Of a DNA stretch of 64,000 nucleotides, positions 1-64,000 are shown piece after piece. The DNA comes from a virus. Its lineage: Duplodnaviria > Heunggongvirae > Uroviricota > Caudoviricetes. The stretch lies in the IMG/VR virus record IMGVR_UViG_3300024272_000021; one strand, given 5' to 3'. The first letter of the stretch is position 1. Each line of letters starts with the position of its first letter. The position numbers and the translations under genes were made by a program. Below the pieces are notes generated by a model. The model was not told the DNA's origin. It was given only the letters and a program-made list of their open reading frames with translations, and ran no database searches.

Positions 1-48
1 ATAATATAAATATAACCATTTTATCACCATGTTCAACTTCCACATAAT

Positions 49-90
49 TTAAAGGACTGCCAAAAATAACGGCAGTCCTTTATTTTTACT
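49..90. terminator. Perfect inverted repeat (aggactgcc...ggcagtcct) followed by a T-run, immediately past the recombinase stop codon
   Basis: hairpin plus ttatttttac read directly from the sequence. Confidence 0.5.
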
Positions 91-2023
91 TTATGCGCCT
101 TATCCACTTGCATATTTTTAATAACCCCATAAATGATACATTGAAGGTACACCTATATCCCTGTATGTACCCTTCAGTGTATAAATTGAAGAGCATATAG
201 GCATCCTCTTTTGTGCCAGCTATGTAGTTCTTATCTCGCGCTCTCGGTGTTCTTACTATAATCCCAGCGCTTTCAAGCTTATTGATGATTGGCATAAATA
301 CACTATAGTAGCCTTCTTTATAACCTTTGTTTGCAACCTTCTTGTGTAAATCTCCGAAGTGGAATTCTTTCATCTCAAATATAGTATCGATGATTGCTTT
401 CTTATATATGTCTATTGATCCTAAGCTAATGTCTATATGACCACTCATGATTTCATTGAGATTGCCGTTCATGTAAATATCTATTCCTCCGTTGTAATTA
501 ACAATGATTTTGTCTACGAGTAATTTTAATTGCTTTACAGTAAGCGTATCACTTGTAATAATTTCATCAAATAATAACAATGCTTTATTTAGTCCATCTT
601 TAACTTCTTTACTAGAGCTAGAAATACTTTGTTGTTCATCGATTTGAGTTTTTAAAGATTGGATATAATTTGATTTATCATTTATTGCTTGTTGATAAGT
701 TTCTTCAAGTATATCTTTCATTGCAGGATTTTTTATGATGTCTTTTACTTTTTGCTCCATAAGCATTTTTAATTCATTTGTATTTTTATCTAATTCTTTT
801 TGCAGGGCATCTATGGAGTTAATAGCATTGACATCACATACTTGTTTTAATTCTTTTTGAATAATGCTATCTAAATTCTCAATTGCTCCTTTTAAACTAT
901 GCCTACACTGTCTGAGATATACTTTAACAAATTCAATTAATTCATCTTCATATATTCGATTATGATTACAATAATTTGCGCCGTAAGAATTATATGTGGA
1001 GCATACATAATATCTTCTTTTACAAACGCCGCTTCTTGGAGTTAGAGGTTTGCCACAATCTCCGCAGAATATTAACCCAGTAAAGATATTAATATGTTTT
1101 CTCATTCCTTTATGATGTTTGGTTGCTCTTTCTTCTTTAATTCTTTGTGCAAGATAGAATGTTTCTTTATCTATAATTGCTTCATGATGATTTTCAAATA
1201 CTATATGTTCACTTTTATCTCTTTTGACGTTCTTTCCGTGAATTCCTAACACTTGCATCTTTCTTTGTACTAGTGTACCTATGTAGAATTCGTTACTGAT
1301 GATTCTTTTTATATGTGTTGAAGACCATAACGCGGCGGTAGTTCTCTTACTTGGATCTAGTCCACTTTCCTCTCTGATTCTTTCCAGTGCTTGTGTTGGG
1401 GTAGGAATTCCTTCATCATTAAGTATTCTTGCTATGTTCATTCCACCATAGCCATTGACGTATAAATCAAATATTTTTTTAATATATGTACTTGTAATAG
1501 GGTCTACTTCGAAGGCATGCTTTTTACCATATATTCTTCTATACCCATAAGGCACATTACTGATCCACTTACCCTCTTTTTGTTTTGAATGTATAACTGC
1601 ACGAACCTTTTTACTGGTATCTTTAACGAGCTTTTCATTTGCCCAGGTTGTGATACCAAGCATTGAATCATCATCTGTTAGGTTGTTGTAATTATCGCCT
1701 ATACTAATTAATTCAACTTGTTTTTGAATTAAGTCTTCATTGAATAACTGCACTCTGGCACTATGTCTTGCCAATCTAGATAAGTCTTTTACGATTATGC
1801 CTTCAATTAGTCCATCGTCGATATCTTGTTTTAGTCTATCAAATGCTGGTCGGCTCCAAAGATATCCGCTTATACCATCATCAACGTAAAATTCAGTGAT
1901 TTCATATCCACGTTCGTTGGCGAATTGTAAAATAATTTTTCTTTGATTTGCTATTGACATAGATTCAAAATTACAATTATCATCTTCACTTAATCTTAAA
2001 TATGCAACTCTTTGATTTGACAT
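86..2023 (-). CDS. Large serine recombinase (resolvase/invertase catalytic domain plus recombinase and zinc-ribbon region)
   Basis: N-terminal AYLRLSEDD...QRKIILQFA serine-recombinase motif; 645 aa; Cys cluster in the middle. Confidence 0.85.
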   Translation of the reverse strand: MSNQRVAYLRLSEDDNCNFESMSIANQRKIILQFANERGYEITEFYVDDGISGYLWSRPAFDRLKQDIDDGLIEGIIVKDLSRLARHSARVQLFNEDLIQKQVELISIGDNYNNLTDDDSMLGITTWANEKLVKDTSKKVRAVIHSKQKEGKWISNVPYGYRRIYGKKHAFEVDPITSTYIKKIFDLYVNGYGGMNIARILNDEGIPTPTQALERIREESGLDPSKRTTAALWSSTHIKRIISNEFYIGTLVQRKMQVLGIHGKNVKRDKSEHIVFENHHEAIIDKETFYLAQRIKEERATKHHKGMRKHINIFTGLIFCGDCGKPLTPRSGVCKRRYYVCSTYNSYGANYCNHNRIYEDELIEFVKVYLRQCRHSLKGAIENLDSIIQKELKQVCDVNAINSIDALQKELDKNTNELKMLMEQKVKDIIKNPAMKDILEETYQQAINDKSNYIQSLKTQIDEQQSISSSSKEVKDGLNKALLLFDEIITSDTLTVKQLKLLVDKIIVNYNGGIDIYMNGNLNEIMSGHIDISLGSIDIYKKAIIDTIFEMKEFHFGDLHKKVANKGYKEGYYSVFMPIINKLESAGIIVRTPRARDKNYIAGTKEDAYMLFNLYTEGYIQGYRCTFNVSFMGLLKICKWIRRIK

Positions 2024-2282
2024 TGATGTACCTCCTTTGTACTTTGTATGTACCTTAAATGTATTATATCATAATGCATAAAATTTTGTAAATAAAAAAA
2101 TATCAGACTATTGAGCCTGATACTTGGTTTTAATAAGTTCTTTAATAATTGATATAGTATCTTTGTTGCCGCCTATAAATGTAACTGTTCTATATTCATT
2201 ATTTGTATTTTGTTGTAGTTTATCTTCTTTTGATTTATGTATGTATATTGTTCTTTTCTCCATATGATCACCTATATAAAAA

Positions 2283-2312
2283 TAGCGGCGATATTTCTAT
2301 CGTCGCTATTAA
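2283..2312 (-). terminator. Rho-independent terminator downstream of the dUTPase gene
   Basis: agcggcgata/tatcgtcgct hairpin followed by a T-run on the minus strand. Confidence 0.5.
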
Positions 2313-2320
2313 GTTGTATA

Positions 2321-2887
2321 TTACTTTCCTGAACTACCAAGTGCTCCAAGACCACGTTCAGAAGGAATAGCCTTTAGATATTCGTATATCAGTTCTTCGA
2401 CTTCTACCTCTGGTACAGGAATGACTAGCGCCTGTGCAATAGCCTTGGAATACGGATAAACAATCATACACTCGTCAACTTCTTCTTCAGATAATTCAAA
2501 TGGTCCAAAGATGAGGTGATCTGGCTTACACATGAGTGCTGCGGTGTCCATCTTGTCAAGTTTAGAAATTACTACATCGCATTCTGTAGTATTAGTCAAC
2601 CCGACAAACCACTCATTTCGATACCCACTGTCTAGAACTCCACAACGGAGAGCAATACCCTTTGATCCAGTGCTACCACGCTCTCTAAGCAGGAACCCAT
2701 ATTCGGGATCACAACTACTTGCAATGCCAGTCGGAATTAGCTTGGTTTCATGAGGCATGATAACAATATAATCTTCATCAAAACAGGCATAGATATCAAA
2801 TCCCATATCTTCTTCGCGCTTGCTAGGAATAATTGCATTAGGTTTTACTTTAGCAAATTTAACGTTAGCTTTCATATATGCCTCCAA
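2321..2887 (-). CDS. dut: dUTP diphosphatase (trimeric dUTPase family)
   Basis: GFDIYA-type motif and C-terminal RGLGALGSSG motif V. Confidence 0.7.
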   Translation of the reverse strand: MEAYMKANVKFAKVKPNAIIPSKREEDMGFDIYACFDEDYIVIMPHETKLIPTGIASSCDPEYGFLLRERGSTGSKGIALRCGVLDSGYRNEWFVGLTNTTECDVVISKLDKMDTAALMCKPDHLIFGPFELSEEEVDECMIVYPYSKAIAQALVIPVPEVEVEELIYEYLKAIPSERGLGALGSSGK

Positions 2888-3196
2888 TTAAAATAGAAAG
2901 TGATTTATTATGTCGCCCAGAGTTGGAATATCAATGTTAGTATTCTTAATTGTATAAGCACCATAATCATGCATGTATTTCTTAAATAGATCATTGGCAT
3001 GCTCATATGCCTGAGATACTTCCTCGTAACGAGCTATCTGTTCTTCCTTCATCTTGGCTTCTACCGCCCTTTTGGTTTCCTCTTCCTGCTTCTTTAGACA
3101 TGCTGCTTCGCAATGCATACGCTCTGTAATAGAATCATAAATCTTGTCGCATATAGCGCACTTATACTGGGGCTTAGTGTACATCTTGTTTTCCAT
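2888..3196 (-). CDS. Hypothetical protein, CxxC zinc-finger N-terminus with a coiled-coil region
   Basis: ORF; conserved promoter motif 19 nt upstream. Confidence 0.45.
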   Translation of the reverse strand: MENKMYTKPQYKCAICDKIYDSITERMHCEAACLKKQEEETKRAVEAKMKEEQIARYEEVSQAYEHANDLFKKYMHDYGAYTIKNTNIDIPTLGDIINHFLF

Positions 3197-3214
3197 AATT
3201 CTTTACTCCTTTTA

Positions 3215-3233
3215 CATTAATTTTGTATTGTTA
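3215..3233 (-). promoter_or_regulatory. Conserved promoter/leader motif (plus-strand reading cattaattttgtattgtt)
   Basis: 19 nt upstream of the 2888-3196 start. Confidence 0.5.
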
Positions 3234-3428
3234 GTCGTTGATAATACGGTAGAGACCGCAATGACATTCTCCGGGCTCTCCTCTATCAATTTGTTCTCTA
3301 AACTCTTTGCAGATACACTTATTATCATCGTTAAAAGAAATTACACAGGCGCAATGGCCATTATTCTCTTTAATCTTGGCACGAATTTCTGCTACGAGTT
3401 CTTTGTCGGGGTTTGTAACTACTTTCAT
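3231..3428 (-). CDS. Small Cys-rich protein with a CHC motif resembling ferredoxin-thioredoxin reductase catalytic subunit
   Basis: GHCAC...CIC...CHCGLY pattern; sits inside the RNR/redox gene block. Confidence 0.3.
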   Translation of the reverse strand: MKVVTNPDKELVAEIRAKIKENNGHCACVISFNDDNKCICKEFREQIDRGEPGECHCGLYRIIND

Positions 3429-3916
3429 GATTCACTCACTACCTTTGCATATTGATTGTCACTGGCAAGCTTAATTCCCAAGGTCTGATCATAATGTGGT
3501 TGTTGGTTTGGGATATATCGTCCAAACTTTACTATGATTGGGCCGTAATACTTTAGCCATTCTAACTTATCTTGAATTTCTTCTTCTCTATAACCAGTGT
3601 AAATTACAACTTCGTCTGGACTCCAGTACCTGAAATTTAGCAGGAAACACTGTAGGTCATCCCAACTATCCATAGGCTCTAATCCACCACACACTACAGC
3701 TTTAGTAATTGGATTATCCATATATCTTTCAATTAGTGAATTGACATGGATGTTAATATCGGGGGCTTGTGCGAGAGCACTGTTTTGACAACAATGCTCG
3801 CCGCACTCCTTTTCGCATTTCCATGTACAAGATGGAAATCCTATCACCATAGCTGGTTTTTTATAGCTTGTAAAATCTTCGTCTCGAATTTCTTTCACAA
3901 TCATATTAATCACCAA
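3425..3916 (-). CDS. nrdG: Anaerobic ribonucleotide reductase activating protein (NrdG-like radical SAM)
   Basis: CTWKCEKEC cysteine cluster and VVCGGLEP motif; adjacent to NrdD. Confidence 0.55.
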   Translation of the reverse strand: MVINMIVKEIRDEDFTSYKKPAMVIGFPSCTWKCEKECGEHCCQNSALAQAPDINIHVNSLIERYMDNPITKAVVCGGLEPMDSWDDLQCFLLNFRYWSPDEVVIYTGYREEEIQDKLEWLKYYGPIIVKFGRYIPNQQPHYDQTLGIKLASDNQYAKVVSES

Positions 3917-4424
3917 TTATAGAAGTTTCACCATACATCTGCGCAGTATCATACCACTCTCTAGCAGAGAACTCCTTAAACCTTTCTTTACTATAAGATC
4001 TAGAAGGTGTTAAGAAACCAACAACTCTTTGATATGTATCGCAAGCGGGTTTACCACACTCAGGACAAATCTCAGCGTCTACAAATCCATGATGATTTTC
4101 ACATACATTAATTTTAGTGTTGTAGCAGAAATAGATAACGCCCTGGCTTGCAATGTAGTTGAGCATTTCCCAAGCCATATCTGCATTCGGGAAGTTATTG
4201 TCGATATTAATATGCGCTATAGCTCCACCTGAACACTTATTATCCAAGATGGCACTCGTTCTAATCTTTTCATTAATAGTACATTTTTCAGTGAGAGGGA
4301 TCCACTGATTACTGTAAATGAAATTGTCGTGTACATCGAAAAGAATATTATCTTTAGCACAAAGCTTTACTGCTGCTTGTTCTGCCAATTCTGTTACTTT
4401 TTTGACCAACTTATTTCTTACCAT
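3906..4424 (-). CDS. nrdD: Anaerobic ribonucleoside-triphosphate reductase NrdD, C-terminal piece (glycyl-radical and Zn-ribbon region)
   Basis: RVVGFLTP glycyl-radical-like motif and CPECGKPAC zinc ribbon; continues the 502-aa N-terminal piece. Confidence 0.7.
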   Translation of the reverse strand: MVRNKLVKKVTELAEQAAVKLCAKDNILFDVHDNFIYSNQWIPLTEKCTINEKIRTSAILDNKCSGGAIAHINIDNNFPNADMAWEMLNYIASQGVIYFCYNTKINVCENHHGFVDAEICPECGKPACDTYQRVVGFLTPSRSYSKERFKEFSAREWYDTAQMYGETSIIGD

Positions 4425-5350
4425 TTTGCTTTAATAGCATCTGGCCCTTTATTGAACCTGATATTAAATTGCTCAATAATATCAGGATTGTTTCGTAAAG
4501 ATGTTTTATAGTTTTCGGTTTTAAAACCAATATCTGTATCATATAAAATTTTATATTCCAAATGATGTTCTTGACAGTATTTTTTTGCTGCTATAACTTC
4601 TGCTTCGAATCTTTCTGGATTGGTATAATTTAAATGATCAGATGGTTTAATTTCAATTAAATATTTGTCGTTTACTAATGCATCTGGAGTATAATGACTG
4701 CTTTTTGATAATTTAATTTGAAAAGGTTCTACATCATAGCATTCAACTGCATCGTTTTGCTCGAATAGTATAAAATAATTTAATTCTAACAAACTTCTAA
4801 AATAAACGTCTTTTTGTCCTTTAATGGAAAACATATAACCTTGTATTCCTCTGCCCATTTTAGCGTTTTTATAACACCCTCTGGCCCATGCATCTGAAAA
4901 CTTTTTTGGATCATTCCAAATTTCTCCTGATGCATATTTTGTAATCAACGTATTTGATATTTTTTGTCTGATTTCTGGCGTTCTTTCATAGCCTACGGGC
5001 GTTATCCCTTTATGGGACGCGCTTAAGTGCTGCACTCTTTCGTCCGAAAACGTTTGTCCAAAGGATGAATTTCTGCGCCCATAACTTTTACTAGTTTGAG
5101 GATTTAAATTATTTATAATTGAATTCATTTGATGATATGAATAATCATATAACGTTGCAATTTCTCCAATGCATAATTGATATTCATCATACAATATTAA
5201 AACATATTGTAAATCTTTTTGAATTACACCATTAATAATTTGCATATCATCAATAACCAATAACGGTTTCTTGTAGTGTTGAATTATGATTTTATTTCCT
5301 GTAATTTCCACCTCTCCAAATATTTTTCCTGAAGAGTTTTTACAAAACAC
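4418..5350 (-). CDS. Homing endonuclease: NUMOD3-type DNA-binding repeats plus a C-terminal PD-(D/E)xK nuclease motif
   Basis: LSASHKGITP...TPEIRQKISNTL NUMOD-like repeats; YTPDALVNDKYLIEIKP matches PD...E-x-K; lies between the two NrdD pieces. Confidence 0.6.
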   Translation of the reverse strand: MFCKNSSGKIFGEVEITGNKIIIQHYKKPLLVIDDMQIINGVIQKDLQYVLILYDEYQLCIGEIATLYDYSYHQMNSIINNLNPQTSKSYGRRNSSFGQTFSDERVQHLSASHKGITPVGYERTPEIRQKISNTLITKYASGEIWNDPKKFSDAWARGCYKNAKMGRGIQGYMFSIKGQKDVYFRSLLELNYFILFEQNDAVECYDVEPFQIKLSKSSHYTPDALVNDKYLIEIKPSDHLNYTNPERFEAEVIAAKKYCQEHHLEYKILYDTDIGFKTENYKTSLRNNPDIIEQFNIRFNKGPDAIKAKW

Positions 5351-5640
5351 AAAATCACTTCTTTATTTATCATTTGTTAGTGAGCAATTAATAAGTTGGC
5401 GAAGATGGTTCTTCCAGGAGTGTCTTTACACTCGACCATCTTTCTCACGTTTCATTATAAGATTATATCGTGAGTTCAGACTTTCGCATCTCTGTATAAT
5501 ACCTGCAGAGTTCTACCATTAAGTCGTTCACGCTGCCATTACGCTTGCGCCTTGTTGTCCATCTCTGGAGTTTCAAGTCAATTAGGTAAAATTTTCTTAA
5601 AGTAGTTTATGGATTATGCTACTTTGTGCCCACACATTTT
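4425..5640 (-). mobile_element. Intervening sequence splitting nrdD: the endonuclease ORF plus a ~260-nt non-coding structured stretch (group I intron candidate; boundaries approximate)
   Basis: 5351-5613 has no ORF and no promoter motif; minus strand shows GACTTAATGG / CGAAAG / GTCTGAAC core-like elements; T4 nrdD carries a group I intron. Confidence 0.45.
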
Positions 5641-7122
5641 AGGCACCGACTCAATGTTGAAAGAATATTCATCAGTAAAGCTATCTTTAGTTTCATTGAG
5701 AACATTAAAGATCTTTTCTGCAAATTCCATACCTTCTTCGGTATAGAACTTATTACCAAACTCGTCAGTATGGACATATCCGAACTTTTCAATGGTTTCG
5801 TAAAGTCCGAGAATTCCAACCGTGCAATATTGCTTGTCAATTTCAATACCGCCATCACAATAATTTGGCAGAAGATTCTTTTCTACGTTCCTCTGAATGA
5901 TGTGTCTCACTCTATCAAGTACCTTGCAGCACAGATTAGTTCTTTTCTTAAGAAGACTCAGATACTTCTTTTCTGTCAGCTCTTCGCCTAGTTCGTAGAA
6001 AATGTGTACCAGATTGATTGTATTAACCTTAACGGAACCAATACTAAGAGCGGTGCCTCCAATAGAGTTAATGAAACCACTAAGCTTAGAGGTGTCTGAA
6101 AGGAGTCTACAACAATTACTTAGTGTAGTTACGTCGCTGCTTACAAAGAAATTAGAGTCGTTCCACTTACAGTTGTGGTCTGAGCACCATCTTGCAAATT
6201 CTTCATCGACAAACTTGCCGTTTTTATATAGCAAAGAATAAGTCAAGACCGGGAAGGTAAACATATTTTCCTGTCTAATAGCAGAAACAACTTCCATGAA
6301 TATCTTCTGATGTTTAATAAATTCATCCACATAATCAATAGCAAATGTGCCGTCAGGGAATTCAAGTCCTCCAAAAAGTGCTTCATAATATTCCCTGTCA
6401 AAGATTGAAACATTGACGAAAGCGCTCTGATCTATTCTCATAAAGGGCTGATTAAGTCTATAAATTAGTTTCTGGAATGACTGTCTCGCATAATAGTCTG
6501 GATTATTGATGATATAACCTGTTTCACAATCTTTCTTCCAGAAATAATAAGTCCATACGAGAATATTAGGAATTCCAACTGCGCCTGAAGACCTGTTGCT
6601 CATGAAGCTAATAAACTCAATTACATCATCTACAAATGTAGTAAGATGCTTAGGAGGCTGAGAATTATAATTTTTCAAAAAGAATAAGCCTTCTGTCGCA
6701 AGCCTAGTAAGATCATACGCATAACAGTATGGAACATATGTAGTGGATGGAAAATCATGAAGATAAAATCCTCCAGTATATTCTGTTTCCAACCATTCTT
6801 TTGCGGTCTTTAGTCCATATTCTTTTTTGAGTTCGTAAAAAATCTTATTTGCTGCAATAACCTTATCTATTGCCTTGCCCTTTTCAGTTCTAAAAGATGC
6901 AATATCTTTATTAGAAGCATTTGCATTTGCATCAATAGTAACGTCTGCTACATTCTTATCGACAAAAGCATCAATAAAATCTGAAAAATTCATCTGAGAT
7001 TCGTGAATACCATTTAGTATTTCAAGGTCTTCACCATATTTATCCTTTAATGCATTTAAGGCTCTTTCGAAATCCTTATTAAATTTTAATGTTATGTCCA
7101 TATTTACTGCTCTCCAATCCAT
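5614..7122 (-). CDS. nrdD: Anaerobic ribonucleoside-triphosphate reductase NrdD, N-terminal piece
   Basis: 502 aa with class III RNR-like body, ending ...ESVPKMCGHKVA at a stop codon. Confidence 0.7.
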   Translation of the reverse strand: MDWRAVNMDITLKFNKDFERALNALKDKYGEDLEILNGIHESQMNFSDFIDAFVDKNVADVTIDANANASNKDIASFRTEKGKAIDKVIAANKIFYELKKEYGLKTAKEWLETEYTGGFYLHDFPSTTYVPYCYAYDLTRLATEGLFFLKNYNSQPPKHLTTFVDDVIEFISFMSNRSSGAVGIPNILVWTYYFWKKDCETGYIINNPDYYARQSFQKLIYRLNQPFMRIDQSAFVNVSIFDREYYEALFGGLEFPDGTFAIDYVDEFIKHQKIFMEVVSAIRQENMFTFPVLTYSLLYKNGKFVDEEFARWCSDHNCKWNDSNFFVSSDVTTLSNCCRLLSDTSKLSGFINSIGGTALSIGSVKVNTINLVHIFYELGEELTEKKYLSLLKKRTNLCCKVLDRVRHIIQRNVEKNLLPNYCDGGIEIDKQYCTVGILGLYETIEKFGYVHTDEFGNKFYTEEGMEFAEKIFNVLNETKDSFTDEYSFNIESVPKMCGHKVA

Positions 7123-7310
7123 TCAACTGCTTCTTTAAAATCATAAACTACTCCATCGACCTCAAGCTTAGGAACGGTAACAAAACCCTTTTCCTGCATC
7201 AGCTCAACGTCGTTATTTTCCTCATAGTTAATGCCTTTCTGTTTCAGTTTGGATTCGAGTACGCGGCATTTAGGACAGTGTGTACTATATAGAACGATCT
7301 CCAATATCAA
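7104..7310 (-). CDS. nrdH: Glutaredoxin-like protein NrdH (thioredoxin fold, CPKC)
   Basis: 68 aa, CPKC active site, adjacent to RNR genes. Confidence 0.65.
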   Translation of the reverse strand: MILEIVLYSTHCPKCRVLESKLKQKGINYEENNDVELMQEKGFVTVPKLEVDGVVYDFKEAVEWIGEQ

Positions 7311-7321
7311 TCACCTCCTGC

Positions 7322-7879
7322 TTATTTAGTAAAACAATCCAAAATTATTTCAAGTACTTCCTCTGTTGCTCCTTCGGCATTGACATTGAATAGCTTCACG
7401 TCCTTCTTAAAACGAGAATAATACTTGGTCAATATTTCAAGCTGGTCATACCAATCAACCTGTTCATCTTGTAGCAATCTTTTAATAATCGCCATGTCGC
7501 TATCACCACGTTCTATCATGCGAAGGATGCGTGTGCGTACACTGGCATTAAAATAAATAATATAAATAGACCTTGTTGAATTATATCTCTTGAGTAATGT
7601 TTCTACTCCTGGGATGTCTACCACATACAAAGTGCATTCATCAAGCTGAGCGCTAGTTGTGCCATATCTGTTCCCGTCGTATTCGGTATAAGCCACAAGT
7701 TCTCCGAGATTATCAAATTCAGATTCTTCGATAAAGATATGGCCACGCTCACCATCGTATCGAGGTTTTCTTGTTGTGTAAGACTCTACAGACTTGTGAC
7801 CATATACTTTTTCTAAAAGATTCGCAATGGTACTTTTACCTGAAGCGCTTTTACCTACAAATAAGAATAAGGGATTCAT
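7322..7879 (-). CDS. Guanylate kinase-like nucleoside monophosphate kinase
   Basis: GKSASGKST P-loop; SYTTRKPRYDGERGHIF matches the guanylate kinase signature. Confidence 0.6.
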   Translation of the reverse strand: MNPLFLFVGKSASGKSTIANLLEKVYGHKSVESYTTRKPRYDGERGHIFIEESEFDNLGELVAYTEYDGNRYGTTSAQLDECTLYVVDIPGVETLLKRYNSTRSIYIIYFNASVRTRILRMIERGDSDMAIIKRLLQDEQVDWYDQLEILTKYYSRFKKDVKLFNVNAEGATEEVLEIILDCFTK

Positions 7880-7888
7880 CTGGACACC

Positions 7889-8620
7889 TCAATTCTTGAT
7901 TTTCAATAGAAGATCTCTGGTGATAAATCCAAGGCTTGCAGTCTCTATTTCATCTGTTATCTTTTCAATGCAAGTCTTAACTTCAGGATTGGCGGTGCCA
8001 TTTATGTTGCGTTCTTTAAAAATATGGGCATACTCTGTAAGATTGACCTTAAAAGTGAAATTAGACGGAATAGAAAGCATATAAAGACCACGCTTAACAT
8101 CCTTGTTGTTTTCCATACCTTTTAGAATGTAGCCATTTACTCCGCGAATGTAAGTATTTTCTCCGCATTCAATTTCGGACGGAAGTTCAATGCCGAGATA
8201 CTCAAGCGCTTCATCAGTGGGAATAATTTTGTCCTGATAATATTCAGACATCTCTCCATCTGAGAAATCCGCCAGTCTAGTAGAGGAACGAATAATACGG
8301 TTTTCCATACGCTTTGCGTGGGAATCAAGATCGTCCTGGCCTCCCCTATGTAGACCGTATACACTAATACTGAAATCTAGGAATCTGCTCATTGTAATAT
8401 GCTTAGGACACCACTTAAAAAGAGTATTCAGCCAACCCTGCAGCTTCTCAGTCGTATAAAGTAGAGCGCCTACCGGGCCATGTTCGGGATTAGTGTTGAT
8501 GCAGTTTGCTACTTCATTTCTAATGTCCATCTCAAGATCACGATTTAATGTGCGCTTAGATAGAAACATAGAGATAATTGCATCGTCCCAACCATCAATT
8601 CTATTTAGATATATCTCCAT
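7889..8620 (-). CDS. Putative flavin-dependent thymidylate synthase (ThyX-like)
   Basis: LHRGGQDDLDS fits an (R)HR-x7-S ThyX-like motif; sits in a dNTP-metabolism block. Confidence 0.35.
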   Translation of the reverse strand: MEIYLNRIDGWDDAIISMFLSKRTLNRDLEMDIRNEVANCINTNPEHGPVGALLYTTEKLQGWLNTLFKWCPKHITMSRFLDFSISVYGLHRGGQDDLDSHAKRMENRIIRSSTRLADFSDGEMSEYYQDKIIPTDEALEYLGIELPSEIECGENTYIRGVNGYILKGMENNKDVKRGLYMLSIPSNFTFKVNLTEYAHIFKERNINGTANPEVKTCIEKITDEIETASLGFITRDLLLKIKN

Positions 8621-8632
8621 ACATTTCCTCCA

Positions 8633-8944
8633 TTAAATTAGCTTTGCAAGTTTTTCTGCAAGAATACGTTTTGCATTTGCTTCAATAACATCTCCAATGG
8701 TTTTTTCTGTCTTTGCATTTACATATTCGTGCAATGACATGCCGCAAATTTTATGTTCATTACCCCAACGGCCACCACGAACAATATTGTCAATTTTGGC
8801 ATCTATGATCCTTTTAATTGAATCATCGAGATTCTTTAGAATAGCTTTTTCAACATAAGCATCCATGGCGATCTTGACTTTTTCTTCAAGCTCTTCATTT
8901 TCAAAACTAACATTCAAAATCATTTTAGGATTATTTCTGTTCAT
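8633..8944 (-). CDS. Hypothetical protein
   Basis: ORF with conserved promoter motif 11 nt upstream. Confidence 0.45.
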   Translation of the reverse strand: MNRNNPKMILNVSFENEELEEKVKIAMDAYVEKAILKNLDDSIKRIIDAKIDNIVRGGRWGNEHKICGMSLHEYVNAKTEKTIGDVIEANAKRILAEKLAKLI

Positions 8945-8956
8945 GAATTTCCTCCA

Positions 8957-9253
8957 TTAATTTTGTACTGTTTCCTTAGAATCTTTTTCGTCCTGCTTTA
9001 GAGCCTTGCTACAGAATTCCTCAACCTTCTTAAAGATTCTTTCATACTCACGATGGCTGCAATTAGGTTTATGCCAACCAGAAATCATCTTCATAATAGT
9101 CAGACATGCTGTGCGATAACCAAGAATCATTGCTTGGCCGCGCTCCTTGGTAAGAAAATCGCCCATAGCCTTTTTAAGTTCTTCATGACTCATTTCTGTC
9201 GTATCAACTTCGGCAACGGCTTCATCGATTTCTACATTCTTGTTTTCTTCCAT
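8957..9253 (-). CDS. Hypothetical protein
   Basis: ORF. Confidence 0.4.
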   Translation of the reverse strand: MEENKNVEIDEAVAEVDTTEMSHEELKKAMGDFLTKERGQAMILGYRTACLTIMKMISGWHKPNCSHREYERIFKKVEEFCSKALKQDEKDSKETVQN

Positions 9254-9316
9254 GTTGTCATCTCCTTTCTTATATCGGTATTAATATTATACCACATTAA
9301 TTTTGTATTGTCAAGA

Positions 9317-9796
9317 CTACTTGCGCAGTTTACCGCCCTTCATTGTTACTTTGGTCTTATTAAAATCCTTCAACATATCTTCAAACGGCTTATTGGCAGT
9401 AGAATGCTGGTTTGTTATAGTAAGATCACTTCTCTGTCTCGGCTGATAAGTTCTATTTTCCTGAGTAGTGCGCAGCTTTACAGAATTGCCCTGGAGAGAC
9501 TGGATCTTACTCTTGAATGCCTGTCCCTGCTGACTAGTAAGATAATCATACATGTCTTTAAGCAGTTCATTTTCTTCTTTGGCCGTCCTCCTACGAATAC
9601 GGGTTTCTCGAATAGCCTTATATACAAGATACCCTTGATACATATCTGTCGGAGAACTTAGCTCCGCTTCATGATAGAGGTCATTAAGCTCAGCTTCGGT
9701 CTGTTTAATAATTTCAAGATTCCTCTCATAGTTTTTGACAACATCTTGAAAAATTGTAATGATTGTGCTACTATAATTATTTACAATATTTGCCAT
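9317..9796 (-). CDS. Hypothetical protein, coiled-coil and basic
   Basis: ORF. Confidence 0.4.
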   Translation of the reverse strand: MANIVNNYSSTIITIFQDVVKNYERNLEIIKQTEAELNDLYHEAELSSPTDMYQGYLVYKAIRETRIRRRTAKEENELLKDMYDYLTSQQGQAFKSKIQSLQGNSVKLRTTQENRTYQPRQRSDLTITNQHSTANKPFEDMLKDFNKTKVTMKGGKLRK

Positions 9797-9970
9797 CCTT
9801 TTGTTCCTTTCAATTATTCACCATTTGCAATTATCCATGTCATCAACAAAAAACCAGATAATATGCCAATGGATAGTCCATTTAATAGATTATCCATATG
9901 TATCACCTCCACAAACATTAATTTTGTATTGTTATTATAACACATTTTAACATTTTGTCAAGTATAAAAG

Positions 9971-10003
9971 AGCGTATAGTTTACGCTATACACTCTTTTA
10001 ACA
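9971..10003 (-). terminator. Rho-independent terminator
   Basis: aagagcgtatag/ctatacactctt hairpin followed by a T-run on the minus strand. Confidence 0.45.
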
Positions 10004-10255
10004 TTTTATTCAGCTAGACTTTCTTCCAGATCATATAAGGCCATAACATCATTATTCCAAACGGCTGATATTACATAGTCGTAAAAATCTTCATCGTCAC
10101 AATGTTCTAGTAGATTCAAAAGCAACACTGCGGTATTAATGATTTTTTCCTTCAGTTCCATAATCTCACCTCTTATTATCAACCCAACATAACAGTCCGG
10201 TAAAAAATAGAATAAAAACACCAATTGCCACCAGAGTCTCCATCTTCAACCCTCC

Positions 10256-10522
10256 TTACTCTGAAATCAATACACAGTCATCGCTATGCACAAGATAAGT
10301 TGTTCCGTCTATTTTAATCTGTATCTGATCGCCGTCTTCATAGTCTCTCCAGCTCTGAACTTTGCCTTCGACAATAGTTCCATTGGGTAGACTTATAATT
10401 GCGCGATCAAAAGTGTATGTAGTATCAAACACGGTACGGTTGCCACAGCCAACAAGCATCAGAGTTACCAGAATGAGCACAACAACAAGTGCAAAAATCT
10501 TCTTCATATTTATATCCTCCAT
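10256..10522 (-). CDS. Putative lipoprotein
   Basis: signal peptide plus LVGCGN lipobox; start codon sits inside the promoter motif. Confidence 0.45.
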   Translation of the reverse strand: MEDINMKKIFALVVVLILVTLMLVGCGNRTVFDTTYTFDRAIISLPNGTIVEGKVQSWRDYEDGDQIQIKIDGTTYLVHSDDCVLISE

Positions 10523-10538
10523 TAATTTTGTATTGTTA
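10520..10538 (-). promoter_or_regulatory. Conserved promoter/leader motif that includes the ATG
   Basis: ccattaattttgtattgtt; start codon of 10256-10522 lies in the motif. Confidence 0.5.
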
Positions 10539-10567
10539 TAATATCAAATATTTTCCAGTATGTCAAG

Positions 10568-12505
10568 TTAAGTTTCACTACACAGTTTTAAGAATTCGTC
10601 TTCTGTAATGATCGGGACGTTTAGTTCAACAGCCTTCTTATATTTAGAAGATCCACTCTGTTCATTTGTAATTAAGAAATCTGTTTTCTTAGATACAGAC
10701 CCAACTGCTTTTGCGCCAAGAGATACTATTTTTTCGTTAATAGAATCTCTGGTGAAATGATTGAGTTTTCCAGTGACGCATAGAGATTTGCCATTAAACG
10801 GATTATCGCTAATACTCTTCTTTTCAGGAACTATAAAAGTCATCTCGTCAGCAAGCTTGAGAAGATCTGAGTAGTTATATTCTAAATAATTATCAAGATT
10901 ATCAGCCATAGTTTCACCAAAGTCATCCAGTGTATTCCACAGGAACCCATGAGAATATGCATCCATCCAATCGTGGAAATTACTATTAAACTTCTGAGAG
11001 ATGGTCTTGGCGGCAGAAAGGCCAATATTGGGGATTCCAAGTGCGGCAATAAAGTTCTCTAGCTTCACATTGCGTGATTTTTCAATAGCCAACAATAGTT
11101 TTTCAACCGATTTGGCCCCTAGGCCGTCGACTTTGATAAGTTGGTTATGGTAGTTTGAGAGCTTGTAAATATCGTAAAAACTATTGATATAACCAAGGGA
11201 AATTAGCTTCTCCAAAGTGGCTTCTGAAAGGCCATCGATGTTCATACACTTGCGACTTACAAAATGAGTAAACTGCGCAATCTTCTTAGCAGCACAATCA
11301 GGATTCATGCACATAAGAACCTGACTATTATCAGTATCTTTGATAACTGTTTCCGATCCACAACAAGGACACTTCTTAGGGATTTCTAAAATATTACTTC
11401 TAGTTAGATTGTCATCAATTTTGGGAATAACCATGTTGCTGCGATAAACAGTAATCGTATCTCCGATACCAAGTTCAAGCTGTTTAATAATAGATAGATT
11501 GTGCAGTGTAGCTCTTGTGGTTAAAGCTCCATCTAAATCAATTTCAGAAAAAATAGCAACTGGCGAAATAATACCCGTCCTTGTGGGATTCCACTCTACA
11601 TCAAGCAGCGTAGTTTCATATATATTATCCGCCCATTTGAGAGCCATTCTGCAGCCTTCATGATGAGACGTAGAAGCAAGAGACCTAGAATATTCTTTCA
11701 TACACATCTCAAAAATCAGACCATCAACAGGATAATTATAAGATTCTGGTGTCATTTCTTTTACACAAGCTTCAACTTCTCCCAGACACCTATCTACGGT
11801 TTCAAAACCCAGGTAATCTAGATACCCAAGTTCATCCCACTTAGAATCATATTTACCGTCTTCGTCATATAGATCAGATACACATTCAAATACTATATAG
11901 GAAAGATTTCTAGCTTTGGTGATATTTGTATCAAGGTTACGAAGGCTCCCTGCGGCCAGGTTACGAGGATGGGAATACTTATCCTCAAGAGTTTCATTAA
12001 TCTTATTAAAATTATCCCAAGAAACTACACATTCTCCACGAAGTTCTAGATCATAAGTATATGGAATATTCATAGGAAGATTACTAATCATCTTAGCTTG
12101 TTCGGTTACATCTTCACCAATAATTCCCGTACCTCTTGTGACGGCCTGTACAAATTTGCCATGACTGTATCGAACCACAAGCGTGAGACCATCAAGTTTA
12201 TAACTGCAATAGAATGCGTTGTCGCCAAGGAACTTTTTGATTTCATTGATGTCCTTAGTTTTTGCCGCAGACAGCATAGGTTTTGTATGTTCGACCTTAG
12301 TAAAACCTTCTAGAATGGAACCTTGCACCTTACGTGTCGGACTATTGGCAAGCCAGAAATTTGCTGCATTTTCTAGCTGTTCTAATTCATCATACATTCT
12401 GTCGTATTCTGTGTCGGTAATAACAGGTGAATCTAAATCATAATAAAGATAACAATGATGCAGCAGCTTTGCCGTTAGTTCTTTAATTTGTTCAATTTGA
12501 TTCAT
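10568..12505 (-). CDS. ligA: NAD-dependent DNA ligase LigA
   Basis: N-terminal YYDLDSPVITDTEYD, adenylation motif CSYKLDG, C-terminal zinc finger/HhH/BRCT region; 645 aa. Confidence 0.9.
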   Translation of the reverse strand: MNQIEQIKELTAKLLHHCYLYYDLDSPVITDTEYDRMYDELEQLENAANFWLANSPTRKVQGSILEGFTKVEHTKPMLSAAKTKDINEIKKFLGDNAFYCSYKLDGLTLVVRYSHGKFVQAVTRGTGIIGEDVTEQAKMISNLPMNIPYTYDLELRGECVVSWDNFNKINETLEDKYSHPRNLAAGSLRNLDTNITKARNLSYIVFECVSDLYDEDGKYDSKWDELGYLDYLGFETVDRCLGEVEACVKEMTPESYNYPVDGLIFEMCMKEYSRSLASTSHHEGCRMALKWADNIYETTLLDVEWNPTRTGIISPVAIFSEIDLDGALTTRATLHNLSIIKQLELGIGDTITVYRSNMVIPKIDDNLTRSNILEIPKKCPCCGSETVIKDTDNSQVLMCMNPDCAAKKIAQFTHFVSRKCMNIDGLSEATLEKLISLGYINSFYDIYKLSNYHNQLIKVDGLGAKSVEKLLLAIEKSRNVKLENFIAALGIPNIGLSAAKTISQKFNSNFHDWMDAYSHGFLWNTLDDFGETMADNLDNYLEYNYSDLLKLADEMTFIVPEKKSISDNPFNGKSLCVTGKLNHFTRDSINEKIVSLGAKAVGSVSKKTDFLITNEQSGSSKYKKAVELNVPIITEDEFLKLCSET

Positions 12506-12521
12506 TACATCTACCTCTTAT

Positions 12522-12920
12522 TCAATCATTCAATTCAATTTCCATAAACCCAACATAATCATAATATGTAGGGTAGCCATAATACATATGCACATATTTA
12601 TGTTCATCATCATCGTATTCAATGATTCCATAGTCAAAAGAAGAAAAATAGAGCCGCCCATTCTCATCTACTTCAAAAATTTCATCGAGGAATTTATAAT
12701 CTGTGCCTAACGTACCATCTTCATATCTTTCTACTAATTCAATTGAGCGAATTTCATGGCCTGCATAATGAATAAGATCAGACATTGGATGGAATAATGC
12801 ATTATCTAATTTATATTGTTCGATTTCTTTTCGAAGCCTGCTTGCCTTTTCTGCCAAAGGTTTTATTGCTTCTTCGGTCAATTTTAACTGCTTAACCATA
12901 TTTTCTAATGTTCTATCCAT
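12522..12920 (-). CDS. Hypothetical protein
   Basis: ORF. Confidence 0.4.
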   Translation of the reverse strand: MDRTLENMVKQLKLTEEAIKPLAEKASRLRKEIEQYKLDNALFHPMSDLIHYAGHEIRSIELVERYEDGTLGTDYKFLDEIFEVDENGRLYFSSFDYGIIEYDDDEHKYVHMYYGYPTYYDYVGFMEIELND

Positions 12921-12937
12921 GTTGCCACCTCGTAAAA

Positions 12938-13342
12938 CTATGATAAGTATTGTTCCAATTCTGCTATCTTCAGGTCTAATTCATTTTTATATCGTTCATT
13001 TTCTGCTTCATCACTCAACACTAAAAACTTATACCAACCATCCAAATTACTTTTAATATCGCTTATTAACTCTTGCGCTAAATCATTAACGTTCATATCG
13101 GAAAAGTCATGTAAAATTGCATTATCTTTTTCTTCGATAACAAAAACTCCGTAATTATAACTGGTCAATACCAACGTAAAATTCGAACCTTCTTCATCAA
13201 ATTCTGCAACACCATAACCTCTTGTATAGTAACCAATAAAAGCATCCAGTAGATCTACGGCAACATCGGTTATATAACTTGGACTTCCTAGAAAGTCTCC
13301 TAATTTAAAATCACACCAACCATATTCAGGATTTGTGATCAT
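12938..13342 (-). CDS. Hypothetical protein
   Basis: ORF. Confidence 0.4.
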   Translation of the reverse strand: MITNPEYGWCDFKLGDFLGSPSYITDVAVDLLDAFIGYYTRGYGVAEFDEEGSNFTLVLTSYNYGVFVIEEKDNAILHDFSDMNVNDLAQELISDIKSNLDGWYKFLVLSDEAENERYKNELDLKIAELEQYLS

Positions 13343-13777
13343 ATGATTTCACCTCGTTAATAATCCAGTTCATTTAGCCATTCTTCAAACTCTCTAAGTG
13401 TTTCCTCATTAGGAGACATCCAACCAGCGCAATACTTTTCATCCGAGAAATCATAATACAGTCTTTCGATAGTAGATTCGTCAACTAGAATTTCTCCATG
13501 TTTCTTTAAGTATGCAAAAATAAGTTCCATATCTTCAGGATGATTAAATCTCTGTATATTGTATCTTCTATAAGCTCTCATATGTCACCTTTTAATCCTC
13601 AATCTGATACCAGTCGCAATTGCCATCTGAAACTTCTACATACTCACGAGGGAATCTGCCCTTGCCATATTTATAAAGCTTTTCGGTTTTCTAATTGCTT
13701 CTTCCATAGAGCTTGCTTTTACTGGTGTAAGCCAAGAGCAAGCTACGCTGACCATATAAGTGTTCTGCTTCATATTC

Positions 13778-14125
13778 TTACCTCTTAAACTTCTTCATCT
13801 CTTCAATATCCTTCAGCGTCTGCCGATGATATTCTTCGTTTTCAAGATCTTCATAACAATACTCACATAGATATTCCTGTTCAATTTCGCCGGTAACAAC
13901 CGGGCAATCTTCATCGCCATACTTACAGCCATGCCATTTACAACAATGAGAGGCATGCACTCCGTTTCTATCGATTACTGTCACGGCACTATGGCCCTCC
14001 TCTAATACAAGCATCCCAAGTTTATTCTCTAACACATCTTTTATAGATACTCCAAATATATTAGCGATACCCTGTAAACTTACTTCTGTGTTTATTGTTA
14101 ATATATATTTATCATCATAATCCAT
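13778..14125 (-). CDS. Hypothetical Cys-rich protein
   Basis: ORF. Confidence 0.4.
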   Translation of the reverse strand: MDYDDKYILTINTEVSLQGIANIFGVSIKDVLENKLGMLVLEEGHSAVTVIDRNGVHASHCCKWHGCKYGDEDCPVVTGEIEQEYLCEYCYEDLENEEYHRQTLKDIEEMKKFKR

Positions 14126-14226
14126 GTTTATTTCTCCCCATTACCCATATTGTACAATACCTGATCTGACCAGGTTTCCAGTCAGGATGTTTCTTGCGAA
14201 TACGAGAATATATAAAGGAATATCTA

Positions 14227-14538
14227 TTAAACTTCTTCTTCATTGTCTTCCTGCATTTCGGGTTCTACATTGACAACTTCGTCCTCTTTATTTACATACA
14301 GAACAGCACCAAAGTTGAAATCATATCCGACTCTACCAGCACCATCCTTAAAACCAAATGCGGATACGCCTGTCTGTTCAGGGGTGTTAAAATCAAGCTG
14401 GATCTTCGGAATGGCAAGGTTCATAGGGCCAATATTAGACATTGCCTCACCAGTAAGGTCGGCAAAAAGTGCTCCATTTTCAGCATAAATCTTTACTCCA
14501 GTTAGTACAACGTTGCTATTTACTTCAATCTTACTCAT
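14227..14538 (-). CDS. Hypothetical protein with acidic C-terminus
   Basis: ORF. Confidence 0.4.
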   Translation of the reverse strand: MSKIEVNSNVVLTGVKIYAENGALFADLTGEAMSNIGPMNLAIPKIQLDFNTPEQTGVSAFGFKDGAGRVGYDFNFGAVLYVNKEDEVVNVEPEMQEDNEEEV

Positions 14539-14553
14539 ATTATTATTTCTCCT

Positions 14554-15003
14554 TTACTTTAGTAGATTTCCAACAACTTTATTTACAATAGCCATATCGG
14601 CTTTGCCCTTGAGGTTAGCAGCAACAAGCTTCATAATTGCGCCGCGATTAGGTTTAGTTAGTTCAATATTATTATCTATCGCATAACTAGTGACTAGTAC
14701 CTGAATTGCTACTTCATCAGTAATTAGACTTGGCGCAAATTCACGGATGACTTCCATCTGCTTCTTATAATCCTCTAGAAGATCTGCGCGAGCTTCGGGA
14801 CAAGTATCAATCATTTCCTGGGTAATTTTCTTGGCCTTTAGCAGCTCGGCATTAACTATATCTTCAGGAATATTATCTCTGCAGCCTTTGTCGATAGCAG
14901 TATTCTTAATTCTTGCAATTATAGTAGAGATAACACTTTTACGAAATTTATCTCCTGATTTTAGAGCCTGAACCATTTCAGACTGTAGCTGTTGTATTGT
15001 CAT
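14554..15003 (-). CDS. GatB/YqeY-domain protein
   Basis: 149-aa helical protein with YqeY-like N-terminal region (QSEMVQALKSGDK...). Confidence 0.4.
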   Translation of the reverse strand: MTIQQLQSEMVQALKSGDKFRKSVISTIIARIKNTAIDKGCRDNIPEDIVNAELLKAKKITQEMIDTCPEARADLLEDYKKQMEVIREFAPSLITDEVAIQVLVTSYAIDNNIELTKPNRGAIMKLVAANLKGKADMAIVNKVVGNLLK

Positions 15004-15238
15004 AGTTTATTCTCCTTTTATAGTAAAGTCTTTATAGTTATTTGCACGATTGCAATTCTTATGAGAACAATTAAGTTCACAGCCATACACATAGTAACTA
15101 TTCGCACAAAATTTACAAATATCGTCTTTTGCAATATTCATAAGATAATATTTATAATTATCATAATTATCTAAATGTGAGTATTCACAAAGCAAACAGT
15201 TATCTTTGTTCGCAAACTGTTGGTGACAAGTCTCACAT

Positions 15239-15613
15239 TCATATATCACTTTCATGTCGTTCTTTCACCTGCTTAAAATATTCGTCCCATGAAAACCACT
15301 GATCTTTTATTAAATGCCCAATTCTTAGAATTTTACTGCCCCAACCCTCGGTCTCAACACGACAATGCTGGCCTATAAGTTCTTCCCAAGATTCCACTTC
15401 GAAAGTTTTCATGATCTCAATAATTGCGCCATATCCATCCCGAGAATAATATTCTCCTGGCTCATTAAACCAATGGTCTAAGCAGTATCCACCAGTAGTG
15501 CAACCCCAGCTATTGCCTTCGACAGTAATATATACTGTAAGACAGCCATGGTCTTCGCCGAGTTTGGTGTGGGTAATCTTACCATTTAAAATCTCCGCAG
15601 CCATATCTTTCAC
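15239..15613 (-). CDS. Hypothetical protein
   Basis: ORF. Confidence 0.4.
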   Translation of the reverse strand: MKDMAAEILNGKITHTKLGEDHGCLTVYITVEGNSWGCTTGGYCLDHWFNEPGEYYSRDGYGAIIEIMKTFEVESWEELIGQHCRVETEGWGSKILRIGHLIKDQWFSWDEYFKQVKERHESDI

Positions 15614-16158
15614 CTCAAATATTCTATTTTCCTATTTCTGTAAGTCTGGCTCGGTTTATACTTAAATATCACTTCGCTAATATCAAACTCAAAATTATAC
15701 ATGTCTGAGTTATAATATACAATATCAGTTGGAATAGCACATCTTGGTGTACAAGTAAAAGATCTAATTGTTGCTTCAGCGGCAATCATATCTCGTTTCA
15801 TTCCATAACGTTTTAGCCATTTCTTATTTATACGATGCTTCTTATGCCAACGCGCCTGAATCAGAATTGGTACATCCCAATATATTCTACGAGGTGTTTC
15901 TAGCGTTTCGAACATTGAATTAAATAGCGGCATGTTGATCTGTGTATTTTCACAAGCAAATTCTGCATTACCAATTGAATTAAGATTGATTGCAACATCC
16001 GACTCTGCTTTATCGGATAGCGGTGTGATAAATTCTTCAATTGTGCAACCTTCCGAGAACACAACTTGATTATCTGCAAGGTCAGATATCCACACTTTGC
16101 CAGGACTAAATGTTGCTATATTGCCGTTCATTGTTTGTACCTCAATTTCCAATTTCAA
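15610..16158 (-). CDS. Hypothetical protein
   Basis: ORF. Confidence 0.4.
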   Translation of the reverse strand: MKLEIEVQTMNGNIATFSPGKVWISDLADNQVVFSEGCTIEEFITPLSDKAESDVAINLNSIGNAEFACENTQINMPLFNSMFETLETPRRIYWDVPILIQARWHKKHRINKKWLKRYGMKRDMIAAEATIRSFTCTPRCAIPTDIVYYNSDMYNFEFDISEVIFKYKPSQTYRNRKIEYLR

Positions 16159-17389
16159 TCAGATACTTAATAGTCATCTGCTCTTCTTTGTAAACAACAA
16201 TCTCATCATTCCTCAGCATTCCTCTATCAGCATGAGCATGGAGGCAATTTGCACCAGGCTGAAACTGCTGAAGTTTATTGTAGTCAAGATTATAATATTT
16301 GCTATCAAAATTGTATACATCATAAGGTGTGCCGTATGCTACATCAAACAATGCCATATAAGCTGTATTATTACCGCCATGTGCCCAATAAGAACCCGAC
16401 AGAGAAGTGTATCCAATAGACTTCTGGCACTTAGGGGCATAGTAGCAACCGTAACCAAACATCTTGCCCGTAATAACTGCATTAGTAGGTCTTAGCACCA
16501 GGCCAGTCTTAATGATGCTCCAGAAATTTTCACTTCTACTTCCGTGGAACAACAATCTTGTATCCTTAATACCATTCTCTGCAACAAACTTATCAAAACG
16601 CTCCTGAGTTTTAAGATTCTTAACTCGCCAAGCCTTCCTAAATTTGCCTGCAGATTCGTTCATCAGAGTCTTAATAAGTGCTACGTCATCTGCCGTAGTT
16701 TCCTCCATCTCAAGACCAAGCTCTTCCAGAATAGTCTGCTGTTTCTTTTCAACTGTCTCAACAGGTTCATTATCAGGTTTCACATAAATCTGGCCGCGCA
16801 TAACGTCAAGAAGATCCTGCTCCTTGGAGATAATCTGTGCAAAATCTTCAACCTTATTAGCAAGATAATCTCTAACATTGCCCATCTTTCTCGGAATAAC
16901 AGTAAATAGCTTAAGCAGATTATCGTTAAACTCTTCAACTGCAGAACAAGAATTTGCAAGTGTATCAATAATCTTCTGTGCTGCGTCAACCATATCCTGA
17001 GTAACGGCGGATGCCTTGACGGTATAGTTCTTCTGAATAGTTTCACGAGCTAGACTCTGGAGTTTTTCTACGATAGCTCTTATAGCAGCATTCTCAATTT
17101 CTTTATAGGGACTTTCAGGATTGGTAGAGGAAATTTCCTCCACCAAATCCTTCTTTAGGTCTGTTATGTCCTGATAGCCCTTCTTAAGCTTGCTGCTAAT
17201 TTGCGAATCCCACTTGGACATAGGATAATATCTTGTAGTCTTAGTGGCATCAACTCTGCCATATTCAACTCTAAACTGTCCATCCTCAGGGAAAAGATTA
17301 TAATACTTATTATTGTTTGCAGTTGTTACCATAATCAAATAAGTAGGTCTAATCTCTGCCATAACAAAGCCTCCTCTTACAGTTCGCAA
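16142..17389 (-). CDS. PARP-like ADP-ribosyltransferase with an N-terminal WGR domain and intact H-Y-E catalytic triad
   Basis: FRVEYGRVDA (WGR); LLFHGSRSENFWSIIKTGL, TGKMFGYGCYYA and RNDEIVVYK match the PARP1 catalytic motifs. Confidence 0.75.
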   Translation of the reverse strand: MRTVRGGFVMAEIRPTYLIMVTTANNNKYYNLFPEDGQFRVEYGRVDATKTTRYYPMSKWDSQISSKLKKGYQDITDLKKDLVEEISSTNPESPYKEIENAAIRAIVEKLQSLARETIQKNYTVKASAVTQDMVDAAQKIIDTLANSCSAVEEFNDNLLKLFTVIPRKMGNVRDYLANKVEDFAQIISKEQDLLDVMRGQIYVKPDNEPVETVEKKQQTILEELGLEMEETTADDVALIKTLMNESAGKFRKAWRVKNLKTQERFDKFVAENGIKDTRLLFHGSRSENFWSIIKTGLVLRPTNAVITGKMFGYGCYYAPKCQKSIGYTSLSGSYWAHGGNNTAYMALFDVAYGTPYDVYNFDSKYYNLDYNKLQQFQPGANCLHAHADRGMLRNDEIVVYKEEQMTIKYLIEIGN

Positions 17390-17802
17390 ATCACAATCTC
17401 AACATCTGTATCTTCAAATACTTCACAAATAATATCGTAAACCTTAGACCATTCAAGACGATCCAATCCTGAAGCTATACGGGGCATAGCCAGCTTAGTA
17501 ACACTCATGAAATCCATCCATTCCTTCATAGATTCAAGTGCTGCTCTTACAGATTCATAAGTAGGCTTGTGCCAATACTTAGGCTTAGTTACAAGATTAA
17601 AAACGTTATCAATAGGAAGTGCTTCACCGCCGCGATATTCATAATTGTCATAACTTCTAAAGAGCTTAAAGCGCATGTTATATACGGAATCAAAAATCTT
17701 TGCAATACCGGCTCCAAGTGCGAAATCGGAGCTGATGCAGTGTGCAAGATAATATCCCTGAGGCATAGTAAAGAGGTCACGCTTTTCAGTAGTAATAGTC
17801 AT
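17377..17802 (-). CDS. Macrodomain protein (TARG1/OARD1- and DarG-like ADP-ribose hydrolase)
   Basis: YYLAHCISSDFALGAGIAKIF closely resembles the TARG1-type motif; overlaps the PARP-like gene stop. Confidence 0.6.
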   Translation of the reverse strand: MTITTEKRDLFTMPQGYYLAHCISSDFALGAGIAKIFDSVYNMRFKLFRSYDNYEYRGGEALPIDNVFNLVTKPKYWHKPTYESVRAALESMKEWMDFMSVTKLAMPRIASGLDRLEWSKVYDIICEVFEDTDVEIVICEL

Positions 17803-17823
17803 AGTTTCATTTCTCCTTTATAA

Positions 17824-18633
17824 TTAATTTTGTATTGTTATAAATTCATCTTCAATTACCAGTACGTTTACTTTTCCAGAATGAGCAACACAAGAGTCAA
17901 TTCCGATATAACCATCGCCATAAAACGGATCAAACTTTGCATCTTCTCCAAACACATCACGATCTTCTACAATTGCCCATGCTTCTGAGGTGTGCCAATG
18001 TCCGAACACCAATGTCTTATCAGGGAGTAGACCTTGTTCTGCAAGTTCAAATGGGTTTCCCCATCTTGCCTCTTCCCACTGTCTTTTATTAGCTTCGCGC
18101 CAATTTTCCATCTTAGAAAGCTTCCTATTGCGAATATACTGCTTTGGCAAACCATCGTCGTTATTCAGCGGAACAAATGCATGTACAAAAATATGATTCT
18201 GCGTTTCGAAATAATCTACCATACTGTCAAGAAATACATGTGTTCGTGCCAAAGCCCTGTCGCAACATTCAGCAAAGGTATAACCTTCACCGGCATTTCC
18301 AAGTTCATTTATTGTTTGAACCGTACCATTAGAATAATCGTAACTCCATGCTTCTCCACGCTCACAACATTCTTCAAAGAGATCTTCGTGATTTCCACGT
18401 ATCAAAATTTTACGTGGAAGAGTTCTTAAATATTTCATTACTTCAAGCGGATTTGGACCTCTGTCCCAATTATCACCGCATGAGATAAGCCAATGGTTTT
18501 CGTTATTCGGATCGAAACCTGCCTCATCAAGTGCTTCTCGCATTTCTTTATAGAATCCATGTATATCCGAAACTACAAAGAATGTATTCATTTTCCCACC
18601 TCTTCTATCTTTTATATAGCTATTATACACCAT
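17824..18633 (-). CDS. Calcineurin-like metallophosphoesterase (PPP family, lambda-phosphatase-like)
   Basis: VVSDIHG, CGDNWDRGP and RGNHE motifs. Confidence 0.75.
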   Translation of the reverse strand: MVYNSYIKDRRGGKMNTFFVVSDIHGFYKEMREALDEAGFDPNNENHWLISCGDNWDRGPNPLEVMKYLRTLPRKILIRGNHEDLFEECCERGEAWSYDYSNGTVQTINELGNAGEGYTFAECCDRALARTHVFLDSMVDYFETQNHIFVHAFVPLNNDDGLPKQYIRNRKLSKMENWREANKRQWEEARWGNPFELAEQGLLPDKTLVFGHWHTSEAWAIVEDRDVFGEDAKFDPFYGDGYIGIDSCVAHSGKVNVLVIEDEFITIQN

Positions 18634-18649
18634 TAATTTTGTATTGTCA
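18631..18649 (-). promoter_or_regulatory. Conserved promoter/leader motif that includes the ATG
   Basis: cattaattttgtattgtcaag; start of 17824-18633. Confidence 0.5.
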
Positions 18650-18667
18650 AGATGTGGAATGTAAAAA

Positions 18668-18700
18668 ATAGACCGTAGATTTACTACGGCCTATTTATAT
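18668..18700 (-). terminator. Rho-independent terminator
   Basis: gaccgtag/ctacggcc hairpin followed by TATTTTTTAC on the minus strand. Confidence 0.5.
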
Positions 18701-18937
18701 TTAGTTATCCTTCTGTTTTGATGCAGTGCAATTTGTAGCTGCTATTGCTGGATCACTAGAGAGATCAAGTGTGATGGTGTCAAGGGTTATATTACCTTCA
18801 AGAGCTGTGACCGTAGAATTTGCACTCAAATCATTAGAGCAACGCGATGTAGCCCAAGCAATACCGTCTTGTGGCTTTGTTATATTAGTATGGTCAGAAT
18901 AAGAATACGCCCCACTCCTGTAACAATATTGGCACAT
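18701..18937 (-). CDS. Hypothetical protein
   Basis: ORF. Confidence 0.35.
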   Translation of the reverse strand: MCQYCYRSGAYSYSDHTNITKPQDGIAWATSRCSNDLSANSTVTALEGNITLDTITLDLSSDPAIAATNCTASKQKDN

Positions 18938-19008
18938 TGAAGTAGTTGGCGAATATACCGAACCACATTTAGGACATACCTATCCATAATTTAAAATATT
19001 TGCATTCA

Positions 19009-20133
19009 TTAAATCACCTTAAACATTTCATCTTCTTTATCAGAACCAAGAACATTACGAATGAAATCTGGTTTTGTAATTTCTTTAAACTGATTATTGC
19101 CCACACAAAGCTTATTATCAGTATAATTAAGCTGGGTAAAAACCACATTGGCTTCAACTTTGTTATTATACTGATTCAAATCTTTTTTAATCCTATCGAA
19201 AAGAGTATCGGTATTGAGATAACCAAAGCGAAGTTTACCCTGCCAAGGATTTTCTTCATTGGTTTTATCTACAATGCTTGCATTGATATTTTTCTTTTCA
19301 CATTCTGTTTCCATCGGACCAGCACCATGTCTGGTAATATAAGTACGTGAAACATAGTAGATATCTGTAGGAAGATTAAGAGCGGCAATATCTGCAGCAA
19401 TATTATAACCACCTACACTAGAGGGAGTAAGATGCGGAAAATTGCCTACATTGGACTGATCAAGAAGCAGACCCTGACCACCTTCATAGATAATAGTATC
19501 ATAAGAAGGATAAACCTCTTCAAACTGCTTAATCTGACAATTGTTTGTAATATAAGCCACTGCTCGCATCCAATTATCAAGGTTATAAAGCTCATCATTT
19601 TCAAATGCGCCGTTATATTCTTCCTGAATACGCTTTACTTTATTATATAGAGTATAAGAATCAAGTAATTCTGCCGCTTCAACAAGATAATGAGAGTTAG
19701 TGCTACGTTTAGACGCTTCAAAAATTCCCATACCACAGCTACCATGTTTCTTATTGCCGCGTTCAATCTCCTTCTTGCGATTCTGCATTATATCACAAGG
19801 AAGAATGACACGACAATGCGGATCGATATACACAGTTTCCTCAGTTAGCCAAAGAGTAATAGGGTCAAGAAGGAACTTATGATGATAGTAGGTATCGCCT
19901 CCAATCATATCGGAGGGACCAGTACAATGGAAGATGCGTCCACGCGCAGTATGTGCTCGCTGTGCCCCACCATTGTAGAGCACAGTCAGAACACGCTCAC
20001 CAGAACCAATTGCAGTTTCTCCTAGACAATAAGATACGAGACCCTTACCTTCATCGCCATAATTGGCCCCTACTACAACTTTGACTTTCTGATTCATAAT
20101 TATCTCCTTACCAAGAAATGCCGTTACTATCAA
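19009..20133 (-). CDS. Adenylosuccinate-synthetase-family enzyme, short form (PurZ-like candidate for 2-aminoadenine/Z-base synthesis)
   Basis: VVVGANYGDEGKG, NGGAQRAHT, IYEGGQGLLLD and SRTYITRHGAGPMETE align to PurA motifs; ~362-374 aa versus ~430 for cellular PurA. Confidence 0.65.
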   Translation of the reverse strand: MIVTAFLGKEIIMNQKVKVVVGANYGDEGKGLVSYCLGETAIGSGERVLTVLYNGGAQRAHTARGRIFHCTGPSDMIGGDTYYHHKFLLDPITLWLTEETVYIDPHCRVILPCDIMQNRKKEIERGNKKHGSCGMGIFEASKRSTNSHYLVEAAELLDSYTLYNKVKRIQEEYNGAFENDELYNLDNWMRAVAYITNNCQIKQFEEVYPSYDTIIYEGGQGLLLDQSNVGNFPHLTPSSVGGYNIAADIAALNLPTDIYYVSRTYITRHGAGPMETECEKKNINASIVDKTNEENPWQGKLRFGYLNTDTLFDRIKKDLNQYNNKVEANVVFTQLNYTDNKLCVGNNQFKEITKPDFIRNVLGSDKEDEMFKVI

Positions 20134-20953
20134 CGGTTACACCAGTATCATTTGCCATATGATCTCTAACAATATTAGAAATAATCTTGGGCAGTTCATC
20201 GGACTTCGCAATGTAAAGTCGTTCGCCTAGCACTTTGCCGAAGGAACTCTTAATACTATCTTTGTATATACAATAGGAGCTGTTATTAGTAATTGCAATA
20301 TGGTAAATATCAAACTTCTTACTTGCAGTTTCATACAGAACCTTAGTGTCTACATCTTCGGTGGATGCACCAAGAGTATTACCAAGGGCATAACCAGGAA
20401 GATAAGGATTGAGAGGCTCATCGCCAAGAGTAATGATAATGCCCTTTTTACCACGCTTCCAACAGTCAAGATTGGTATGATTCAGACCAAAATACCATGC
20501 GGCAGTGTAAGACTCAAAACCATTACCACCACCGCCACCTTCCATATAAATCTTAGTAGTCTGGTCTAGGATACGGATATCGCTTTCAAACTGTGTAGCC
20601 TGAATAGGTGCACGGTCATAAGCAAGATCTCCAATGCCCATCATCATGAACTCTACGTCCTTAACCTCAGAGTATAGAGAGGTCATAATTTCATCAAGCT
20701 TACCTGCACACATGGTTGCGGCAGGGCCCATAGAACCAGTAACATCAAGACCAAGAATAACGGGAATAGTTTCGGGATGTTCGTCGCTATCAAAACATTC
20801 ACGCATTACACCACGCGGGTTAAGCATAGGATCGAGCATCTTTGCACGATAAACATCCTGCGTAGAAGCTATAGACATAACATCTGCACTTGCAAAACCC
20901 CAATCACGAACAGTTGCTTTATAAGCAGCAGTAGTCCAAGTTCCGCCTCCCAT
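20108..20953 (-). CDS. vWA-domain protein (MIDAS DxSxS)
   Basis: ILGLDVTGSMG motif. Confidence 0.55.
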   Translation of the reverse strand: MGGGTWTTAAYKATVRDWGFASADVMSIASTQDVYRAKMLDPMLNPRGVMRECFDSDEHPETIPVILGLDVTGSMGPAATMCAGKLDEIMTSLYSEVKDVEFMMMGIGDLAYDRAPIQATQFESDIRILDQTTKIYMEGGGGGNGFESYTAAWYFGLNHTNLDCWKRGKKGIIITLGDEPLNPYLPGYALGNTLGASTEDVDTKVLYETASKKFDIYHIAITNNSSYCIYKDSIKSSFGKVLGERLYIAKSDELPKIISNIVRDHMANDTGVTVDSNGISW

Positions 20954-20955
20954 AA

Positions 20956-21552
20956 TTACTTATCCTCCTTCTCATCAACTTCTTCGTCCTCGTCAATGTC
21001 ACACATACCATCGAAAAGGCCATCAAACATATCATTCATTCCACCGTTCATCATAAACATCATGGGCATCATAGAAGACATGTCCATAGAACCAGAGGTC
21101 TTATTGCCACCCATCATCTGAGACATCATCATATACTGCATGATCTTGTTAGTGCCCTTCTTGCCCTTAAACAGATCGCTGCCGAACATAGAGACAACCT
21201 TACCATAAAAATAAGTATTACCCATAAAAACATGGCGTTCAGGCAGTACAGTTTCAACTGTAGAATCTTCGTAGTTAATAACAGTAATCTTATTCTTCTC
21301 TACCTCAATTACACACTTAGGCTTTCCAGCTACGAGAATAATATCGCCGATCTCAACCTTATTAGTCGGGATGATAAAAAAGAATTCTTCTCCAATGTTA
21401 AAAACAAAGTTGTCGCAGTTTGTAAGTCTGCCAGTCTTTACGTTATAATTCTTGTAACCGTTACTAGTCTTTACAGCAATACCACCGTTTACAGACAGCC
21501 TGCACATACCATTTGCGACCTTACCAAACATTCCATTCAAAGCATTCATCAT
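20956..21552 (-). CDS. Hypothetical protein with a Met/Gly-rich low-complexity stretch and acidic C-terminus
   Basis: ORF; MMMSQMMGGNKTSGSMDMSSMMPMMFMMNGGMNDMF. Confidence 0.4.
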   Translation of the reverse strand: MMNALNGMFGKVANGMCRLSVNGGIAVKTSNGYKNYNVKTGRLTNCDNFVFNIGEEFFFIIPTNKVEIGDIILVAGKPKCVIEVEKNKITVINYEDSTVETVLPERHVFMGNTYFYGKVVSMFGSDLFKGKKGTNKIMQYMMMSQMMGGNKTSGSMDMSSMMPMMFMMNGGMNDMFDGLFDGMCDIDEDEEVDEKEDK

Positions 21553-21655
21553 AATTATTGTCTCCCTTTTGTCATTAATTTTGTATTGTTACCCGATGCC
21601 ATTATTATACTTTATTATGCTATAATTGTCAATGGGTTGATCAGTTAAGTGTTTG

Positions 21656-22021
21656 TTAATCCAAATAACCTGATAGCATTTCGGTAAATTTTATTTCAGG
21701 AACAATGCCCCATTCAATCGCAGAAAAAATCTGACTTATGGCTACGCCTATACAAACTAATGATACTACACCAAGTACTACTGAAACAAATATTTCAAAT
21801 CCATCTAAATCATACTTAATTACTTTTTTTATTATAAAAATAGAGGCAATGATTGCGACAACACAAAATATCATACCAACACAATGTTTTGTAATTGCAT
21901 AAGCCTGATATCTACCAATAAAATCTAGCACCTGCGGCCAAACATTCTCTGCCGTCCAATCTATGGCTATACCAAATTTGTCACAAAGGTAATCTAGAAC
22001 CTTAATAATTTCTGCGCTCAT
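21656..22021 (-). CDS. Small membrane protein with two predicted TM helices
   Basis: hydrophobic segments MIFCVVAIIASIFII and VVLGVVSLVCIGVAI. Confidence 0.4.
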   Translation of the reverse strand: MSAEIIKVLDYLCDKFGIAIDWTAENVWPQVLDFIGRYQAYAITKHCVGMIFCVVAIIASIFIIKKVIKYDLDGFEIFVSVVLGVVSLVCIGVAISQIFSAIEWGIVPEIKFTEMLSGYLD

Positions 22022-22032
22022 ATTTTATCACC

Positions 22033-23124
22033 TCAATGTGCTGCTTTATCTGCTTCGTGGAGCTTCATGATGTCCTGATACAACTTTTCGCCCCACAACT
22101 TACGGTATTTATTGTGTAATTTTTCGTTGTTGTCCTTCTCCCAATAATAAGGTTGCATATGCCAACGAATCATAACTGCTACGTCAAGAATATTGCACGC
22201 CATATTATAGAACAAAACATCGTATGATCCTACATGTTCATGATTATAATAATGTGCCTGATCTGTAATTTCACCTTTACTATTTTTGAAAGTCTTGGTG
22301 AAACATTTACCATTGTCATGTAGGGCACCAGCACCTCTTAGCGCTATAGAATGGTCGTCAATATCACGAACATTTTCAAAAATATAATCTAACGCCTTCT
22401 CAGAATGTTGCCCTAGAGTAAGAGTATGATGTGAATTGTCTTGATTAAAGTAACTCACCGTAGACATCCAATCAAGAAAACTGCGGCTCTTACAAGAACC
22501 GTTGGAAAATTCAATTTGAATATCATTCCATCCCTCGTACCAATATGGCGGATCAAATGAACGATACATTCTTTCAATAACATATTCGGGAACATGTCGT
22601 TCACGTTCAGAACTGCGCCTAATGCATTCTTCATATGGAGTTGCCATAACGACGCAAATCTTTTCACAAGGGATCTTATTAAGCTGCTGCAGAAATACCA
22701 TACGTTCCTTATAATGATGGTTGCAAGCGTCATAGATGGCACTTTTACCGCTTGCGAGGCAGTTCTTGATGCGCTTATGTAATTCAACAAATAACTCGTT
22801 GTTCCTAGACTGTTCATTAATGTCTCCAAATAACTCGGCACGAAGAGCATCTGAGCTAAACACAGTAGCATCATATTTCTTGGCGAGTTCCTGAGAATAT
22901 GTAGACTTACCGCTACAGGGCAAACCAACCATCATAATAAGCTTCGGTTTGTTCATTCTGGCTACCTCTTCATCTGTTCCTATATGATCTACGTATGGAC
23001 CACAATTCATGCAACCTTCACAAAAATCATTGTCTTTACTCATTACAATGTGATCAATATCATATTGGCTTGGATGAAAAAAATCTATAAAACATTTCTT
23101 ACAAAGCTCTGCCATTTTAATCAC
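22033..23124 (-). CDS. Bifunctional P-loop polynucleotide-kinase-like domain plus C-terminal HD-domain phosphohydrolase (RNA end-healing enzyme candidate)
   Basis: MMVGLPCSGKST Walker A; C-terminal H...HD motifs (HHTLTLGQHSEK, LHDNGK); N-terminal Cys cluster. Confidence 0.55.
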   Translation of the reverse strand: MIKMAELCKKCFIDFFHPSQYDIDHIVMSKDNDFCEGCMNCGPYVDHIGTDEEVARMNKPKLIMMVGLPCSGKSTYSQELAKKYDATVFSSDALRAELFGDINEQSRNNELFVELHKRIKNCLASGKSAIYDACNHHYKERMVFLQQLNKIPCEKICVVMATPYEECIRRSSERERHVPEYVIERMYRSFDPPYWYEGWNDIQIEFSNGSCKSRSFLDWMSTVSYFNQDNSHHTLTLGQHSEKALDYIFENVRDIDDHSIALRGAGALHDNGKCFTKTFKNSKGEITDQAHYYNHEHVGSYDVLFYNMACNILDVAVMIRWHMQPYYWEKDNNEKLHNKYRKLWGEKLYQDIMKLHEADKAAH

Positions 23125-23927
23125 CCAATCTCTTTCTTAATAGCAATCCTCATGATGTTATACTGCACATCATCTAAAAGTTTATCTACATCTTTATTAA
23201 CTTCAATATCAGTTTTAGCAATAAACTCATCACACATTTTTTCAATATGATACATCGCCTTTTCAGCAATAGCGCGAGCCGCATCTAAGTGAAATGGCTC
23301 AAGTTTTACTCCAGTAAGATACGCTGCCTTCTTGGTGTGCAAACAATCTGCGTAAGATTCACCTGAAATATATCTTTCAATATATTCTTCTATCCGTAGC
23401 AAATGATGAAATTCCTTGGGTGAATATCCAAACTTCTCAATATCATCATGGTGTGATGGAGATTCATGCTCCATTTGCTCATATTTTCTACGAGCCAAAC
23501 CGCACATAGTTTTGACAGCTTTGCACGGATCATAGTTTGCAATTAACTCATTGTTTTGAATCAATCTATTCCACTCTTTTGCATACAGAGGATTTACGAT
23601 GCAATATGGCGAGAATAAAATTTCAAGAAAATTGAGATTACATTTGCGGAATGTCTGTAACATAAGACGGATATCTTTCCAGTCAGTGTGTGAGTCATCC
23701 TCTCTTATATATGTAGTACTAATAGGTTGACGATTCATTGCAATGTCTTCAAACGTTGGAGTAAGAATTAGTTTTGTATCTACATCCGAATACATTGTTT
23801 CTAAGCCATAATTTTGACTGCCTTGTAGTACTAAACACACAATTCTATCTTCGGGAAAGTGCCTGAGAGCATCATCATAATGCTCCCGAACACGGTCCAT
23901 GATATATTCATCACTGTGATAATTCAT
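23121..23927 (-). CDS. Pol-beta-superfamily nucleotidyltransferase (minimal NTase)
   Basis: LVLQGSQNYGLETMYSDVD matches the GS-x9-13-D-x-D signature. Confidence 0.55.
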   Translation of the reverse strand: MNYHSDEYIMDRVREHYDDALRHFPEDRIVCLVLQGSQNYGLETMYSDVDTKLILTPTFEDIAMNRQPISTTYIREDDSHTDWKDIRLMLQTFRKCNLNFLEILFSPYCIVNPLYAKEWNRLIQNNELIANYDPCKAVKTMCGLARRKYEQMEHESPSHHDDIEKFGYSPKEFHHLLRIEEYIERYISGESYADCLHTKKAAYLTGVKLEPFHLDAARAIAEKAMYHIEKMCDEFIAKTDIEVNKDVDKLLDDVQYNIMRIAIKKEIG

Positions 23928-23940
23928 TTAATCACCTTCA

Positions 23941-25374
23941 TTAATCTTGTATTGTTTCTTCTTCCTGTGCTTCTTCCATATCGGGTTCAACAGCTTCCTC
24001 CTTGATAATGCCTTCTAAAACTTTAAAATTAAAATTCTTATGCTTATATACTGCAATATTAGGACGATTTACAATACGAGCAACTACACCTTCGCGTACG
24101 TGAGTCTTACCAACGGGGTCAGGACCATCAAAGTACTGCTCTACCTTGCGCAGAACATACTCTCCAGGGTCAACTGCATATGCCTTATCATCGACATAAT
24201 AACCAGCTTCATCCTCTGCGACTTCGCACTTGAACTCAGGAATCATGAAAGTCTCAAATACAGGCACATACTTTACGCCCATCTGATCGCAACGCTGACG
24301 CATCTGCTCAGGAGACATTTCAACGACATCGCCATCTTCATTTACCTGAGTCATACGATAGACATAAACTTCACACTTAGGAGGAATTACAGTATCAAAT
24401 TCTAGCACATCCGGTGCAGAAGAAGTGTAAACAGTATTCCAACTACCCGCAGGGTCGCAACCATAGGAGAACACGGTCTCCTCACCGTACTGCTTAGTGA
24501 AAGCCTTGTCAGAAATCTTAGAGTTCTTAACAGAAGCCATAATAGGAGTCTGCGCATTTACGAAACCAACGATTTCGTAATATACAACCTCACCCTTGCG
24601 CAGCTTGCCGAAGAACTTCTTCGCCATTGCATGACGGAACTCGTTATCAGAGTAGAAACCACCATCATGAGTTTCGTCCAGTACGACACGACGGGTACCA
24701 GTTACATAGTCATACTCGTAATAGATATCACCGGGCTTACGAGTCAACTTCTGCCACAGAGTGCGCTTCTTCTGCTTACGCAGAGGCAGATAGCCAGTAC
24801 GACCAGAAGTTCCATGCATCTTAAGAGTTAGTTCTACAATATCACCGGTCTTAAATTCGCCAAGATTATATGCAAGCTGCGCAGTATCAATATGCTCATA
24901 AAAAGTTGGTGCAAAATTAGCCTTTGCTCTCTTACCACCACCATGATAAGTAGAAGATGCATGATTACGCTTTGGGATATACTTCTTACAAATTTCCTTA
25001 CCGTTCAGAACAGAAATAGTATCTCCTTCTCTAAGGTCGGATATCTTACAGAAATCAGCAAGACAAGTTAGAGGTAGAAATAGTCCATCAGACTTCTCAC
25101 CACGAAGCTTTAGTGCTTTAATGTTGCGCTTTTCAGGATCTAGATAACCACCACAGGTGTTACCATTTTCATCCTTGCGACGAACTAGGTCATTCACTCT
25201 ACAAAATTCTTCGGAGAGCTGTCCATCTACAGGGAAATATACACCAAGCTGTCCTTCAGTGTAGTCCATGGAAACGATTACGGAGTTGCCAAAACATTCA
25301 CCAATCTGTAGTCGGTCTGCGTTAGAATGCTTATGTACATTCTTTAGAGTAGTAATAAAACCAGTGTAAGCCAT
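23941..25374 (-). CDS. ATP-dependent RNA ligase (Rnl2/Rnl5-like) with an N-terminal OB-like domain
   Basis: motif I LTLKMHGTSG (K-x-H-G-x), ~180-aa N-terminal domain; adjacent to kinase-HD and NTase. Confidence 0.6.
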   Translation of the reverse strand: MAYTGFITTLKNVHKHSNADRLQIGECFGNSVIVSMDYTEGQLGVYFPVDGQLSEEFCRVNDLVRRKDENGNTCGGYLDPEKRNIKALKLRGEKSDGLFLPLTCLADFCKISDLREGDTISVLNGKEICKKYIPKRNHASSTYHGGGKRAKANFAPTFYEHIDTAQLAYNLGEFKTGDIVELTLKMHGTSGRTGYLPLRKQKKRTLWQKLTRKPGDIYYEYDYVTGTRRVVLDETHDGGFYSDNEFRHAMAKKFFGKLRKGEVVYYEIVGFVNAQTPIMASVKNSKISDKAFTKQYGEETVFSYGCDPAGSWNTVYTSSAPDVLEFDTVIPPKCEVYVYRMTQVNEDGDVVEMSPEQMRQRCDQMGVKYVPVFETFMIPEFKCEVAEDEAGYYVDDKAYAVDPGEYVLRKVEQYFDGPDPVGKTHVREGVVARIVNRPNIAVYKHKNFNFKVLEGIIKEEAVEPDMEEAQEEETIQD

Positions 25375-25378
25375 ATTA

Positions 25379-26284
25379 TCATCCTTCCTTTATTACAATT
25401 TCACAATAATAACCACAATAGTTATCAAGGTGACTTGCCATTTCCTTCATTGTAGTATTGAGAGCTTTGGCCTCTTTAGGAGAGCGACCACTTCGCACAT
25501 ATCCATTAAAGAACATTGCGGCAACCCATGGTGCAGAAAAATATTTTACGTTACCAGTAGAAATATGAGTCAGCTTAACCTGCCAATTATCCTCTGTCGC
25601 GTCTCCAATAATATCATCAGCTTTAGTATGACAACCCCACTGTACCATGCGAAGATCTTTCAAATATTCATTTTCTTTCTTGGTAAAGAGCATACCGGGA
25701 AGCTTCATAAATCTTCTATTATTCTCAACAATTATCTTTGGCTGAGTAACGGGTATTGCAGTTTTATCTATTGAATCAATACCTTCAACGCACTCTTTGA
25801 GCATCATGGCATCATCCATAGCATCATGAATCTGTTCAACATTTTCTACATGACGTACCAGCGCGATTAGTTTCTTAAGAGGAATACCTTTGATAGAAAG
25901 ATAAGCTTTGACCTCCTGTGCATAATCAATTAGCATTGTTCGAACAGAAACCGCAAAACTAATTGCACGAACATCGGTCATATACTTAACCGTTTTATCT
26001 ATAAATGTCTTGTCTCCGCTTCCATAACAGAAATAACTCGGTATGGTATTATCATTGGTATTGATTACAAAATCAAAAAAATCATTAAACGCCTGATCTG
26101 CGGTAGGAGCGTTTTCAAGCATTTCATTTGTAATACCAGTGAGTTCAGTGATAAAATTATTAACTTTATTTCCATTAACAGGCTTAACTAGAGTCTGAAA
26201 AGTCTTACCGGTTTCACTAACGCAACCAATAGAAATAATTCTTTCAGAAAACTGTGTGGCCTCGAAATCAAGATAAAAGTTCAT
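25379..26284 (-). CDS. DEDD-family 3'-5' exonuclease (DnaQ/RNase T-like)
   Basis: YLDFEAT (Exo I) and HDAMDDAMM (Exo III) motifs. Confidence 0.6.
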   Translation of the reverse strand: MNFYLDFEATQFSERIISIGCVSETGKTFQTLVKPVNGNKVNNFITELTGITNEMLENAPTADQAFNDFFDFVINTNDNTIPSYFCYGSGDKTFIDKTVKYMTDVRAISFAVSVRTMLIDYAQEVKAYLSIKGIPLKKLIALVRHVENVEQIHDAMDDAMMLKECVEGIDSIDKTAIPVTQPKIIVENNRRFMKLPGMLFTKKENEYLKDLRMVQWGCHTKADDIIGDATEDNWQVKLTHISTGNVKYFSAPWVAAMFFNGYVRSGRSPKEAKALNTTMKEMASHLDNYCGYYCEIVIKEG

Positions 26285-26354
26285 TAGTTGTTCCTCTCAA
26301 TTCGCATTAATTTTGTACTGTTATATTACCATATTTTCCCATAAAAGTCAATAG

Positions 26355-26375
26355 AAAAATAGCCAGAAACTCTGG
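26355..26375 (-). terminator. Rho-independent terminator
   Basis: agccaga/tctggct hairpin followed by ATTTTTCT on the minus strand. Confidence 0.45.
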
Positions 26376-26399
26376 CTATTTCGTTTATTTTATACAAAG

Positions 26400-26807
26400 T
26401 TAACCCTCATAAGTTGAAAATAATTTTGAAACAGACATGCCATTTACTCTTGCAAGATCAACAGCCAACGCAATAATGTTAGATTCCATACCAGCTCCAA
26501 TGCCGTCATAAAAATAACTTAGGAGTGAATCATAGGTGTCATGTTCACCGTCAGTCTCCCAGCCAATCATAAACTGGCCATTCACGGTAAAGAAGTTTGC
26601 AGCAGTTCCCATGTTGGAGCCCTTAGCGCTCCTCCACCAACCCCAAGTCTCTGGCCACTCAGGGGTTTCTTCAAGGGTCTTAAGATCCCTCTTATCAAGT
26701 TCCCAAATCTCATAATGGGGTTCATTAGAACCCTTATAAGTCATTTTCGCCTTAATTCCTAGGTCTTTAAAAGCATTTTGAATACCGTTACCTGCTAAAA
26801 TTTCCAT
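26400..26807 (-). CDS. Hypothetical protein
   Basis: ORF. Confidence 0.4.
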   Translation of the reverse strand: MEILAGNGIQNAFKDLGIKAKMTYKGSNEPHYEIWELDKRDLKTLEETPEWPETWGWWRSAKGSNMGTAANFFTVNGQFMIGWETDGEHDTYDSLLSYFYDGIGAGMESNIIALAVDLARVNGMSVSKLFSTYEG

Positions 26808-27191
26808 TTACGTTTCGTTCTCCTTTATTTCGATAGTTTTCCAACCGTTGGTGACAACAAATTCTGCGATCATATTACCACACTGTTGATTTGTTTTTTC
26901 TTTTTGTAGACGTTTCAATATAATATTAGTAATATATTTAATCATAATCTCGTCCATAGAACCGTATTTGCTTAACTCATCATAAACAGATTTTTCAGAA
27001 ATAGAGGAGAAATAATGAAAGTTGCCAAAGGCATCTATATTTAACTCCAATAACACCTGGCGTAATTCAACGGTTTCCAATGTCGCCCAATGAAAAATCG
27101 GCGTATCATTATATTTTTGAATTTTTATATTGTATTGAATATAGTCTACAAAAGCTTCTCTATGCGGTGTAACTTTATATCTAAATTTCAT
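26808..27191 (-). CDS. Hypothetical protein
   Basis: ORF. Confidence 0.4.
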   Translation of the reverse strand: MKFRYKVTPHREAFVDYIQYNIKIQKYNDTPIFHWATLETVELRQVLLELNIDAFGNFHYFSSISEKSVYDELSKYGSMDEIMIKYITNIILKRLQKEKTNQQCGNMIAEFVVTNGWKTIEIKENET

Positions 27192-27195
27192 TATA

Positions 27196-27972
27196 TTACT
27201 CCCAAATCCCAGATGATTCCTTCATGGCTTTAATTTGAGCCAAAACATCGCGCTTATGAATATTTTCCTCTAGCCATTCAATATAATCAGGTTCCTTTTT
27301 ATACACATCAATCAGACGTTTCCCATTATGCTTTCCAAAGGTTAATACATAATTTTCATCAAATGCTACAGGCCTATCAACTAAAACACCCTTTAAATAT
27401 TCAGGAATAGGCATGTCGATATTATTTCGACTACTCAGATAATCACATTCATGAACAAACAGTTCCATCTCGTTTTCAGGTTCAGGCAAAACAAGCTTCA
27501 TCTTCTTCGAAGTCGTCCACTCGCCAGAATGCCTCTCACACATACGAGCAATAGTTTCTTTAAGCTCGCTGCCAATATCATGTTCGATCTTTGCTTCTCG
27601 CACCCACTGTCCTGCAAGCATAGGATGATTATGTACCGAAAAGAGGGATTCTTTTACACCGCACTTCAGAGCATCATGAAAGAAGGGAATACATCTCATA
27701 GCATCTCTTTGAGTAGGATACTTAAATTTAGTTTTATTCGCCTTTAATCCCAACCTATAATTCATAATTTCAGCAAACATCACAATATGATAAATTTGTC
27801 CATGAGGCAAACACTGTGTCTTATTATGGAATTTACCACTAGTGCTTGAAGGTATTTCAAAGATATAATCAGGAATCTGTTCAATCATATCTTCACAATA
27901 AAACCTCATCTCTTCGGTCTCAAACTTTTCTAAATAAGGAGCAAATACTGCAATCTTTTCTTCTCTAGTCAT
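27196..27972 (-). CDS. HD-domain phosphohydrolase (DatZ-like dNTPase is one possibility)
   Basis: GKFHNK ... IPFFHDALK ... H/D spacing typical of the HD superfamily. Confidence 0.45.
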   Translation of the reverse strand: MTREEKIAVFAPYLEKFETEEMRFYCEDMIEQIPDYIFEIPSSTSGKFHNKTQCLPHGQIYHIVMFAEIMNYRLGLKANKTKFKYPTQRDAMRCIPFFHDALKCGVKESLFSVHNHPMLAGQWVREAKIEHDIGSELKETIARMCERHSGEWTTSKKMKLVLPEPENEMELFVHECDYLSSRNNIDMPIPEYLKGVLVDRPVAFDENYVLTFGKHNGKRLIDVYKKEPDYIEWLEENIHKRDVLAQIKAMKESSGIWE

Positions 27973-28145
27973 TCTCTTCTTCCTCGTCCCATATTAAATC
28001 AACTAAGCGTCCAAACTTTCCACAATTATCGCACTGGTCTTCGTAGGTGGTTAATATCATCTTTTTTATTATCTTTTTCGATGGCCTGCGTATTTGAACA
28101 TAACAAGCTTTACAATAATTACAATCTGACTCATAATAAGCCATT

Positions 28146-28913
28146 TTATTTCTCCTCAACTTTCTTATCTATAATTCCATATTGTTCAAATAAATGTCTT
28201 TGTGGAGCAAACTCTCCAAAGTACTTATTTTCTGCTTCTAACCGAGCTTTAATGGCGTCTTCTTTTGATACAAACGTACCAATATATATTTCTTTATTTT
28301 CCACTACAATTCTAGCTCTCCATTTTTGTGAATCCTTCTTAAAAGATACGCCAATGATTCCGCTTGTGTTATTACGTTGTATGCTTTTATTTCTTGCATT
28401 GTCGTTTTTAGTTGCATCTCTCAAATTGCTTTTTCTATTATCAAACGGGTTCCTATTATTATGGTCGCATAATTTATAATTTACAATCAATTGATGCAAT
28501 GGCAAATTTTTTCTTTTATGTTGCACATCAGCAGCAACGCCATGATATCCATCTGGATTAATTTTTTCTCTCCAGCAATAATCTTTAATCTTGTCAAAAT
28601 CTTCCCAATCAAAATAAAATGCCGTACCAGTATTATGACAATAACCAATGCCGTAATCATTTGAATAATCATAATCGTTGTATTCTTTATGAGTTTTAGA
28701 TGCAACTTCTTTGGCTATACATCCACAACTTTGTGATTCTTTATTGATTAATATGCTTTGTTGTACAACTTTTCTAGTGTGCTTATTACAACTACATTCG
28801 CATAACCATTGGGCATAATGTCCGCCACTAAGGTTAACATAGTCATCAGCTTGTTCGATTACGGTCCATCTGCCGAATACCATACCAGTTAAATCTTTTC
28901 TTGGTTTAACCAT
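28146..28913 (-). CDS. HNH homing endonuclease with a C-terminal AP2 DNA-binding domain
   Basis: CDHNNRNPFDNRKSNLR HNH motif; GVSFKKDSQKWRARI...GTFVSKEDAIKAR AP2-like. Confidence 0.7.
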   Translation of the reverse strand: MVKPRKDLTGMVFGRWTVIEQADDYVNLSGGHYAQWLCECSCNKHTRKVVQQSILINKESQSCGCIAKEVASKTHKEYNDYDYSNDYGIGYCHNTGTAFYFDWEDFDKIKDYCWREKINPDGYHGVAADVQHKRKNLPLHQLIVNYKLCDHNNRNPFDNRKSNLRDATKNDNARNKSIQRNNTSGIIGVSFKKDSQKWRARIVVENKEIYIGTFVSKEDAIKARLEAENKYFGEFAPQRHLFEQYGIIDKKVEEK

Positions 28914-28919
28914 AATTAT

Positions 28920-29342
28920 TCACTCCATATTATAAAACTCTTCACTAGCATATCCTCCATATGTAGAAAAAAATACTTTTTTAATTTTTAAATCACGGAT
29001 TAATTTTTCACAAGAACGACAAGGGCGAGCAAGCATTGGATCATTGTTTTTACTACCACGAAAAATGTATAATGTAACATCCTTAAATGAAATATCTTTT
29101 CGTCCCATCAACGGCTTCAAACACATTACTTCGGCGTGCATTGAATGTATAGTGTCCGCAGAAAATCTTTCCCTATTTAACATTTTTTGCAACGGCGAAC
29201 TTTTATGAGTATTAAACCCCGAAGATACAATATGATGACCAAGTACCGCTATACATCCTATTTTCGCATAAGGATAATCGGCAAGTTTACTCACTTCTTT
29301 GGCCATATTAAAATAGGCTCTATGGGCTTTACTCAGCGTCAT
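28920..29342 (-). CDS. dCMP/cytidine deaminase family protein
   Basis: HAEVMCL and PCRSC zinc-binding motifs. Confidence 0.7.
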   Translation of the reverse strand: MTLSKAHRAYFNMAKEVSKLADYPYAKIGCIAVLGHHIVSSGFNTHKSSPLQKMLNRERFSADTIHSMHAEVMCLKPLMGRKDISFKDVTLYIFRGSKNNDPMLARPCRSCEKLIRDLKIKKVFFSTYGGYASEEFYNME

Positions 29343-29713
29343 CCATTTCTTCCTCTTCTATAACATCAGGTTCATAATCATACAACTTTTTATCTTTTCG
29401 ATCCCGCGCACGGTCATAGTTCTTACGACTTTCAACCATTCGTGTTGCAGGGTGTATGGTCCATAGGTTGCGGCGTTCCTTAGCTTTTACTTTCTTCTGA
29501 TTCTTTTCAACCATCATATTCAACCCTTTCTAGTTGTTTTAGAATGCACTCTATGCACAATTCATATCCATCCCAATAATATAAATCATCGGATTCTTCG
29601 CCACATTTATCACAATAATACCGAACTACTTTATAATATTTACAAGCTTCATAAATACATGGAAATGGACAGCCAACACATTCATTTTCAATAACAATCA
29701 ATAAAACCACCAC

Positions 29714-29759
29714 CATTAATTTCGTATTGTTATTATACTACATTAATTTTGTATTGTCA
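29714..29759 (-). promoter_or_regulatory. Two tandem copies of the conserved motif
   Basis: cattaatttcgtattgtt at 29714 and cattaattttgtattgtcaag at 29741. Confidence 0.5.
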
Positions 29760-30336
29760 AGTCTCCCTTCTTAACTAACAGCCAGACTTCTTCATGTTCT
29801 ATACCAAAGTCCAACGCTTCACTATGATTCTGGACTAATACGTCTATGTGCTGACCTTTAACTGCGCCGCCAACATCTTGCACTTCTCGAAATCCGACTC
29901 CATCAATATAAATAAGAGATCCGTTAGGTAATACATTCCAATCTGCAGCTACAGTCCAGCCAATCTCGGTAGGTTTGCCCGATGCTGTCATATGATCGCC
30001 GTAACCACAAATATGTTCATATTCAGAATCACAATAATAAGTAATTTTAAAATCACCCATATAAACCAGTTCATATTCCGTAGTTTTTAGGTCAGAAATC
30101 GTTGTGTTTGCAGCAGTCAACTCTTTAGTCGTCCGATTAAGTTCAACGCCTAATTCATCTGATTTTCTAGACTCCAGCTCTAAGTTTTCAACGGTTGTTG
30201 AGAGTTCGTCCCTTGTTGCTTTTAGTTCACTATTTAGATACGCACCCCAAGCAAATAAAGACAAAATAAGCGCTGCAACAACAAAAGATATTATACTAAA
30301 AATTATAGACTTAATCATTTTCTCTAATCCTTTCAA
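29743..30336 (-). CDS. 3D-domain (MltA-like) cell-wall-associated protein with an N-terminal TM helix and coiled coil
   Basis: TM segment plus C-terminal DFKITYYCDSEYEH...ASGKPT...VAAD...IDGVG 3D-like motifs. Confidence 0.45.
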   Translation of the reverse strand: MKGLEKMIKSIIFSIISFVVAALILSLFAWGAYLNSELKATRDELSTTVENLELESRKSDELGVELNRTTKELTAANTTISDLKTTEYELVYMGDFKITYYCDSEYEHICGYGDHMTASGKPTEIGWTVAADWNVLPNGSLIYIDGVGFREVQDVGGAVKGQHIDVLVQNHSEALDFGIEHEEVWLLVKKGDLTIQN

Positions 30337-31438
30337 TTAACTTAGTAATAATATTCACTGCAACATTTATTTCCTCTTCTGTATTGTATTCATTTAATGT
30401 AAGGCGAATTGTATTAAATACTTGTTCATCTGTCAAACCAATACTTTTAAGAGTTTTGCTTGGTCTAGGACTATAAGAATTACAAGCTGAGCTTTTACTA
30501 ATATATAACCCCTGCAAAGAACAAAGAGTTACTAGGCGCTCTGCATTTACGCCATCTATAGTAAGAGAAATATTATTTTTAAGTCTAGCCTCAGATAAAT
30601 AGGTTCCGTTTAATGAAGTTCCATCAATCTGCAATAACTTATTTAAGAGTTTATTTCTAAGCTTTTCTATATACTCTGACGCATTATGTTGACGTGTAAT
30701 TTCAAGAGCTTTGCCAAAGGCGGCAATAAGGTGCGTAGGGTAAGTACCTCCACGAATTCCACTCTGTTGAGTACCATAAATCAGTGGATGTAAATTAATA
30801 CCTTTTCTTACGTATAGAATGCCAATACCCTTACAACATCCTAGTTTTTGCCCGGAAGCAGATAGCAGATCTATTCCGTATTTTTTTACGTCAATAGGCA
30901 TTTCGGGAAGAACTTGAGTAGCATCTACATGAAGCAACCCGCCATTATCATGTACGAGTTTAGAAATAGATTTAATATCTTGTATTACTCCAATTTCTGA
31001 ATTACCAAAGCATATACTGACTAAGAACTGATGCTTGATTTTTCTAGAAGAAAGAATTTTTTCTTGAAGATCTTCAAGATCAATAAAACCTTTCTGGTTA
31101 TTATTTACAAACATATAAAAATATTTAAACAGATTTTTCTCAATAAAACTATAAATAGAAGAATGCTCTAATTGTGTAGTAATTATATCCTGGGGATCAA
31201 TGCCTAAAATTGCAAGGCTATTACTTTCTGTGGCTCCCGATGTCCAGATAATCTCGCCTTCGTCGCAGTTAAGATCTGTTGCTACTATCTGTGCCGCATT
31301 GTTGATAATAAGACGGGCGTCGTCTCCCATAGCATGAGATGAGCTGGCGTTGCCCCAATGATTTGTAAGAACATCTGTAATTGTATCTATTACTTCTGGA
31401 TATGGTTTAGTGCTTGCCGCATTATCTAAATAGATCAT
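30311..31438 (-). CDS. Cysteine desulfurase (class V aminotransferase, NifS/IscS-like)
   Basis: MIYLDNAASTKP start, SASGQKLG PLP-lysine region, 375 aa. Confidence 0.7.
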   Translation of the reverse strand: MIYLDNAASTKPYPEVIDTITDVLTNHWGNASSSHAMGDDARLIINNAAQIVATDLNCDEGEIIWTSGATESNSLAILGIDPQDIITTQLEHSSIYSFIEKNLFKYFYMFVNNNQKGFIDLEDLQEKILSSRKIKHQFLVSICFGNSEIGVIQDIKSISKLVHDNGGLLHVDATQVLPEMPIDVKKYGIDLLSASGQKLGCCKGIGILYVRKGINLHPLIYGTQQSGIRGGTYPTHLIAAFGKALEITRQHNASEYIEKLRNKLLNKLLQIDGTSLNGTYLSEARLKNNISLTIDGVNAERLVTLCSLQGLYISKSSACNSYSPRPSKTLKSIGLTDEQVFNTIRLTLNEYNTEEEINVAVNIITKLIERIREND

Positions 31439-31516
31439 GGATGATTATTCCTTTCTACATTAATTTTGTATTGTTATTATATCATATATTTTTATTTTGT
31501 CAAGACATAAAAAATA

Positions 31517-31543
31517 GACCGAGGATTACTCCTCGGCCTTAAC
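31517..31543 (-). terminator. Rho-independent terminator
   Basis: gaccgagga/tcctcggcc hairpin followed by TATTTTTTATG on the minus strand. Confidence 0.5.
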
Positions 31544-31544
31544 A

Positions 31545-32453
31545 TTATTCAATATCAATGGGTATTACGGTGTTGCTGCCACCAGTAACCTGAGGAAGAG
31601 CACCATTCCAAGATTCATACTTCATCATTTCAAGTATTTCAGGCGTCAAAGATTCAGCGATAAGCTTATTTGCATCGGCTTCGGCCTGAGCACGAGTAAT
31701 TATTACGTGTGCATCTGCATCGGCGATTATCCTCGCCTTTTCAGCATCTGCCTCTGCAGCTATTCTTGCCTTTTCGGCGTCTGTTTCGGCGGCAATAATA
31801 TCGCGCTTAGCTGCTTCTTCTGCTTCCATAGTAAGGCGTTCCTGTTCGGTTTCTGCGGTCAGTTTTTCCTGAGTGGCCACCTGCTTATTTTCAACAGCAG
31901 CAGTAAAGGCGTCAGTAAAATCAATATCTTCAATAGATATACTAGTAACAGTTATGCCATAAGGAGAAAGATCTGTCTGCATCAGTTCTAGAATTTCAGT
32001 TGCGAGTATTCCGCGATTTTCTACTAGCGCTTCGGCAGAATAACGTGCTATTACAATCTTAGTATTTTCAGTAAGACGAGGCTGAATTAGAATCGCTTCA
32101 TAATCATTACCAACGGTAACAAACAGCGTCGGAGCACTCTGTTCATCGATGTTATAACTTACGCAAATCGAAACATCTACCTGCTGAATATCTGCCGAAA
32201 AAGCCATAGTGCTCATGTCGTACTTCTGTGTACGAGTACTGACAGAATTAATCTTGTCAAAAAAGCCCTTAACGTGAAAACCAGGAGCGAGAACTTCATC
32301 TTTTACTTTACCAAAGGTAGTTACAACGCCTACGCTTGCAGTGGGAACCTTACCAAAGAAACCATAAGAAGGTTCAAGAATGTCGATTACAATAAAGGTG
32401 AGAACGATACAACAGAGAACAGATAGGAATTTTGTCATACTAATTTCCTCCAT
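31545..32453 (-). CDS. SPFH/band-7 domain membrane protein with C-terminal tandem AE(A/T)DAEKARI repeats
   Basis: N-terminal TM, VVTTFGKVKDEVLAPGFHVK band-7 region, repeated AAETDAEKARIAAEADAEKARI. Confidence 0.6.
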   Translation of the reverse strand: MEEISMTKFLSVLCCIVLTFIVIDILEPSYGFFGKVPTASVGVVTTFGKVKDEVLAPGFHVKGFFDKINSVSTRTQKYDMSTMAFSADIQQVDVSICVSYNIDEQSAPTLFVTVGNDYEAILIQPRLTENTKIVIARYSAEALVENRGILATEILELMQTDLSPYGITVTSISIEDIDFTDAFTAAVENKQVATQEKLTAETEQERLTMEAEEAAKRDIIAAETDAEKARIAAEADAEKARIIADADAHVIITRAQAEADANKLIAESLTPEILEMMKYESWNGALPQVTGGSNTVIPIDIE

Positions 32454-32534
32454 TTATTTTATGGCAGTTAGGTCTGCCGCCCACACATCTGCTATTTGAT
32501 AAGTAGTTGCGCGTTTTGTTATCTTATCTACTCG

Positions 32535-32611
32535 TGGTCGGGGTGACAGGACTCGAACCTGCGGCCCCATGCTCCCAAAGCACGTGCGCTACCAAACTGC
32601 GCCACACCCCG
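32535..32611 (-). tRNA. tRNA-Pro (anticodon UGG), CCA encoded
   Basis: cloverleaf folded by hand: acceptor CGGGGTG/CACCCCG, anticodon loop TTTGGGA, T-arm GGTTCGAGTCC. Confidence 0.8.
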
Positions 32612-32734
32612 TTATGAAATTGACGGCTTGCATACTTTTGGCTAACGACTGCCGTCATGCCGAGTAAATTCATTACTATATCCCATTCTAACTTCTGCGA
32701 ACTATCACCTATATGGGCAAGTCGGTTAGTTCTG

Positions 32735-32844
32735 TGGTGGACGGGGAATGGATTCGAACCATCGTAGTTCATCTTTACCTAGGATAGTGTGACTGAACAC
32801 AGGACTTACACACCCTGCCCCTTTGACCACTCGGACACCCGTCC
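32735..32844 (-). tRNA. Class II tRNA, Tyr-like (GTA), 110 nt, with an apparent 8-nt anticodon loop and a 35-nt variable arm
   Basis: acceptor GGACGGG/CCCGTCC plus CCA; D-arm GTCCGAGTGGTCAAAGG resembles bacterial tRNA-Tyr; anticodon region CAGGG-TGTGTAAG-TCCTG. Confidence 0.55.
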
Positions 32845-32993
32845 ATAAATTGGTTCCGTTTTCAAAGTTACATCTCAGCTTACCGAAACGGTTTCCATAA
32901 ACTTTAGGCATCTCACTTTTTCGTTAGGTGCAACGCTGCTTCTAGTACCACATATTAGCCTGTGTTTGAGAAGTAGTAACAATCAACCCAGCC

Positions 32994-33069
32994 TGGTGCT
33001 ACAGATGGGAGTCGAACCCATAAACGCTTGATTTTGAGTCAAGATGATATGCCAATTCTCTACTGTAGC
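32994..33069 (-). tRNA. Class I tRNA with anticodon CAA (reads UUG), 76 nt, CCA encoded
   Basis: acceptor GCTACAG/CTGTAGC, anticodon stem CTTGA/TCAAG, loop CTCAAAA, T-arm GGGTTCGACTCCC. Confidence 0.65.
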
Positions 33070-33072
33070 ATA

Positions 33073-33159
33073 TGGTGCGCGTGAAGCGATTTGAACGCTC
33101 AATCCCTACCGGGCGCGAGATTTTAAGTCTCGAATGTATTCCGATTCCATCACACGCGC
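33073..33159 (-). tRNA. tRNA-Leu (anticodon UAA), class II, CCA encoded
   Basis: anticodon arm CGAGA-CTTAAAA-TCTCG, long variable arm, T-arm GCGTTCAAATCGC. Confidence 0.75.
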
Positions 33160-33344
33160 ATATTAAATCAGTATTTGAGCTATAGGACTTTCACCTATAG
33201 GAGCAATGGTTGGATTGACTGCGCATATCGTACCAACAGGTCTTTATTATAATCTCATAGGATTATATATTTGTAATAAAGCCGACCAAGCTTGTAATTA
33301 TTGCATTGCTTTTTCATATTTTGTACTTTTAAGAGATCTTCTAC

Positions 33345-33417
33345 CGAAGTCAATTGGACTTGAACCAAATCCCTGCGAGCTACGCACTCGCCGTGCTGTC
33401 CGCCTACACCAGACTTC
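33345..33417 (-). ncRNA. tRNA-like RNA with imperfect cloverleaf (stem-loop GCGAG-TGCGTAG-CTCGC, T-arm TTCAAGT), no CCA; sits immediately downstream of the Ro60-like gene
   Basis: 7-bp terminal stem GAAGTCT/AGACTTC, T-loop-like GGTTCAAGTCC, non-canonical position 33. Confidence 0.4.
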
Positions 33418-33530
33418 TAAATCCCTGCTCCCTAATAGATGCTATTGTACAGATAGCGTATTCTATTAGCTGTACGTGGAGCATACTCAATATGGCTTTG
33501 TACTCACTACTCAAATATTATATTTTTAAA

Positions 33531-35126
33531 TTACCAGGTTAGTGCTTCCTCAACAGGAGCATAACGTTCAGAGTTCAGAGTTTCCAGTAGACACTCATAA
33601 GGATCAGTCTTGCCACTCATGACCATCTTTGCAACGTTAACGGAGAAGCCGCTAACCAGTGCCACACCAAGTTCATTTTCCTTTACAGGAATAGTACCGG
33701 TGCGAGAATTTACATTCCAGAACACAAGACGAGGAATCTGGTATCCTGCATCCGCATACCTCTTAGCAATTACGTCGAACAGTCGCTTATCAGGATTGCT
33801 GCCATATCTACCATTACCACACCTTGCGCAACTGTTAAATTCCATATCAGAGATAATCAGAATATTCTTAGGTAGTTCTTCCTGATGCATATGGTTATTA
33901 ATTGCAGTAGTAAGAATTAGATCGAACACCTTTTCAATATTTGTATCTGCTACTTCATTATGTGCAAAAGCAATCTGAAGCTTGTCGTGAAGAGACTTTG
34001 CCTTGCTGAAATCAACAAACTGAGGATTATGAGAGAAGGTAATATACTTGTCCTTAAATCCACCAGAGGAATGTTCCGCAAAGTAAATAGCAAGTGCATT
34101 GGCAACGTCAAGTGCTGTTACATTAGAATGAGGATCGACAGTACAAGTCATGCTACCAGAACCATCGGCTACAACAATAGTATTGTCACAACCATTAACC
34201 ATGTCAGGCAGTGCCTTCCACAGAGCCTCAATTGTTGCATCTTTTGCACCTAGACGAGAATACCAGCCGCCGTTACCCATGTACTTATGAACAACATCAT
34301 GAGGGAACAGAGTGGATGCATTAATCTTAGTTTCACCCTTTTCAAGCTTGTTAAGATATTCTCGGCGACGAGTTTCATCGTTTCTCAGGAATGCATTATT
34401 GTAGATAAGGTTTGCGCGAGAAGGAACTGCTTCATACTTAATTTCAGACCAGTTCTTATCAGACATCTTAACTTCAACAACATCAAGATACTTGCGAAGC
34501 TTACTGAGTGCCTTACGATATTCGCGCTCGGTTATGTGCAGTGCCTTACACAGCTTCTTACCATATCCCTTAGTCTTTGCAGAGGATGTATTAATAGAAG
34601 GCATCCACTTTGCGATTAGAGAAATGGAGTTTCCTGCGTTCATATTATCCCAGTCCTGCTTAAGCTGCTGATCGATAATCTTGTATATTACTTCGGCTGA
34701 TCTCTTATTATCAAGCAGACACCATAGATCGTCATAACGACCATACTCTGAAATTAGATTGATAATAGGAATAACCCTTGCAGGATTAGTTTCAATTAGA
34801 TTTTCAAGTACTACTCTGAACAGCCTACGCTCTCCAAGACCGCCACGAACATCTCTGGCATAAAACAGCCACTTCATAGCGAGAATCTCATCCTCTGCAA
34901 AAACTTTCATGAATCTCTTTGCAACTTCCGCATCAGTCATCTTGCGAAGAGATGCGACTGCGAAATTCAAATCGAGTAGTTCCTTACCAGTGGTTCTAAA
35001 TCCAACCATTCCATTTTCAGTGATGGAAACATTGTACTCGTTGTTTAGAGTCTGCTTAACTGCGTTCATAAATTCCATTGTATTTTCCTCCATTTTTGAT
35101 TTTATTCCTAAAACCTCAAGACACAT
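33531..35126 (-). CDS. Helical N-terminal domain plus C-terminal vWA/MIDAS protein; Ro60/TROVE-vWA-like (DUF2828-type) architecture
   Basis: VVADGSGSM MIDAS motif about 200 aa from the C-terminus; long helical N-region; 531 aa. Confidence 0.5.
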   Translation of the reverse strand: MCLEVLGIKSKMEENTMEFMNAVKQTLNNEYNVSITENGMVGFRTTGKELLDLNFAVASLRKMTDAEVAKRFMKVFAEDEILAMKWLFYARDVRGGLGERRLFRVVLENLIETNPARVIPIINLISEYGRYDDLWCLLDNKRSAEVIYKIIDQQLKQDWDNMNAGNSISLIAKWMPSINTSSAKTKGYGKKLCKALHITEREYRKALSKLRKYLDVVEVKMSDKNWSEIKYEAVPSRANLIYNNAFLRNDETRRREYLNKLEKGETKINASTLFPHDVVHKYMGNGGWYSRLGAKDATIEALWKALPDMVNGCDNTIVVADGSGSMTCTVDPHSNVTALDVANALAIYFAEHSSGGFKDKYITFSHNPQFVDFSKAKSLHDKLQIAFAHNEVADTNIEKVFDLILTTAINNHMHQEELPKNILIISDMEFNSCARCGNGRYGSNPDKRLFDVIAKRYADAGYQIPRLVFWNVNSRTGTIPVKENELGVALVSGFSVNVAKMVMSGKTDPYECLLETLNSERYAPVEEALTW

Positions 35127-35279
35127 ATTACGTATTTAGATTAAAAGTCTAAGCGTTATATAAGGTTGCTGTTCGTGCCTTTGGAGGTTTTATTTCACGA
35201 GAGACAATAAATATTTCTTAATTCTTGGCAAGAAAAACTTAAATGAGATTGCTGTTTGTCTCTCTTATTAAATTAGGTT

Positions 35280-35396
35280 TGGTCGAGCGAGAATGAGTCG
35301 AACATCCGTCTGCGGCTCCCAAAGCAATATCAAATTGCAGTTAAAGTCTTCATCAAGACTCAATTTTACGCCGTGCTACCGTTGCACCATCGCTCG
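35280..35396 (-). tRNA. Elongated tRNA-like gene (117 nt) with a ~40-nt internal insertion, CCA encoded; anticodon unresolved (contains a TTTGGGA Pro-like loop sequence)
   Basis: acceptor CGAGCGA/TCGCTCG, D-arm GTGC-AACGGTA-GCAC, T-arm GGATG-TTCGACT-CATTC; internal hairpins GTCTT-GATG-AAGAC and GCAAT-TTGAT-ATTGC. Confidence 0.45.
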
Positions 35397-35405
35397 ATAT
35401 AAAGT

Positions 35406-35531
35406 TTGCCAGAGGTGGGGCTCGAACCCACGACCACGAGCTTACAAGGCTATATCTGTAAACTTGCTGTACGTGAAATTTTCATTTCACGTTGGTTGAT
35501 GTACGTGCTCTAACCAACTGAGCTACTCTGG
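35406..35531 (-). tRNA. Elongated tRNA-like gene (126 nt) with a ~50-nt insertion holding a perfect 9-bp hairpin and the ACAGCAA motif
   Basis: acceptor GCCAGAG/CTCTGGC, D-arm GCTC-AGTTGGTTA-GAGC, T-arm GTGGG-TTCGAGC-CCCAC; direct repeat ACGTACA flanks part of the insertion. Confidence 0.45.
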
Positions 35532-35537
35532 CATATA

Positions 35538-35651
35538 GTGTGGGAGAAAGGAGTTGAACCTTTAACACTCGGATTCCTTGAAAGCTTGCTGTTAGTGGCA
35601 ATCATGTCACATTTAAGACTTGTCTGATGCTCTGCCATTGAGCTACTCCCA
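35538..35651 (-). tRNA. Elongated tRNA-like gene (114 nt) with a ~40-nt insertion containing the ACAGCAA motif
   Basis: acceptor GTGGGAG/CTCCCAC, D-arm GCTC-AATGGCA-GAGC, T-arm AAAGG-TTCAACT-CCTTT. Confidence 0.45.
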
Positions 35652-35660
35652 CATATAAAG

Positions 35661-35763
35661 TTGCGGCGGATGAGATTCGAACTCATGTAGTATCCTTATA
35701 CTAGAACATTGCTGTATGTATCTTAACTAGATGCGTTAGCCTTAAACCACTCGGCCACCGCCG
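35661..35763 (-). tRNA. Class II Ser-like tRNA (103 nt) with an ~18-nt extra segment in the anticodon-arm region containing ACAGCAA
   Basis: GCGGCGG-TG-GCCGAGTGGTTTAAGGC 5' half matches bacterial tRNA-Ser; variable-arm hairpin TAGTAT-AAGG-ATACTA; T-arm ATGAG-TTCGAAT-CTCAT. Confidence 0.45.
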
Positions 35764-35998
35764 CATATTCAATTAGTGGGATTTTAGAGAACTCTCGGAA
35801 TCGAACCAAGAAGCAACATATTTCCAGTATGTTTATGTAAAAATTGCTGTTCGTGCCACCCACTCGATGCACTTTAAAGCTGCCACCAGACGTTCTCATG
35901 TTTCAAGACGCATAATTTAAAGGCGGTTCAGACCTTTTAAAAGTAGAAACATAATAACTTAAAATCTTATTAATCTTTAAATTTGCTGTATGCGTCTT

Positions 35999-36017
35999 TC
36001 ATTAATTTTGTACTGTC
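35999..36017 (-). promoter_or_regulatory. Conserved promoter-like motif copy placed to drive leftward transcription of tRNA array 2
   Basis: cattaattttgtactgtcg; only a 10-codon mini-ORF follows. Confidence 0.5.
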
Positions 36018-36083
36018 GTTTGAACTGGATACAGTATAACATATATTCCATGTTCTGTCAATAGGGTTTCTAAATCTTAACAA

Positions 36084-36156
36084 AGCGTCCCAGGAGAGAT
36101 TCGAACTCCCGATCCACGGCTTAGAAGGCCGTTGCCTTATCCACTGGGCCACTGGG
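36084..36156 (-). tRNA. tRNA-Arg (anticodon UCU)
   Basis: acceptor GTCCCAG/CTGGGAC, anticodon arm ACGGC-CTTCTAA-GCCGT, T-arm GGGAG-TTCGAAT-CTCTC. Confidence 0.8.
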
Positions 36157-36248
36157 ACATAAGTGCATGGTAGTATATTCTGACGTCACGCCCCCATGCT
36201 GAGCGACTCTTTATCCTGAGTAAGGCGTGTTATCCTTCCGAATAACTA

Positions 36249-36341
36249 TGGCGGAGGTGGTGAGCTTCGAACTCACGCGCCGCATTTCTGCGACCTAAGA
36301 GGTTAGCAACCCCTCCCCTTCAACCACTTGGGTACACCTCC
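36249..36341 (-). tRNA. tRNA-Ser (anticodon GCU), class II, CCA encoded
   Basis: acceptor GGAGGTG/CACCTCC, anticodon loop TTGCTAA, long variable arm, T-arm GTGAG-TTCGAAG-CTCAC. Confidence 0.75.
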
Positions 36342-36347
36342 ATAGAG

Positions 36348-36434
36348 CGGAAGGAGTGGGATTTGAACCCACGGTAGTTTTACCTACGCTGGTTTTCAAG
36401 ACCAGTGCAATAAACCGGACTCTGCCACCCTTCC
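36348..36434 (-). tRNA. tRNA-Ser (anticodon UGA), class II
   Basis: GGAAGGGTGGCAGAGTCCGG...CTGGTCTTGAAAACCAG resembles bacterial tRNA-Ser(UGA); T-arm GTGGG-TTCAAAT-CCCAC. Confidence 0.75.
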
Positions 36435-36577
36435 GTATAACAACTACTTATTTTCCAGCAGTCGAATTCTGCGCTTAATCTTGTTAATAATATTCTCATT
36501 CGCAACAGGATCTCGCTGCTGTAGCATATGCATTCTCATCTTAAGCATTTCAATCTTACTGTTCATCTTACTTCCTC

Positions 36578-36790
36578 CTAATTATGTGTCTTCCATACGA
36601 AGTTACAGTGCTTACTATCCGAACAATCACAAGTGTCATCGTTTGCACAAAAGAAACATGGTGAAATTCCCTTTGCACACTTCTCGAAGTCGGATTCCAT
36701 GTCCTTAAACATAGCCTTGAGGTTAGCAATTTCATCGAGCATATTCTGTCGTTCCATTGCTGTCAGTTCGTTATGCATTACTGTTACCAC
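36578..36790 (-). CDS. Hypothetical Cys-rich small protein
   Basis: ORF. Confidence 0.35.
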   Translation of the reverse strand: MVTVMHNELTAMERQNMLDEIANLKAMFKDMESDFEKCAKGISPCFFCANDDTCDCSDSKHCNFVWKTHN

Positions 36791-36810
36791 CTTTGTAATT
36801 TAATTTAATA

Positions 36811-36885
36811 TGGAGGCCCAAGTCGGGAACGATCCGACGACTAGGGGTTACAAATCCCTTATTTTGCCAACTAAACTATTGGGCC
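36811..36885 (-). tRNA. tRNA-Thr (anticodon UGU), CCA encoded
   Basis: acceptor GGCCCAA/TTGGGCC, anticodon loop TTTGTAA, T-arm GTCGG-ATCGTTC-CCGAC. Confidence 0.65.
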
Positions 36886-36932
36886 ATATCTTATGGAAGC
36901 TTCGTCTCAAACTGGTTTACCAACCATTAACT

Positions 36933-37451
36933 TTATGTTGTTATATTATATTTTTTACGACCTTTTCGTCCATTGCCTATGTTCCCTGCTTTATATGTTT
37001 CAGTTAAAGAATGACAATTAGGACAAAGAAGCTCTAAATTATCTTCTAAATTATTAGTATAATCTCCATCTTTATGATGAACCTCAAGCGGAATCTTTCC
37101 GGTAAATAAATTCATTTCATTCCAACCACATTTACAGCATTTGTTATCATATTTTTCAATCAAATATCTCTTTATATAGCTTGAAATTGCATAAGGTTTT
37201 ACAATTCCGTCCTCTTGTCCATTCTTCCATCTTTCTATATAATTTACATATTCAAAATCACGTTGACACTTCGGAGAGCAATATTTTTGATTTTCTAGAG
37301 GCATTTCCCTTCCACAGTTTATACAATATTTATGTTTCTTTTCTTTTCGAATATTATTATAAGACGCCGCACAACTATTATTACAAAACTGTTTTATTTT
37401 GTATTCACTAGGGCTCATTTCTTTAATAGGTATATCTTGATTGCAATACAA
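36933..37451 (-). CDS. HNH endonuclease embedded in the tRNA region; the reading frame stays open upstream to about 37690 without an ATG, so the true start is uncertain
   Basis: EVHHKDGDYTNNLEDNLELLCPNCH HNH motif plus several CxxC pairs; track start is a TTG codon. Confidence 0.6.
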   Translation of the reverse strand: MYCNQDIPIKEMSPSEYKIKQFCNNSCAASYNNIRKEKKHKYCINCGREMPLENQKYCSPKCQRDFEYVNYIERWKNGQEDGIVKPYAISSYIKRYLIEKYDNKCCKCGWNEMNLFTGKIPLEVHHKDGDYTNNLEDNLELLCPNCHSLTETYKAGNIGNGRKGRKKYNITT

Positions 37452-37916
37452 ACATTTATTTTTATTATTTTTATACCATGTATCACGTTGTTCTTGTGTT
37501 AATTTGCTCCAGTGACTGCATTTTTGAACGTTTTTATTTTTAAAATCTCCAATTACTCCCGTTTTTATGAATCCACAGTCTTGGCATTCTCCATTATATA
37601 AATAACGTCCATATTTATCTTTTTCTTCTAATAATTTAATAATTTTATATATGCCAAACTGGCATCCTACATAAATATTTGGATTTATCCCATAATATCA
37701 ATCACTTCTTTTGTTGATAATAAAATGGCTGGGGATAGAGGTTCTGCCCCCCTACTTTTTGAGTCAAAGTCAAATGTACTGCTATTATACGAATCCCCAT
37801 TAGGTGGTTAACTAACTCTCTTACAACAACCAAGGATCAACACAGATTCGAACTGAGTTCCCCACCAGCTTCACACCAACGCCAAAGCTTAAGACCCAAG
37901 GTTTAGAGTTTAATAT

Positions 37917-37992
37917 TGGAGCAATAGACGAGTCTCGAACTCGCAACCCTCGGCTTGGAAGGCCGATACTCTACCAATTGAGCTACTACTGC
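37917..37992 (-). tRNA. tRNA-Gly (anticodon UCC), CCA encoded
   Basis: acceptor GCAGTAG/CTATTGC, anticodon arm TCGGC-CTTCCAA-GCCGA, T-arm GCGAG-TTCGAGA-CTCGT. Confidence 0.8.
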
Positions 37993-37999
37993 ATGTTAG

Positions 38000-38143
38000 C
38001 GGCCACAGTAGGACTCGAACCTACAACCTACCGGTTATGGAGGGATAGAGGAGATTTGAACTCCTATACTTTCTTTCCCGGGAAAGAAAAACCTTCCAGA
38101 GCTATCCCACAGCCGGTTGCTCCACCATTAAGCTATGTGGCCA
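38000..38143 (-). tRNA. tRNA-Asn (GUU) interrupted inside the anticodon (CTGT|TAA) by a 71-nt insertion
   Basis: outer acceptor GGCCACA/TGTGGCC, D-arm GCTT-AATGGTG-GAGC, anticodon stem ACCGG/CCGGT, T-arm GTAGG-TTCGAGT-CCTAC are all perfect; removing 38038-38108 restores the canonical loop CTGTTAA. Confidence 0.7.
38038..38108 (-). mobile_element. 71-nt intervening element inside tRNA-Asn: a tRNA top-half/minihelix mimic with its own 7-bp acceptor stem (GGGATAG/CTATCCC), T-arm (AGGAG-TTCAAAT-CTCCT), a CTTTC-CCGG-GAAAG hairpin and a 3' TCCA tail
   Basis: folded by hand from the minus strand; no D-arm or anticodon arm. Confidence 0.6.
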
Positions 38144-38436
38144 CACAATTTAGTTTATATACATTCATAACTATAAACGCTACACTCTGGCTTAGACATC
38201 TGTTGAGTGGTCTACCAGAACCTCTCCTCGCATTTGTGTTACTCGCCTTACGTTTAAAGATATAAACTACATAAACTAAATCACGGAACTTTTCAGAATG
38301 ACGCCCGTTCACTAGGTCGTATCCGTTTCACATTATCCAAAATCCATTCTGATAACTATCATATATAAATCTAATTTCGCCCATATATCATTTCAGGGAT
38401 CGAATCAGACGCCACTCTGTGAACCGAGCAGGCTGA

Positions 38437-38512
38437 TGGTGAGCCATCTGGGAATCGAACCCAGGACACCATGATTAAAAGTCATGTGCTCTACCGACTG
38501 AGCTAATGGCTC
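38437..38512 (-). tRNA. tRNA-Lys (anticodon UUU), CCA encoded
   Basis: acceptor GAGCCAT/ATGGCTC, anticodon arm CATGA-CTTTTAA-TCATG, T-arm CTGGG-TTCGATT-CCCAG. Confidence 0.85.
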
Positions 38513-38612
38513 ATAAGATGCGCCGTTTTGCCCCGACGCTAGGCCAAACTAGATGGGCGGATTTTCCTCCGCATTGATAATCATAAAAGCATTCCTCATA
38601 CGAATCATCCCC

Positions 38613-38631
38613 CATTAATTTTGTATCGTTA
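38613..38631 (-). promoter_or_regulatory. Conserved promoter-like motif copy placed to drive leftward transcription of tRNA array 3
   Basis: cattaattttgtatcgtt with no ORF downstream, only tRNAs. Confidence 0.5.
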
Positions 38632-39041
38632 CTTGCTACTTCCCAGCCACGGAGCTAACCTACGAGCCTTGACCGCTCACCCAAACTCTTCGTCGTGGAT
38701 TTTGTAAAGCTTTAGCGGGTTCCGGGTTCAATCCCCTTCTTAACCCTCTTTACTACTTTGATAAACGACCTTTGACCAAACTAAACTTTGAAGTTTGAGC
38801 CTTGAACCTTAAGCTTTTGTCTTTCATCTTTACAGTATATCGCGTCGGATGATTGCCCGATGCTCCAATAGCATAATCTTTCCCAAAAAGATCGCTGTAT
38901 ATTATCATATACTTAAGATATCAGCTTAGCAGGCTGTTCTTCAAATTGAGATGTTTTATTTAACTTATTTATATCACTCTAAACATCAAAAAGACGAGAT
39001 AAGCAGTCGTTTAAGGTTTTCGGAAAGCAGCAAGTTACTAA

Positions 39042-39695
39042 TTAATACTCGAACTCAATTACGGTAAGTGCGTTAGACACGCTTAGGGCCGCATCAACTT
39101 CCGTAAGGAATTCATTAATCTCAGCTTCAAGATTTTCCATGATCTTTGCAACACCAAGAGGATCGATTAGATCATAGGTGTTATTCTCGATGTAAGTCTG
39201 TCGCAGAGCCTGCATGGCATCGCTGTCAACAGTCATCTTGGAATCCTTGGGCTGAGCCCCAATTACAGAGAGGACATACTGTTCAGCTCGCTTCTCAATC
39301 GCTTCGCCGCTGTTACGGTTCAGTTCATTCTGTGCGTTCTGATGCTGATAAGTGATGGTTCGAAGCATCTGCTCCTTAAACTCTACACCATGATTCTTAG
39401 CTTCAATAGCCTCGGCCACAGTATATTCCTTACCACCAATCGTAACTTTGGTATTGGCGTTAGAAAGCACTACGGCTCTCTTCATAGCATCGCGACGAGC
39501 CATTAGATCGCAAGCCTTCTGATAACCACTCTTGATGCTATCCTTGAAGTTAGCAAGAGTCATGCCATTAATCTTCTCGGCGGAATGCTTTACCGCCAGT
39601 ACATACGAGACATTGTTGATAGCCTTAGAAATTCGGGAATCCATGGTCTTGAGTTCAGCCAGAGCCTTATGGATCGTCATCTTCTCAGTAGTCAT
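39042..39695 (-). CDS. Hypothetical protein in a locally GC-richer segment
   Basis: ORF; composition visibly differs from its surroundings. Confidence 0.45.
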   Translation of the reverse strand: MTTEKMTIHKALAELKTMDSRISKAINNVSYVLAVKHSAEKINGMTLANFKDSIKSGYQKACDLMARRDAMKRAVVLSNANTKVTIGGKEYTVAEAIEAKNHGVEFKEQMLRTITYQHQNAQNELNRNSGEAIEKRAEQYVLSVIGAQPKDSKMTVDSDAMQALRQTYIENNTYDLIDPLGVAKIMENLEAEINEFLTEVDAALSVSNALTVIEFEY

Positions 39696-39811
39696 TTTCT
39701 TGTCCTCCTAATTAACTTTGATCTTTCATTCATTTTGTGTTGTGTTGTTTCCTTTGAACTGGATTTATTATATCACACTTTCCAGAATTTGTCAACACCT
39801 TTATTTGTTAA

Positions 39812-40189
39812 TTAATTGTTATCGTAAAAATGTCGTTCGTTCAGATACTTCTCAATGTTATCCGCAATCTTACGGAAGTCATCTACATACTTGGCAAGTC
39901 TCTTATTCATGCTATTGTGATATGTCTCGGTGAGTCTATCACAGGCAATCGCCTTACCGCGCTGCTCATTCCATTCATCTTCGGGATGAAGCTTTGCTAC
40001 GGCCTTATACTTACGGTTCATGTCAAACTTAGAATGATTATAAGTGTTACTTATCTGCATTCCAGATGTTACACACGGGATAAACTTATTGTTTATCATA
40101 TTCTCCGCGTCAAAATAACATCCATCAATTTCAGCTACTACAACACCATTGTCCTTGTCAGTAATGTAATTAACTCGCTTGTTATCCAT
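39812..40189 (-). CDS. Hypothetical protein
   Basis: ORF; promoter motif at 40202. Confidence 0.4.
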   Translation of the reverse strand: MDNKRVNYITDKDNGVVVAEIDGCYFDAENMINNKFIPCVTSGMQISNTYNHSKFDMNRKYKAVAKLHPEDEWNEQRGKAIACDRLTETYHNSMNKRLAKYVDDFRKIADNIEKYLNERHFYDNN

Positions 40190-40257
40190 TGTCTTGCTCC
40201 TTCATTAATTTTGTTTTGTTGACCGTGTATATATATTACCATATATTCCCAAATTTG

Positions 40258-40974
40258 TCAAGGGGTTTCTGAAATATTTTTTTCATCCCTTTTCTGAACG
40301 AGGTAATCATATAGTTCTCCGGCGGTTTTAAGATCTTCACTACCTTCTATTAGCCAACGCATAATAATAGGATCCTCACCTTTGCCATAGTCCATCTCGG
40401 GATCAAAAAACTGTGGTTCAAGTTCTTCTTCAAGAGCATCAACCACACCTTCAAAAATATCGGTTAACATATTACTCTCAAAATAAACATTTAGAATCTT
40501 TTCGAGTGAGCGTAGATTATCCCAATAATTATCTAGCGTGTTTATGATATCACAGAACGTCTTCTTGTTCATCTCGAATTCATCTCCACTTTCTTTCCTT
40601 TTATAATCCCTTATATTTTTAAGTTCCCGCCGTGAAAGATTGTCTAGACGCTTTGAATACTGGTCACAAATATTTCCTAAGATACCATGCATCCAGCGCT
40701 GAAACTCGACTTCCTTAGGTTCCTGAGGATAAGTATAGTTGTCGACCGTTTCTCCCCAAGGTAGGTATCTGGACGAGCAGAGGCTCCATCCAGTTAGAGT
40801 TGGTTCAGCATAATACATAGTGTCGCATCTCAGACCGACTAAATATTTACCAGTATCTTCTTGGTGATAAAACCTTATTGGCTCACCACCCTGAAAACCA
40901 GTATATGTATATCCATCTTCTGGTCGAATAAGTTTGCGCACGATACGTTGGCGTAGGTTGTTAAATAACTTCAT
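40258..40974 (-). CDS. Hypothetical protein
   Basis: ORF. Confidence 0.4.
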   Translation of the reverse strand: MKLFNNLRQRIVRKLIRPEDGYTYTGFQGGEPIRFYHQEDTGKYLVGLRCDTMYYAEPTLTGWSLCSSRYLPWGETVDNYTYPQEPKEVEFQRWMHGILGNICDQYSKRLDNLSRRELKNIRDYKRKESGDEFEMNKKTFCDIINTLDNYWDNLRSLEKILNVYFESNMLTDIFEGVVDALEEELEPQFFDPEMDYGKGEDPIIMRWLIEGSEDLKTAGELYDYLVQKRDEKNISETP

Positions 40975-40985
40975 AAGCGCACCTC

Positions 40986-41345
40986 TTATTCCATAATAAT
41001 ACGATATCTTTCTTCACCTATTTGTTCTATCAAACCATAACAATGGAACTCCGTATCCCTCTGCAGTTCCCAAAACAGTAATCTTGTCTTTCCTTCAAAA
41101 ATACAATTATATACCTGAATATCTCCATCAATCTTAACACCCATAACAACGGTATTGTCATTCTTAACAGTAAAAATTGCACAATAATCACAATCATGTT
41201 CTTCTAGAAGCTCGTACATGAACCCAGGAACATCTTTATCCGTTAGAAGAATACTCGCATACTGACCGCAACCACATTTACATATGGGTGCCTGCAGAAA
41301 ATTCTTGTTTTTGTCCAGTCCGTAGTAAGCAAACGTTGTTTTCAT
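40986..41345 (-). CDS. Hypothetical Cys-rich protein
   Basis: ORF; promoter motif at 41389. Confidence 0.4.
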   Translation of the reverse strand: MKTTFAYYGLDKNKNFLQAPICKCGCGQYASILLTDKDVPGFMYELLEEHDCDYCAIFTVKNDNTVVMGVKIDGDIQVYNCIFEGKTRLLFWELQRDTEFHCYGLIEQIGEERYRIIME

Positions 41346-41413
41346 ATGATTGTATCTCCTTTTGTCAATTTATGGAAGAATTATACCACATTAATTTTGT
41401 GCTGTCAAGAGGG

Positions 41414-44400
41414 TTATAGATTTTCCTTAATCAAATAGTTCGTAATCCACGGCTCATACTCGTCCAATTTAACCCACTGCCCATCTACCTTCCGGCTTTT
41501 CTGTCTCTCTTCCGCATAGAACTTAATAATAACTCCACTATCAAAAGGCTTCTTCTGATACAGCATCTTCTGTAGCTTATAAATTACAGTTTCCCCTGTT
41601 CCAAGCATATAGACAGTAATCTTGGGTGAATACTTAGTATCTACCGATATTACCAGTCCTGTGTTTTCCAATTTAGGATCGACATAAGATATGTAGCCTA
41701 AATACTCTCGTTCTGCGTCCAGTCTTTCAACAAGAGGAAGTTCTTCATTAGGGATATCGTTAATAACCTCATTGAGAAGTGCTTCCATTGATTCAGGATC
41801 GAACCTGTATTGCTTCTCCGTTTCCGTAACAGCATACTTCTGAACCAGTTCTACTGGGAAAATGAGCTTGTCTTTCTTAATTATCTTCTTACCATAATAG
41901 TTATCGTAAAGGTCGCATACCTTAAGAAGCCTTAAGCTATTTCCAAACTCCTCGAAATACCCTAGCTTAATAAGAATCTCGCGCTGACGACTATTGCCAG
42001 GGAAGACTTTAAGCATATCTACAAAGGAATTAAAACGTATGTCTTTCATGGCATAAAGATTATTTCCTACTTCTACATTACAGTACTTAACGGCACCCAC
42101 TCCCTTGTAAATACTGTTGGTTTCCCTATCAATGTTATAATCAGCGTTAGAATGTCGGAACTTAATAGGCTTCAATTCTATACCAAAGTAATTCATTTCA
42201 GAAATAAGATTAGCTGTTCTTTCCATATCGCCGCTATACAAAGACAGCGCAACCGTAAAGTATTCCAGAGGATAATGAGCCTTCAAATAAGCACCATAAA
42301 GGCTATCAATTGCAACAGACAGACTATGTGAAGCATTGAAGGAATAATGCGCAGCATCTTCTACGACCTGCCAAGTCTCATTAAACCCTTCTTCTTTGCC
42401 AACATTCGCAACCCAACCGTTCAATAGCTTCTCTTTCAGTTCCTTGAGCTCGTCCTCCTTAAACTTCTTCTTTGCAATTTTCTTGATAATATCATATGTT
42501 CCCTTTTCCTCGATACCCAACCAAACCAGATACTTCATAATACTTTCCTGATAAATTAGGTAATGGAAAGAATCCTCTAGAATATCATCAAGATCCTTAA
42601 CTCCAGTAGTATAAGGCAGTCTATCGACGAAATTGCTCAGCAGCGATGCAAAGCCAGGACGAATTGCGGCTACATACGCAGAAAGCTCTGCAAGATTGCG
42701 CGGTTTATACTTCTTTAGAATCTGCTTATCATAATCAGAGTCGGCCTGATTGATTGTGGTAGTAATTCCCTTAGCATAAAGATCCCATACTCTATCATCG
42801 CAATTTTTAATTAAAGTTGAAATATCATCAATAGGTCTTCCGATTAGCTTATAGACTTCGTTTATAATCTGATACACGACTACGGTTAAGTAATCGTTTT
42901 TTAAGAATTTGTAAACATCACAATTATAGCCATCAAGGCAACAACAAGTCACGTCTCCAACTTTAACCAATCCTACAATTTCTGAAATCTTATCATTAGA
43001 AAGTAGGAAAGAACAAGGAGAAGGCGCTACACTTTCAACAACGCCACGGAACACCTTGCTATCTTCAATTAGTTGTTTCCATTCGGGATGGTCCTCATAG
43101 GCTTCCAAATTCTTTGCAATCTCATCGTATTCAGAAATGTGCATATCATTTGCCTTGCACCAAAGCCTAAATGCAGAAGATTCCTGCAACGGCTTATATG
43201 CAATCATATAATAAATGCCATCTTCGCCTAGAATATCTTTACTAGCCTGAATAACAGGTGTGACATCCGCCCAGTTTAGATCTATATCCGGGAGGCTGCG
43301 ACTGGAGAGAATACGTTCTGCCGACATAAATCTAGTCGGGTAAAGTGTAATTGGTGCGCTAATTCTATCTACTTCTGTTAGTCCTAGAAGCTTATTTACA
43401 TAGAAGGAAACAGCACTGCCTCGTCCGCTTCTGGTAAGTATCGCACCATATTCTTCGACTGCCTTTTTGACAATGTAATGGTCCAGAATAAAGTAATCCG
43501 CCATACCGCAATCTTCTATGATTTTGTATTCATATTTGATCTGCTTGATATATTCCTTCCACTTTTCCTTTGGCACATTATTCTTTTCTTTTGCCCATCC
43601 TTCATTGATTAGCTTCTGAAGAACTTTGTTACTGTTACCTTCAGTAATCTTAGGAATCTTAAATTCCTTATCAAGATGAATACCTTCAGAATTATCAAAT
43701 ACCAAAGTATTATTCAGTGCTTCTGTTACTTCTTCTTTGGTTAAAACACCTTGCTCTTCGTATCTCTTATAAATTTCATCAGAGTCAGGATAATCAAGTA
43801 CAAAACCGCCTTCTTCCTCATATACAATTCCCTTTGCCTTTAGAAACAGATCTCTGTTTTTTGCATCATTAGGATAAATATAATGAGAGTCATTGGCATG
43901 GATTAAAGCAACTCCATATTTTCTATGCACATCAAGAATTTTTCTATTATATTCTTTTTGCTTGTCATCCACATGGGCCTGCACTTCTAAGAAAAAATTA
44001 CTCTTAAAATGATTTCTGACGGGAATCAAAAACTTCTCTTCCCAACCATCCTTAAACATTCGTCCTGCAATACAAGCGGTGGTTACTACTACTTCATCCG
44101 CAGGCAATGACAAAAGAAGATTCAGATCAATCCTAGGCTTATAATAGTAACCACTGGTATTAGCGACAGACATAATTTTATTAATTTTTTCTCTTGCGTT
44201 TTCGGTCATTGCAACAAGCATAATATGATGCATAGCTCTAGAAGACTTATCATTGATATCATCTACATAATAAGCCTCTACACCATATATACACTTAAGT
44301 CCATGCTCATTACACAGAGTATGGGCCTCGAAGATATTCCCTTGATACCCATGCTCTGTTGTAAAATATGTGGTATGCCCCAGTTCTTTTGCACGATTAA

Positions 44401-44482
44401 TGTAATCAATTGGTTTTGAGATACAGTCTAGGGTTCTCAAATTTGAATACATTGTATGTTTGTGATAATTATTATATCTCAT
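41414..44482 (-). CDS. dnaE: DNA polymerase III alpha subunit (DnaE-like, N-terminal PHP domain)
   Basis: N-terminal YHKHTMYS PHP motif; 1022 aa; start codon inside the promoter motif. Confidence 0.85.
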   Translation of the reverse strand: MRYNNYHKHTMYSNLRTLDCISKPIDYINRAKELGHTTYFTTEHGYQGNIFEAHTLCNEHGLKCIYGVEAYYVDDINDKSSRAMHHIMLVAMTENAREKINKIMSVANTSGYYYKPRIDLNLLLSLPADEVVVTTACIAGRMFKDGWEEKFLIPVRNHFKSNFFLEVQAHVDDKQKEYNRKILDVHRKYGVALIHANDSHYIYPNDAKNRDLFLKAKGIVYEEEGGFVLDYPDSDEIYKRYEEQGVLTKEEVTEALNNTLVFDNSEGIHLDKEFKIPKITEGNSNKVLQKLINEGWAKEKNNVPKEKWKEYIKQIKYEYKIIEDCGMADYFILDHYIVKKAVEEYGAILTRSGRGSAVSFYVNKLLGLTEVDRISAPITLYPTRFMSAERILSSRSLPDIDLNWADVTPVIQASKDILGEDGIYYMIAYKPLQESSAFRLWCKANDMHISEYDEIAKNLEAYEDHPEWKQLIEDSKVFRGVVESVAPSPCSFLLSNDKISEIVGLVKVGDVTCCCLDGYNCDVYKFLKNDYLTVVVYQIINEVYKLIGRPIDDISTLIKNCDDRVWDLYAKGITTTINQADSDYDKQILKKYKPRNLAELSAYVAAIRPGFASLLSNFVDRLPYTTGVKDLDDILEDSFHYLIYQESIMKYLVWLGIEEKGTYDIIKKIAKKKFKEDELKELKEKLLNGWVANVGKEEGFNETWQVVEDAAHYSFNASHSLSVAIDSLYGAYLKAHYPLEYFTVALSLYSGDMERTANLISEMNYFGIELKPIKFRHSNADYNIDRETNSIYKGVGAVKYCNVEVGNNLYAMKDIRFNSFVDMLKVFPGNSRQREILIKLGYFEEFGNSLRLLKVCDLYDNYYGKKIIKKDKLIFPVELVQKYAVTETEKQYRFDPESMEALLNEVINDIPNEELPLVERLDAEREYLGYISYVDPKLENTGLVISVDTKYSPKITVYMLGTGETVIYKLQKMLYQKKPFDSGVIIKFYAEERQKSRKVDGQWVKLDEYEPWITNYLIKENL

Positions 44483-44498
44483 CTGTCTGCCCCGTTCT

Positions 44499-44517
44499 CA
44501 TTAATTTTGTATTGTTA
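44499..44517 (-). promoter_or_regulatory. Conserved promoter/leader motif upstream of the polymerase gene
   Basis: cattaattttgtattgtt 17 nt upstream of the 44482 start. Confidence 0.5.
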
Positions 44518-44541
44518 CCTTATCACAAAATTCATCCTTTG

Positions 44542-46017
44542 TCAAGACATAGATATAATTTCATAATCTTCAATAATAAACTGAGCGGTAGACCTGCCTT
44601 GATACCTATTAATACTGCACCTACCTGCAACATTAAGTACAAGTTCGTTAGCTATATATCCATTAGCAAAGTCTAATAGTTCATCATCGTCCTTGCACTT
44701 AAATTTACAATATTTAATTCCATTATGCATAAAAGTCACGGAATCTGCATTCGCTCCCATAATTAAACAAGCTCCTAGAGAAACAGGAACATTCTCCAAG
44801 ACAATCATAGGCTCTTCAATTCCATTTCCGTAAATCCATTTACTGTTATCAATGGCCTGAATGAAATCCGCCTCAATATCATCAGCGTCAAGCACAAAAT
44901 CACAATAAATAGTATCGTCATATTCAATGTTTTCAAGCGCTTCATTCAGTGCATCGCGAGCTTCTAAAAGATTTTCTTCATCGATTTCCGTTCCGAACGC
45001 ATTAGAGTGGCCCATATTCCAATTAAAAAGCTTTGTAGAATCTAGTAACGCCTTTAAATCTTTAACGGGAGACTTATTGCAATTCCTACAGCTGCCACCG
45101 AAAATCCCCTTAGAATATTCCCTTAAAAGAATACAAGGTTTGCCTGCCCAATCAGCCAAACGCATTGCTGCCAATCCAATTATACCCGGATCTGCATCAT
45201 CAGGTGCAGCCATCATAAGAATTTTATCTTCTGGATTAATATCGGCCTTAAGCTCGTCGCACAATTCATCTCTCATTTTATCTTGCCTAGATTTTGCGTT
45301 TTTACATAGCCTTGCTGCGCGAGTATAAATATCTTCGCTTATAACCTCACTACTACCTCGTTTCTTATATGGGAATACTTCGTCCGTTTCAATAAAAGCT
45401 CTAAATAATAGATCTCGATCTTCATAGCTTCCAATACGAATCATTCCGTTACAAATAGGGGTCCAGTACCATGAGATGTTATGAATATTAATTTCGCCTT
45501 TTGTGCTAAATTCTTGTGCTTTGTCGAGCGCTTTAAGAAATTTATTATTAATGTGCCTCATTCCGGTCTCGATATAATAGCGAGTCTGATGGTTCTTAAT
45601 TGACATAACGTCGGAAATATTTCCAAAAGCAACTAGATCTAAAAAGTCATTTGCATAATCATATAATAGATAATCATCGAGCGCTCTTAAGAATTCATAC
45701 ACGATGCCTACACCTGAAAAATCTTTACAAGTATAATTATCACTAGACTGATTATTAACAATAATTGCTTTGCATTCTTCTGCTCGATCTTCGACTTGAT
45801 GGTGGTCCAAACAAATGCAATCAATTCCATTCTGAATTAGTTCATTAAGTTCTTTAACATCATTAGAACCTGCATCTGGAATGATAAGTAATCGAGTTCC
45901 TTTCGGAATCTTGAAATCTCCATTGTTCATTTTACTAAGACCGTGTGATTTATTGTTATTATGTATGATATATTGCACGGGATAATTCGGGTTTAACCTT
46001 TTAATATAATTGTACAT
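44542..46017 (-). CDS. DHH-family phosphoesterase (RecJ-like)
   Basis: LLIIPDAGSND and ICLDHHQVED DHH motifs; 491 aa. Confidence 0.6.
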   Translation of the reverse strand: MYNYIKRLNPNYPVQYIIHNNNKSHGLSKMNNGDFKIPKGTRLLIIPDAGSNDVKELNELIQNGIDCICLDHHQVEDRAEECKAIIVNNQSSDNYTCKDFSGVGIVYEFLRALDDYLLYDYANDFLDLVAFGNISDVMSIKNHQTRYYIETGMRHINNKFLKALDKAQEFSTKGEINIHNISWYWTPICNGMIRIGSYEDRDLLFRAFIETDEVFPYKKRGSSEVISEDIYTRAARLCKNAKSRQDKMRDELCDELKADINPEDKILMMAAPDDADPGIIGLAAMRLADWAGKPCILLREYSKGIFGGSCRNCNKSPVKDLKALLDSTKLFNWNMGHSNAFGTEIDEENLLEARDALNEALENIEYDDTIYCDFVLDADDIEADFIQAIDNSKWIYGNGIEEPMIVLENVPVSLGACLIMGANADSVTFMHNGIKYCKFKCKDDDELLDFANGYIANELVLNVAGRCSINRYQGRSTAQFIIEDYEIISMS

Positions 46018-46244
46018 AGCTGCCGCACTTGTATAGCCGTCAGGGATCGCAGTCTACTAAAACTGCGATATCATCACCCCTTTCGAAATGCTTATCAAAG
46101 CACTTGACTGCATCTTCAATATTGTTTAGATTTTCATATTCGTTACAACATGAAGAATTAAGATTTAAATATCCTTCTGGATCTTCAATTCCACGATTCA
46201 AAAGCACAGTTTCTATTACCTGCGTCGTGTCATTTAGCGAATTT

Positions 46245-47303
46245 TCATATAATCTGTACTTCATTTGTATCCTCCAATTCATTTTGTATTGTTAATTGCA
46301 ATTTATCCCAATCTTCCTTAAACATCCATCTATAGCCGCCTGCAAATTCTTTTCTTTTATGACAACAGGCACTAATATTTTTACGGTTTATCTTTGTTTT
46401 CTTTTCAGCTTCTTGTAAGCTATTATAAGTATTCACTAGTTCATTATTTGTCGCAATTTGAAAAACCACTTTTTTATTATTGCCAGTATACTTATTATAA
46501 TAATTTTTTATTACTCCTTGCTCGTAATCTTTTTTATATTCCCAAACAAATCCTCCAGCAGACGCATTATTGTCATAATTATCACAACACCTATAAATAC
46601 TTCCATAATTTATTCCTGTTATAAGATAAGCATCATATGCAGACTTATATTCAGCAATATATTCTCCGTCTAATGTTAATTGAATTACTTCATCACCATT
46701 ACCATAATTAGGGTTTTTATCTCCAGAAAAATCTTTATGATTATCTCTCATTTTTTGTAAAATTTCGTCGCTTAAATTTTCCTTTTTATGAGCTTCTCGA
46801 TTTTTAGCCTTTGACTCATCAGTATGTTTGCGACCATACATTGGGGTATTCTTAGGGTCAGACATTCGATCTTTAGCTATTACCCTTGCTTTTTCTCTCC
46901 TAGTTTCATCTTTCCACACTTCTTTTAATATTGTTCTAATTTTATTTTTTGTTTCTTCGGATACTGCTCTACCTAAGGTCCCTTCTCCTCCATCCGTTTC
47001 GTTATATCCAAAAGATGGATTATTATATTTACGACAATTAGACTTATAAATGCTTATTAGTTCGATTTCTTTATTCTTTGCTTCATTTTCCGTAAGTTCA
47101 CCGGAGATAATAATATGTTCAAAATTATCCCATCCATACTTATTAATCGCTCTATAAAATACAATTTGATTCCTATAATTATAACCATTAATTCCCCATC
47201 GCTCTTCTGGTCTTTTGCTTGTAATCCCAATATACACTTTATTATTAATTTTGTTTTTATGCATATAAACGCACCAAATTCTATTATTTAATTCTTCAGT
47301 CAT
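46245..47303 (-). CDS. GIY-YIG homing endonuclease with NUMOD3-like repeats (freestanding)
   Basis: CVYMHKNKINNKVYIGIT GIY-YIG motif followed by repeated S/T-x-E-T/S-K-x-K-I/N helices. Confidence 0.7.
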   Translation of the reverse strand: MTEELNNRIWCVYMHKNKINNKVYIGITSKRPEERWGINGYNYRNQIVFYRAINKYGWDNFEHIIISGELTENEAKNKEIELISIYKSNCRKYNNPSFGYNETDGGEGTLGRAVSEETKNKIRTILKEVWKDETRREKARVIAKDRMSDPKNTPMYGRKHTDESKAKNREAHKKENLSDEILQKMRDNHKDFSGDKNPNYGNGDEVIQLTLDGEYIAEYKSAYDAYLITGINYGSIYRCCDNYDNNASAGGFVWEYKKDYEQGVIKNYYNKYTGNNKKVVFQIATNNELVNTYNSLQEAEKKTKINRKNISACCHKRKEFAGGYRWMFKEDWDKLQLTIQNELEDTNEVQII

Positions 47304-48346
47304 AGTTCATTGTCTTCCAATTTATCTATATTTTCAATTTCGTTTTTTAATATATATTCAAATTCTTTTTTTAACCCATCGCAAGGAGCGGCCTTATCAT
47401 TGAGATCTAAGTTGTATTCCCATTGCCAAAACTTAATCTCCAGTGTCCTCATTTTACAAAATTCACGCAACACATCAATATTTCTCTTGGTATTTTCTAA
47501 CGGAAGATCCTTATCGAGCATGAATGTCACGGACTTAGGATTAAGCGACATTAAAAGTCTCGCCTGCACAGTACTCAAAGAATTACTGCCAAGTGCAACC
47601 GCATTATTATAACCCCACGAATCCAATTTAAGTACACTTTTTTCACTTTCAAACACCAAAATATCTCCTTCATATAATGTGTCATAATTTTCACTAAAAC
47701 CAAAAAGAGTCTGTGCCATCGGGCCTTGTACTAAAAACAAATATTTTGCTTCATATTCAGACAATTCAAAATTAGCCCTGCCCTTTACCGCCATAATTTC
47801 TCCAGTGGCAGTTCTAATTGGTAGGGTTATTCTTTGACTTTCCGTATCATAACCAATATTCCATTTCCGTTGTGTTAAAAGATCAATTCCATCTTTCAAC
47901 CATGCCAAATTTGGTACATCTTCATACTGTTTTAGAACTTCTTCTGGATACGTCTTAATATCTACACCATCTTTTCGTCTTTGAATATTATTATAGATAT
48001 CTCCGAACAATCCCACTCTTTTTTTATAATTATATAGAGATTCAATGCCAGTTTCTTGTTTAATAACATTAAGAACATCCTTAAACTTAATTCCCTTTTC
48101 TTTTACAATATATGTTATTAAATCATAACTAACATTTCGCTCATAATCCTTTACAAATAAATTTTCATTATTTTGCAAACGAATTACAACAGCAGTAGGG
48201 TTCATACCATATTCAAAAGCACATCTGATTTCCTTATTTCGGATTCGCACCTTATCAAATCCGAAGGTTTCAAGAATGTGCTGGATTAATTCTGGATTAT
48301 CTATTAGTTTGCTCTTTACTTCTTCCAGCACATCCTTCACCTCCAT
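47300..48346 (-). CDS. DnaG-like DNA primase (TOPRIM domain)
   Basis: GDILVFESEKSV TOPRIM glutamate and FMLDKDLP DxD motif. Confidence 0.65.
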   Translation of the reverse strand: MEVKDVLEEVKSKLIDNPELIQHILETFGFDKVRIRNKEIRCAFEYGMNPTAVVIRLQNNENLFVKDYERNVSYDLITYIVKEKGIKFKDVLNVIKQETGIESLYNYKKRVGLFGDIYNNIQRRKDGVDIKTYPEEVLKQYEDVPNLAWLKDGIDLLTQRKWNIGYDTESQRITLPIRTATGEIMAVKGRANFELSEYEAKYLFLVQGPMAQTLFGFSENYDTLYEGDILVFESEKSVLKLDSWGYNNAVALGSNSLSTVQARLLMSLNPKSVTFMLDKDLPLENTKRNIDVLREFCKMRTLEIKFWQWEYNLDLNDKAAPCDGLKKEFEYILKNEIENIDKLEDNEL

Positions 48347-48362
48347 TAATTTTGTGCTGTTA
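48344..48362 (-). promoter_or_regulatory. Conserved promoter/leader motif that includes the primase ATG
   Basis: ccattaattttgtgctgtt. Confidence 0.5.
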
Positions 48363-48398
48363 TCATAGCACTTTTTGTCGTTTTTGTCAAGTCCCTGT

Positions 48399-49976
48399 TT
48401 ACTTTTCCGTATTAATTAACTTATGCGTGGGCCTTGCTTTAGCAGTCTCGTAGAATCCGCAAAAATCACCATCATATCTTACAAGATACGCAACACCAGT
48501 ATCATTACTATCCGCGCCACGACGGCATTTATCTATAAAGAACAATCTCCATACCTTACTTCTATCTGGCAAAAACTCTTCCTCATACCATGATCCATCT
48601 TCTCTCTGTTTGAGTCTAAACGGATTAATATAATATGGACTGCTCGGATCAAGTTCAAGATCGGTTACCTTTCTAAACATAATAAGATTAGACAAAGTTT
48701 CCTTTATAGCACGGCTATTAGAAAGACAGCTTGCATCAATCCAACAGCGATTGAGCGAATTAAGCGCCAGCTGTACGGTCATCAAACCAATAGCATTGTA
48801 CTTCATGGCTATTTCCGTTAGACTTCTAGTGTCCCTAACTAGGCTCATCCAAAAAGTATCGTTGTTTCCACTGTCCATTGAAAGCTTAAAAGTATCTACT
48901 AGAAATCCAGTATAACCGCCGCGTGTAATATCCTTTTTTATAATTTGGCATGTTAGTCTTGCGTCAGCGTCGCTTAGACTAGTAACTTTGATAGACTTAG
49001 CATAATTCTGCTCCCAGTATGTTTGAGCTTCCTGAATTTTCTGCCTATCTTTATCCGTTAAATTACCAGAAGAAAGTTTCTTTTTGCTAATCTTCCAATA
49101 ATCTAGGCACCTTGTCAACGTCCATATGAGAAACTGGATATTAACATCAGATACAGAACTTTCGTTTGTTACAATAGTAAATCTTTCTCCCTGAGATATT
49201 AGACCCATAAGTACAGTAACCATATAAGTTGATTTACCTGCACCAGAGTGAGCTGCCCAACAGTTTAAGGTTCCGTGTTTCACACCAAGTATATCTGAAC
49301 TCATAAATGGGAATGTTTTGATTGCGTCTCCCTTAACGTTTATACCTGCTTCGCCAAAACTAACACCCATTTCTTCCTTGTTTTCCAACCTTTCAATAAA
49401 TGCATCATTGAAGTTAATATATCCCTCCTCAACGATCTTGGAGCTATTTATCTTAGTATCCAGAGTTGATAAAGTTCCCTCATAAAAGTCAATAACTTCT
49501 GATGCACTCAACTTCTTAAACAGCTGGTAAGGAACAACTCTCTTTCCGTTATCCAAAATCATTTCATCGAGAAGGTTAAAATTCTTTCTAGAAAGAGCCA
49601 ACATGATATTACTCTTGTTCAGATCGTCCAGGAAAGAATCGTAGTTCTTTAGTGAAACCGCATCCATAACATTCTGAATCTGTCGGAAACCACCAAATTC
49701 ATTGTTAATCTTGTTTTTTAAATCCTCGCTTGCGTTTGACAAAAATGTAATTTCATCAAAAATATGATATCTTTTGTCTCTAATCTGCTTTCCAATTGTA
49801 AACAGCATACGACCAGACTTAGTTATAAAATCATTAGAGGATAAGCCGCAATCATCATACAGAGTTAGGTCGTTAAGAAGGCATCCGCAAACATTTCCCT
49901 CTTCGGTTAATCTTGATTCCAAAAGTCTTTCGTCATAAAGATCAAACACTCCACCAATAAACTGATTCTTGTCCAT
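48399..49976 (-). CDS. dnaB: Replicative DNA helicase (DnaB family)
   Basis: Walker A AHSGAGKST, RecA-like C-domain, N-terminal helical domain; 525 aa. Confidence 0.75.
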   Translation of the reverse strand: MDKNQFIGGVFDLYDERLLESRLTEEGNVCGCLLNDLTLYDDCGLSSNDFITKSGRMLFTIGKQIRDKRYHIFDEITFLSNASEDLKNKINNEFGGFRQIQNVMDAVSLKNYDSFLDDLNKSNIMLALSRKNFNLLDEMILDNGKRVVPYQLFKKLSASEVIDFYEGTLSTLDTKINSSKIVEEGYINFNDAFIERLENKEEMGVSFGEAGINVKGDAIKTFPFMSSDILGVKHGTLNCWAAHSGAGKSTYMVTVLMGLISQGERFTIVTNESSVSDVNIQFLIWTLTRCLDYWKISKKKLSSGNLTDKDRQKIQEAQTYWEQNYAKSIKVTSLSDADARLTCQIIKKDITRGGYTGFLVDTFKLSMDSGNNDTFWMSLVRDTRSLTEIAMKYNAIGLMTVQLALNSLNRCWIDASCLSNSRAIKETLSNLIMFRKVTDLELDPSSPYYINPFRLKQREDGSWYEEEFLPDRSKVWRLFFIDKCRRGADSNDTGVAYLVRYDGDFCGFYETAKARPTHKLINTEK

Positions 49977-50494
49977 TAAAAATCATCCTCCAAGTCCGCC
50001 AAAGATCTACGTTTATTATTACTATTATTAGTTACCGGGGCATAGAAGGTTTCATCAACTTGTACTTTAGGCTTAGGTGTTTCTTTTGCCTTGGATTTAA
50101 AGTCGCCCAATTTATTCTTAAGAATAGTACTCAAATATCTAATACGACCAAACTCAACATTATCTAGTCTATAAACTATGTCTATTAAATAAGATTTATT
50201 TTCTTCTAAGTATTGTCCAATTACCTCATTGGAAGCCACTTTATTCCATATAGCCCATTCTTTCCAGAGAACAGTATTGATTATCTCTTTTCGCCCAATA
50301 ATATCGCAAATTAGACGATATACCTTGTCTTTATCTGCTGCAGTTTTCTCTTTTTTCGCAAGGTCGTCTTCATATTCACTTTGACTGCAAAAATAAGCAC
50401 GTTTTTCTTTGCCATTACGGTCATATGTAATCACAAGATGCGCCATTGTTTTATCTAGTGAATTGCCACAGATACGACATTTTACCTTTGCCAT
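49976..50494 (-). CDS. Hypothetical protein with an N-terminal zinc ribbon
   Basis: CRICGN...C motif. Confidence 0.4.
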   Translation of the reverse strand: MAKVKCRICGNSLDKTMAHLVITYDRNGKEKRAYFCSQSEYEDDLAKKEKTAADKDKVYRLICDIIGRKEIINTVLWKEWAIWNKVASNEVIGQYLEENKSYLIDIVYRLDNVEFGRIRYLSTILKNKLGDFKSKAKETPKPKVQVDETFYAPVTNNSNNKRRSLADLEDDF

Positions 50495-50530
50495 TTATGC
50501 CCTTCCTTTCTAGTCTATAAATAAAAAAAG

Positions 50531-50563
50531 GAGGAGACAGCCTCCCGCCTCCTCCTTTCAATT
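50531..50563 (-). terminator. Rho-independent terminator
   Basis: aggaggag...ctcctcct hairpin followed by a TTTTTTTATTTAT run on the minus strand. Confidence 0.55.
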
Positions 50564-50565
50564 TC

Positions 50566-51717
50566 TTACTCAAATACTGCCAGAATTTCCTTTAGTACGT
50601 CTTCATCTTCAATCTGATCCAACTTTACACCAGTGGCGGCAATTAGTTCCTTAACTTGCTTCTTCTGTTCGGCAGTACCAGCCTTGTTCTTATTGCGGAT
50701 CATGGTTCGAACTGCATCAAAATCAAATTCTAGCTCAACCTCTTCATCTAGCGCATCATCCATATCGAAGGGAATCTCGTCATCTTCCTCTTCATCCTCT
50801 AGTTCGTCTACTACAGGAATAGGTTCGGGCTCAACTACCTTAGGCTTCTTAGGAACGACTCCATCGGACTTTCCCAGCTTCATAGCGATAGCTTCTTCGA
50901 CTGCCTTTATAAAATTCTCTGCATTAAAGTCGATCTTGGCCACAATATACTCAAAGTGACTCTTGCAGTCGATTGCATTATCATCGTCCGCAAAAACCAT
51001 AACTCTCTTGCGATCAACAAGTTCTCCAACCTTATCGATCTTCTTTGTAAAGGCATTCTTCTTTTCTTCAATATTCTCAATGGTATTTTCAAAATAGCAC
51101 ATTGCTACTAGATTTACCTTGTCCTTAAGTGCATTGTAATACTTATTATCAAGATTACAAGTAAGCTGCTCAAACTGTACCTTTGTAATCGTATCTTCCT
51201 TAACCTTTGCCTTAGTATGGCCGATCTCTAGAATGCTATATCCAGCCTCCTGTAGCTTTAGAACCTGCTGAATCATAAGGTTAGTAGCCCTATTTTCTCC
51301 AGCCTGATATCCCTTATATGCCTGCTTAATGCTCTTTGCTCTCTCATTAAGTTCGCAAGTAGCATTCCACTCAGCCACTACATAATCTTCTACGATTCTT
51401 GCATATTCATCAAGACTATCAATTGCCACAAACTTAGTATCAGGATAAGCCTCCTTGTTAGTGCAAAGTTCCTTTACAATTGCAACAAAAGTCTTAAAAT
51501 CAGGTGCTACATCGCCGAATGCATCAGGAATATGCCTCGGTCTATTCTCGCCGCCACATGTAATAATAAATGTACCTTCATTGCTACCAGTCTTTAGCTT
51601 ACCAATTTCATAAACCAGTGTAGTTTTACCAATACCGCCAACACCATTAATAATATATGAGTAATCTTCAAACTTTTCACTCATCTTATAAGTAATGCCA
51701 AACTTTCTTTCCGCCAT
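50566..51717 (-). CDS. P-loop NTPase with an acidic C-terminal tail (putative replication/recombination ATPase or helicase loader)
   Basis: GVGGIGKTT Walker A; EDEEEDDEIPFDMDD tail; lies between SSB-like and helicase genes. Confidence 0.5.
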   Translation of the reverse strand: MAERKFGITYKMSEKFEDYSYIINGVGGIGKTTLVYEIGKLKTGSNEGTFIITCGGENRPRHIPDAFGDVAPDFKTFVAIVKELCTNKEAYPDTKFVAIDSLDEYARIVEDYVVAEWNATCELNERAKSIKQAYKGYQAGENRATNLMIQQVLKLQEAGYSILEIGHTKAKVKEDTITKVQFEQLTCNLDNKYYNALKDKVNLVAMCYFENTIENIEEKKNAFTKKIDKVGELVDRKRVMVFADDDNAIDCKSHFEYIVAKIDFNAENFIKAVEEAIAMKLGKSDGVVPKKPKVVEPEPIPVVDELEDEEEDDEIPFDMDDALDEEVELEFDFDAVRTMIRNKNKAGTAEQKKQVKELIAATGVKLDQIEDEDVLKEILAVFE

Positions 51718-51743
51718 CTCTTATAGTCTCCTTTAACTCATTA

Positions 51744-52907
51744 TTATAAATCGTCTTCTTCACTATCAAATATATTAGCTCTAGCTTCATGCATGTCATC
51801 CGCAGAATATAGAGTATCCTGAGGAACGTTTTTCTTAGGATTGAGCTTTGTGAATCTGAGCTCACTAATTCTATCTCCAACTACTCGGCCACCTAGTTCA
51901 CGCTTAACATCTTCGAAGTCAAGCAATCCACACTCAATATCTTCCCTTGTTGCTTCATCAAGCATATCCATTGTCACTTCAACAATTTCGGCACCATTAA
52001 TAACCTTGAGAATTAGACCGATTTCTTTGATCTTTTCATCACCGGAAAACTTTTCCTTTAGACGCTCAAGCTTCTTTTCATCGTTTTCTTTAATCGCTAC
52101 GGATAGCGGCATAAAGCCATTTTTCTTCAGACTATTATCATAATAAGAAGTCCAACCATTCAGAAAACATCTGCCAGTTTCTTCATAGCGACTATCATCC
52201 CAAACATTCTCATCAAAAAATAGGTCAGCCCTAAGCTCCGTTTCAGGTACAGAATCCTCTGATGCAAGAATGACTCTTGTTACACGATAATTGGTATAAT
52301 ACCTATTCTTATCCGCATTATAAGAAATATCATAATTTCCACTAATATGGAACAGCTTATCCTTAAACTTATCAGACGCAGCTACCTTAGCTACATATTC
52401 TGCAAAATCCCATTCAGACAAAAATACCTTCTTCTTTGCCAGAGATTTTTCGAGAGCAGCCTTGGCATCATTTAGATTATAAATGCCAATCTCTTCCATG
52501 GCCTCATCGGTAGCATTATTCTTTTCAAAGGCTGTAATAAGGTTCTGTACCTTATACCTCATCGCAACATCACCAGTATCACAGGTAAATTTTCTAAATC
52601 CTGCCACTTTGTCGATCTGTTCTGCATCAAATCTCTTTTCCCACGGAATCGTAATTGTCTTTCCCTTGCTTACCTTACCGTTAGCATCAGTAGTAGACTT
52701 GCTTAGAGTCTGAATAGTATTCTTTTCATCCTTACTCCATTTACCACCCTGGGCTGTACATAGTACCCTATTGGTACCACTAACACAATTAAATCTTACC
52801 GTTGTCATTGTCCATCCGCTCTTAAATGTTTGCTTATCTATAGGATGGAATTTTTCACTATCCTTACCTAGGACAATCTTCCCTGTAAAGTTAAAAATAT
52901 TTGCCAT
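51744..52907 (-). CDS. Putative single-stranded DNA-binding protein (OB fold, acidic C-terminal tail)
   Basis: N-terminal OB-like region and C-terminal DSEEDDL tail; replication neighbourhood. Confidence 0.4.
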   Translation of the reverse strand: MANIFNFTGKIVLGKDSEKFHPIDKQTFKSGWTMTTVRFNCVSGTNRVLCTAQGGKWSKDEKNTIQTLSKSTTDANGKVSKGKTITIPWEKRFDAEQIDKVAGFRKFTCDTGDVAMRYKVQNLITAFEKNNATDEAMEEIGIYNLNDAKAALEKSLAKKKVFLSEWDFAEYVAKVAASDKFKDKLFHISGNYDISYNADKNRYYTNYRVTRVILASEDSVPETELRADLFFDENVWDDSRYEETGRCFLNGWTSYYDNSLKKNGFMPLSVAIKENDEKKLERLKEKFSGDEKIKEIGLILKVINGAEIVEVTMDMLDEATREDIECGLLDFEDVKRELGGRVVGDRISELRFTKLNPKKNVPQDTLYSADDMHEARANIFDSEEDDL

Positions 52908-52922
52908 GTTTCTTTTATCTCC

Positions 52923-53273
52923 TTAATTCAATTCTTTGCAATGGTCGCAATCTCCGTTGCACTCTTCTTCAATTAGAATGTCAGAGAAACCATCTTCAAA
53001 TATCTCACTTAGAGTCTCAAGCAGTTCTTCCATAGTATCAGATTCGAAAACATTTTCCATGATATTATACTTAACTCTTTCATAATCCGAACTATTCCTC
53101 ATTGAAAAAGCATGAAACCAATTTTCGTCGCAGCAACAAGTTACATAAAACACCGGAACGTCTGCCGCTTTAGTGAGTTCGATGAAATGAGTTTCGTTAA
53201 GATCATTTACCAGAATACTTTCGCTAACCATAGTTCCCTGATATACCATATTCAAATCTCCTTTGACATTCAT
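52923..53273 (-). CDS. Hypothetical acidic protein
   Basis: ORF; start codon inside promoter motif variant. Confidence 0.4.
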   Translation of the reverse strand: MNVKGDLNMVYQGTMVSESILVNDLNETHFIELTKAADVPVFYVTCCCDENWFHAFSMRNSSDYERVKYNIMENVFESDTMEELLETLSEIFEDGFSDILIEEECNGDCDHCKELN

Positions 53274-53282
53274 TTTGTACTG

Positions 53283-53492
53283 TTAGTAATATCTGTTATC
53301 CATATTAACATCATAAAAATAATAGATGTCTTCCTTTTGTTCGCCTAAATTCAAAGCTTTAGTAATCCCGCATGTCGGGCAGTTGGTCATAATGTATAAC
53401 TTTTCAATAGAAACTTCTTGGGGTATTTGATAGATTCTCCCACAACCCGTACATTGTAACCACGTTTTTGTTTTCTTTCCATCTATATTCAC
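53283..53492 (-). CDS. Hypothetical zinc-ribbon protein
   Basis: CTGCG...CPTCG; promoter motif at 53527. Confidence 0.4.
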   Translation of the reverse strand: MNIDGKKTKTWLQCTGCGRIYQIPQEVSIEKLYIMTNCPTCGITKALNLGEQKEDIYYFYDVNMDNRYY

Positions 53493-53919
53493 TCATATTT
53501 TGCCTCCCTCCTTATCGTCTCAAAGCCATTCATTTTGTACTGTAGACCTTATTTATAAATGCATTATACCATACTTCGTCCGACTTGTCAAGTGTTCCCT
53601 CCCCAGCCGCCATATTACCTATAATACAATATATAATTCCATTACATCACTTTTAATATAACATTTTTCACTATCGATATAGACCTCCGTAAGTTCGTCC
53701 ATATTTATGTATCGCTTTTCATCCTCAATTATGAGGCCGATGCGCTCTCCGTCCATAAAGGGACAGAGAACACATCCATTCATTCTTTGGTTCCCATACA
53801 ACAGGTGCTTAATTTGTACGTTTGCCTTTCTGTTGTTTAAAACATTAAACTTCTCTATAAAATCTCTTACAATAAAACTTGATAACATTTGCCTATACCC
53901 CCTAGAAGCTGTCAATAAT

Positions 53920-54894
53920 TTATATGAAATCTTTAAAGCGGTGTGTCAAATTATCTACATAACTATCTGAATGAAAACCATATTTACCAGCTAAATCATA
54001 ACCATCTTCGGATTTTAAGAAACTTTTTAATTCAAGTCCTGTTTCTTGCATCCCTTGATTTAGGTAATGATACATGCCACTGATGTGTATATTCTTCATC
54101 GTTAGCCCGGGGATACCAACGTGTTCTCTAAAATTTTGTACTTTTCTATATACCCATCGAAAATTTCTGTCATCTGAATCGGCTGCATGTGTGTTATCTC
54201 TTTCTTTATACAAATTCCCAATCCCAATTAATTTTTTAACTCTCAATGATTCTCCGTAACACATATATTCAGTTTCGTCGAATGCTTTAATTAAAAAATT
54301 ATACAGCCTATCAGTTAACTTTATCCTCCTTCCGTCTGGAAAGTATAGCATCCTTTCCCTTGAATCGACCATGGACTTATTTATCTTAACCAGGTCGCTC
54401 ATACTTGGTCCAGAAATGCCCTCCCATAAGCACTCTAATATAGCCTTATCAGTCCAGTTATATAACCGATCCTCAATTTCCGTTATCTCTTCTCTGCTTA
54501 AGAACTTCATACTATCTGGCGGAATGCATGGTTTTAATAATTCTATAGTAATATTGTCATATGATTCCGTTGTTTGTTCCTTATGATAATAACGTCGCCA
54601 TGCACAATATGCCTTTAAAATTGTATTGTAATTCAAAAGCACATAAACTGATTTAGCTTTAAACTCCTTATACATCCCTAAAATTTCTTCTTCGTTAAAT
54701 TGGTTACAGTCCTTATGATTCTTTTCTTCAAATGGTTCCGTTTTTCTAAAAAGACTATACAATGATGTTCGAGCTATAACTCTAGACCTCATATAGTCTT
54801 TTATAAAACCTTCTTTCATTTCAGATTGATACATGATATTGCCACCCCTTTGTGGATTATTATATACAACGAACACCTGTTTGTCAATTAACAA
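53920..54894 (-). CDS. Hypothetical protein, possibly a degenerate tyrosine-recombinase-like protein
   Basis: 324 aa directly upstream of the integrase; weak HxxxxY-like C-terminal pattern only. Confidence 0.35.
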   Translation of the reverse strand: MLIDKQVFVVYNNPQRGGNIMYQSEMKEGFIKDYMRSRVIARTSLYSLFRKTEPFEEKNHKDCNQFNEEEILGMYKEFKAKSVYVLLNYNTILKAYCAWRRYYHKEQTTESYDNITIELLKPCIPPDSMKFLSREEITEIEDRLYNWTDKAILECLWEGISGPSMSDLVKINKSMVDSRERMLYFPDGRRIKLTDRLYNFLIKAFDETEYMCYGESLRVKKLIGIGNLYKERDNTHAADSDDRNFRWVYRKVQNFREHVGIPGLTMKNIHISGMYHYLNQGMQETGLELKSFLKSEDGYDLAGKYGFHSDSYVDNLTHRFKDFI

Positions 54895-54907
54895 TTGTTG
54901 GAATATT

Positions 54908-55882
54908 TTAAATCATATCGTCCAAAATATTCGCAGCCTGCTTCTGTCTTTCCTTAGACAATTCTGCGTATCTTTGTGTAGTTGAAACGTTCTTATGATT
55001 CAACTGTTTTGCGCACAAATAAATGTCACCAGTTGCTTCATACAGATTTGTAGCACAAGAATGACGCATAACATGAGGAGTAACATGTTTATCCGTTACT
55101 CCTTTTGAATACTTTTTAAGCAATTCTGCGACCATGTCATCACTTAGGCGTTGATCACGCTGTGAAATAAACAATGCCTGAGAAGTATAATCAGAAAAAT
55201 ATCTCTTTCTGTCTTCAAGCCATGATATGATTTGTGCTTTCAGATTATCCCCAAACATTATATAATTATCATAATCTCCCTTTTCAGTAATTCTAATTTG
55301 ATTATGCTTGAAATCAATATCTTCTATATCAATCTGTATAATTGCTGATACACGAAGTCCAGTACTAAAACCCAACTTCAAAAGACAAAGATCTCTATTT
55401 TTAAACTTATCTTGTGCATTCATTTCAATGTTATGTATTATTTTTGTAATTTCTTCAGGTGTCAAATATGTTACCTTAGGATTATCCTTCATTTTAGGTC
55501 TTTGTGTATTTGCTACCGGATTCATGTTAATATAATCAGGGACTAAAAACTGAAAAAACGAATTAAGTGCAGACCATTGCACACTCCTTATACTATCCGA
55601 TGTTCTTTCCATTTTTCCATTTACCTCTTTAGTTCTCAAAGAAGCAATATATTTATTAATATGAAGGGGTTTTATCTTCAAATAAAACTGTTCATCATTT
55701 TTCCCCTTAAACGTAAAATTCAAAAACGAAATTACGCAATTGATATATCTATATGCAGTATCATAAGATTTACCAGAACCTACAAGACTATAATAATATT
55801 CACTAATAATATGAGGAACATCATTAAGTCTATTCAAAATCTTTCTTTCCAATTTCTGTTCTTTTTCCAACCTACCACTCAA
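54908..55882 (-). CDS. Tyrosine recombinase/integrase (XerC/XerD-like)
   Basis: GLRVSAIIQ (catalytic Arg), HVMRHSCATNLYEATGD...LNHKNVSTTQRYAELS (H-x-x-R-H, nucleophilic Tyr). Confidence 0.85.
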   Translation of the reverse strand: MSGRLEKEQKLERKILNRLNDVPHIISEYYYSLVGSGKSYDTAYRYINCVISFLNFTFKGKNDEQFYLKIKPLHINKYIASLRTKEVNGKMERTSDSIRSVQWSALNSFFQFLVPDYINMNPVANTQRPKMKDNPKVTYLTPEEITKIIHNIEMNAQDKFKNRDLCLLKLGFSTGLRVSAIIQIDIEDIDFKHNQIRITEKGDYDNYIMFGDNLKAQIISWLEDRKRYFSDYTSQALFISQRDQRLSDDMVAELLKKYSKGVTDKHVTPHVMRHSCATNLYEATGDIYLCAKQLNHKNVSTTQRYAELSKERQKQAANILDDMI

Positions 55883-56306
55883 TGTAAGTCCCCTCCTTTT
55901 TAATTTTATCAGATCTCCAAGAAAAAAAGACTATAGATATAAGAATCCACCAACCAACATTATATCTAAAAATTGTAGCAAGAATCATGAGAAAGATATA
56001 CCATACCCAGCCAAGAAACATACCGCTAATATCAAAGTCATTCATTTTCTTTTCAACGGGCATATGTACTTTGCTATTTCTTTTATCTGTTACAGCGATA
56101 AAGAATTTTTGAAAATACTTATCTGGCGCACGCCAAGTACATTCATTTATTCTATATATATATCGGTTATGTTCTGTATCATAACAAATAAAAGTCGCTT
56201 CTACCTTCTCCCCTGCTTCATTTAGAATAAAAATAGTACCGGTATAATATTTTTCACCATCTACAATAAAATAATTCCGATACATCAAACGATCTCCTCC
56301 AAACAA
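55872..56306 (-). CDS. Hypothetical membrane protein (two C-terminal TM helices)
   Basis: GMFLGWVWYIFLMILATIF and WWILISIVFFSW. Confidence 0.4.
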   Translation of the reverse strand: MFGGDRLMYRNYFIVDGEKYYTGTIFILNEAGEKVEATFICYDTEHNRYIYRINECTWRAPDKYFQKFFIAVTDKRNSKVHMPVEKKMNDFDISGMFLGWVWYIFLMILATIFRYNVGWWILISIVFFSWRSDKIKKEGTYIEW

Positions 56307-56505
56307 GAAATTGCTTCTTCTAGTGCATCAATTGCTGCTTCTAGGTTTTCCTGTGCTTCAGCTGAGTTTATTCCATTATCAGATTCTAGAAGGCTTTCGG
56401 GCATATTATCATATGCTTCCTGTTCTTCGTCCAATATATTTCGCACCAGATCTTCAATTTTCCGCACAGCTTCCAGGATCTTTTTTCTTCTTGCTTTGTT
56501 CATAA

Positions 56506-56745
56506 TTACATACCTCCAGAAATTGTTGTCATATAATCATTAATCATTTGTTTTCTAGTCTTCCTTTTCTGCTTGACCAATTCTCTCTGTCTCCAATACT
56601 GGTGTTCTTCATTCTTTACAAGATGTCGGCACTCCTTCTGTAGACAATTCTTGCACTTCATCTGTTTGACAGTCATATTACAATGATGATAACGACAGTA
56701 AGCCGCCACGTTATTAGACTGAGTATGAAACAGACACTCTTTCAT
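56506..56745 (-). CDS. Hypothetical Cys/His-rich zinc-finger protein
   Basis: ORF; promoter motif at 56775. Confidence 0.4.
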   Translation of the reverse strand: MKECLFHTQSNNVAAYCRYHHCNMTVKQMKCKNCLQKECRHLVKNEEHQYWRQRELVKQKRKTRKQMINDYMTTISGGM

Positions 56746-56822
56746 AATATACCACCCTTTCCCTTATTTTAAATCATTAATTTTGAATTGTCAAGATTAT
56801 CAATTTAGAATATTGTGAATAT

Positions 56823-57338
56823 TTACATTCGCATCCTCTTTTCAAATGCTTTCTTGTATGGTTCAAATTCTTTTACTTCGTCGTAACCTATTCTTTCGAG
56901 AATCTTAACTCTTTCTTCTTCATCAAGAATTCTAGTTATCTTAATTCTGTCGGCTATAACCCAGAGACGATCACCCGACTCTCTAAAATTATAAAAGCCT
57001 CCATCAGGAAGTCTATCTGTAAAACATTTCTTTGGCAGTGCTACAACAGTATTCGTATAATCTATATCCGCTGCGTATTCTACTTCACACCATACTCTCT
57101 TAAATTTCTTACCTCTTTGAGATTTATATGTGCCATCTGCACTCATAAGCCACGGCGCACTTGGCATTGTCGCACCAATATGCCACCCAGGACGATGTGC
57201 AAATCCTTTATGCTCCATAATAATCTCAGCAGGAATCCATTCATTCACCAGCGTTTCCTTTGTCTTTCCAATAAAAAGAGGGAAGAGCTTCCCGTCTTCC
57301 CTCTTTTCAAATAACTTATATCCCATTCTTGTTTTCAT
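56823..57338 (-). CDS. Hypothetical protein
   Basis: ORF. Confidence 0.4.
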   Translation of the reverse strand: MKTRMGYKLFEKREDGKLFPLFIGKTKETLVNEWIPAEIIMEHKGFAHRPGWHIGATMPSAPWLMSADGTYKSQRGKKFKRVWCEVEYAADIDYTNTVVALPKKCFTDRLPDGGFYNFRESGDRLWVIADRIKITRILDEEERVKILERIGYDEVKEFEPYKKAFEKRMRM

Positions 57339-57350
57339 AATCTTACCTCC

Positions 57351-57767
57351 TTATTTCAGTTGCAGAGTTTCAAGCGGCGGCAACTTCCCACCACGTCTTA
57401 CACCACGATCATATTCCATATCAATATAATCCTGATAGTCTTTTATTATCTTTTCAGGAACTTTAATTCCATATTCCTTGCATTTCTCTAGCGCCCATAC
57501 GGTTGCATAATATTCTTCTTCACATCTTCTCATGCCTGTTGTAGTAGTTTCAAGATGCCCAATTTCATGCAACAACGTAAATGTACTCTGCACACTATTT
57601 GCAGCTTTCCATTTACACACCCTTCTTTTCTTTACATGTGCATGTGTTCTCCGCCAGTCATTACTACATTTAGATCCATCGCATAAATCCACTCGATATT
57701 TCTTAACTATATCTGCCTGAATTTCAGCATATTTCATACTCCGACATCCTTTCTTTATATTCTTCAT
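57351..57767 (-). CDS. HExxH zinc-metallopeptidase-like protein (ImmA/IrrE- or SprT-like)
   Basis: TLLHEIGHLE motif with a downstream EEYYAT. Confidence 0.4.
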   Translation of the reverse strand: MKNIKKGCRSMKYAEIQADIVKKYRVDLCDGSKCSNDWRRTHAHVKKRRVCKWKAANSVQSTFTLLHEIGHLETTTTGMRRCEEEYYATVWALEKCKEYGIKVPEKIIKDYQDYIDMEYDRGVRRGGKLPPLETLQLK

Positions 57768-58524
57768 AGCCTTCTTCAGTCAAAAATCTCTTAGCTTCCT
57801 TAAGACTAGCTACCGTAATTTCATGTGTATCAAGATTAGTTTTAGCAATAATAGGAATGTATTCGTTATTGCCAATCCATTTTCTGCCTTCAGAGAACAT
57901 CACTCTTCCGCGCTTCCACTTCTTACCGCCACTTCCGTTAGAATACTGATAACCTCTAACTTCCTTCTTAGTTTTCATTACTCAAACCTCCATTCATCGG
58001 GAAACATTCTCCAACCTGCATTTATCATGTCTTCAAACTGAATGCAATAGCACTGATTCTGTTCGTAAGAATCTATATTGCACCATAAATTTCCAGTAAG
58101 CCTCTCATATCTTTCTTCTGCCTTTTCCCATATCATTTCAACAAAATCAAGATGTTCCATATTTTCACCAGTTTTGACGTTTATAAATTTTAACATTATT
58201 TATTCCTCCTTTTGATTACCAAAGATTTTCGCCAAGTACTTGCAAATTGCAGCCCTTACTGTTTCCAGTAATAGGAATCCAACGCTCACCATAACCGTCA
58301 ACACAAAGGACCATATATGCCTCGTCGCTCGTCCATCTATTCTTCATGACCTTATACTGAACACCATCCCAACCACACTTTGCCTTAGCGACTACTTCGG
58401 ACAGTAGACTAATATACTCTCGCATGTCTTTTTGTGCGTCGGTATATTCTGACTCTGAAATCTCTACATAACCCTTATCTCTGAGACACCAACCATAAGT
58501 ATAATTTTTCATATTCATTCCTCC

Positions 58525-58794
58525 TTACACATTCAATGTCTGAGTTTCAGTCATAATAACGAAGCTGCAGTTATATTCAAAATCATAACTATAACCAGTT
58601 GCTCCAGGCGCAACTTCATATCCAGAAGTGTCAAATACACCAAAGTATTCACACTTTTCCATATGATTCATATCACTAAACTCCCAGAATTCATCTTCGT
58701 TTTCAAACTGAAATACAGAGATTTTATCTGCGGATTCACCACGGAATACCCAATCGGATTCAAATATCTTTTTCATAAAATCATCACCATTCAT
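58525..58794 (-). CDS. Hypothetical protein
   Basis: ORF; start codon inside promoter motif variant. Confidence 0.4.
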   Translation of the reverse strand: MNGDDFMKKIFESDWVFRGESADKISVFQFENEDEFWEFSDMNHMEKCEYFGVFDTSGYEVAPGATGYSYDFEYNCSFVIMTETQTLNV

Positions 58795-58803
58795 TTTGTA
58801 TTG

Positions 58804-59481
58804 TTAATGCTGATGGAATACAACTGCCTTAAGTTTCTTAGACCAACATGCGCCGCAAGCAGAACAAGTAGATTCCCTTCCAGGACACATAAAAGCGTTC
58901 TTAGGAATTTCAGGATTCAACCTCTTATCATCAAAATCTACATATGCTACACCAAGTCCATGAGGATTCGGAACGTCCCACAACTTATCCCATGCAGAGA
59001 ACATGATATTAAGATTATCGGGCAGTTTTCCGTTCTTGTCAATGTAATCGTTTACCATTTCGTACTGCTTAGTAAAGGCCATGTACTTTGTGTTAGGAGT
59101 CTTATTACACACATCCACAAGTCTTACAAGGAAGGCCATATCAGGAAAATCACCGCTATCAAAAATTCTTACCTTGGGAAGTCCAGAAAACTTTACCTTG
59201 TAGTAAACCTGCTCGAAGAAATTATCGGGATCGTCATAATACAGTCTCAGGTTTCTGTAATATGCCGCCTGCACAGTTGTCATCACCTGAAATCCCTTAT
59301 TCGCATAACATGTTGCTCTACAAGGTGCGTCACTACGACATACACAAGTAGGAAATGCAAGATTCAAACAAGCCTTACCAGTTTTGCTATTGTTATTATT
59401 CATATTAATTTCATTGCTCTTATTGGCAAGAAGGTCAATATACTCCTGACGGCTCATCGTGAAATCCTTTTTCTGTTTCAT
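58804..59481 (-). CDS. Hypothetical protein with N- and C-terminal cysteine clusters
   Basis: CVCRSDAPCRATC and CPGRESTCSACGAC. Confidence 0.4.
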   Translation of the reverse strand: MKQKKDFTMSRQEYIDLLANKSNEINMNNNNSKTGKACLNLAFPTCVCRSDAPCRATCYANKGFQVMTTVQAAYYRNLRLYYDDPDNFFEQVYYKVKFSGLPKVRIFDSGDFPDMAFLVRLVDVCNKTPNTKYMAFTKQYEMVNDYIDKNGKLPDNLNIMFSAWDKLWDVPNPHGLGVAYVDFDDKRLNPEIPKNAFMCPGRESTCSACGACWSKKLKAVVFHQH

Positions 59482-60461
59482 GTTATTACCTCCTTATTCT
59501 TCTTCCAATTCACTTATATAATCCTGTAGATTCCATACGAGAGACGCTGCATTTTCAAGATCGCGAATAGTTCTCATTGCGTAAGGTTCCTTTTCAGAAA
59601 GTTCCTTCATCTGAGATTCAAGCAGTTCAGCCACAAAAGCAATTGCATCATCAATTTCACACGCAACAATCATATTGCGCTTCATAATATTGTCAAGATC
59701 CATTCTCTTCATATTTACCACCTATCTATTGTTCTTTTAATGTCTCTATCAAACGGTTCATATTCCAGACTAACTCCATATGCCATATCAATAGCTTCGA
59801 GAATCATGTCTTCAAATCCTATAAGTCCGTTCCAACACAGATATTCTGCAAGAAAATCTTTGCCAGACATATTCAGTATCTCTTCATCAGGAGTCGTGTC
59901 ATCCTCGTCATATCCAAGGCGCTGGCGCATTTCCTTCATTACACATTCAGGTACCTCAGGATGTTCCATGATAAAATGCTTAATATCCATTATTCTTCCT
60001 CCTCATCGTCATCGTCCAAACATGTAACTTCTACATCGTCATACATTGTGTTGGCAACAGGGTAATGCATATCTTCATCAAACTCTTCATATCCCTTTTC
60101 AAATGCCATATCATAGTTATCTGCCTCGACTTCATATGCGTGACACTGAGTAAAAATTACGACATACTTTTTCATTCGTTTTCCTCTCCCTTATATACTC
60201 CAATAACATGTTCATGAGTGTAATCCTCACAATCAGAATCTGCCCATACAAGACAATCTACAAAGTCATCATCACGTTCAAATTCTATTGTCTTTCTATT
60301 GACATGATAATGTGGTCTCACCAGACAAATATCCTGCACTATATAATTATTATTATCACAAATATAAACACCAAGTTCAGGTGGAATTTCTGGTTCGTTC
60401 ATATCCATGATTTCTGCGATAATTTTATATTTGCCGAACGGAATCACAAGTTTGTTTTCCA

Positions 60462-60962
60462 TTATTCTTCCTCCTCTTCGGGATAAATTACATCCAGAAT
60501 ATACTCAAACCCAAGCATTTCAATCTCGCTATCATTGAACCCAAGATAATCCAACGTGTCATAAGTCTCTCCAATACTTGCATGAGTTTCTTCAATCCAT
60601 TCGATACATTTCTTGAGCAGCTTTTCCATCCTCCGATAGTCAATTCCATTACTACTTAGAAATACTTCTCTCTGAATATAAACCAGCAAATCGTAAGTTT
60701 CAATTTGCGCCAGTTCCCTTGCACACTCAAAGATTGCTTTTTCAAAATCTCTTGTCATGAATAGAAACTTGCCAATTGCTTCTGCCGCGTCATGGCGATC
60801 ATCTATTGCGTTTATCTGGTCTTCATACCATGCTTCGTCTCTAAATGTGCTTTGTCCATATTCAGCAATGTACTGAATTGCAGTTCGGAAAATAATGTCT
60901 CCCGAGCATCCATACTTATTTCTGATAGTATCTAACTTCTGTTTGGATTCTGTGTACTTCAT
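60462..60962 (-). CDS. Hypothetical acidic protein (last of a run of small acidic ORFs at 59494-60962)
   Basis: ORF. Confidence 0.4.
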   Translation of the reverse strand: MKYTESKQKLDTIRNKYGCSGDIIFRTAIQYIAEYGQSTFRDEAWYEDQINAIDDRHDAAEAIGKFLFMTRDFEKAIFECARELAQIETYDLLVYIQREVFLSSNGIDYRRMEKLLKKCIEWIEETHASIGETYDTLDYLGFNDSEIEMLGFEYILDVIYPEEEEE

Positions 60963-61339
60963 AATTAAACCTCCTTAATGTACAATCATCTTCCACAAGT
61001 CAGCAATTATATCATGAATTGCGTTTACGATTGCCTCTTTATCGTCAAATTCTTCATCTGTGATGTAACCGAAATCTCTTAAGCTAATCTGTTCTTCATC
61101 ATCGATTGTAATAACTATTCTTGTTTCGTTCATAATTAAATCCTTTCTTTTAAATTAAAATGGTAATGTATCAAACGGCAAATGTTTATCACACCATCTG
61201 TATAACCTCGGAAAGTGTTCCATCATATAAGCCCAGAAATTCCATCGTCTGGTTTCTCTTTTATATTCTTCATTGCCGTATTTCATAGTTTGACCCCCTA
61301 TTTCCTTAAATATTATATACACTCATGAATTTTGTAAGC

Positions 61340-61640
61340 TCTCTTTAATAGTCTCATGTTCGAGCTGCATGAGCCTGTTACCCAGATCTTGAACCTGGGG
61401 ATACCCAGGTTGTGGATCTGGGTTACAGGGGTTGTTGCAGCTTGGCTGAAGTTAATTCCCTTGTGTATATTGGCGCTTATACCCAACGCACTCTGTATTT
61501 CTGTAGATATCTCTTTATTAGTTTCATATTCTGATCCTGCTGAGAAAGTTACCAGCAAGGAAGCCGGTAGATAGACCGGCTGTAGTGCTGGTAAATTGAG
61601 CTTACAAAGGATCATAATTGAATTGAAATACCTTGTGCGT
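61340..61640. other. GC-richer non-coding segment with nested palindromes (candidate structured ncRNA, operator set or replication origin)
   Basis: GTTACCCAGATC...GATCTGGGTTAC, CCTGGG-gata-CCCAGG, ACCAGCA[...CCGGT-agatag-ACCGG...]TGCTGGT; the only ORFs here are short overlapping antisense pairs. Confidence 0.4.
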
Positions 61641-61668
61641 TTACAGTATCTATCTGTACTATGTTATT

Positions 61669-62604
61669 TTACTTTACGCCAAGTTCTACCATTCTCTTAT
61701 TGAAGTCAAAGTTGTTATCCTTAATAACCTTCTTCATAAGAGCAAACATTCTCCATCCTTCTCCCTGATATTCATCAAGCATTAGATTGAGATAATACTT
61801 TGCAGCAAGTCCGGTGAGTTCAGCTCCATTATCATCAATATAACAATTATGAAACATCACCAGATTCTTAAGAGTATAATAAGCGCCCTCTCCTTTGAAA
61901 GCATCAATCCATGCTTTACTCTTAGGAGTGTTATAAGGAAGCTTAATCATATCCTTCATGAAGTCCTTAAGATAACTATACAGAGAACTGTAACTAGCTG
62001 CGTACTTGAAATACATAATCTTGCTCATCAACGGACGATAAAGTTTCTTGTTGAGGTCTTCTACAAAGATATCAGTTCCCTTCACTCTCTTATAAGGAAC
62101 TCCCTTACACTTCTTAGTAGGAAGTTTATCCACATAATCCTTCAGTTTTTCCACATAGTCACATGCTACGTCAATAACAACTTCCTTAGTAAAGAAGTGG
62201 CTTCTCTCGTCAAGACTTTCCTTGTCGCTGATTTCAAGTCTGCTAAGAACTTTCACCTCTTCAAGCATCATATCAAAAGTATACTGATAACTATACATCC
62301 TGCGAAGACAATCGGTATAGCCCTCGTCTCTTCCATCATAAGACTTGTAGTTGAGCATCTGGAACATCTGAGCCATAACAAATCTTCTGTGAAGCTTAGT
62401 GTTCCTTACATATCCATTAGCAAAAATCTGTTCTGCAATAGGATCAGGTTTATTAGTAACAACAACAGGCTGTCCATCTTCGTTAATCACCACAGAAATA
62501 GTTGCGCCGGGTTTAAGTCCCTGAGGAAGATCGATGTTAAAATACTTTCCAGTGTTAATACCTGCGTTATTAAGTTTTTCCATTCTTTCTTTTTTGTTCA
62601 TCAT
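61669..62604 (-). CDS. Hypothetical protein
   Basis: 311-aa ORF. Confidence 0.45.
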   Translation of the reverse strand: MMNKKERMEKLNNAGINTGKYFNIDLPQGLKPGATISVVINEDGQPVVVTNKPDPIAEQIFANGYVRNTKLHRRFVMAQMFQMLNYKSYDGRDEGYTDCLRRMYSYQYTFDMMLEEVKVLSRLEISDKESLDERSHFFTKEVVIDVACDYVEKLKDYVDKLPTKKCKGVPYKRVKGTDIFVEDLNKKLYRPLMSKIMYFKYAASYSSLYSYLKDFMKDMIKLPYNTPKSKAWIDAFKGEGAYYTLKNLVMFHNCYIDDNGAELTGLAAKYYLNLMLDEYQGEGWRMFALMKKVIKDNNFDFNKRMVELGVK

Positions 62605-62624
62605 AATATCATTCTCCTTATCTT

Positions 62625-63098
62625 TTAATTATTTATTATCCACTTCTTAAGTATTACCAAGTCAGGATATCCCTTAGACTGCCAAAACCATTTTCCAAGC
62701 CTATCTTCATCCCATACAAATTTCTTTTCCAGTATCATGCACAAGATATAACCTTCAAGTCTAGCTCGTGCAATTTCTCTCCTTTCTGCTTTCATTAGCT
62801 GAACATCTGAAATTTCTTCAATTGGAAGCGCTTTAAAGTATGTACGTCTTTTCTTATCACTCCTTTCACTCGGTAATGAAACCCTGTAAATGCTATACAG
62901 AACATGAATACAACCAAGAATCAACTCCATTCCTATGAGCGGAGATGTTTTGCTATCGTAACACAAATATCTTGATGCATCGTATTCTCCCTCCTTAATT
63001 AGAAAGTCTTTACCCACCTTCATAGTTCGTTTCTCAAAGTCAATGTGAAATGTTTCTCCATTTGAAACTCTTTCGACCAACTCCTCATAGATTGTCAT
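62625..63098 (-). CDS. Hypothetical protein
   Basis: ORF. Confidence 0.4.
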   Translation of the reverse strand: MTIYEELVERVSNGETFHIDFEKRTMKVGKDFLIKEGEYDASRYLCYDSKTSPLIGMELILGCIHVLYSIYRVSLPSERSDKKRRTYFKALPIEEISDVQLMKAERREIARARLEGYILCMILEKKFVWDEDRLGKWFWQSKGYPDLVILKKWIINN

Positions 63099-63139
63099 AT
63101 TTACCTCCTTTTTTTGTTAGATGCTCAACAGTTACGGTA

Positions 63140-63900
63140 TATATCTTTATCTGTCTCATATGTCCTGAAGCGAGAAGCCTAAGACGACGCGGCTTCCCGT
63201 AAATAGACGGGTAGGAGCGTCGTATTGGGCTTATTATAGCTTCAGGAAAATTGAATTAACTGCCTTGCTATCTATTGGTATACTCCATAGGTTACTCATA
63301 ATATTGGTGCGTTCCTTTACTGGATTCATATTGCACGCAATTGCCAGATTTGAGGCCACGAAACCAGTCGGATATGACTCATGTTTCTGGCCTCCAATCT
63401 GGGTTAAATAGCGTGAGATTGAATTTTTATTACCTTGTAACCTGTCGCCGCACTATGAATTTAAATTACTCACAGCCATGATGCATTTCTTTATTGGTTT
63501 CATATTAGGAAGCTTATACGCCCAAGGTGCGAGCGTGATCTGCACGAATTCCTGGTTATTGGCGGAGATCCGCCGAGAGCCTGGAATTAGTGCGAATATG
63601 CTCGTACCGCCCCAGTTATAAGCTTCACAATTAAAATTAGCTGCCTTGTAATTTACCGTTGCATTACACTTGAATTACTCAACAACGTTGGTACATTTCT
63701 CTAACTGTTTCATATAAGAGGCAAATGCCTGCTGAGGCGGGATACACTTGCAGATAGGCAGTGGTGTATCCCGACAGAAGCAGGTCTATTCGCCTTCTAT
63801 TGAATTCCGTTGCCTTGTAATTCGCTGCTGTACTACAGAAGATGTCATATGGTTCTTACCAAGGTGTCATATACAGCTCGGTTTGTTATCAGCGCATTCT
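63140..63900. repeat. Non-coding array of four to five degenerate ~170-200-bp units, each with a semi-conserved AT-rich leader (attgaatt..ctgccttg(c/t)aa) and a different GC-rich imperfect palindrome
   Basis: unit starts near 63140, 63250, 63421, 63630 and 63795; stems such as CCTGAAGC...GCTTCAGG, CCAGATTTGAGGCC...GGCCTCCAATCTGG, CGGGATACAC...GTGTATCCCG. Confidence 0.5.
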
Positions 63901-64000
63901 TCATACACCTAAGACTCAGAAAACCTTCGATTTCCTTATCTGTCTTATTTCTATTAGCTGCCACATTCTTACCCGTACCTCTTAGGATGGTGTAATCTTC

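What the first reader, a model, noticed from the sequence alone, without database searches (positions are those of the whole stretch)
38000..38143. tRNA-Asn split inside its anticodon by a 71-nt 'tRNA-in-tRNA' minihelix element
Every structural element of the outer tRNA is perfect (7-bp acceptor, D-arm, anticodon stem ACCGG/CCGGT, T-arm). The anticodon loop is interrupted between the 2nd and 3rd anticodon nucleotides (CTGT | 71 nt | TAA), and removing exactly 38038-38108 restores the canonical Asn loop CUGUUAA. The insert is not a group I or group II intron. It folds as a tRNA top half: its own 7-bp acceptor stem, a T-arm with TTCAAAT loop, a small hairpin, and a discriminator plus CCA tail. 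That is the minimal RNase P / tRNA 3'-processing substrate. Host tRNA-maturation enzymes could therefore excise it, leaving a 3'-OH/5'-P nick in the anticodon loop, which is a substrate for the phage-encoded RNA ligase at 23941-25374. I know of no described bacterial or phage tRNA intron of this type.
Basis: partly seen in the sequence, partly recalled or inferred. Interest (0 to 1): 0.9.

Follow-up and report, generated by a model that had tools for sequence, protein, structure and literature searches.

The report
tRNA-like intron inside phage tRNA-Asn
A phage tRNA-Asn gene is split in its anticodon loop by a 71-base tRNA look-alike that runs exactly from a tRNA 5' end to a CCA 3' end; it belongs to a mobile family found almost only in phages, which is probably cut out by ordinary tRNA-trimming enzymes and the halves rejoined by an RNA ligase, and that would be a new way of splicing.

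Summary
Window 38000-38142 (- strand) is a tRNA (Rfam 56.4 bits) interrupted by 71 nt (38038-38108). Removing exactly those bases gives the loop CUGUUAA (Asn-GUU, discriminator G73).

The insert keeps a 7-bp acceptor stem, a canonical T-arm and U73-CCA. It is not unique. In 3.5 Mb of related and pattern-selected phage DNA I found 25 distinct inserts (35-190 nt) built the same way, in tRNAs for Lys, Asn, Arg, Gln, Ile, Gly and anticodon UAA. Each starts at the first acceptor base and ends at CCA. No other 3-mer tail gives any. A junction signature matches 21 times in viral contigs and once in 596 Gb of cellular genomes.

Intact orthologs fix the insertion sites. One filled/empty pair is 98-99% identical apart from the insert and a swapped anticodon stem, which indicates DNA-level mobility. 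The window's gene is homologous to L296, where the insert is a canonical tRNA-Thr, so the window's insert looks like a decayed tRNA that kept only the processing determinants.

Best reading: a mobile tRNA-like intron cut by RNase P at its 5' end and by an unidentified activity after CCA, then sealed by an RNA ligase. None of this is tested. Lak megaphage "enigmatic introns" are a partial precedent.

The parts
38109..38142 (-). 5' exon of tRNA-Asn(GUU): acceptor 5' strand, D arm, anticodon-stem 5' strand ACCGG, and loop bases CUGU (positions 32-35)
   Evidence: Direct reading. Rfam tRNA 56.4 bits over 38000-38142. Aligns with intact tRNA-Asn genes of relatives.
38038..38108 (-). 71-nt intervening sequence: a tRNA-like element running from its own +1 (G at 38108) to its own CCA (38040-38038)
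   Evidence: A member of a 25-variant family with the same junction rule.
38102..38108 (-). Inner acceptor stem, 5' strand GGGAUAG. The predicted RNase P site lies between 38109 (U, position -1) and 38108 (G, position +1).
   Evidence: Pairs 7/7 with 38042-38048. The same stem shows compensatory changes across the family.
38070..38089 (-). Hairpin UUUCUUUC-CCGG-GAAAGAAA, in the place of the former D and anticodon arms
   Evidence: Direct reading. RNAfold offers an alternative local pairing here. Not conserved in the homolog L296, where this region is a normal tRNA-Thr D arm and anticodon arm.
38049..38065 (-). Inner T arm AGGAG-UUCAAAU-CUCCU
   Evidence: Homologous to the T arm of the nested tRNA-Thr in L296.
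38042..38048 (-). Inner acceptor stem, 3' strand CUAUCCC
38038..38041 (-). Inner discriminator U73 plus CCA. The predicted 3' cut lies between 38038 (A76) and 38037 (U36 of the outer tRNA).
   Evidence: A CCA flush with the 3' exon is found in all 25 family members, and no other 3-mer tail gives any validated element.
38000..38037 (-). 3' exon of tRNA-Asn: loop bases UAA (36-38), anticodon-stem 3' strand CCGGU, variable loop, T arm, acceptor 3' strand and discriminator G73. No CCA is encoded; the following bases are CTAACA.
   Evidence: 79% identical, together with the inner 3' half, to L296 over 67 nt.
23941..25374 (-). ATP-dependent RNA ligase, the candidate enzyme for sealing the exons
   Evidence: phrog_968 E = 2e-68. 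Pfam RNA_ligase PF09414 and the PHA02142 OB-fold domain. KMHG at residue 185. No PDB sequence match.
22033..23124 (-). P-loop polynucleotide-kinase-like protein. End healing, needed only if a cut leaves a 5'-OH.
   Evidence: Pfam AAA_33; phrog_505 polynucleotide kinase.
23121..23927 (-). RlaP-family nucleotidyltransferase, a known partner of RNA ligases
   Evidence: Pfam PF10127. Proposed role as described in PMC7824862.
17824..18633 (-). Calcineurin-type metallophosphoesterase, a possible 3'-end healing enzyme
   Evidence: Pfam Metallophos E = 3.8e-13.
36811..36885 (-). Stand-alone tRNA-Thr(UGU). Its presence would make a nested Thr function dispensable.
   Evidence: ARAGORN and Rfam. Its relevance follows from the L296 homology.
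36933..37451 (-). Free-standing HNH endonuclease inside the tRNA array. A possible mobility factor; this is speculative.
   Evidence: Pfam HNH_3; phrog_1271. No direct link to the insert is shown.

Best explanation
The 71 nt at 38038-38108 are a mobile, tRNA-like intervening sequence in a functional phage tRNA-Asn(GUU) gene. It most likely descends from a complete tRNA, probably tRNA-Thr(UGU), that was nested in the anticodon loop between positions 35 and 36. It has since decayed to the features that tRNA end-processing enzymes read: a 7-bp acceptor stem stacked on a T arm, a discriminator and CCA.

Proposed pathway:
1. The precursor folds as two nested tRNA bodies.
2. RNase P cuts 5' of the insert's G+1 (between 38109 and 38108). 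This leaves the 5' exon with a 3'-OH.
3. An endonuclease that recognises a tRNA 3' end cuts directly after the insert's A76 (between 38038 and 38037). This leaves U36 of the 3' exon with a 5'-phosphate. Candidates are an RNase Z/BN-type activity of the T. maritima or E. coli kind, RNase E, or an unidentified phage or host factor.
4. The two halves stay paired through the outer acceptor, D and anticodon stems. The nick is sealed by an ATP-dependent RNA ligase, most plausibly the phage enzyme at 23941-25374.
5. The outer 3' end, which has no encoded CCA, is matured by RNase Z and the CCA-adding enzyme.

Shown here: the anatomy, the family-wide junction rule, exon conservation, mobility and decay. 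Inferred: every enzymatic step.
For: 1. Junction rule. In 25 distinct inserts (35-190 nt), in tRNAs with nine different anticodons, the insert begins at the first base of a 7-bp stem. It ends with N73-CCA directly against the 3' exon. Removing it leaves a tRNA that ARAGORN accepts.
2. CCA specificity. Eleven other 3-mer tails give 0 validated elements, against 8 distinct with CCA.
3. Cut register. Only the +1/CCA register reproduces the loop sequences of intact orthologs for Lys, Arg, Asn and anticodon UAA.
4. What is conserved. Acceptor stem, T arm with mostly TTCRANN loops, N73 and CCA are kept. D and anticodon arms range from canonical (1 of 25) through aberrant (8 of 25) to absent or replaced (16 of 25). 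Eleven of 12 acceptor and T-stem pairs show double compensatory changes. +1 is G in 17 of 25 and -1 is U in 18 of 25; these are the nucleotides bacterial RNase P prefers (my own knowledge).
5. Decay series. The window's gene is homologous to L296 across the exons, the insertion site, the inner T arm, the acceptor 3' strand and U73-CCA (79% over 67 nt, E = 5.5e-10). The L296 insert is a canonical tRNA-Thr(UGU). The window has a separate tRNA-Thr(UGU) at 36811-36885.
6. The exons are under selection. All outer stems are perfect. For the first eight nested tRNAs checked, each is the only copy of its anticodon in the DNA I hold. In L004 the outer anticodon stem was replaced by a different but fully complementary one.
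7. Mobility. L004 against L006/L007 has flanks 99.1% and 98.2% identical, an exact 75-nt insertion, and only 7 of 12 identical bases on each side of it.
8. Phage specificity. The junction signature gives 21 matches in 20 viral contigs and 1 match in 596 Gb of bacterial and archaeal genomes.
9. Chemistry fits. RNase P and RNase Z leave 3'-OH and 5'-P ends (my own knowledge), and phage Rnl-type ligases need 5'-phosphate ends (PMC7824862). The window encodes such a ligase.
10. Precedent for the 3' cut. T. maritima RNase Z cuts directly after CCA, E. coli RNase Z/BN can remove 3' residues from precursors carrying CCA, and RNase E sometimes makes the mature CCA end directly (PMC7479834).
11. No other mechanism is visible. 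No Rfam family other than tRNA matches the insert, so there is no sign of a group I or II intron or a known self-cleaving ribozyme.
Against: - There are no RNA data: no spliced read, no free 71-nt RNA, no cleavage assay.
- The flush ends could reflect how the element arose (a mature tRNA inserted into a loop) rather than how it leaves. The compensatory maintenance of the stems argues for continuing selection, however.
- The 3' cut has no identified enzyme. The nearest cultured relatives are Clostridium and Clostridioides phages. B. subtilis RNase Z cleaves trailers that begin with CCA poorly (PMC7479834). No RNase Z/J, PIN or HEPN nuclease was found in the window ORFs scanned with Pfam.
- The ligase is part of a standard anti-anticodon-nuclease repair kit. 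It also occurs in relatives with no nested tRNA in the DNA I hold.
- The kinase and phosphoesterase would be unnecessary for RNase P/Z-type ends.
- In the related Lak megaphage introns, about 30 nt of hairpin and spacer precede the inner tRNA's +1. RNase P alone cannot define their 5' splice site.
- The pairing percentages are partly circular, because the scanner required pairing.
Confidence: 0.5

Rival explanations
1. The insert is excised precisely, but by a dedicated endonuclease (phage or host) that uses the tRNA-like fold as a handle. The cuts leave 2',3'-cyclic phosphate and 5'-OH ends. The phage kinase and phosphoesterase heal those ends and the ligase seals them, as in the T4 PrrC/Pnkp/Rnl1 repair pathway turned into a splicing pathway.
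For: The window encodes a full heal-and-seal kit: kinase 22033-23124, metallophosphoesterase 17824-18633, RlaP 23121-23927 and ligase 23941-25374. Healing would be superfluous for RNase P/Z-type ends. The likely Firmicute host has an RNase Z type that is inhibited by CCA. Lak-type introns need a 5' cut that RNase P cannot provide.
Against: No candidate endonuclease was found in the window. The kit is common in tRNA-rich phages for repairing anticodon-nuclease damage, so it needs no splicing role (PMC7824862). A dedicated enzyme does not explain why exactly the RNase P determinants (G+1, U-1, a 12-bp acceptor plus T stack, NCCA) are what is conserved.
Confidence: 0.22
2. The nesting is primarily a gene-expression device, giving two RNAs from one gene. 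The inner RNA is the selected product: a real tRNA in some phages, a decoy or otherwise functional minihelix in others. Its release by normal tRNA processing is the point, and rejoining of the outer halves is secondary or inefficient.
For: In L296 the inner element is a canonical tRNA-Thr(UGU) that matches ordinary phage tRNA-Thr genes. The inner stems are kept by compensatory changes. All inserts carry an encoded CCA, as do 85% of the ordinary tRNA genes in these phages.
Against: Sixteen of 25 inner elements are not tRNAs at all and 8 have aberrant loops. The middle parts are not conserved, even between the homologs in the window and L296. The outer exons stay perfect, and for the first eight nested tRNAs checked each is the only copy of its anticodon in the DNA I hold. 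That requires the outer tRNA to be restored.
Confidence: 0.12
3. The gene is a tRNA-Asn inactivated by the insertion of a selfish element. It is never spliced and makes no functional tRNA-Asn.
For: No expression data exist. The outer gene lacks an encoded CCA. ARAGORN in standard mode does not call it.
Against: Every outer stem is perfect. The same architecture recurs in 25 variants with intact exons. In L004 the outer anticodon stem was exchanged for another fully complementary one. For the first eight nested tRNAs checked, each is the only copy of its anticodon in the DNA I hold. The exons of the window and L296 have diverged but remain foldable. Three other window tRNAs also lack an encoded CCA.
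Confidence: 0.06
4. The insert removes itself, as a miniature self-splicing or self-cleaving ribozyme, or it is an archaeal-type bulge-helix-bulge intron cut by a splicing endonuclease.
For: tRNA anticodon loops are the classic home of group I introns in bacteria and of BHB introns in archaea. Relatives carry 224-785 nt introns in a tRNA(UAA) gene at a similar genomic position.
Against: The insert is 71 nt, and some family members are only 35-50 nt. No Rfam ribozyme or intron family matches it even at E-values up to 10. The junction geometry is an outer 5-bp stem, then 4 unpaired nt on one side and 7 on the other, then a 7-bp helix. It is not two 3-nt bulges separated by 4 bp (direct reading). 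The insertion position varies between 34/35, 35/36 and 36/37. The phage is of a bacterial type.
Confidence: 0.03

Closest known systems
   Same: These are phage tRNA genes interrupted in the anticodon loop by non-group-I inserts of roughly 80-115 nt. Each insert contains a tRNA-like element (7-bp acceptor stem plus T arm) whose 3' end lies at or within 1-2 nt of the 3' exon. No mechanism is known for either.
   Different: Lak inserts have a 5' module of about 30 nt (a hairpin plus an AAATTAAAC-like spacer) before the inner +1. They carry no CCA, and the inner element ends at the discriminator plus 1-2 nt. The window's family is flush on both sides and always ends in CCA. It occurs on contigs of very varied length (about 13-233 kb here; the window's closest relatives are about 100-170 kb). 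It is shown here to be polymorphic and mobile, and to decay to a minihelix.
Group I introns in bacterial and phage tRNA anticodon loops (for example cyanobacterial tRNA-Leu(UAA), and Patescibacteria tRNA-Asn/Asp, PMC13011429)
   Same: They sit in the anticodon loop, including between positions 34 and 35 of tRNA(UAA), the position used by the L005 and L206 inserts. They are mobile, sometimes carry homing endonuclease ORFs, and show presence/absence polymorphism with co-conversion of flanking exon sequence.
   Different: Group I introns are ribozymes of more than 200 nt with a P1-P9 core. They splice by transesterification and need no ligase. The insert here is 71 nt, has no Rfam group I match, and has a tRNA fold.
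Archaeal and eukaryal BHB tRNA introns (EndA/TSEN endonuclease plus RtcB or Trl1 ligase)
   Same: Enzyme-dependent excision from the anticodon region followed by ligation of the tRNA halves. This is the same overall logic as proposed here.
   Different: The recognition element there is a bulge-helix-bulge motif, the cuts leave 2',3'-cyclic phosphate and 5'-OH ends, and the position is mostly 37/38. Here there is no BHB, positions are 34/35 to 36/37, the host is bacterial, and the recognition element is a tRNA-like fold.
tRNA punctuation and tRNA-like processing signals (mitochondrial polycistrons, MALAT1-mascRNA, MHV68 tRNA-miRNA, engineered tRNA-gRNA arrays)
   Same: A tRNA or tRNA-like fold embedded in a longer transcript directs RNase P and RNase Z cuts at its own ends, and so defines the ends of the flanking RNAs (my own knowledge).
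   Different: In those systems the flanks are released as separate molecules. Here they are the two halves of another tRNA and must be rejoined.
Phage T4 tRNA repair (host PrrC anticodon nuclease, T4 Pnkp and Rnl1), and phage RNA-repair kits in general (PMC7824862)
   Same: A phage-encoded ligase seals a break in a tRNA anticodon loop. The gene kit is the same: ligase, kinase, phosphoesterase and RlaP.
   Different: In T4 the break is damage inflicted by a host defence nuclease on host tRNA-Lys. Here the break would be programmed by the gene's own structure.

Membership tests
Canonical tRNA (outer gene, Asn-GUU) | Cloverleaf recognised by a covariance model | tested here: met
   Rfam RF00005 at 56.4 bits (cut-off 29) over 38000-38142, with the insert treated as a loop insertion. 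ARAGORN calls tRNA-Asn(GTT) on the in-silico spliced sequence.
Canonical tRNA (outer gene, Asn-GUU) | Asn identity: anticodon GUU plus discriminator G73 | tested here: met
   The loop after removal is CUGUUAA and base 38000 is G. All intact tRNA-Asn genes of relatives share both features. The role of G73 in Asn identity is from my own knowledge. Aminoacylation cannot be tested here.
Bacterial RNase P minimal substrate (acceptor/T-arm minihelix) | 7-bp acceptor stem directly stacked on a 5-bp T stem with a T loop | tested here: met
   GGGAUAG/CUAUCCC with AGGAG-UUCAAAU-CUCCU. Conserved with compensatory changes across the family.
Bacterial RNase P minimal substrate (acceptor/T-arm minihelix) | 3' NCCA, G at +1 and U at -1 | tested here: met
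   UCCA at 38041-38038, G at 38108 and U at 38109. Family-wide: CCA in 25 of 25, G+1 in 17 of 25, U-1 in 18 of 25.
Bacterial RNase P minimal substrate (acceptor/T-arm minihelix) | Actual cleavage by RNase P at the predicted bond | not testable with these tools
   Needs an in vitro assay or 5'-end mapping.
Group I intron | Conserved P1-P9 catalytic core, usually more than 200 nt, matching Rfam RF00028 | tested here: not met
   The insert is 71 nt. E-value-mode Rfam scans of the region and of the insert alone return only tRNA.
Archaeal/eukaryal BHB intron | Bulge-helix-bulge motif at the exon-intron junctions (two 3-nt bulges separated by 4 bp) | tested here: not met
   Geometry read from the sequence and from the fold: 4 unpaired nt (CUGU) on the 5' side and 7 (UCCAUAA) on the 3' side, between a 5-bp and a 7-bp helix. 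Insertion positions vary from 34/35 to 36/37.
Known small self-cleaving ribozymes (hammerhead, twister, HDV-like/theta, and others) | Match to the family's covariance model | tested here: not met
   No such match at E-values up to 1 over 31000-41000, or up to 10 over the insert alone.
Lak-type phage tRNA introns | Insert in a phage tRNA anticodon loop that contains a tRNA-like element ending at the 3' junction | tested here: met
   for the window's family. for the four Lak sequences from Table S6.
Lak-type phage tRNA introns | 5' hairpin plus spacer before the inner +1, and an inner element without CCA | tested here: not met
   The window's insert starts at its own +1 and ends in CCA. Lak inserts have about 30 extra nt at the 5' end and end at the discriminator plus 1-2 nt.
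Mobile (homing-type) intron | Presence/absence polymorphism at an identical site between otherwise near-identical genomes | tested here: met
   L004 against L006/L007: flanks 432/436 and 444/452 identical, with an exact 75-nt insertion. This was shown for a family member, not for the window's own insert.
Mobile (homing-type) intron | Co-conversion of exon sequence next to the insertion | tested here: met
   All 5 bp of the outer anticodon stem differ on both sides (7 of 12 identical next to the site, against 98-99% elsewhere). Compensatory re-tuning of the stem is an alternative reading.
Mobile (homing-type) intron | Intron-encoded homing endonuclease | tested here: inconclusive
   The window's insert has no ORF. 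The 190-nt member in L293 holds a 51-aa CxxC...CxxCH ORF with only a weak Pfam HNH match (E = 0.015, 15.9 bits against a cut-off of 21.4). A free-standing HNH gene lies 550 nt away in the window.
ATP-dependent RNA ligase (Rnl superfamily), for 23941-25374 | Nucleotidyltransferase domain with a lysine motif I, matching family profiles | tested here: met
   phrog_968 E = 2e-68. PF09414 at 27.9 bits against a cut-off of 27, plus the PHA02142 OB-fold domain at 24.2 bits, below its cut-off of 27. KMHG at residues 185-188. No PDB sequence match. Sub-family not resolved.
ATP-dependent RNA ligase (Rnl superfamily), for 23941-25374 | Seals a 3'-OH/5'-P nick in a tRNA anticodon loop | not testable with these tools
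   Needs a biochemical assay on the two exon halves.

The most novel reading that the evidence does not exclude
Phages carry a class of mobile tRNA introns that are themselves tRNAs or decayed tRNAs. These introns are excised by the universal tRNA end-processing machinery (RNase P at +1 and an endonuclease after CCA), and the exons are rejoined by an RNA ligase. This would be a third mechanistic class of tRNA splicing, after group I self-splicing and BHB-endonuclease splicing. It would also be the first enzyme-dependent tRNA splicing pathway in a bacterial system. It would give phage RNA ligases a housekeeping role beyond repairing anticodon-nuclease damage.
Probability: 0.45. Interest if true: 0.95.

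Novelty: new variant of a known kind. Interest (0 to 1): 0.85.

Why it matters
Bacterial tRNA introns are thought to be group I ribozymes only, and enzyme-dependent tRNA splicing is regarded as an archaeal and eukaryotic trait.

This family's boundaries coincide, base for base, with the ends that RNase P and 3'-end processing would create. If that reading is right, an intron can be removed using nothing but housekeeping tRNA enzymes plus a ligase. That is a minimal route to 'splicing', and a plausible way for a tRNA gene to tolerate another tRNA gene landing inside it.

It also offers an explanation for the unexplained introns reported in Lak and other large phages. It suggests a second job for the RNA ligases that are common in tRNA-rich phages. 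And it gives a small, well-defined substrate (143 nt, three predicted products) on which the hypothesis can be tested in a few experiments.

The decay series, from a full tRNA-Thr in L296 to the 71-nt element here and to 35-50 nt minihelices elsewhere, acts as a natural deletion analysis of what the excision machinery needs.

The design could also be useful for engineering, for example to release an RNA from inside a tRNA scaffold.

Tried and rejected
- **Exact-match scans.** Scans of viral contigs for the 3' exon and for the insert's 3' half found nothing. megablast of 4.5 kb against GenBank phages found nothing. Relatives had to be reached through proteins.
- **Neighbouring tRNA-Gly.** Searching for it returned only unrelated phages.
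- **ARAGORN's His(GTG) reading.** Rejected on G73, T at position -1, the intact Asn orthologs and the family junction rule.
- **A/U-rich 3' junction.** I considered that the 3' junction must be A/U-rich (CCA|UAA), for instance as an RNase E-type site. All of the first 8 hosts fitted CT..[T/A]AA, against 37% of ordinary tRNAs. The Gln-hosted members have CCA|GGA and CCA|GAC, so this was an effect of the small sample and of my search pattern.
- **Ligase co-occurrence.** The ligase search returned different contigs from those with nested tRNAs, because the search tool depends on exact peptide words. Only 2.5-20 kb of each nested-bearing contig is held. tblastn finds the ligase in L001 and L292 (nested), but also in L012 and L016 (none in the DNA held). 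No association test was possible.
- **Residual loop length as independent proof of the cut register.** Rejected as circular, because shifting both cuts together still leaves 7 nt.
- **Cultured phages.** Distant blastn with the window and L296 genes against GenBank phages gave no hit spanning exons and insert. Clostridium phage c-st has no tRNA array near its DnaE gene.
- **Ligase structure.** A PDB sequence search found nothing.
- **HNH ORF in the L293 insert.** Only a sub-threshold Pfam match.
- **L299.** The single bacterial-genome hit (a contig from a Methylophaga MAG) has a good 3' exon and inner tRNA-like element, but I could not find a matching 5' anticodon-stem strand. Unresolved.
- **Literature.** Ten full-text searches found no paper that proposes or tests a mechanism for such inserts.
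Full report
**1. The observation**

All tRNA genes in the window lie on the minus strand, between about 32.5 and 38.5 kb. Read on that strand, 38142-38000 is a complete tRNA with 71 extra bases in its anticodon loop.

Rfam's tRNA model covers 38000-38142 at 56.4 bits, against a gathering cut-off of 29, treating the extra bases as a loop insertion. ARAGORN misses the gene in standard mode and finds it when introns are allowed.

The insert (38108-38038) consists of:
- GGGAUAG, pairing with CUAUCCC;
- a hairpin with a CCGG loop;
- a T arm, AGGAG-UUCAAAU-CUCCU;
- U73 and CCA.

The centroid fold of the precursor reproduces two nested tRNA bodies. On its own the insert scores 21.1 bits against the tRNA model, below the cut-off, so it is tRNA-like but degenerate.

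Deleting exactly 38038-38108 gives the loop CUGUUAA, and ARAGORN then calls tRNA-Asn(GUU). ARAGORN's intron mode shifts both cuts by one base and calls His(GUG). I reject that reading for three reasons:
- The discriminator is G, and position -1 is T.
- All intact tRNA-Asn genes in relatives share CUGUUAA and G73.
- The family rule described below places the cuts at +1 and after CCA.

**2. It is one of a family**

GenBank phages hold no near match. Protein-anchored searches brought in related loci from IMG/VR and from metagenomes.

ARAGORN with introns allowed found further tRNAs split by 49-77 nt inserts in relatives. All of those turned out to have the same design, although ARAGORN knows nothing about insert structure.

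I wrote a scanner for the design: a 7-bp stem, a T arm, N73-CCA, flanked by a 5-bp outer stem with 7 residual loop bases. Each hit was then spliced in silico and checked with ARAGORN in no-intron mode. This gave 8 distinct elements in 2.3 Mb.

Controls:
- Block shuffles gave 0-1 raw hits per replicate.
- Replacing the CCA tail by any of 11 other 3-mers gave 39-317 raw candidates each but 0 validated elements.

A junction signature was then run on whole collections: inner T loop, 12 nt, CCA-TAA, outer stem, variable loop, outer T loop. It matched 21 times in 20 of 2.9 million viral contigs. It matched once in 596 Gb of bacterial and archaeal genomes.

Rescanning all 3.5 Mb held, with long inserts allowed, gave 25 distinct validated elements of 35-190 nt. 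The shortest and least regular ones are marginal, for example the 35-nt element in L290.

| Outer tRNA | Distinct inserts |
|---|---|
| Lys-UUU | 7 |
| Asn-GUU | 5 |
| Arg-UCU | 3 |
| Gln-UUG | 3 |
| anticodon UAA | 2 |
| Ile-GAU | 2 |
| Ile-UAU | 1 |
| Gly-UCC | 1 |
| Gly-GCC | 1 |

The insertion point lies between positions 34/35, 35/36 or 36/37. Several contigs carry two or three nested tRNAs. Because the collection-wide signature fixed the 35/36 position and a TAA junction, these counts are lower bounds and the position frequencies are biased.

**3. The inserts sit in working genes, at exact sites**

For Lys, Arg, Asn and the UAA tRNA, relatives carry intact versions of the same genes. The alignments show a clean gap exactly where the insert lies. 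Only the +1/CCA register reproduces the loop sequences of these intact orthologs. Loop length alone cannot fix the register, because shifting both cuts together still leaves 7 nt.

For the first eight nested tRNAs checked, each is the only gene with its anticodon in the DNA held for that phage. The window's exons form perfect stems.

**4. The inserts are mobile**

L004 (filled) and L006/L007 (empty) are 99.1% identical upstream (432/436) and 98.2% downstream (444/452). They differ by the exact 75-nt insertion between CTTT and TAA. They also differ by replacement of all five anticodon-stem base pairs on both sides: GCGCA/TGCGC against ATTGC/GCAAT, only 7 of 12 identical next to the site.

This is the pattern that co-conversion leaves when a mobile intron is acquired by recombination. 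The new stem is fully complementary, so the tRNA stays foldable.

One 190-nt member (L293) sits at the same CTGT|TAA site of a tRNA-Asn. It holds a 51-aa ORF with a CxxC…CxxCH motif between its acceptor 5' strand and its T arm. The Pfam HNH match is only E = 0.015, so I count it as a hint.

**5. What is conserved, and what decays**

Of the 25 inner elements:
- 1 is a canonical tRNA (Thr-UGU, nested in Asn-GUU, L296 1121-1196);
- 8 are cloverleaves with 6- or 8-nt 'anticodon' loops;
- 16 are minihelix-like or expanded.

All keep the 7-bp acceptor stem, a T arm (mostly with TTCRANN loops), N73 and CCA. +1 is G in 17 of 25 and -1 is U in 18 of 25.

For the first 8 elements, 11 of the 12 acceptor and T-stem pairs show compensatory double changes. 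The percentage of paired bases is partly circular, because pairing was a search criterion. The diversity of the sequences is not.

The window's gene is homologous to L296 across the exons, the insertion site, the inner T arm, the acceptor 3' strand and U73-CCA: 79% over 67 nt, E = 5.5e-10. The inner D and anticodon arms have diverged beyond recognition. L296's inner element matches ordinary phage tRNA-Thr genes. The window has a separate tRNA-Thr(UGU) at 36811-36885.

The simplest reading is this. A functional tRNA nested inside tRNA-Asn lost its decoding parts in the window's lineage. It kept exactly the parts that tRNA end-processing enzymes read.

**6. The likely mechanism**

The conserved module is the minimal bacterial RNase P substrate (my own knowledge). 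The insert's first base is where RNase P would cut, leaving a 3'-OH on the 5' exon.

The CCA is always flush with the 3' exon, which calls for a cut directly after A76. Precedents exist (PMC7479834):
- T. maritima RNase Z cuts just downstream of encoded CCA.
- E. coli RNase Z/BN can remove 3' residues from precursors carrying CCA.
- RNase E sometimes makes the mature CCA end directly.

Cuts of that kind would leave a 5'-phosphate on U36. The halves would remain paired in the outer tRNA body. A 3'-OH/5'-P nick is what ATP-dependent Rnl-type ligases seal (PMC7824862).

The window encodes such a ligase at 23941-25374. It lies next to a kinase, an RlaP nucleotidyltransferase and an RNase T-like exonuclease, with a metallophosphoesterase about 5 kb away.

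The outer tRNA lacks an encoded CCA, as do three other tRNAs in the window. The infected cell must therefore supply RNase Z-type and CCA-adding activities anyway.

**7. Weak points**

- No RNA or enzyme data exist.
- The 3' cut is the least secure step. The nearest cultured relatives by DnaE are Clostridium phage c-st (58.5%) and the phiCD211 group (52%), which suggests a Firmicute host. B. subtilis RNase Z handles CCA-initiated trailers poorly.
- The Pfam scans found no RNase Z/J, PIN or HEPN nuclease in the window.
- The ligase kit is the standard phage answer to anticodon nucleases. It also occurs in relatives with no nested tRNA in the DNA held.
- The kinase and phosphoesterase would fit a route through cyclic-phosphate ends better. 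This is rival 1.
- The flush ends could partly record how the element arose rather than how it leaves.

**8. Comparison with what is known**

The insert is not a group I or II intron, a BHB intron, or a known small ribozyme (geometry).

The closest precedent is descriptive. Devoto et al. (2019) reported 'enigmatic introns' in Lak megaphage tRNAs, one of which 'may encode a tRNA'. A 2026 survey repeats that jumbo-phage tRNA introns 'could encode another tRNA'. Neither proposes a mechanism.

I analysed the four Lak sequences from their Table S6. Each has a hairpin and spacer of about 30 nt, then a CCA-less tRNA-like element that ends 1-2 nt before the 3' exon. That is a related but different design, and RNase P alone cannot define its 5' splice site.

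In functional logic, the nearest analogues are tRNA punctuation (mitochondria, MALAT1-mascRNA) combined with T4-style sealing of the anticodon loop.

**9. Verdict**

I rate the finding a new variant of a barely described kind. Interest is high because it makes enzyme-dependent tRNA splicing in a bacterial system directly testable on a 143-nt substrate.

Noticed in passing
window 35660-35765, 35538-35652 and 35406-35533 (all - strand), directly upstream of 33531-35126 (-): Three over-long tRNA-like genes with normal acceptor, D and T arms. In each, the anticodon arm is replaced by a 32-57 nt module: a hairpin plus a conserved A(C/A)NGCAA(U/G)UUU motif. They have no inner acceptor stem and no CCA. 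They lie immediately upstream of a Ro/TROVE-like gene (DUF2828 plus DUF7788; phrog_850 'RNA-binding protein'). The same synteny, with 2-3 copies, occurs in L001 5824-6223, L002 4972-5221 and L003 7947-8199. They are candidate phage Y-RNA analogues (the tRNA-like partner of Ro), with the opposite topology to YrlA. The Rfam YrlA match is only 24 bits against a cut-off of 69.
   Followed up: partly
L296 1087-1234: A tRNA-Asn(GUU) gene with a fully canonical tRNA-Thr(UGU) nested between positions 35 and 36. ARAGORN calls the inner tRNA, and it matches ordinary phage tRNA-Thr genes. This is the intact counterpart of the window's decayed insert.
   Followed up: yes
L293 5145-5334 (locus coordinates, - strand): A 190-nt member of the family at the same CTGT|TAA site of a tRNA-Asn. 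It carries a 51-aa ORF (MKTCEICGC…CSNCHAEEH…) between its acceptor 5' strand and its T arm, and the end of the ORF overlaps the T arm. The Pfam HNH match is weak (E = 0.015). The outer acceptor stem has 2 mismatches.
   Followed up: partly
L299 (Methylophaga sp. MAG contig NVWQ02000079.1, 72001-73488): The only hit to the junction signature in 596 Gb of cellular genomes. It has a good inner tRNA-like element ending in ACCA|TAA and a good 3' exon. I could not find a matching 5' anticodon-stem strand after the apparent 5' exon (GGCAGTTAGCTCAGTTGGTAAGAGCA…). It may be a phage contig binned into a MAG, or a disrupted copy.
   Followed up: partly
L007 11100-11408, L015 11823-12694 (same as L056), L050/L051 9236-9672, L049 4131-4474: ARAGORN predicts much longer introns (224-785 nt) in tRNA(UAA), and in one tRNA-Phe, of relatives. 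In L005, which resembles L007 and L015 in gene order, a nested 71-nt element sits in a tRNA(UAA) at a similar genomic position. Their size suggests group I introns, but Rfam gave no intron match at gathering thresholds in L007, L015, L049 or L050.
   Followed up: partly
window 38949-39034 (-): A sub-threshold match to RAGATH-27 RNA (47.1 bits against a cut-off of 76.1, E = 5e-4, full model length). It lies just downstream of the gene at 39042-39695 and upstream of the tRNA array.
   Followed up: no
window 37729-37799 (-) and 32735-32844 (-): Two odd tRNA-like genes. 37729-37799 scores 43.7 bits in Rfam, has the loop CUUUGAC (a UUG anticodon) and an aberrant T arm, and is missed by ARAGORN. 32735-32844 is 110 nt; ARAGORN's intron mode calls it 'Val(CAC)' with a 17-nt intron, and it has a weak tRNA-Sec-like Rfam match at 25.8 bits.
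   Followed up: no
L005 7527-7637: A drum RNA (RF02958, 72.4 bits against a cut-off of 43) inside the tRNA array of a relative.
   Followed up: no
window 16142-17389, 46245-47303, 86-2023 and 53920-55882 (all - strand): Other notable genes: a protein with a PARP catalytic domain, a free-standing GIY-YIG/NUMOD homing endonuclease, a large serine recombinase, and two adjacent tyrosine recombinases (MrpR-like and phage-integrase type). The window GC content is 37%.
   Followed up: no
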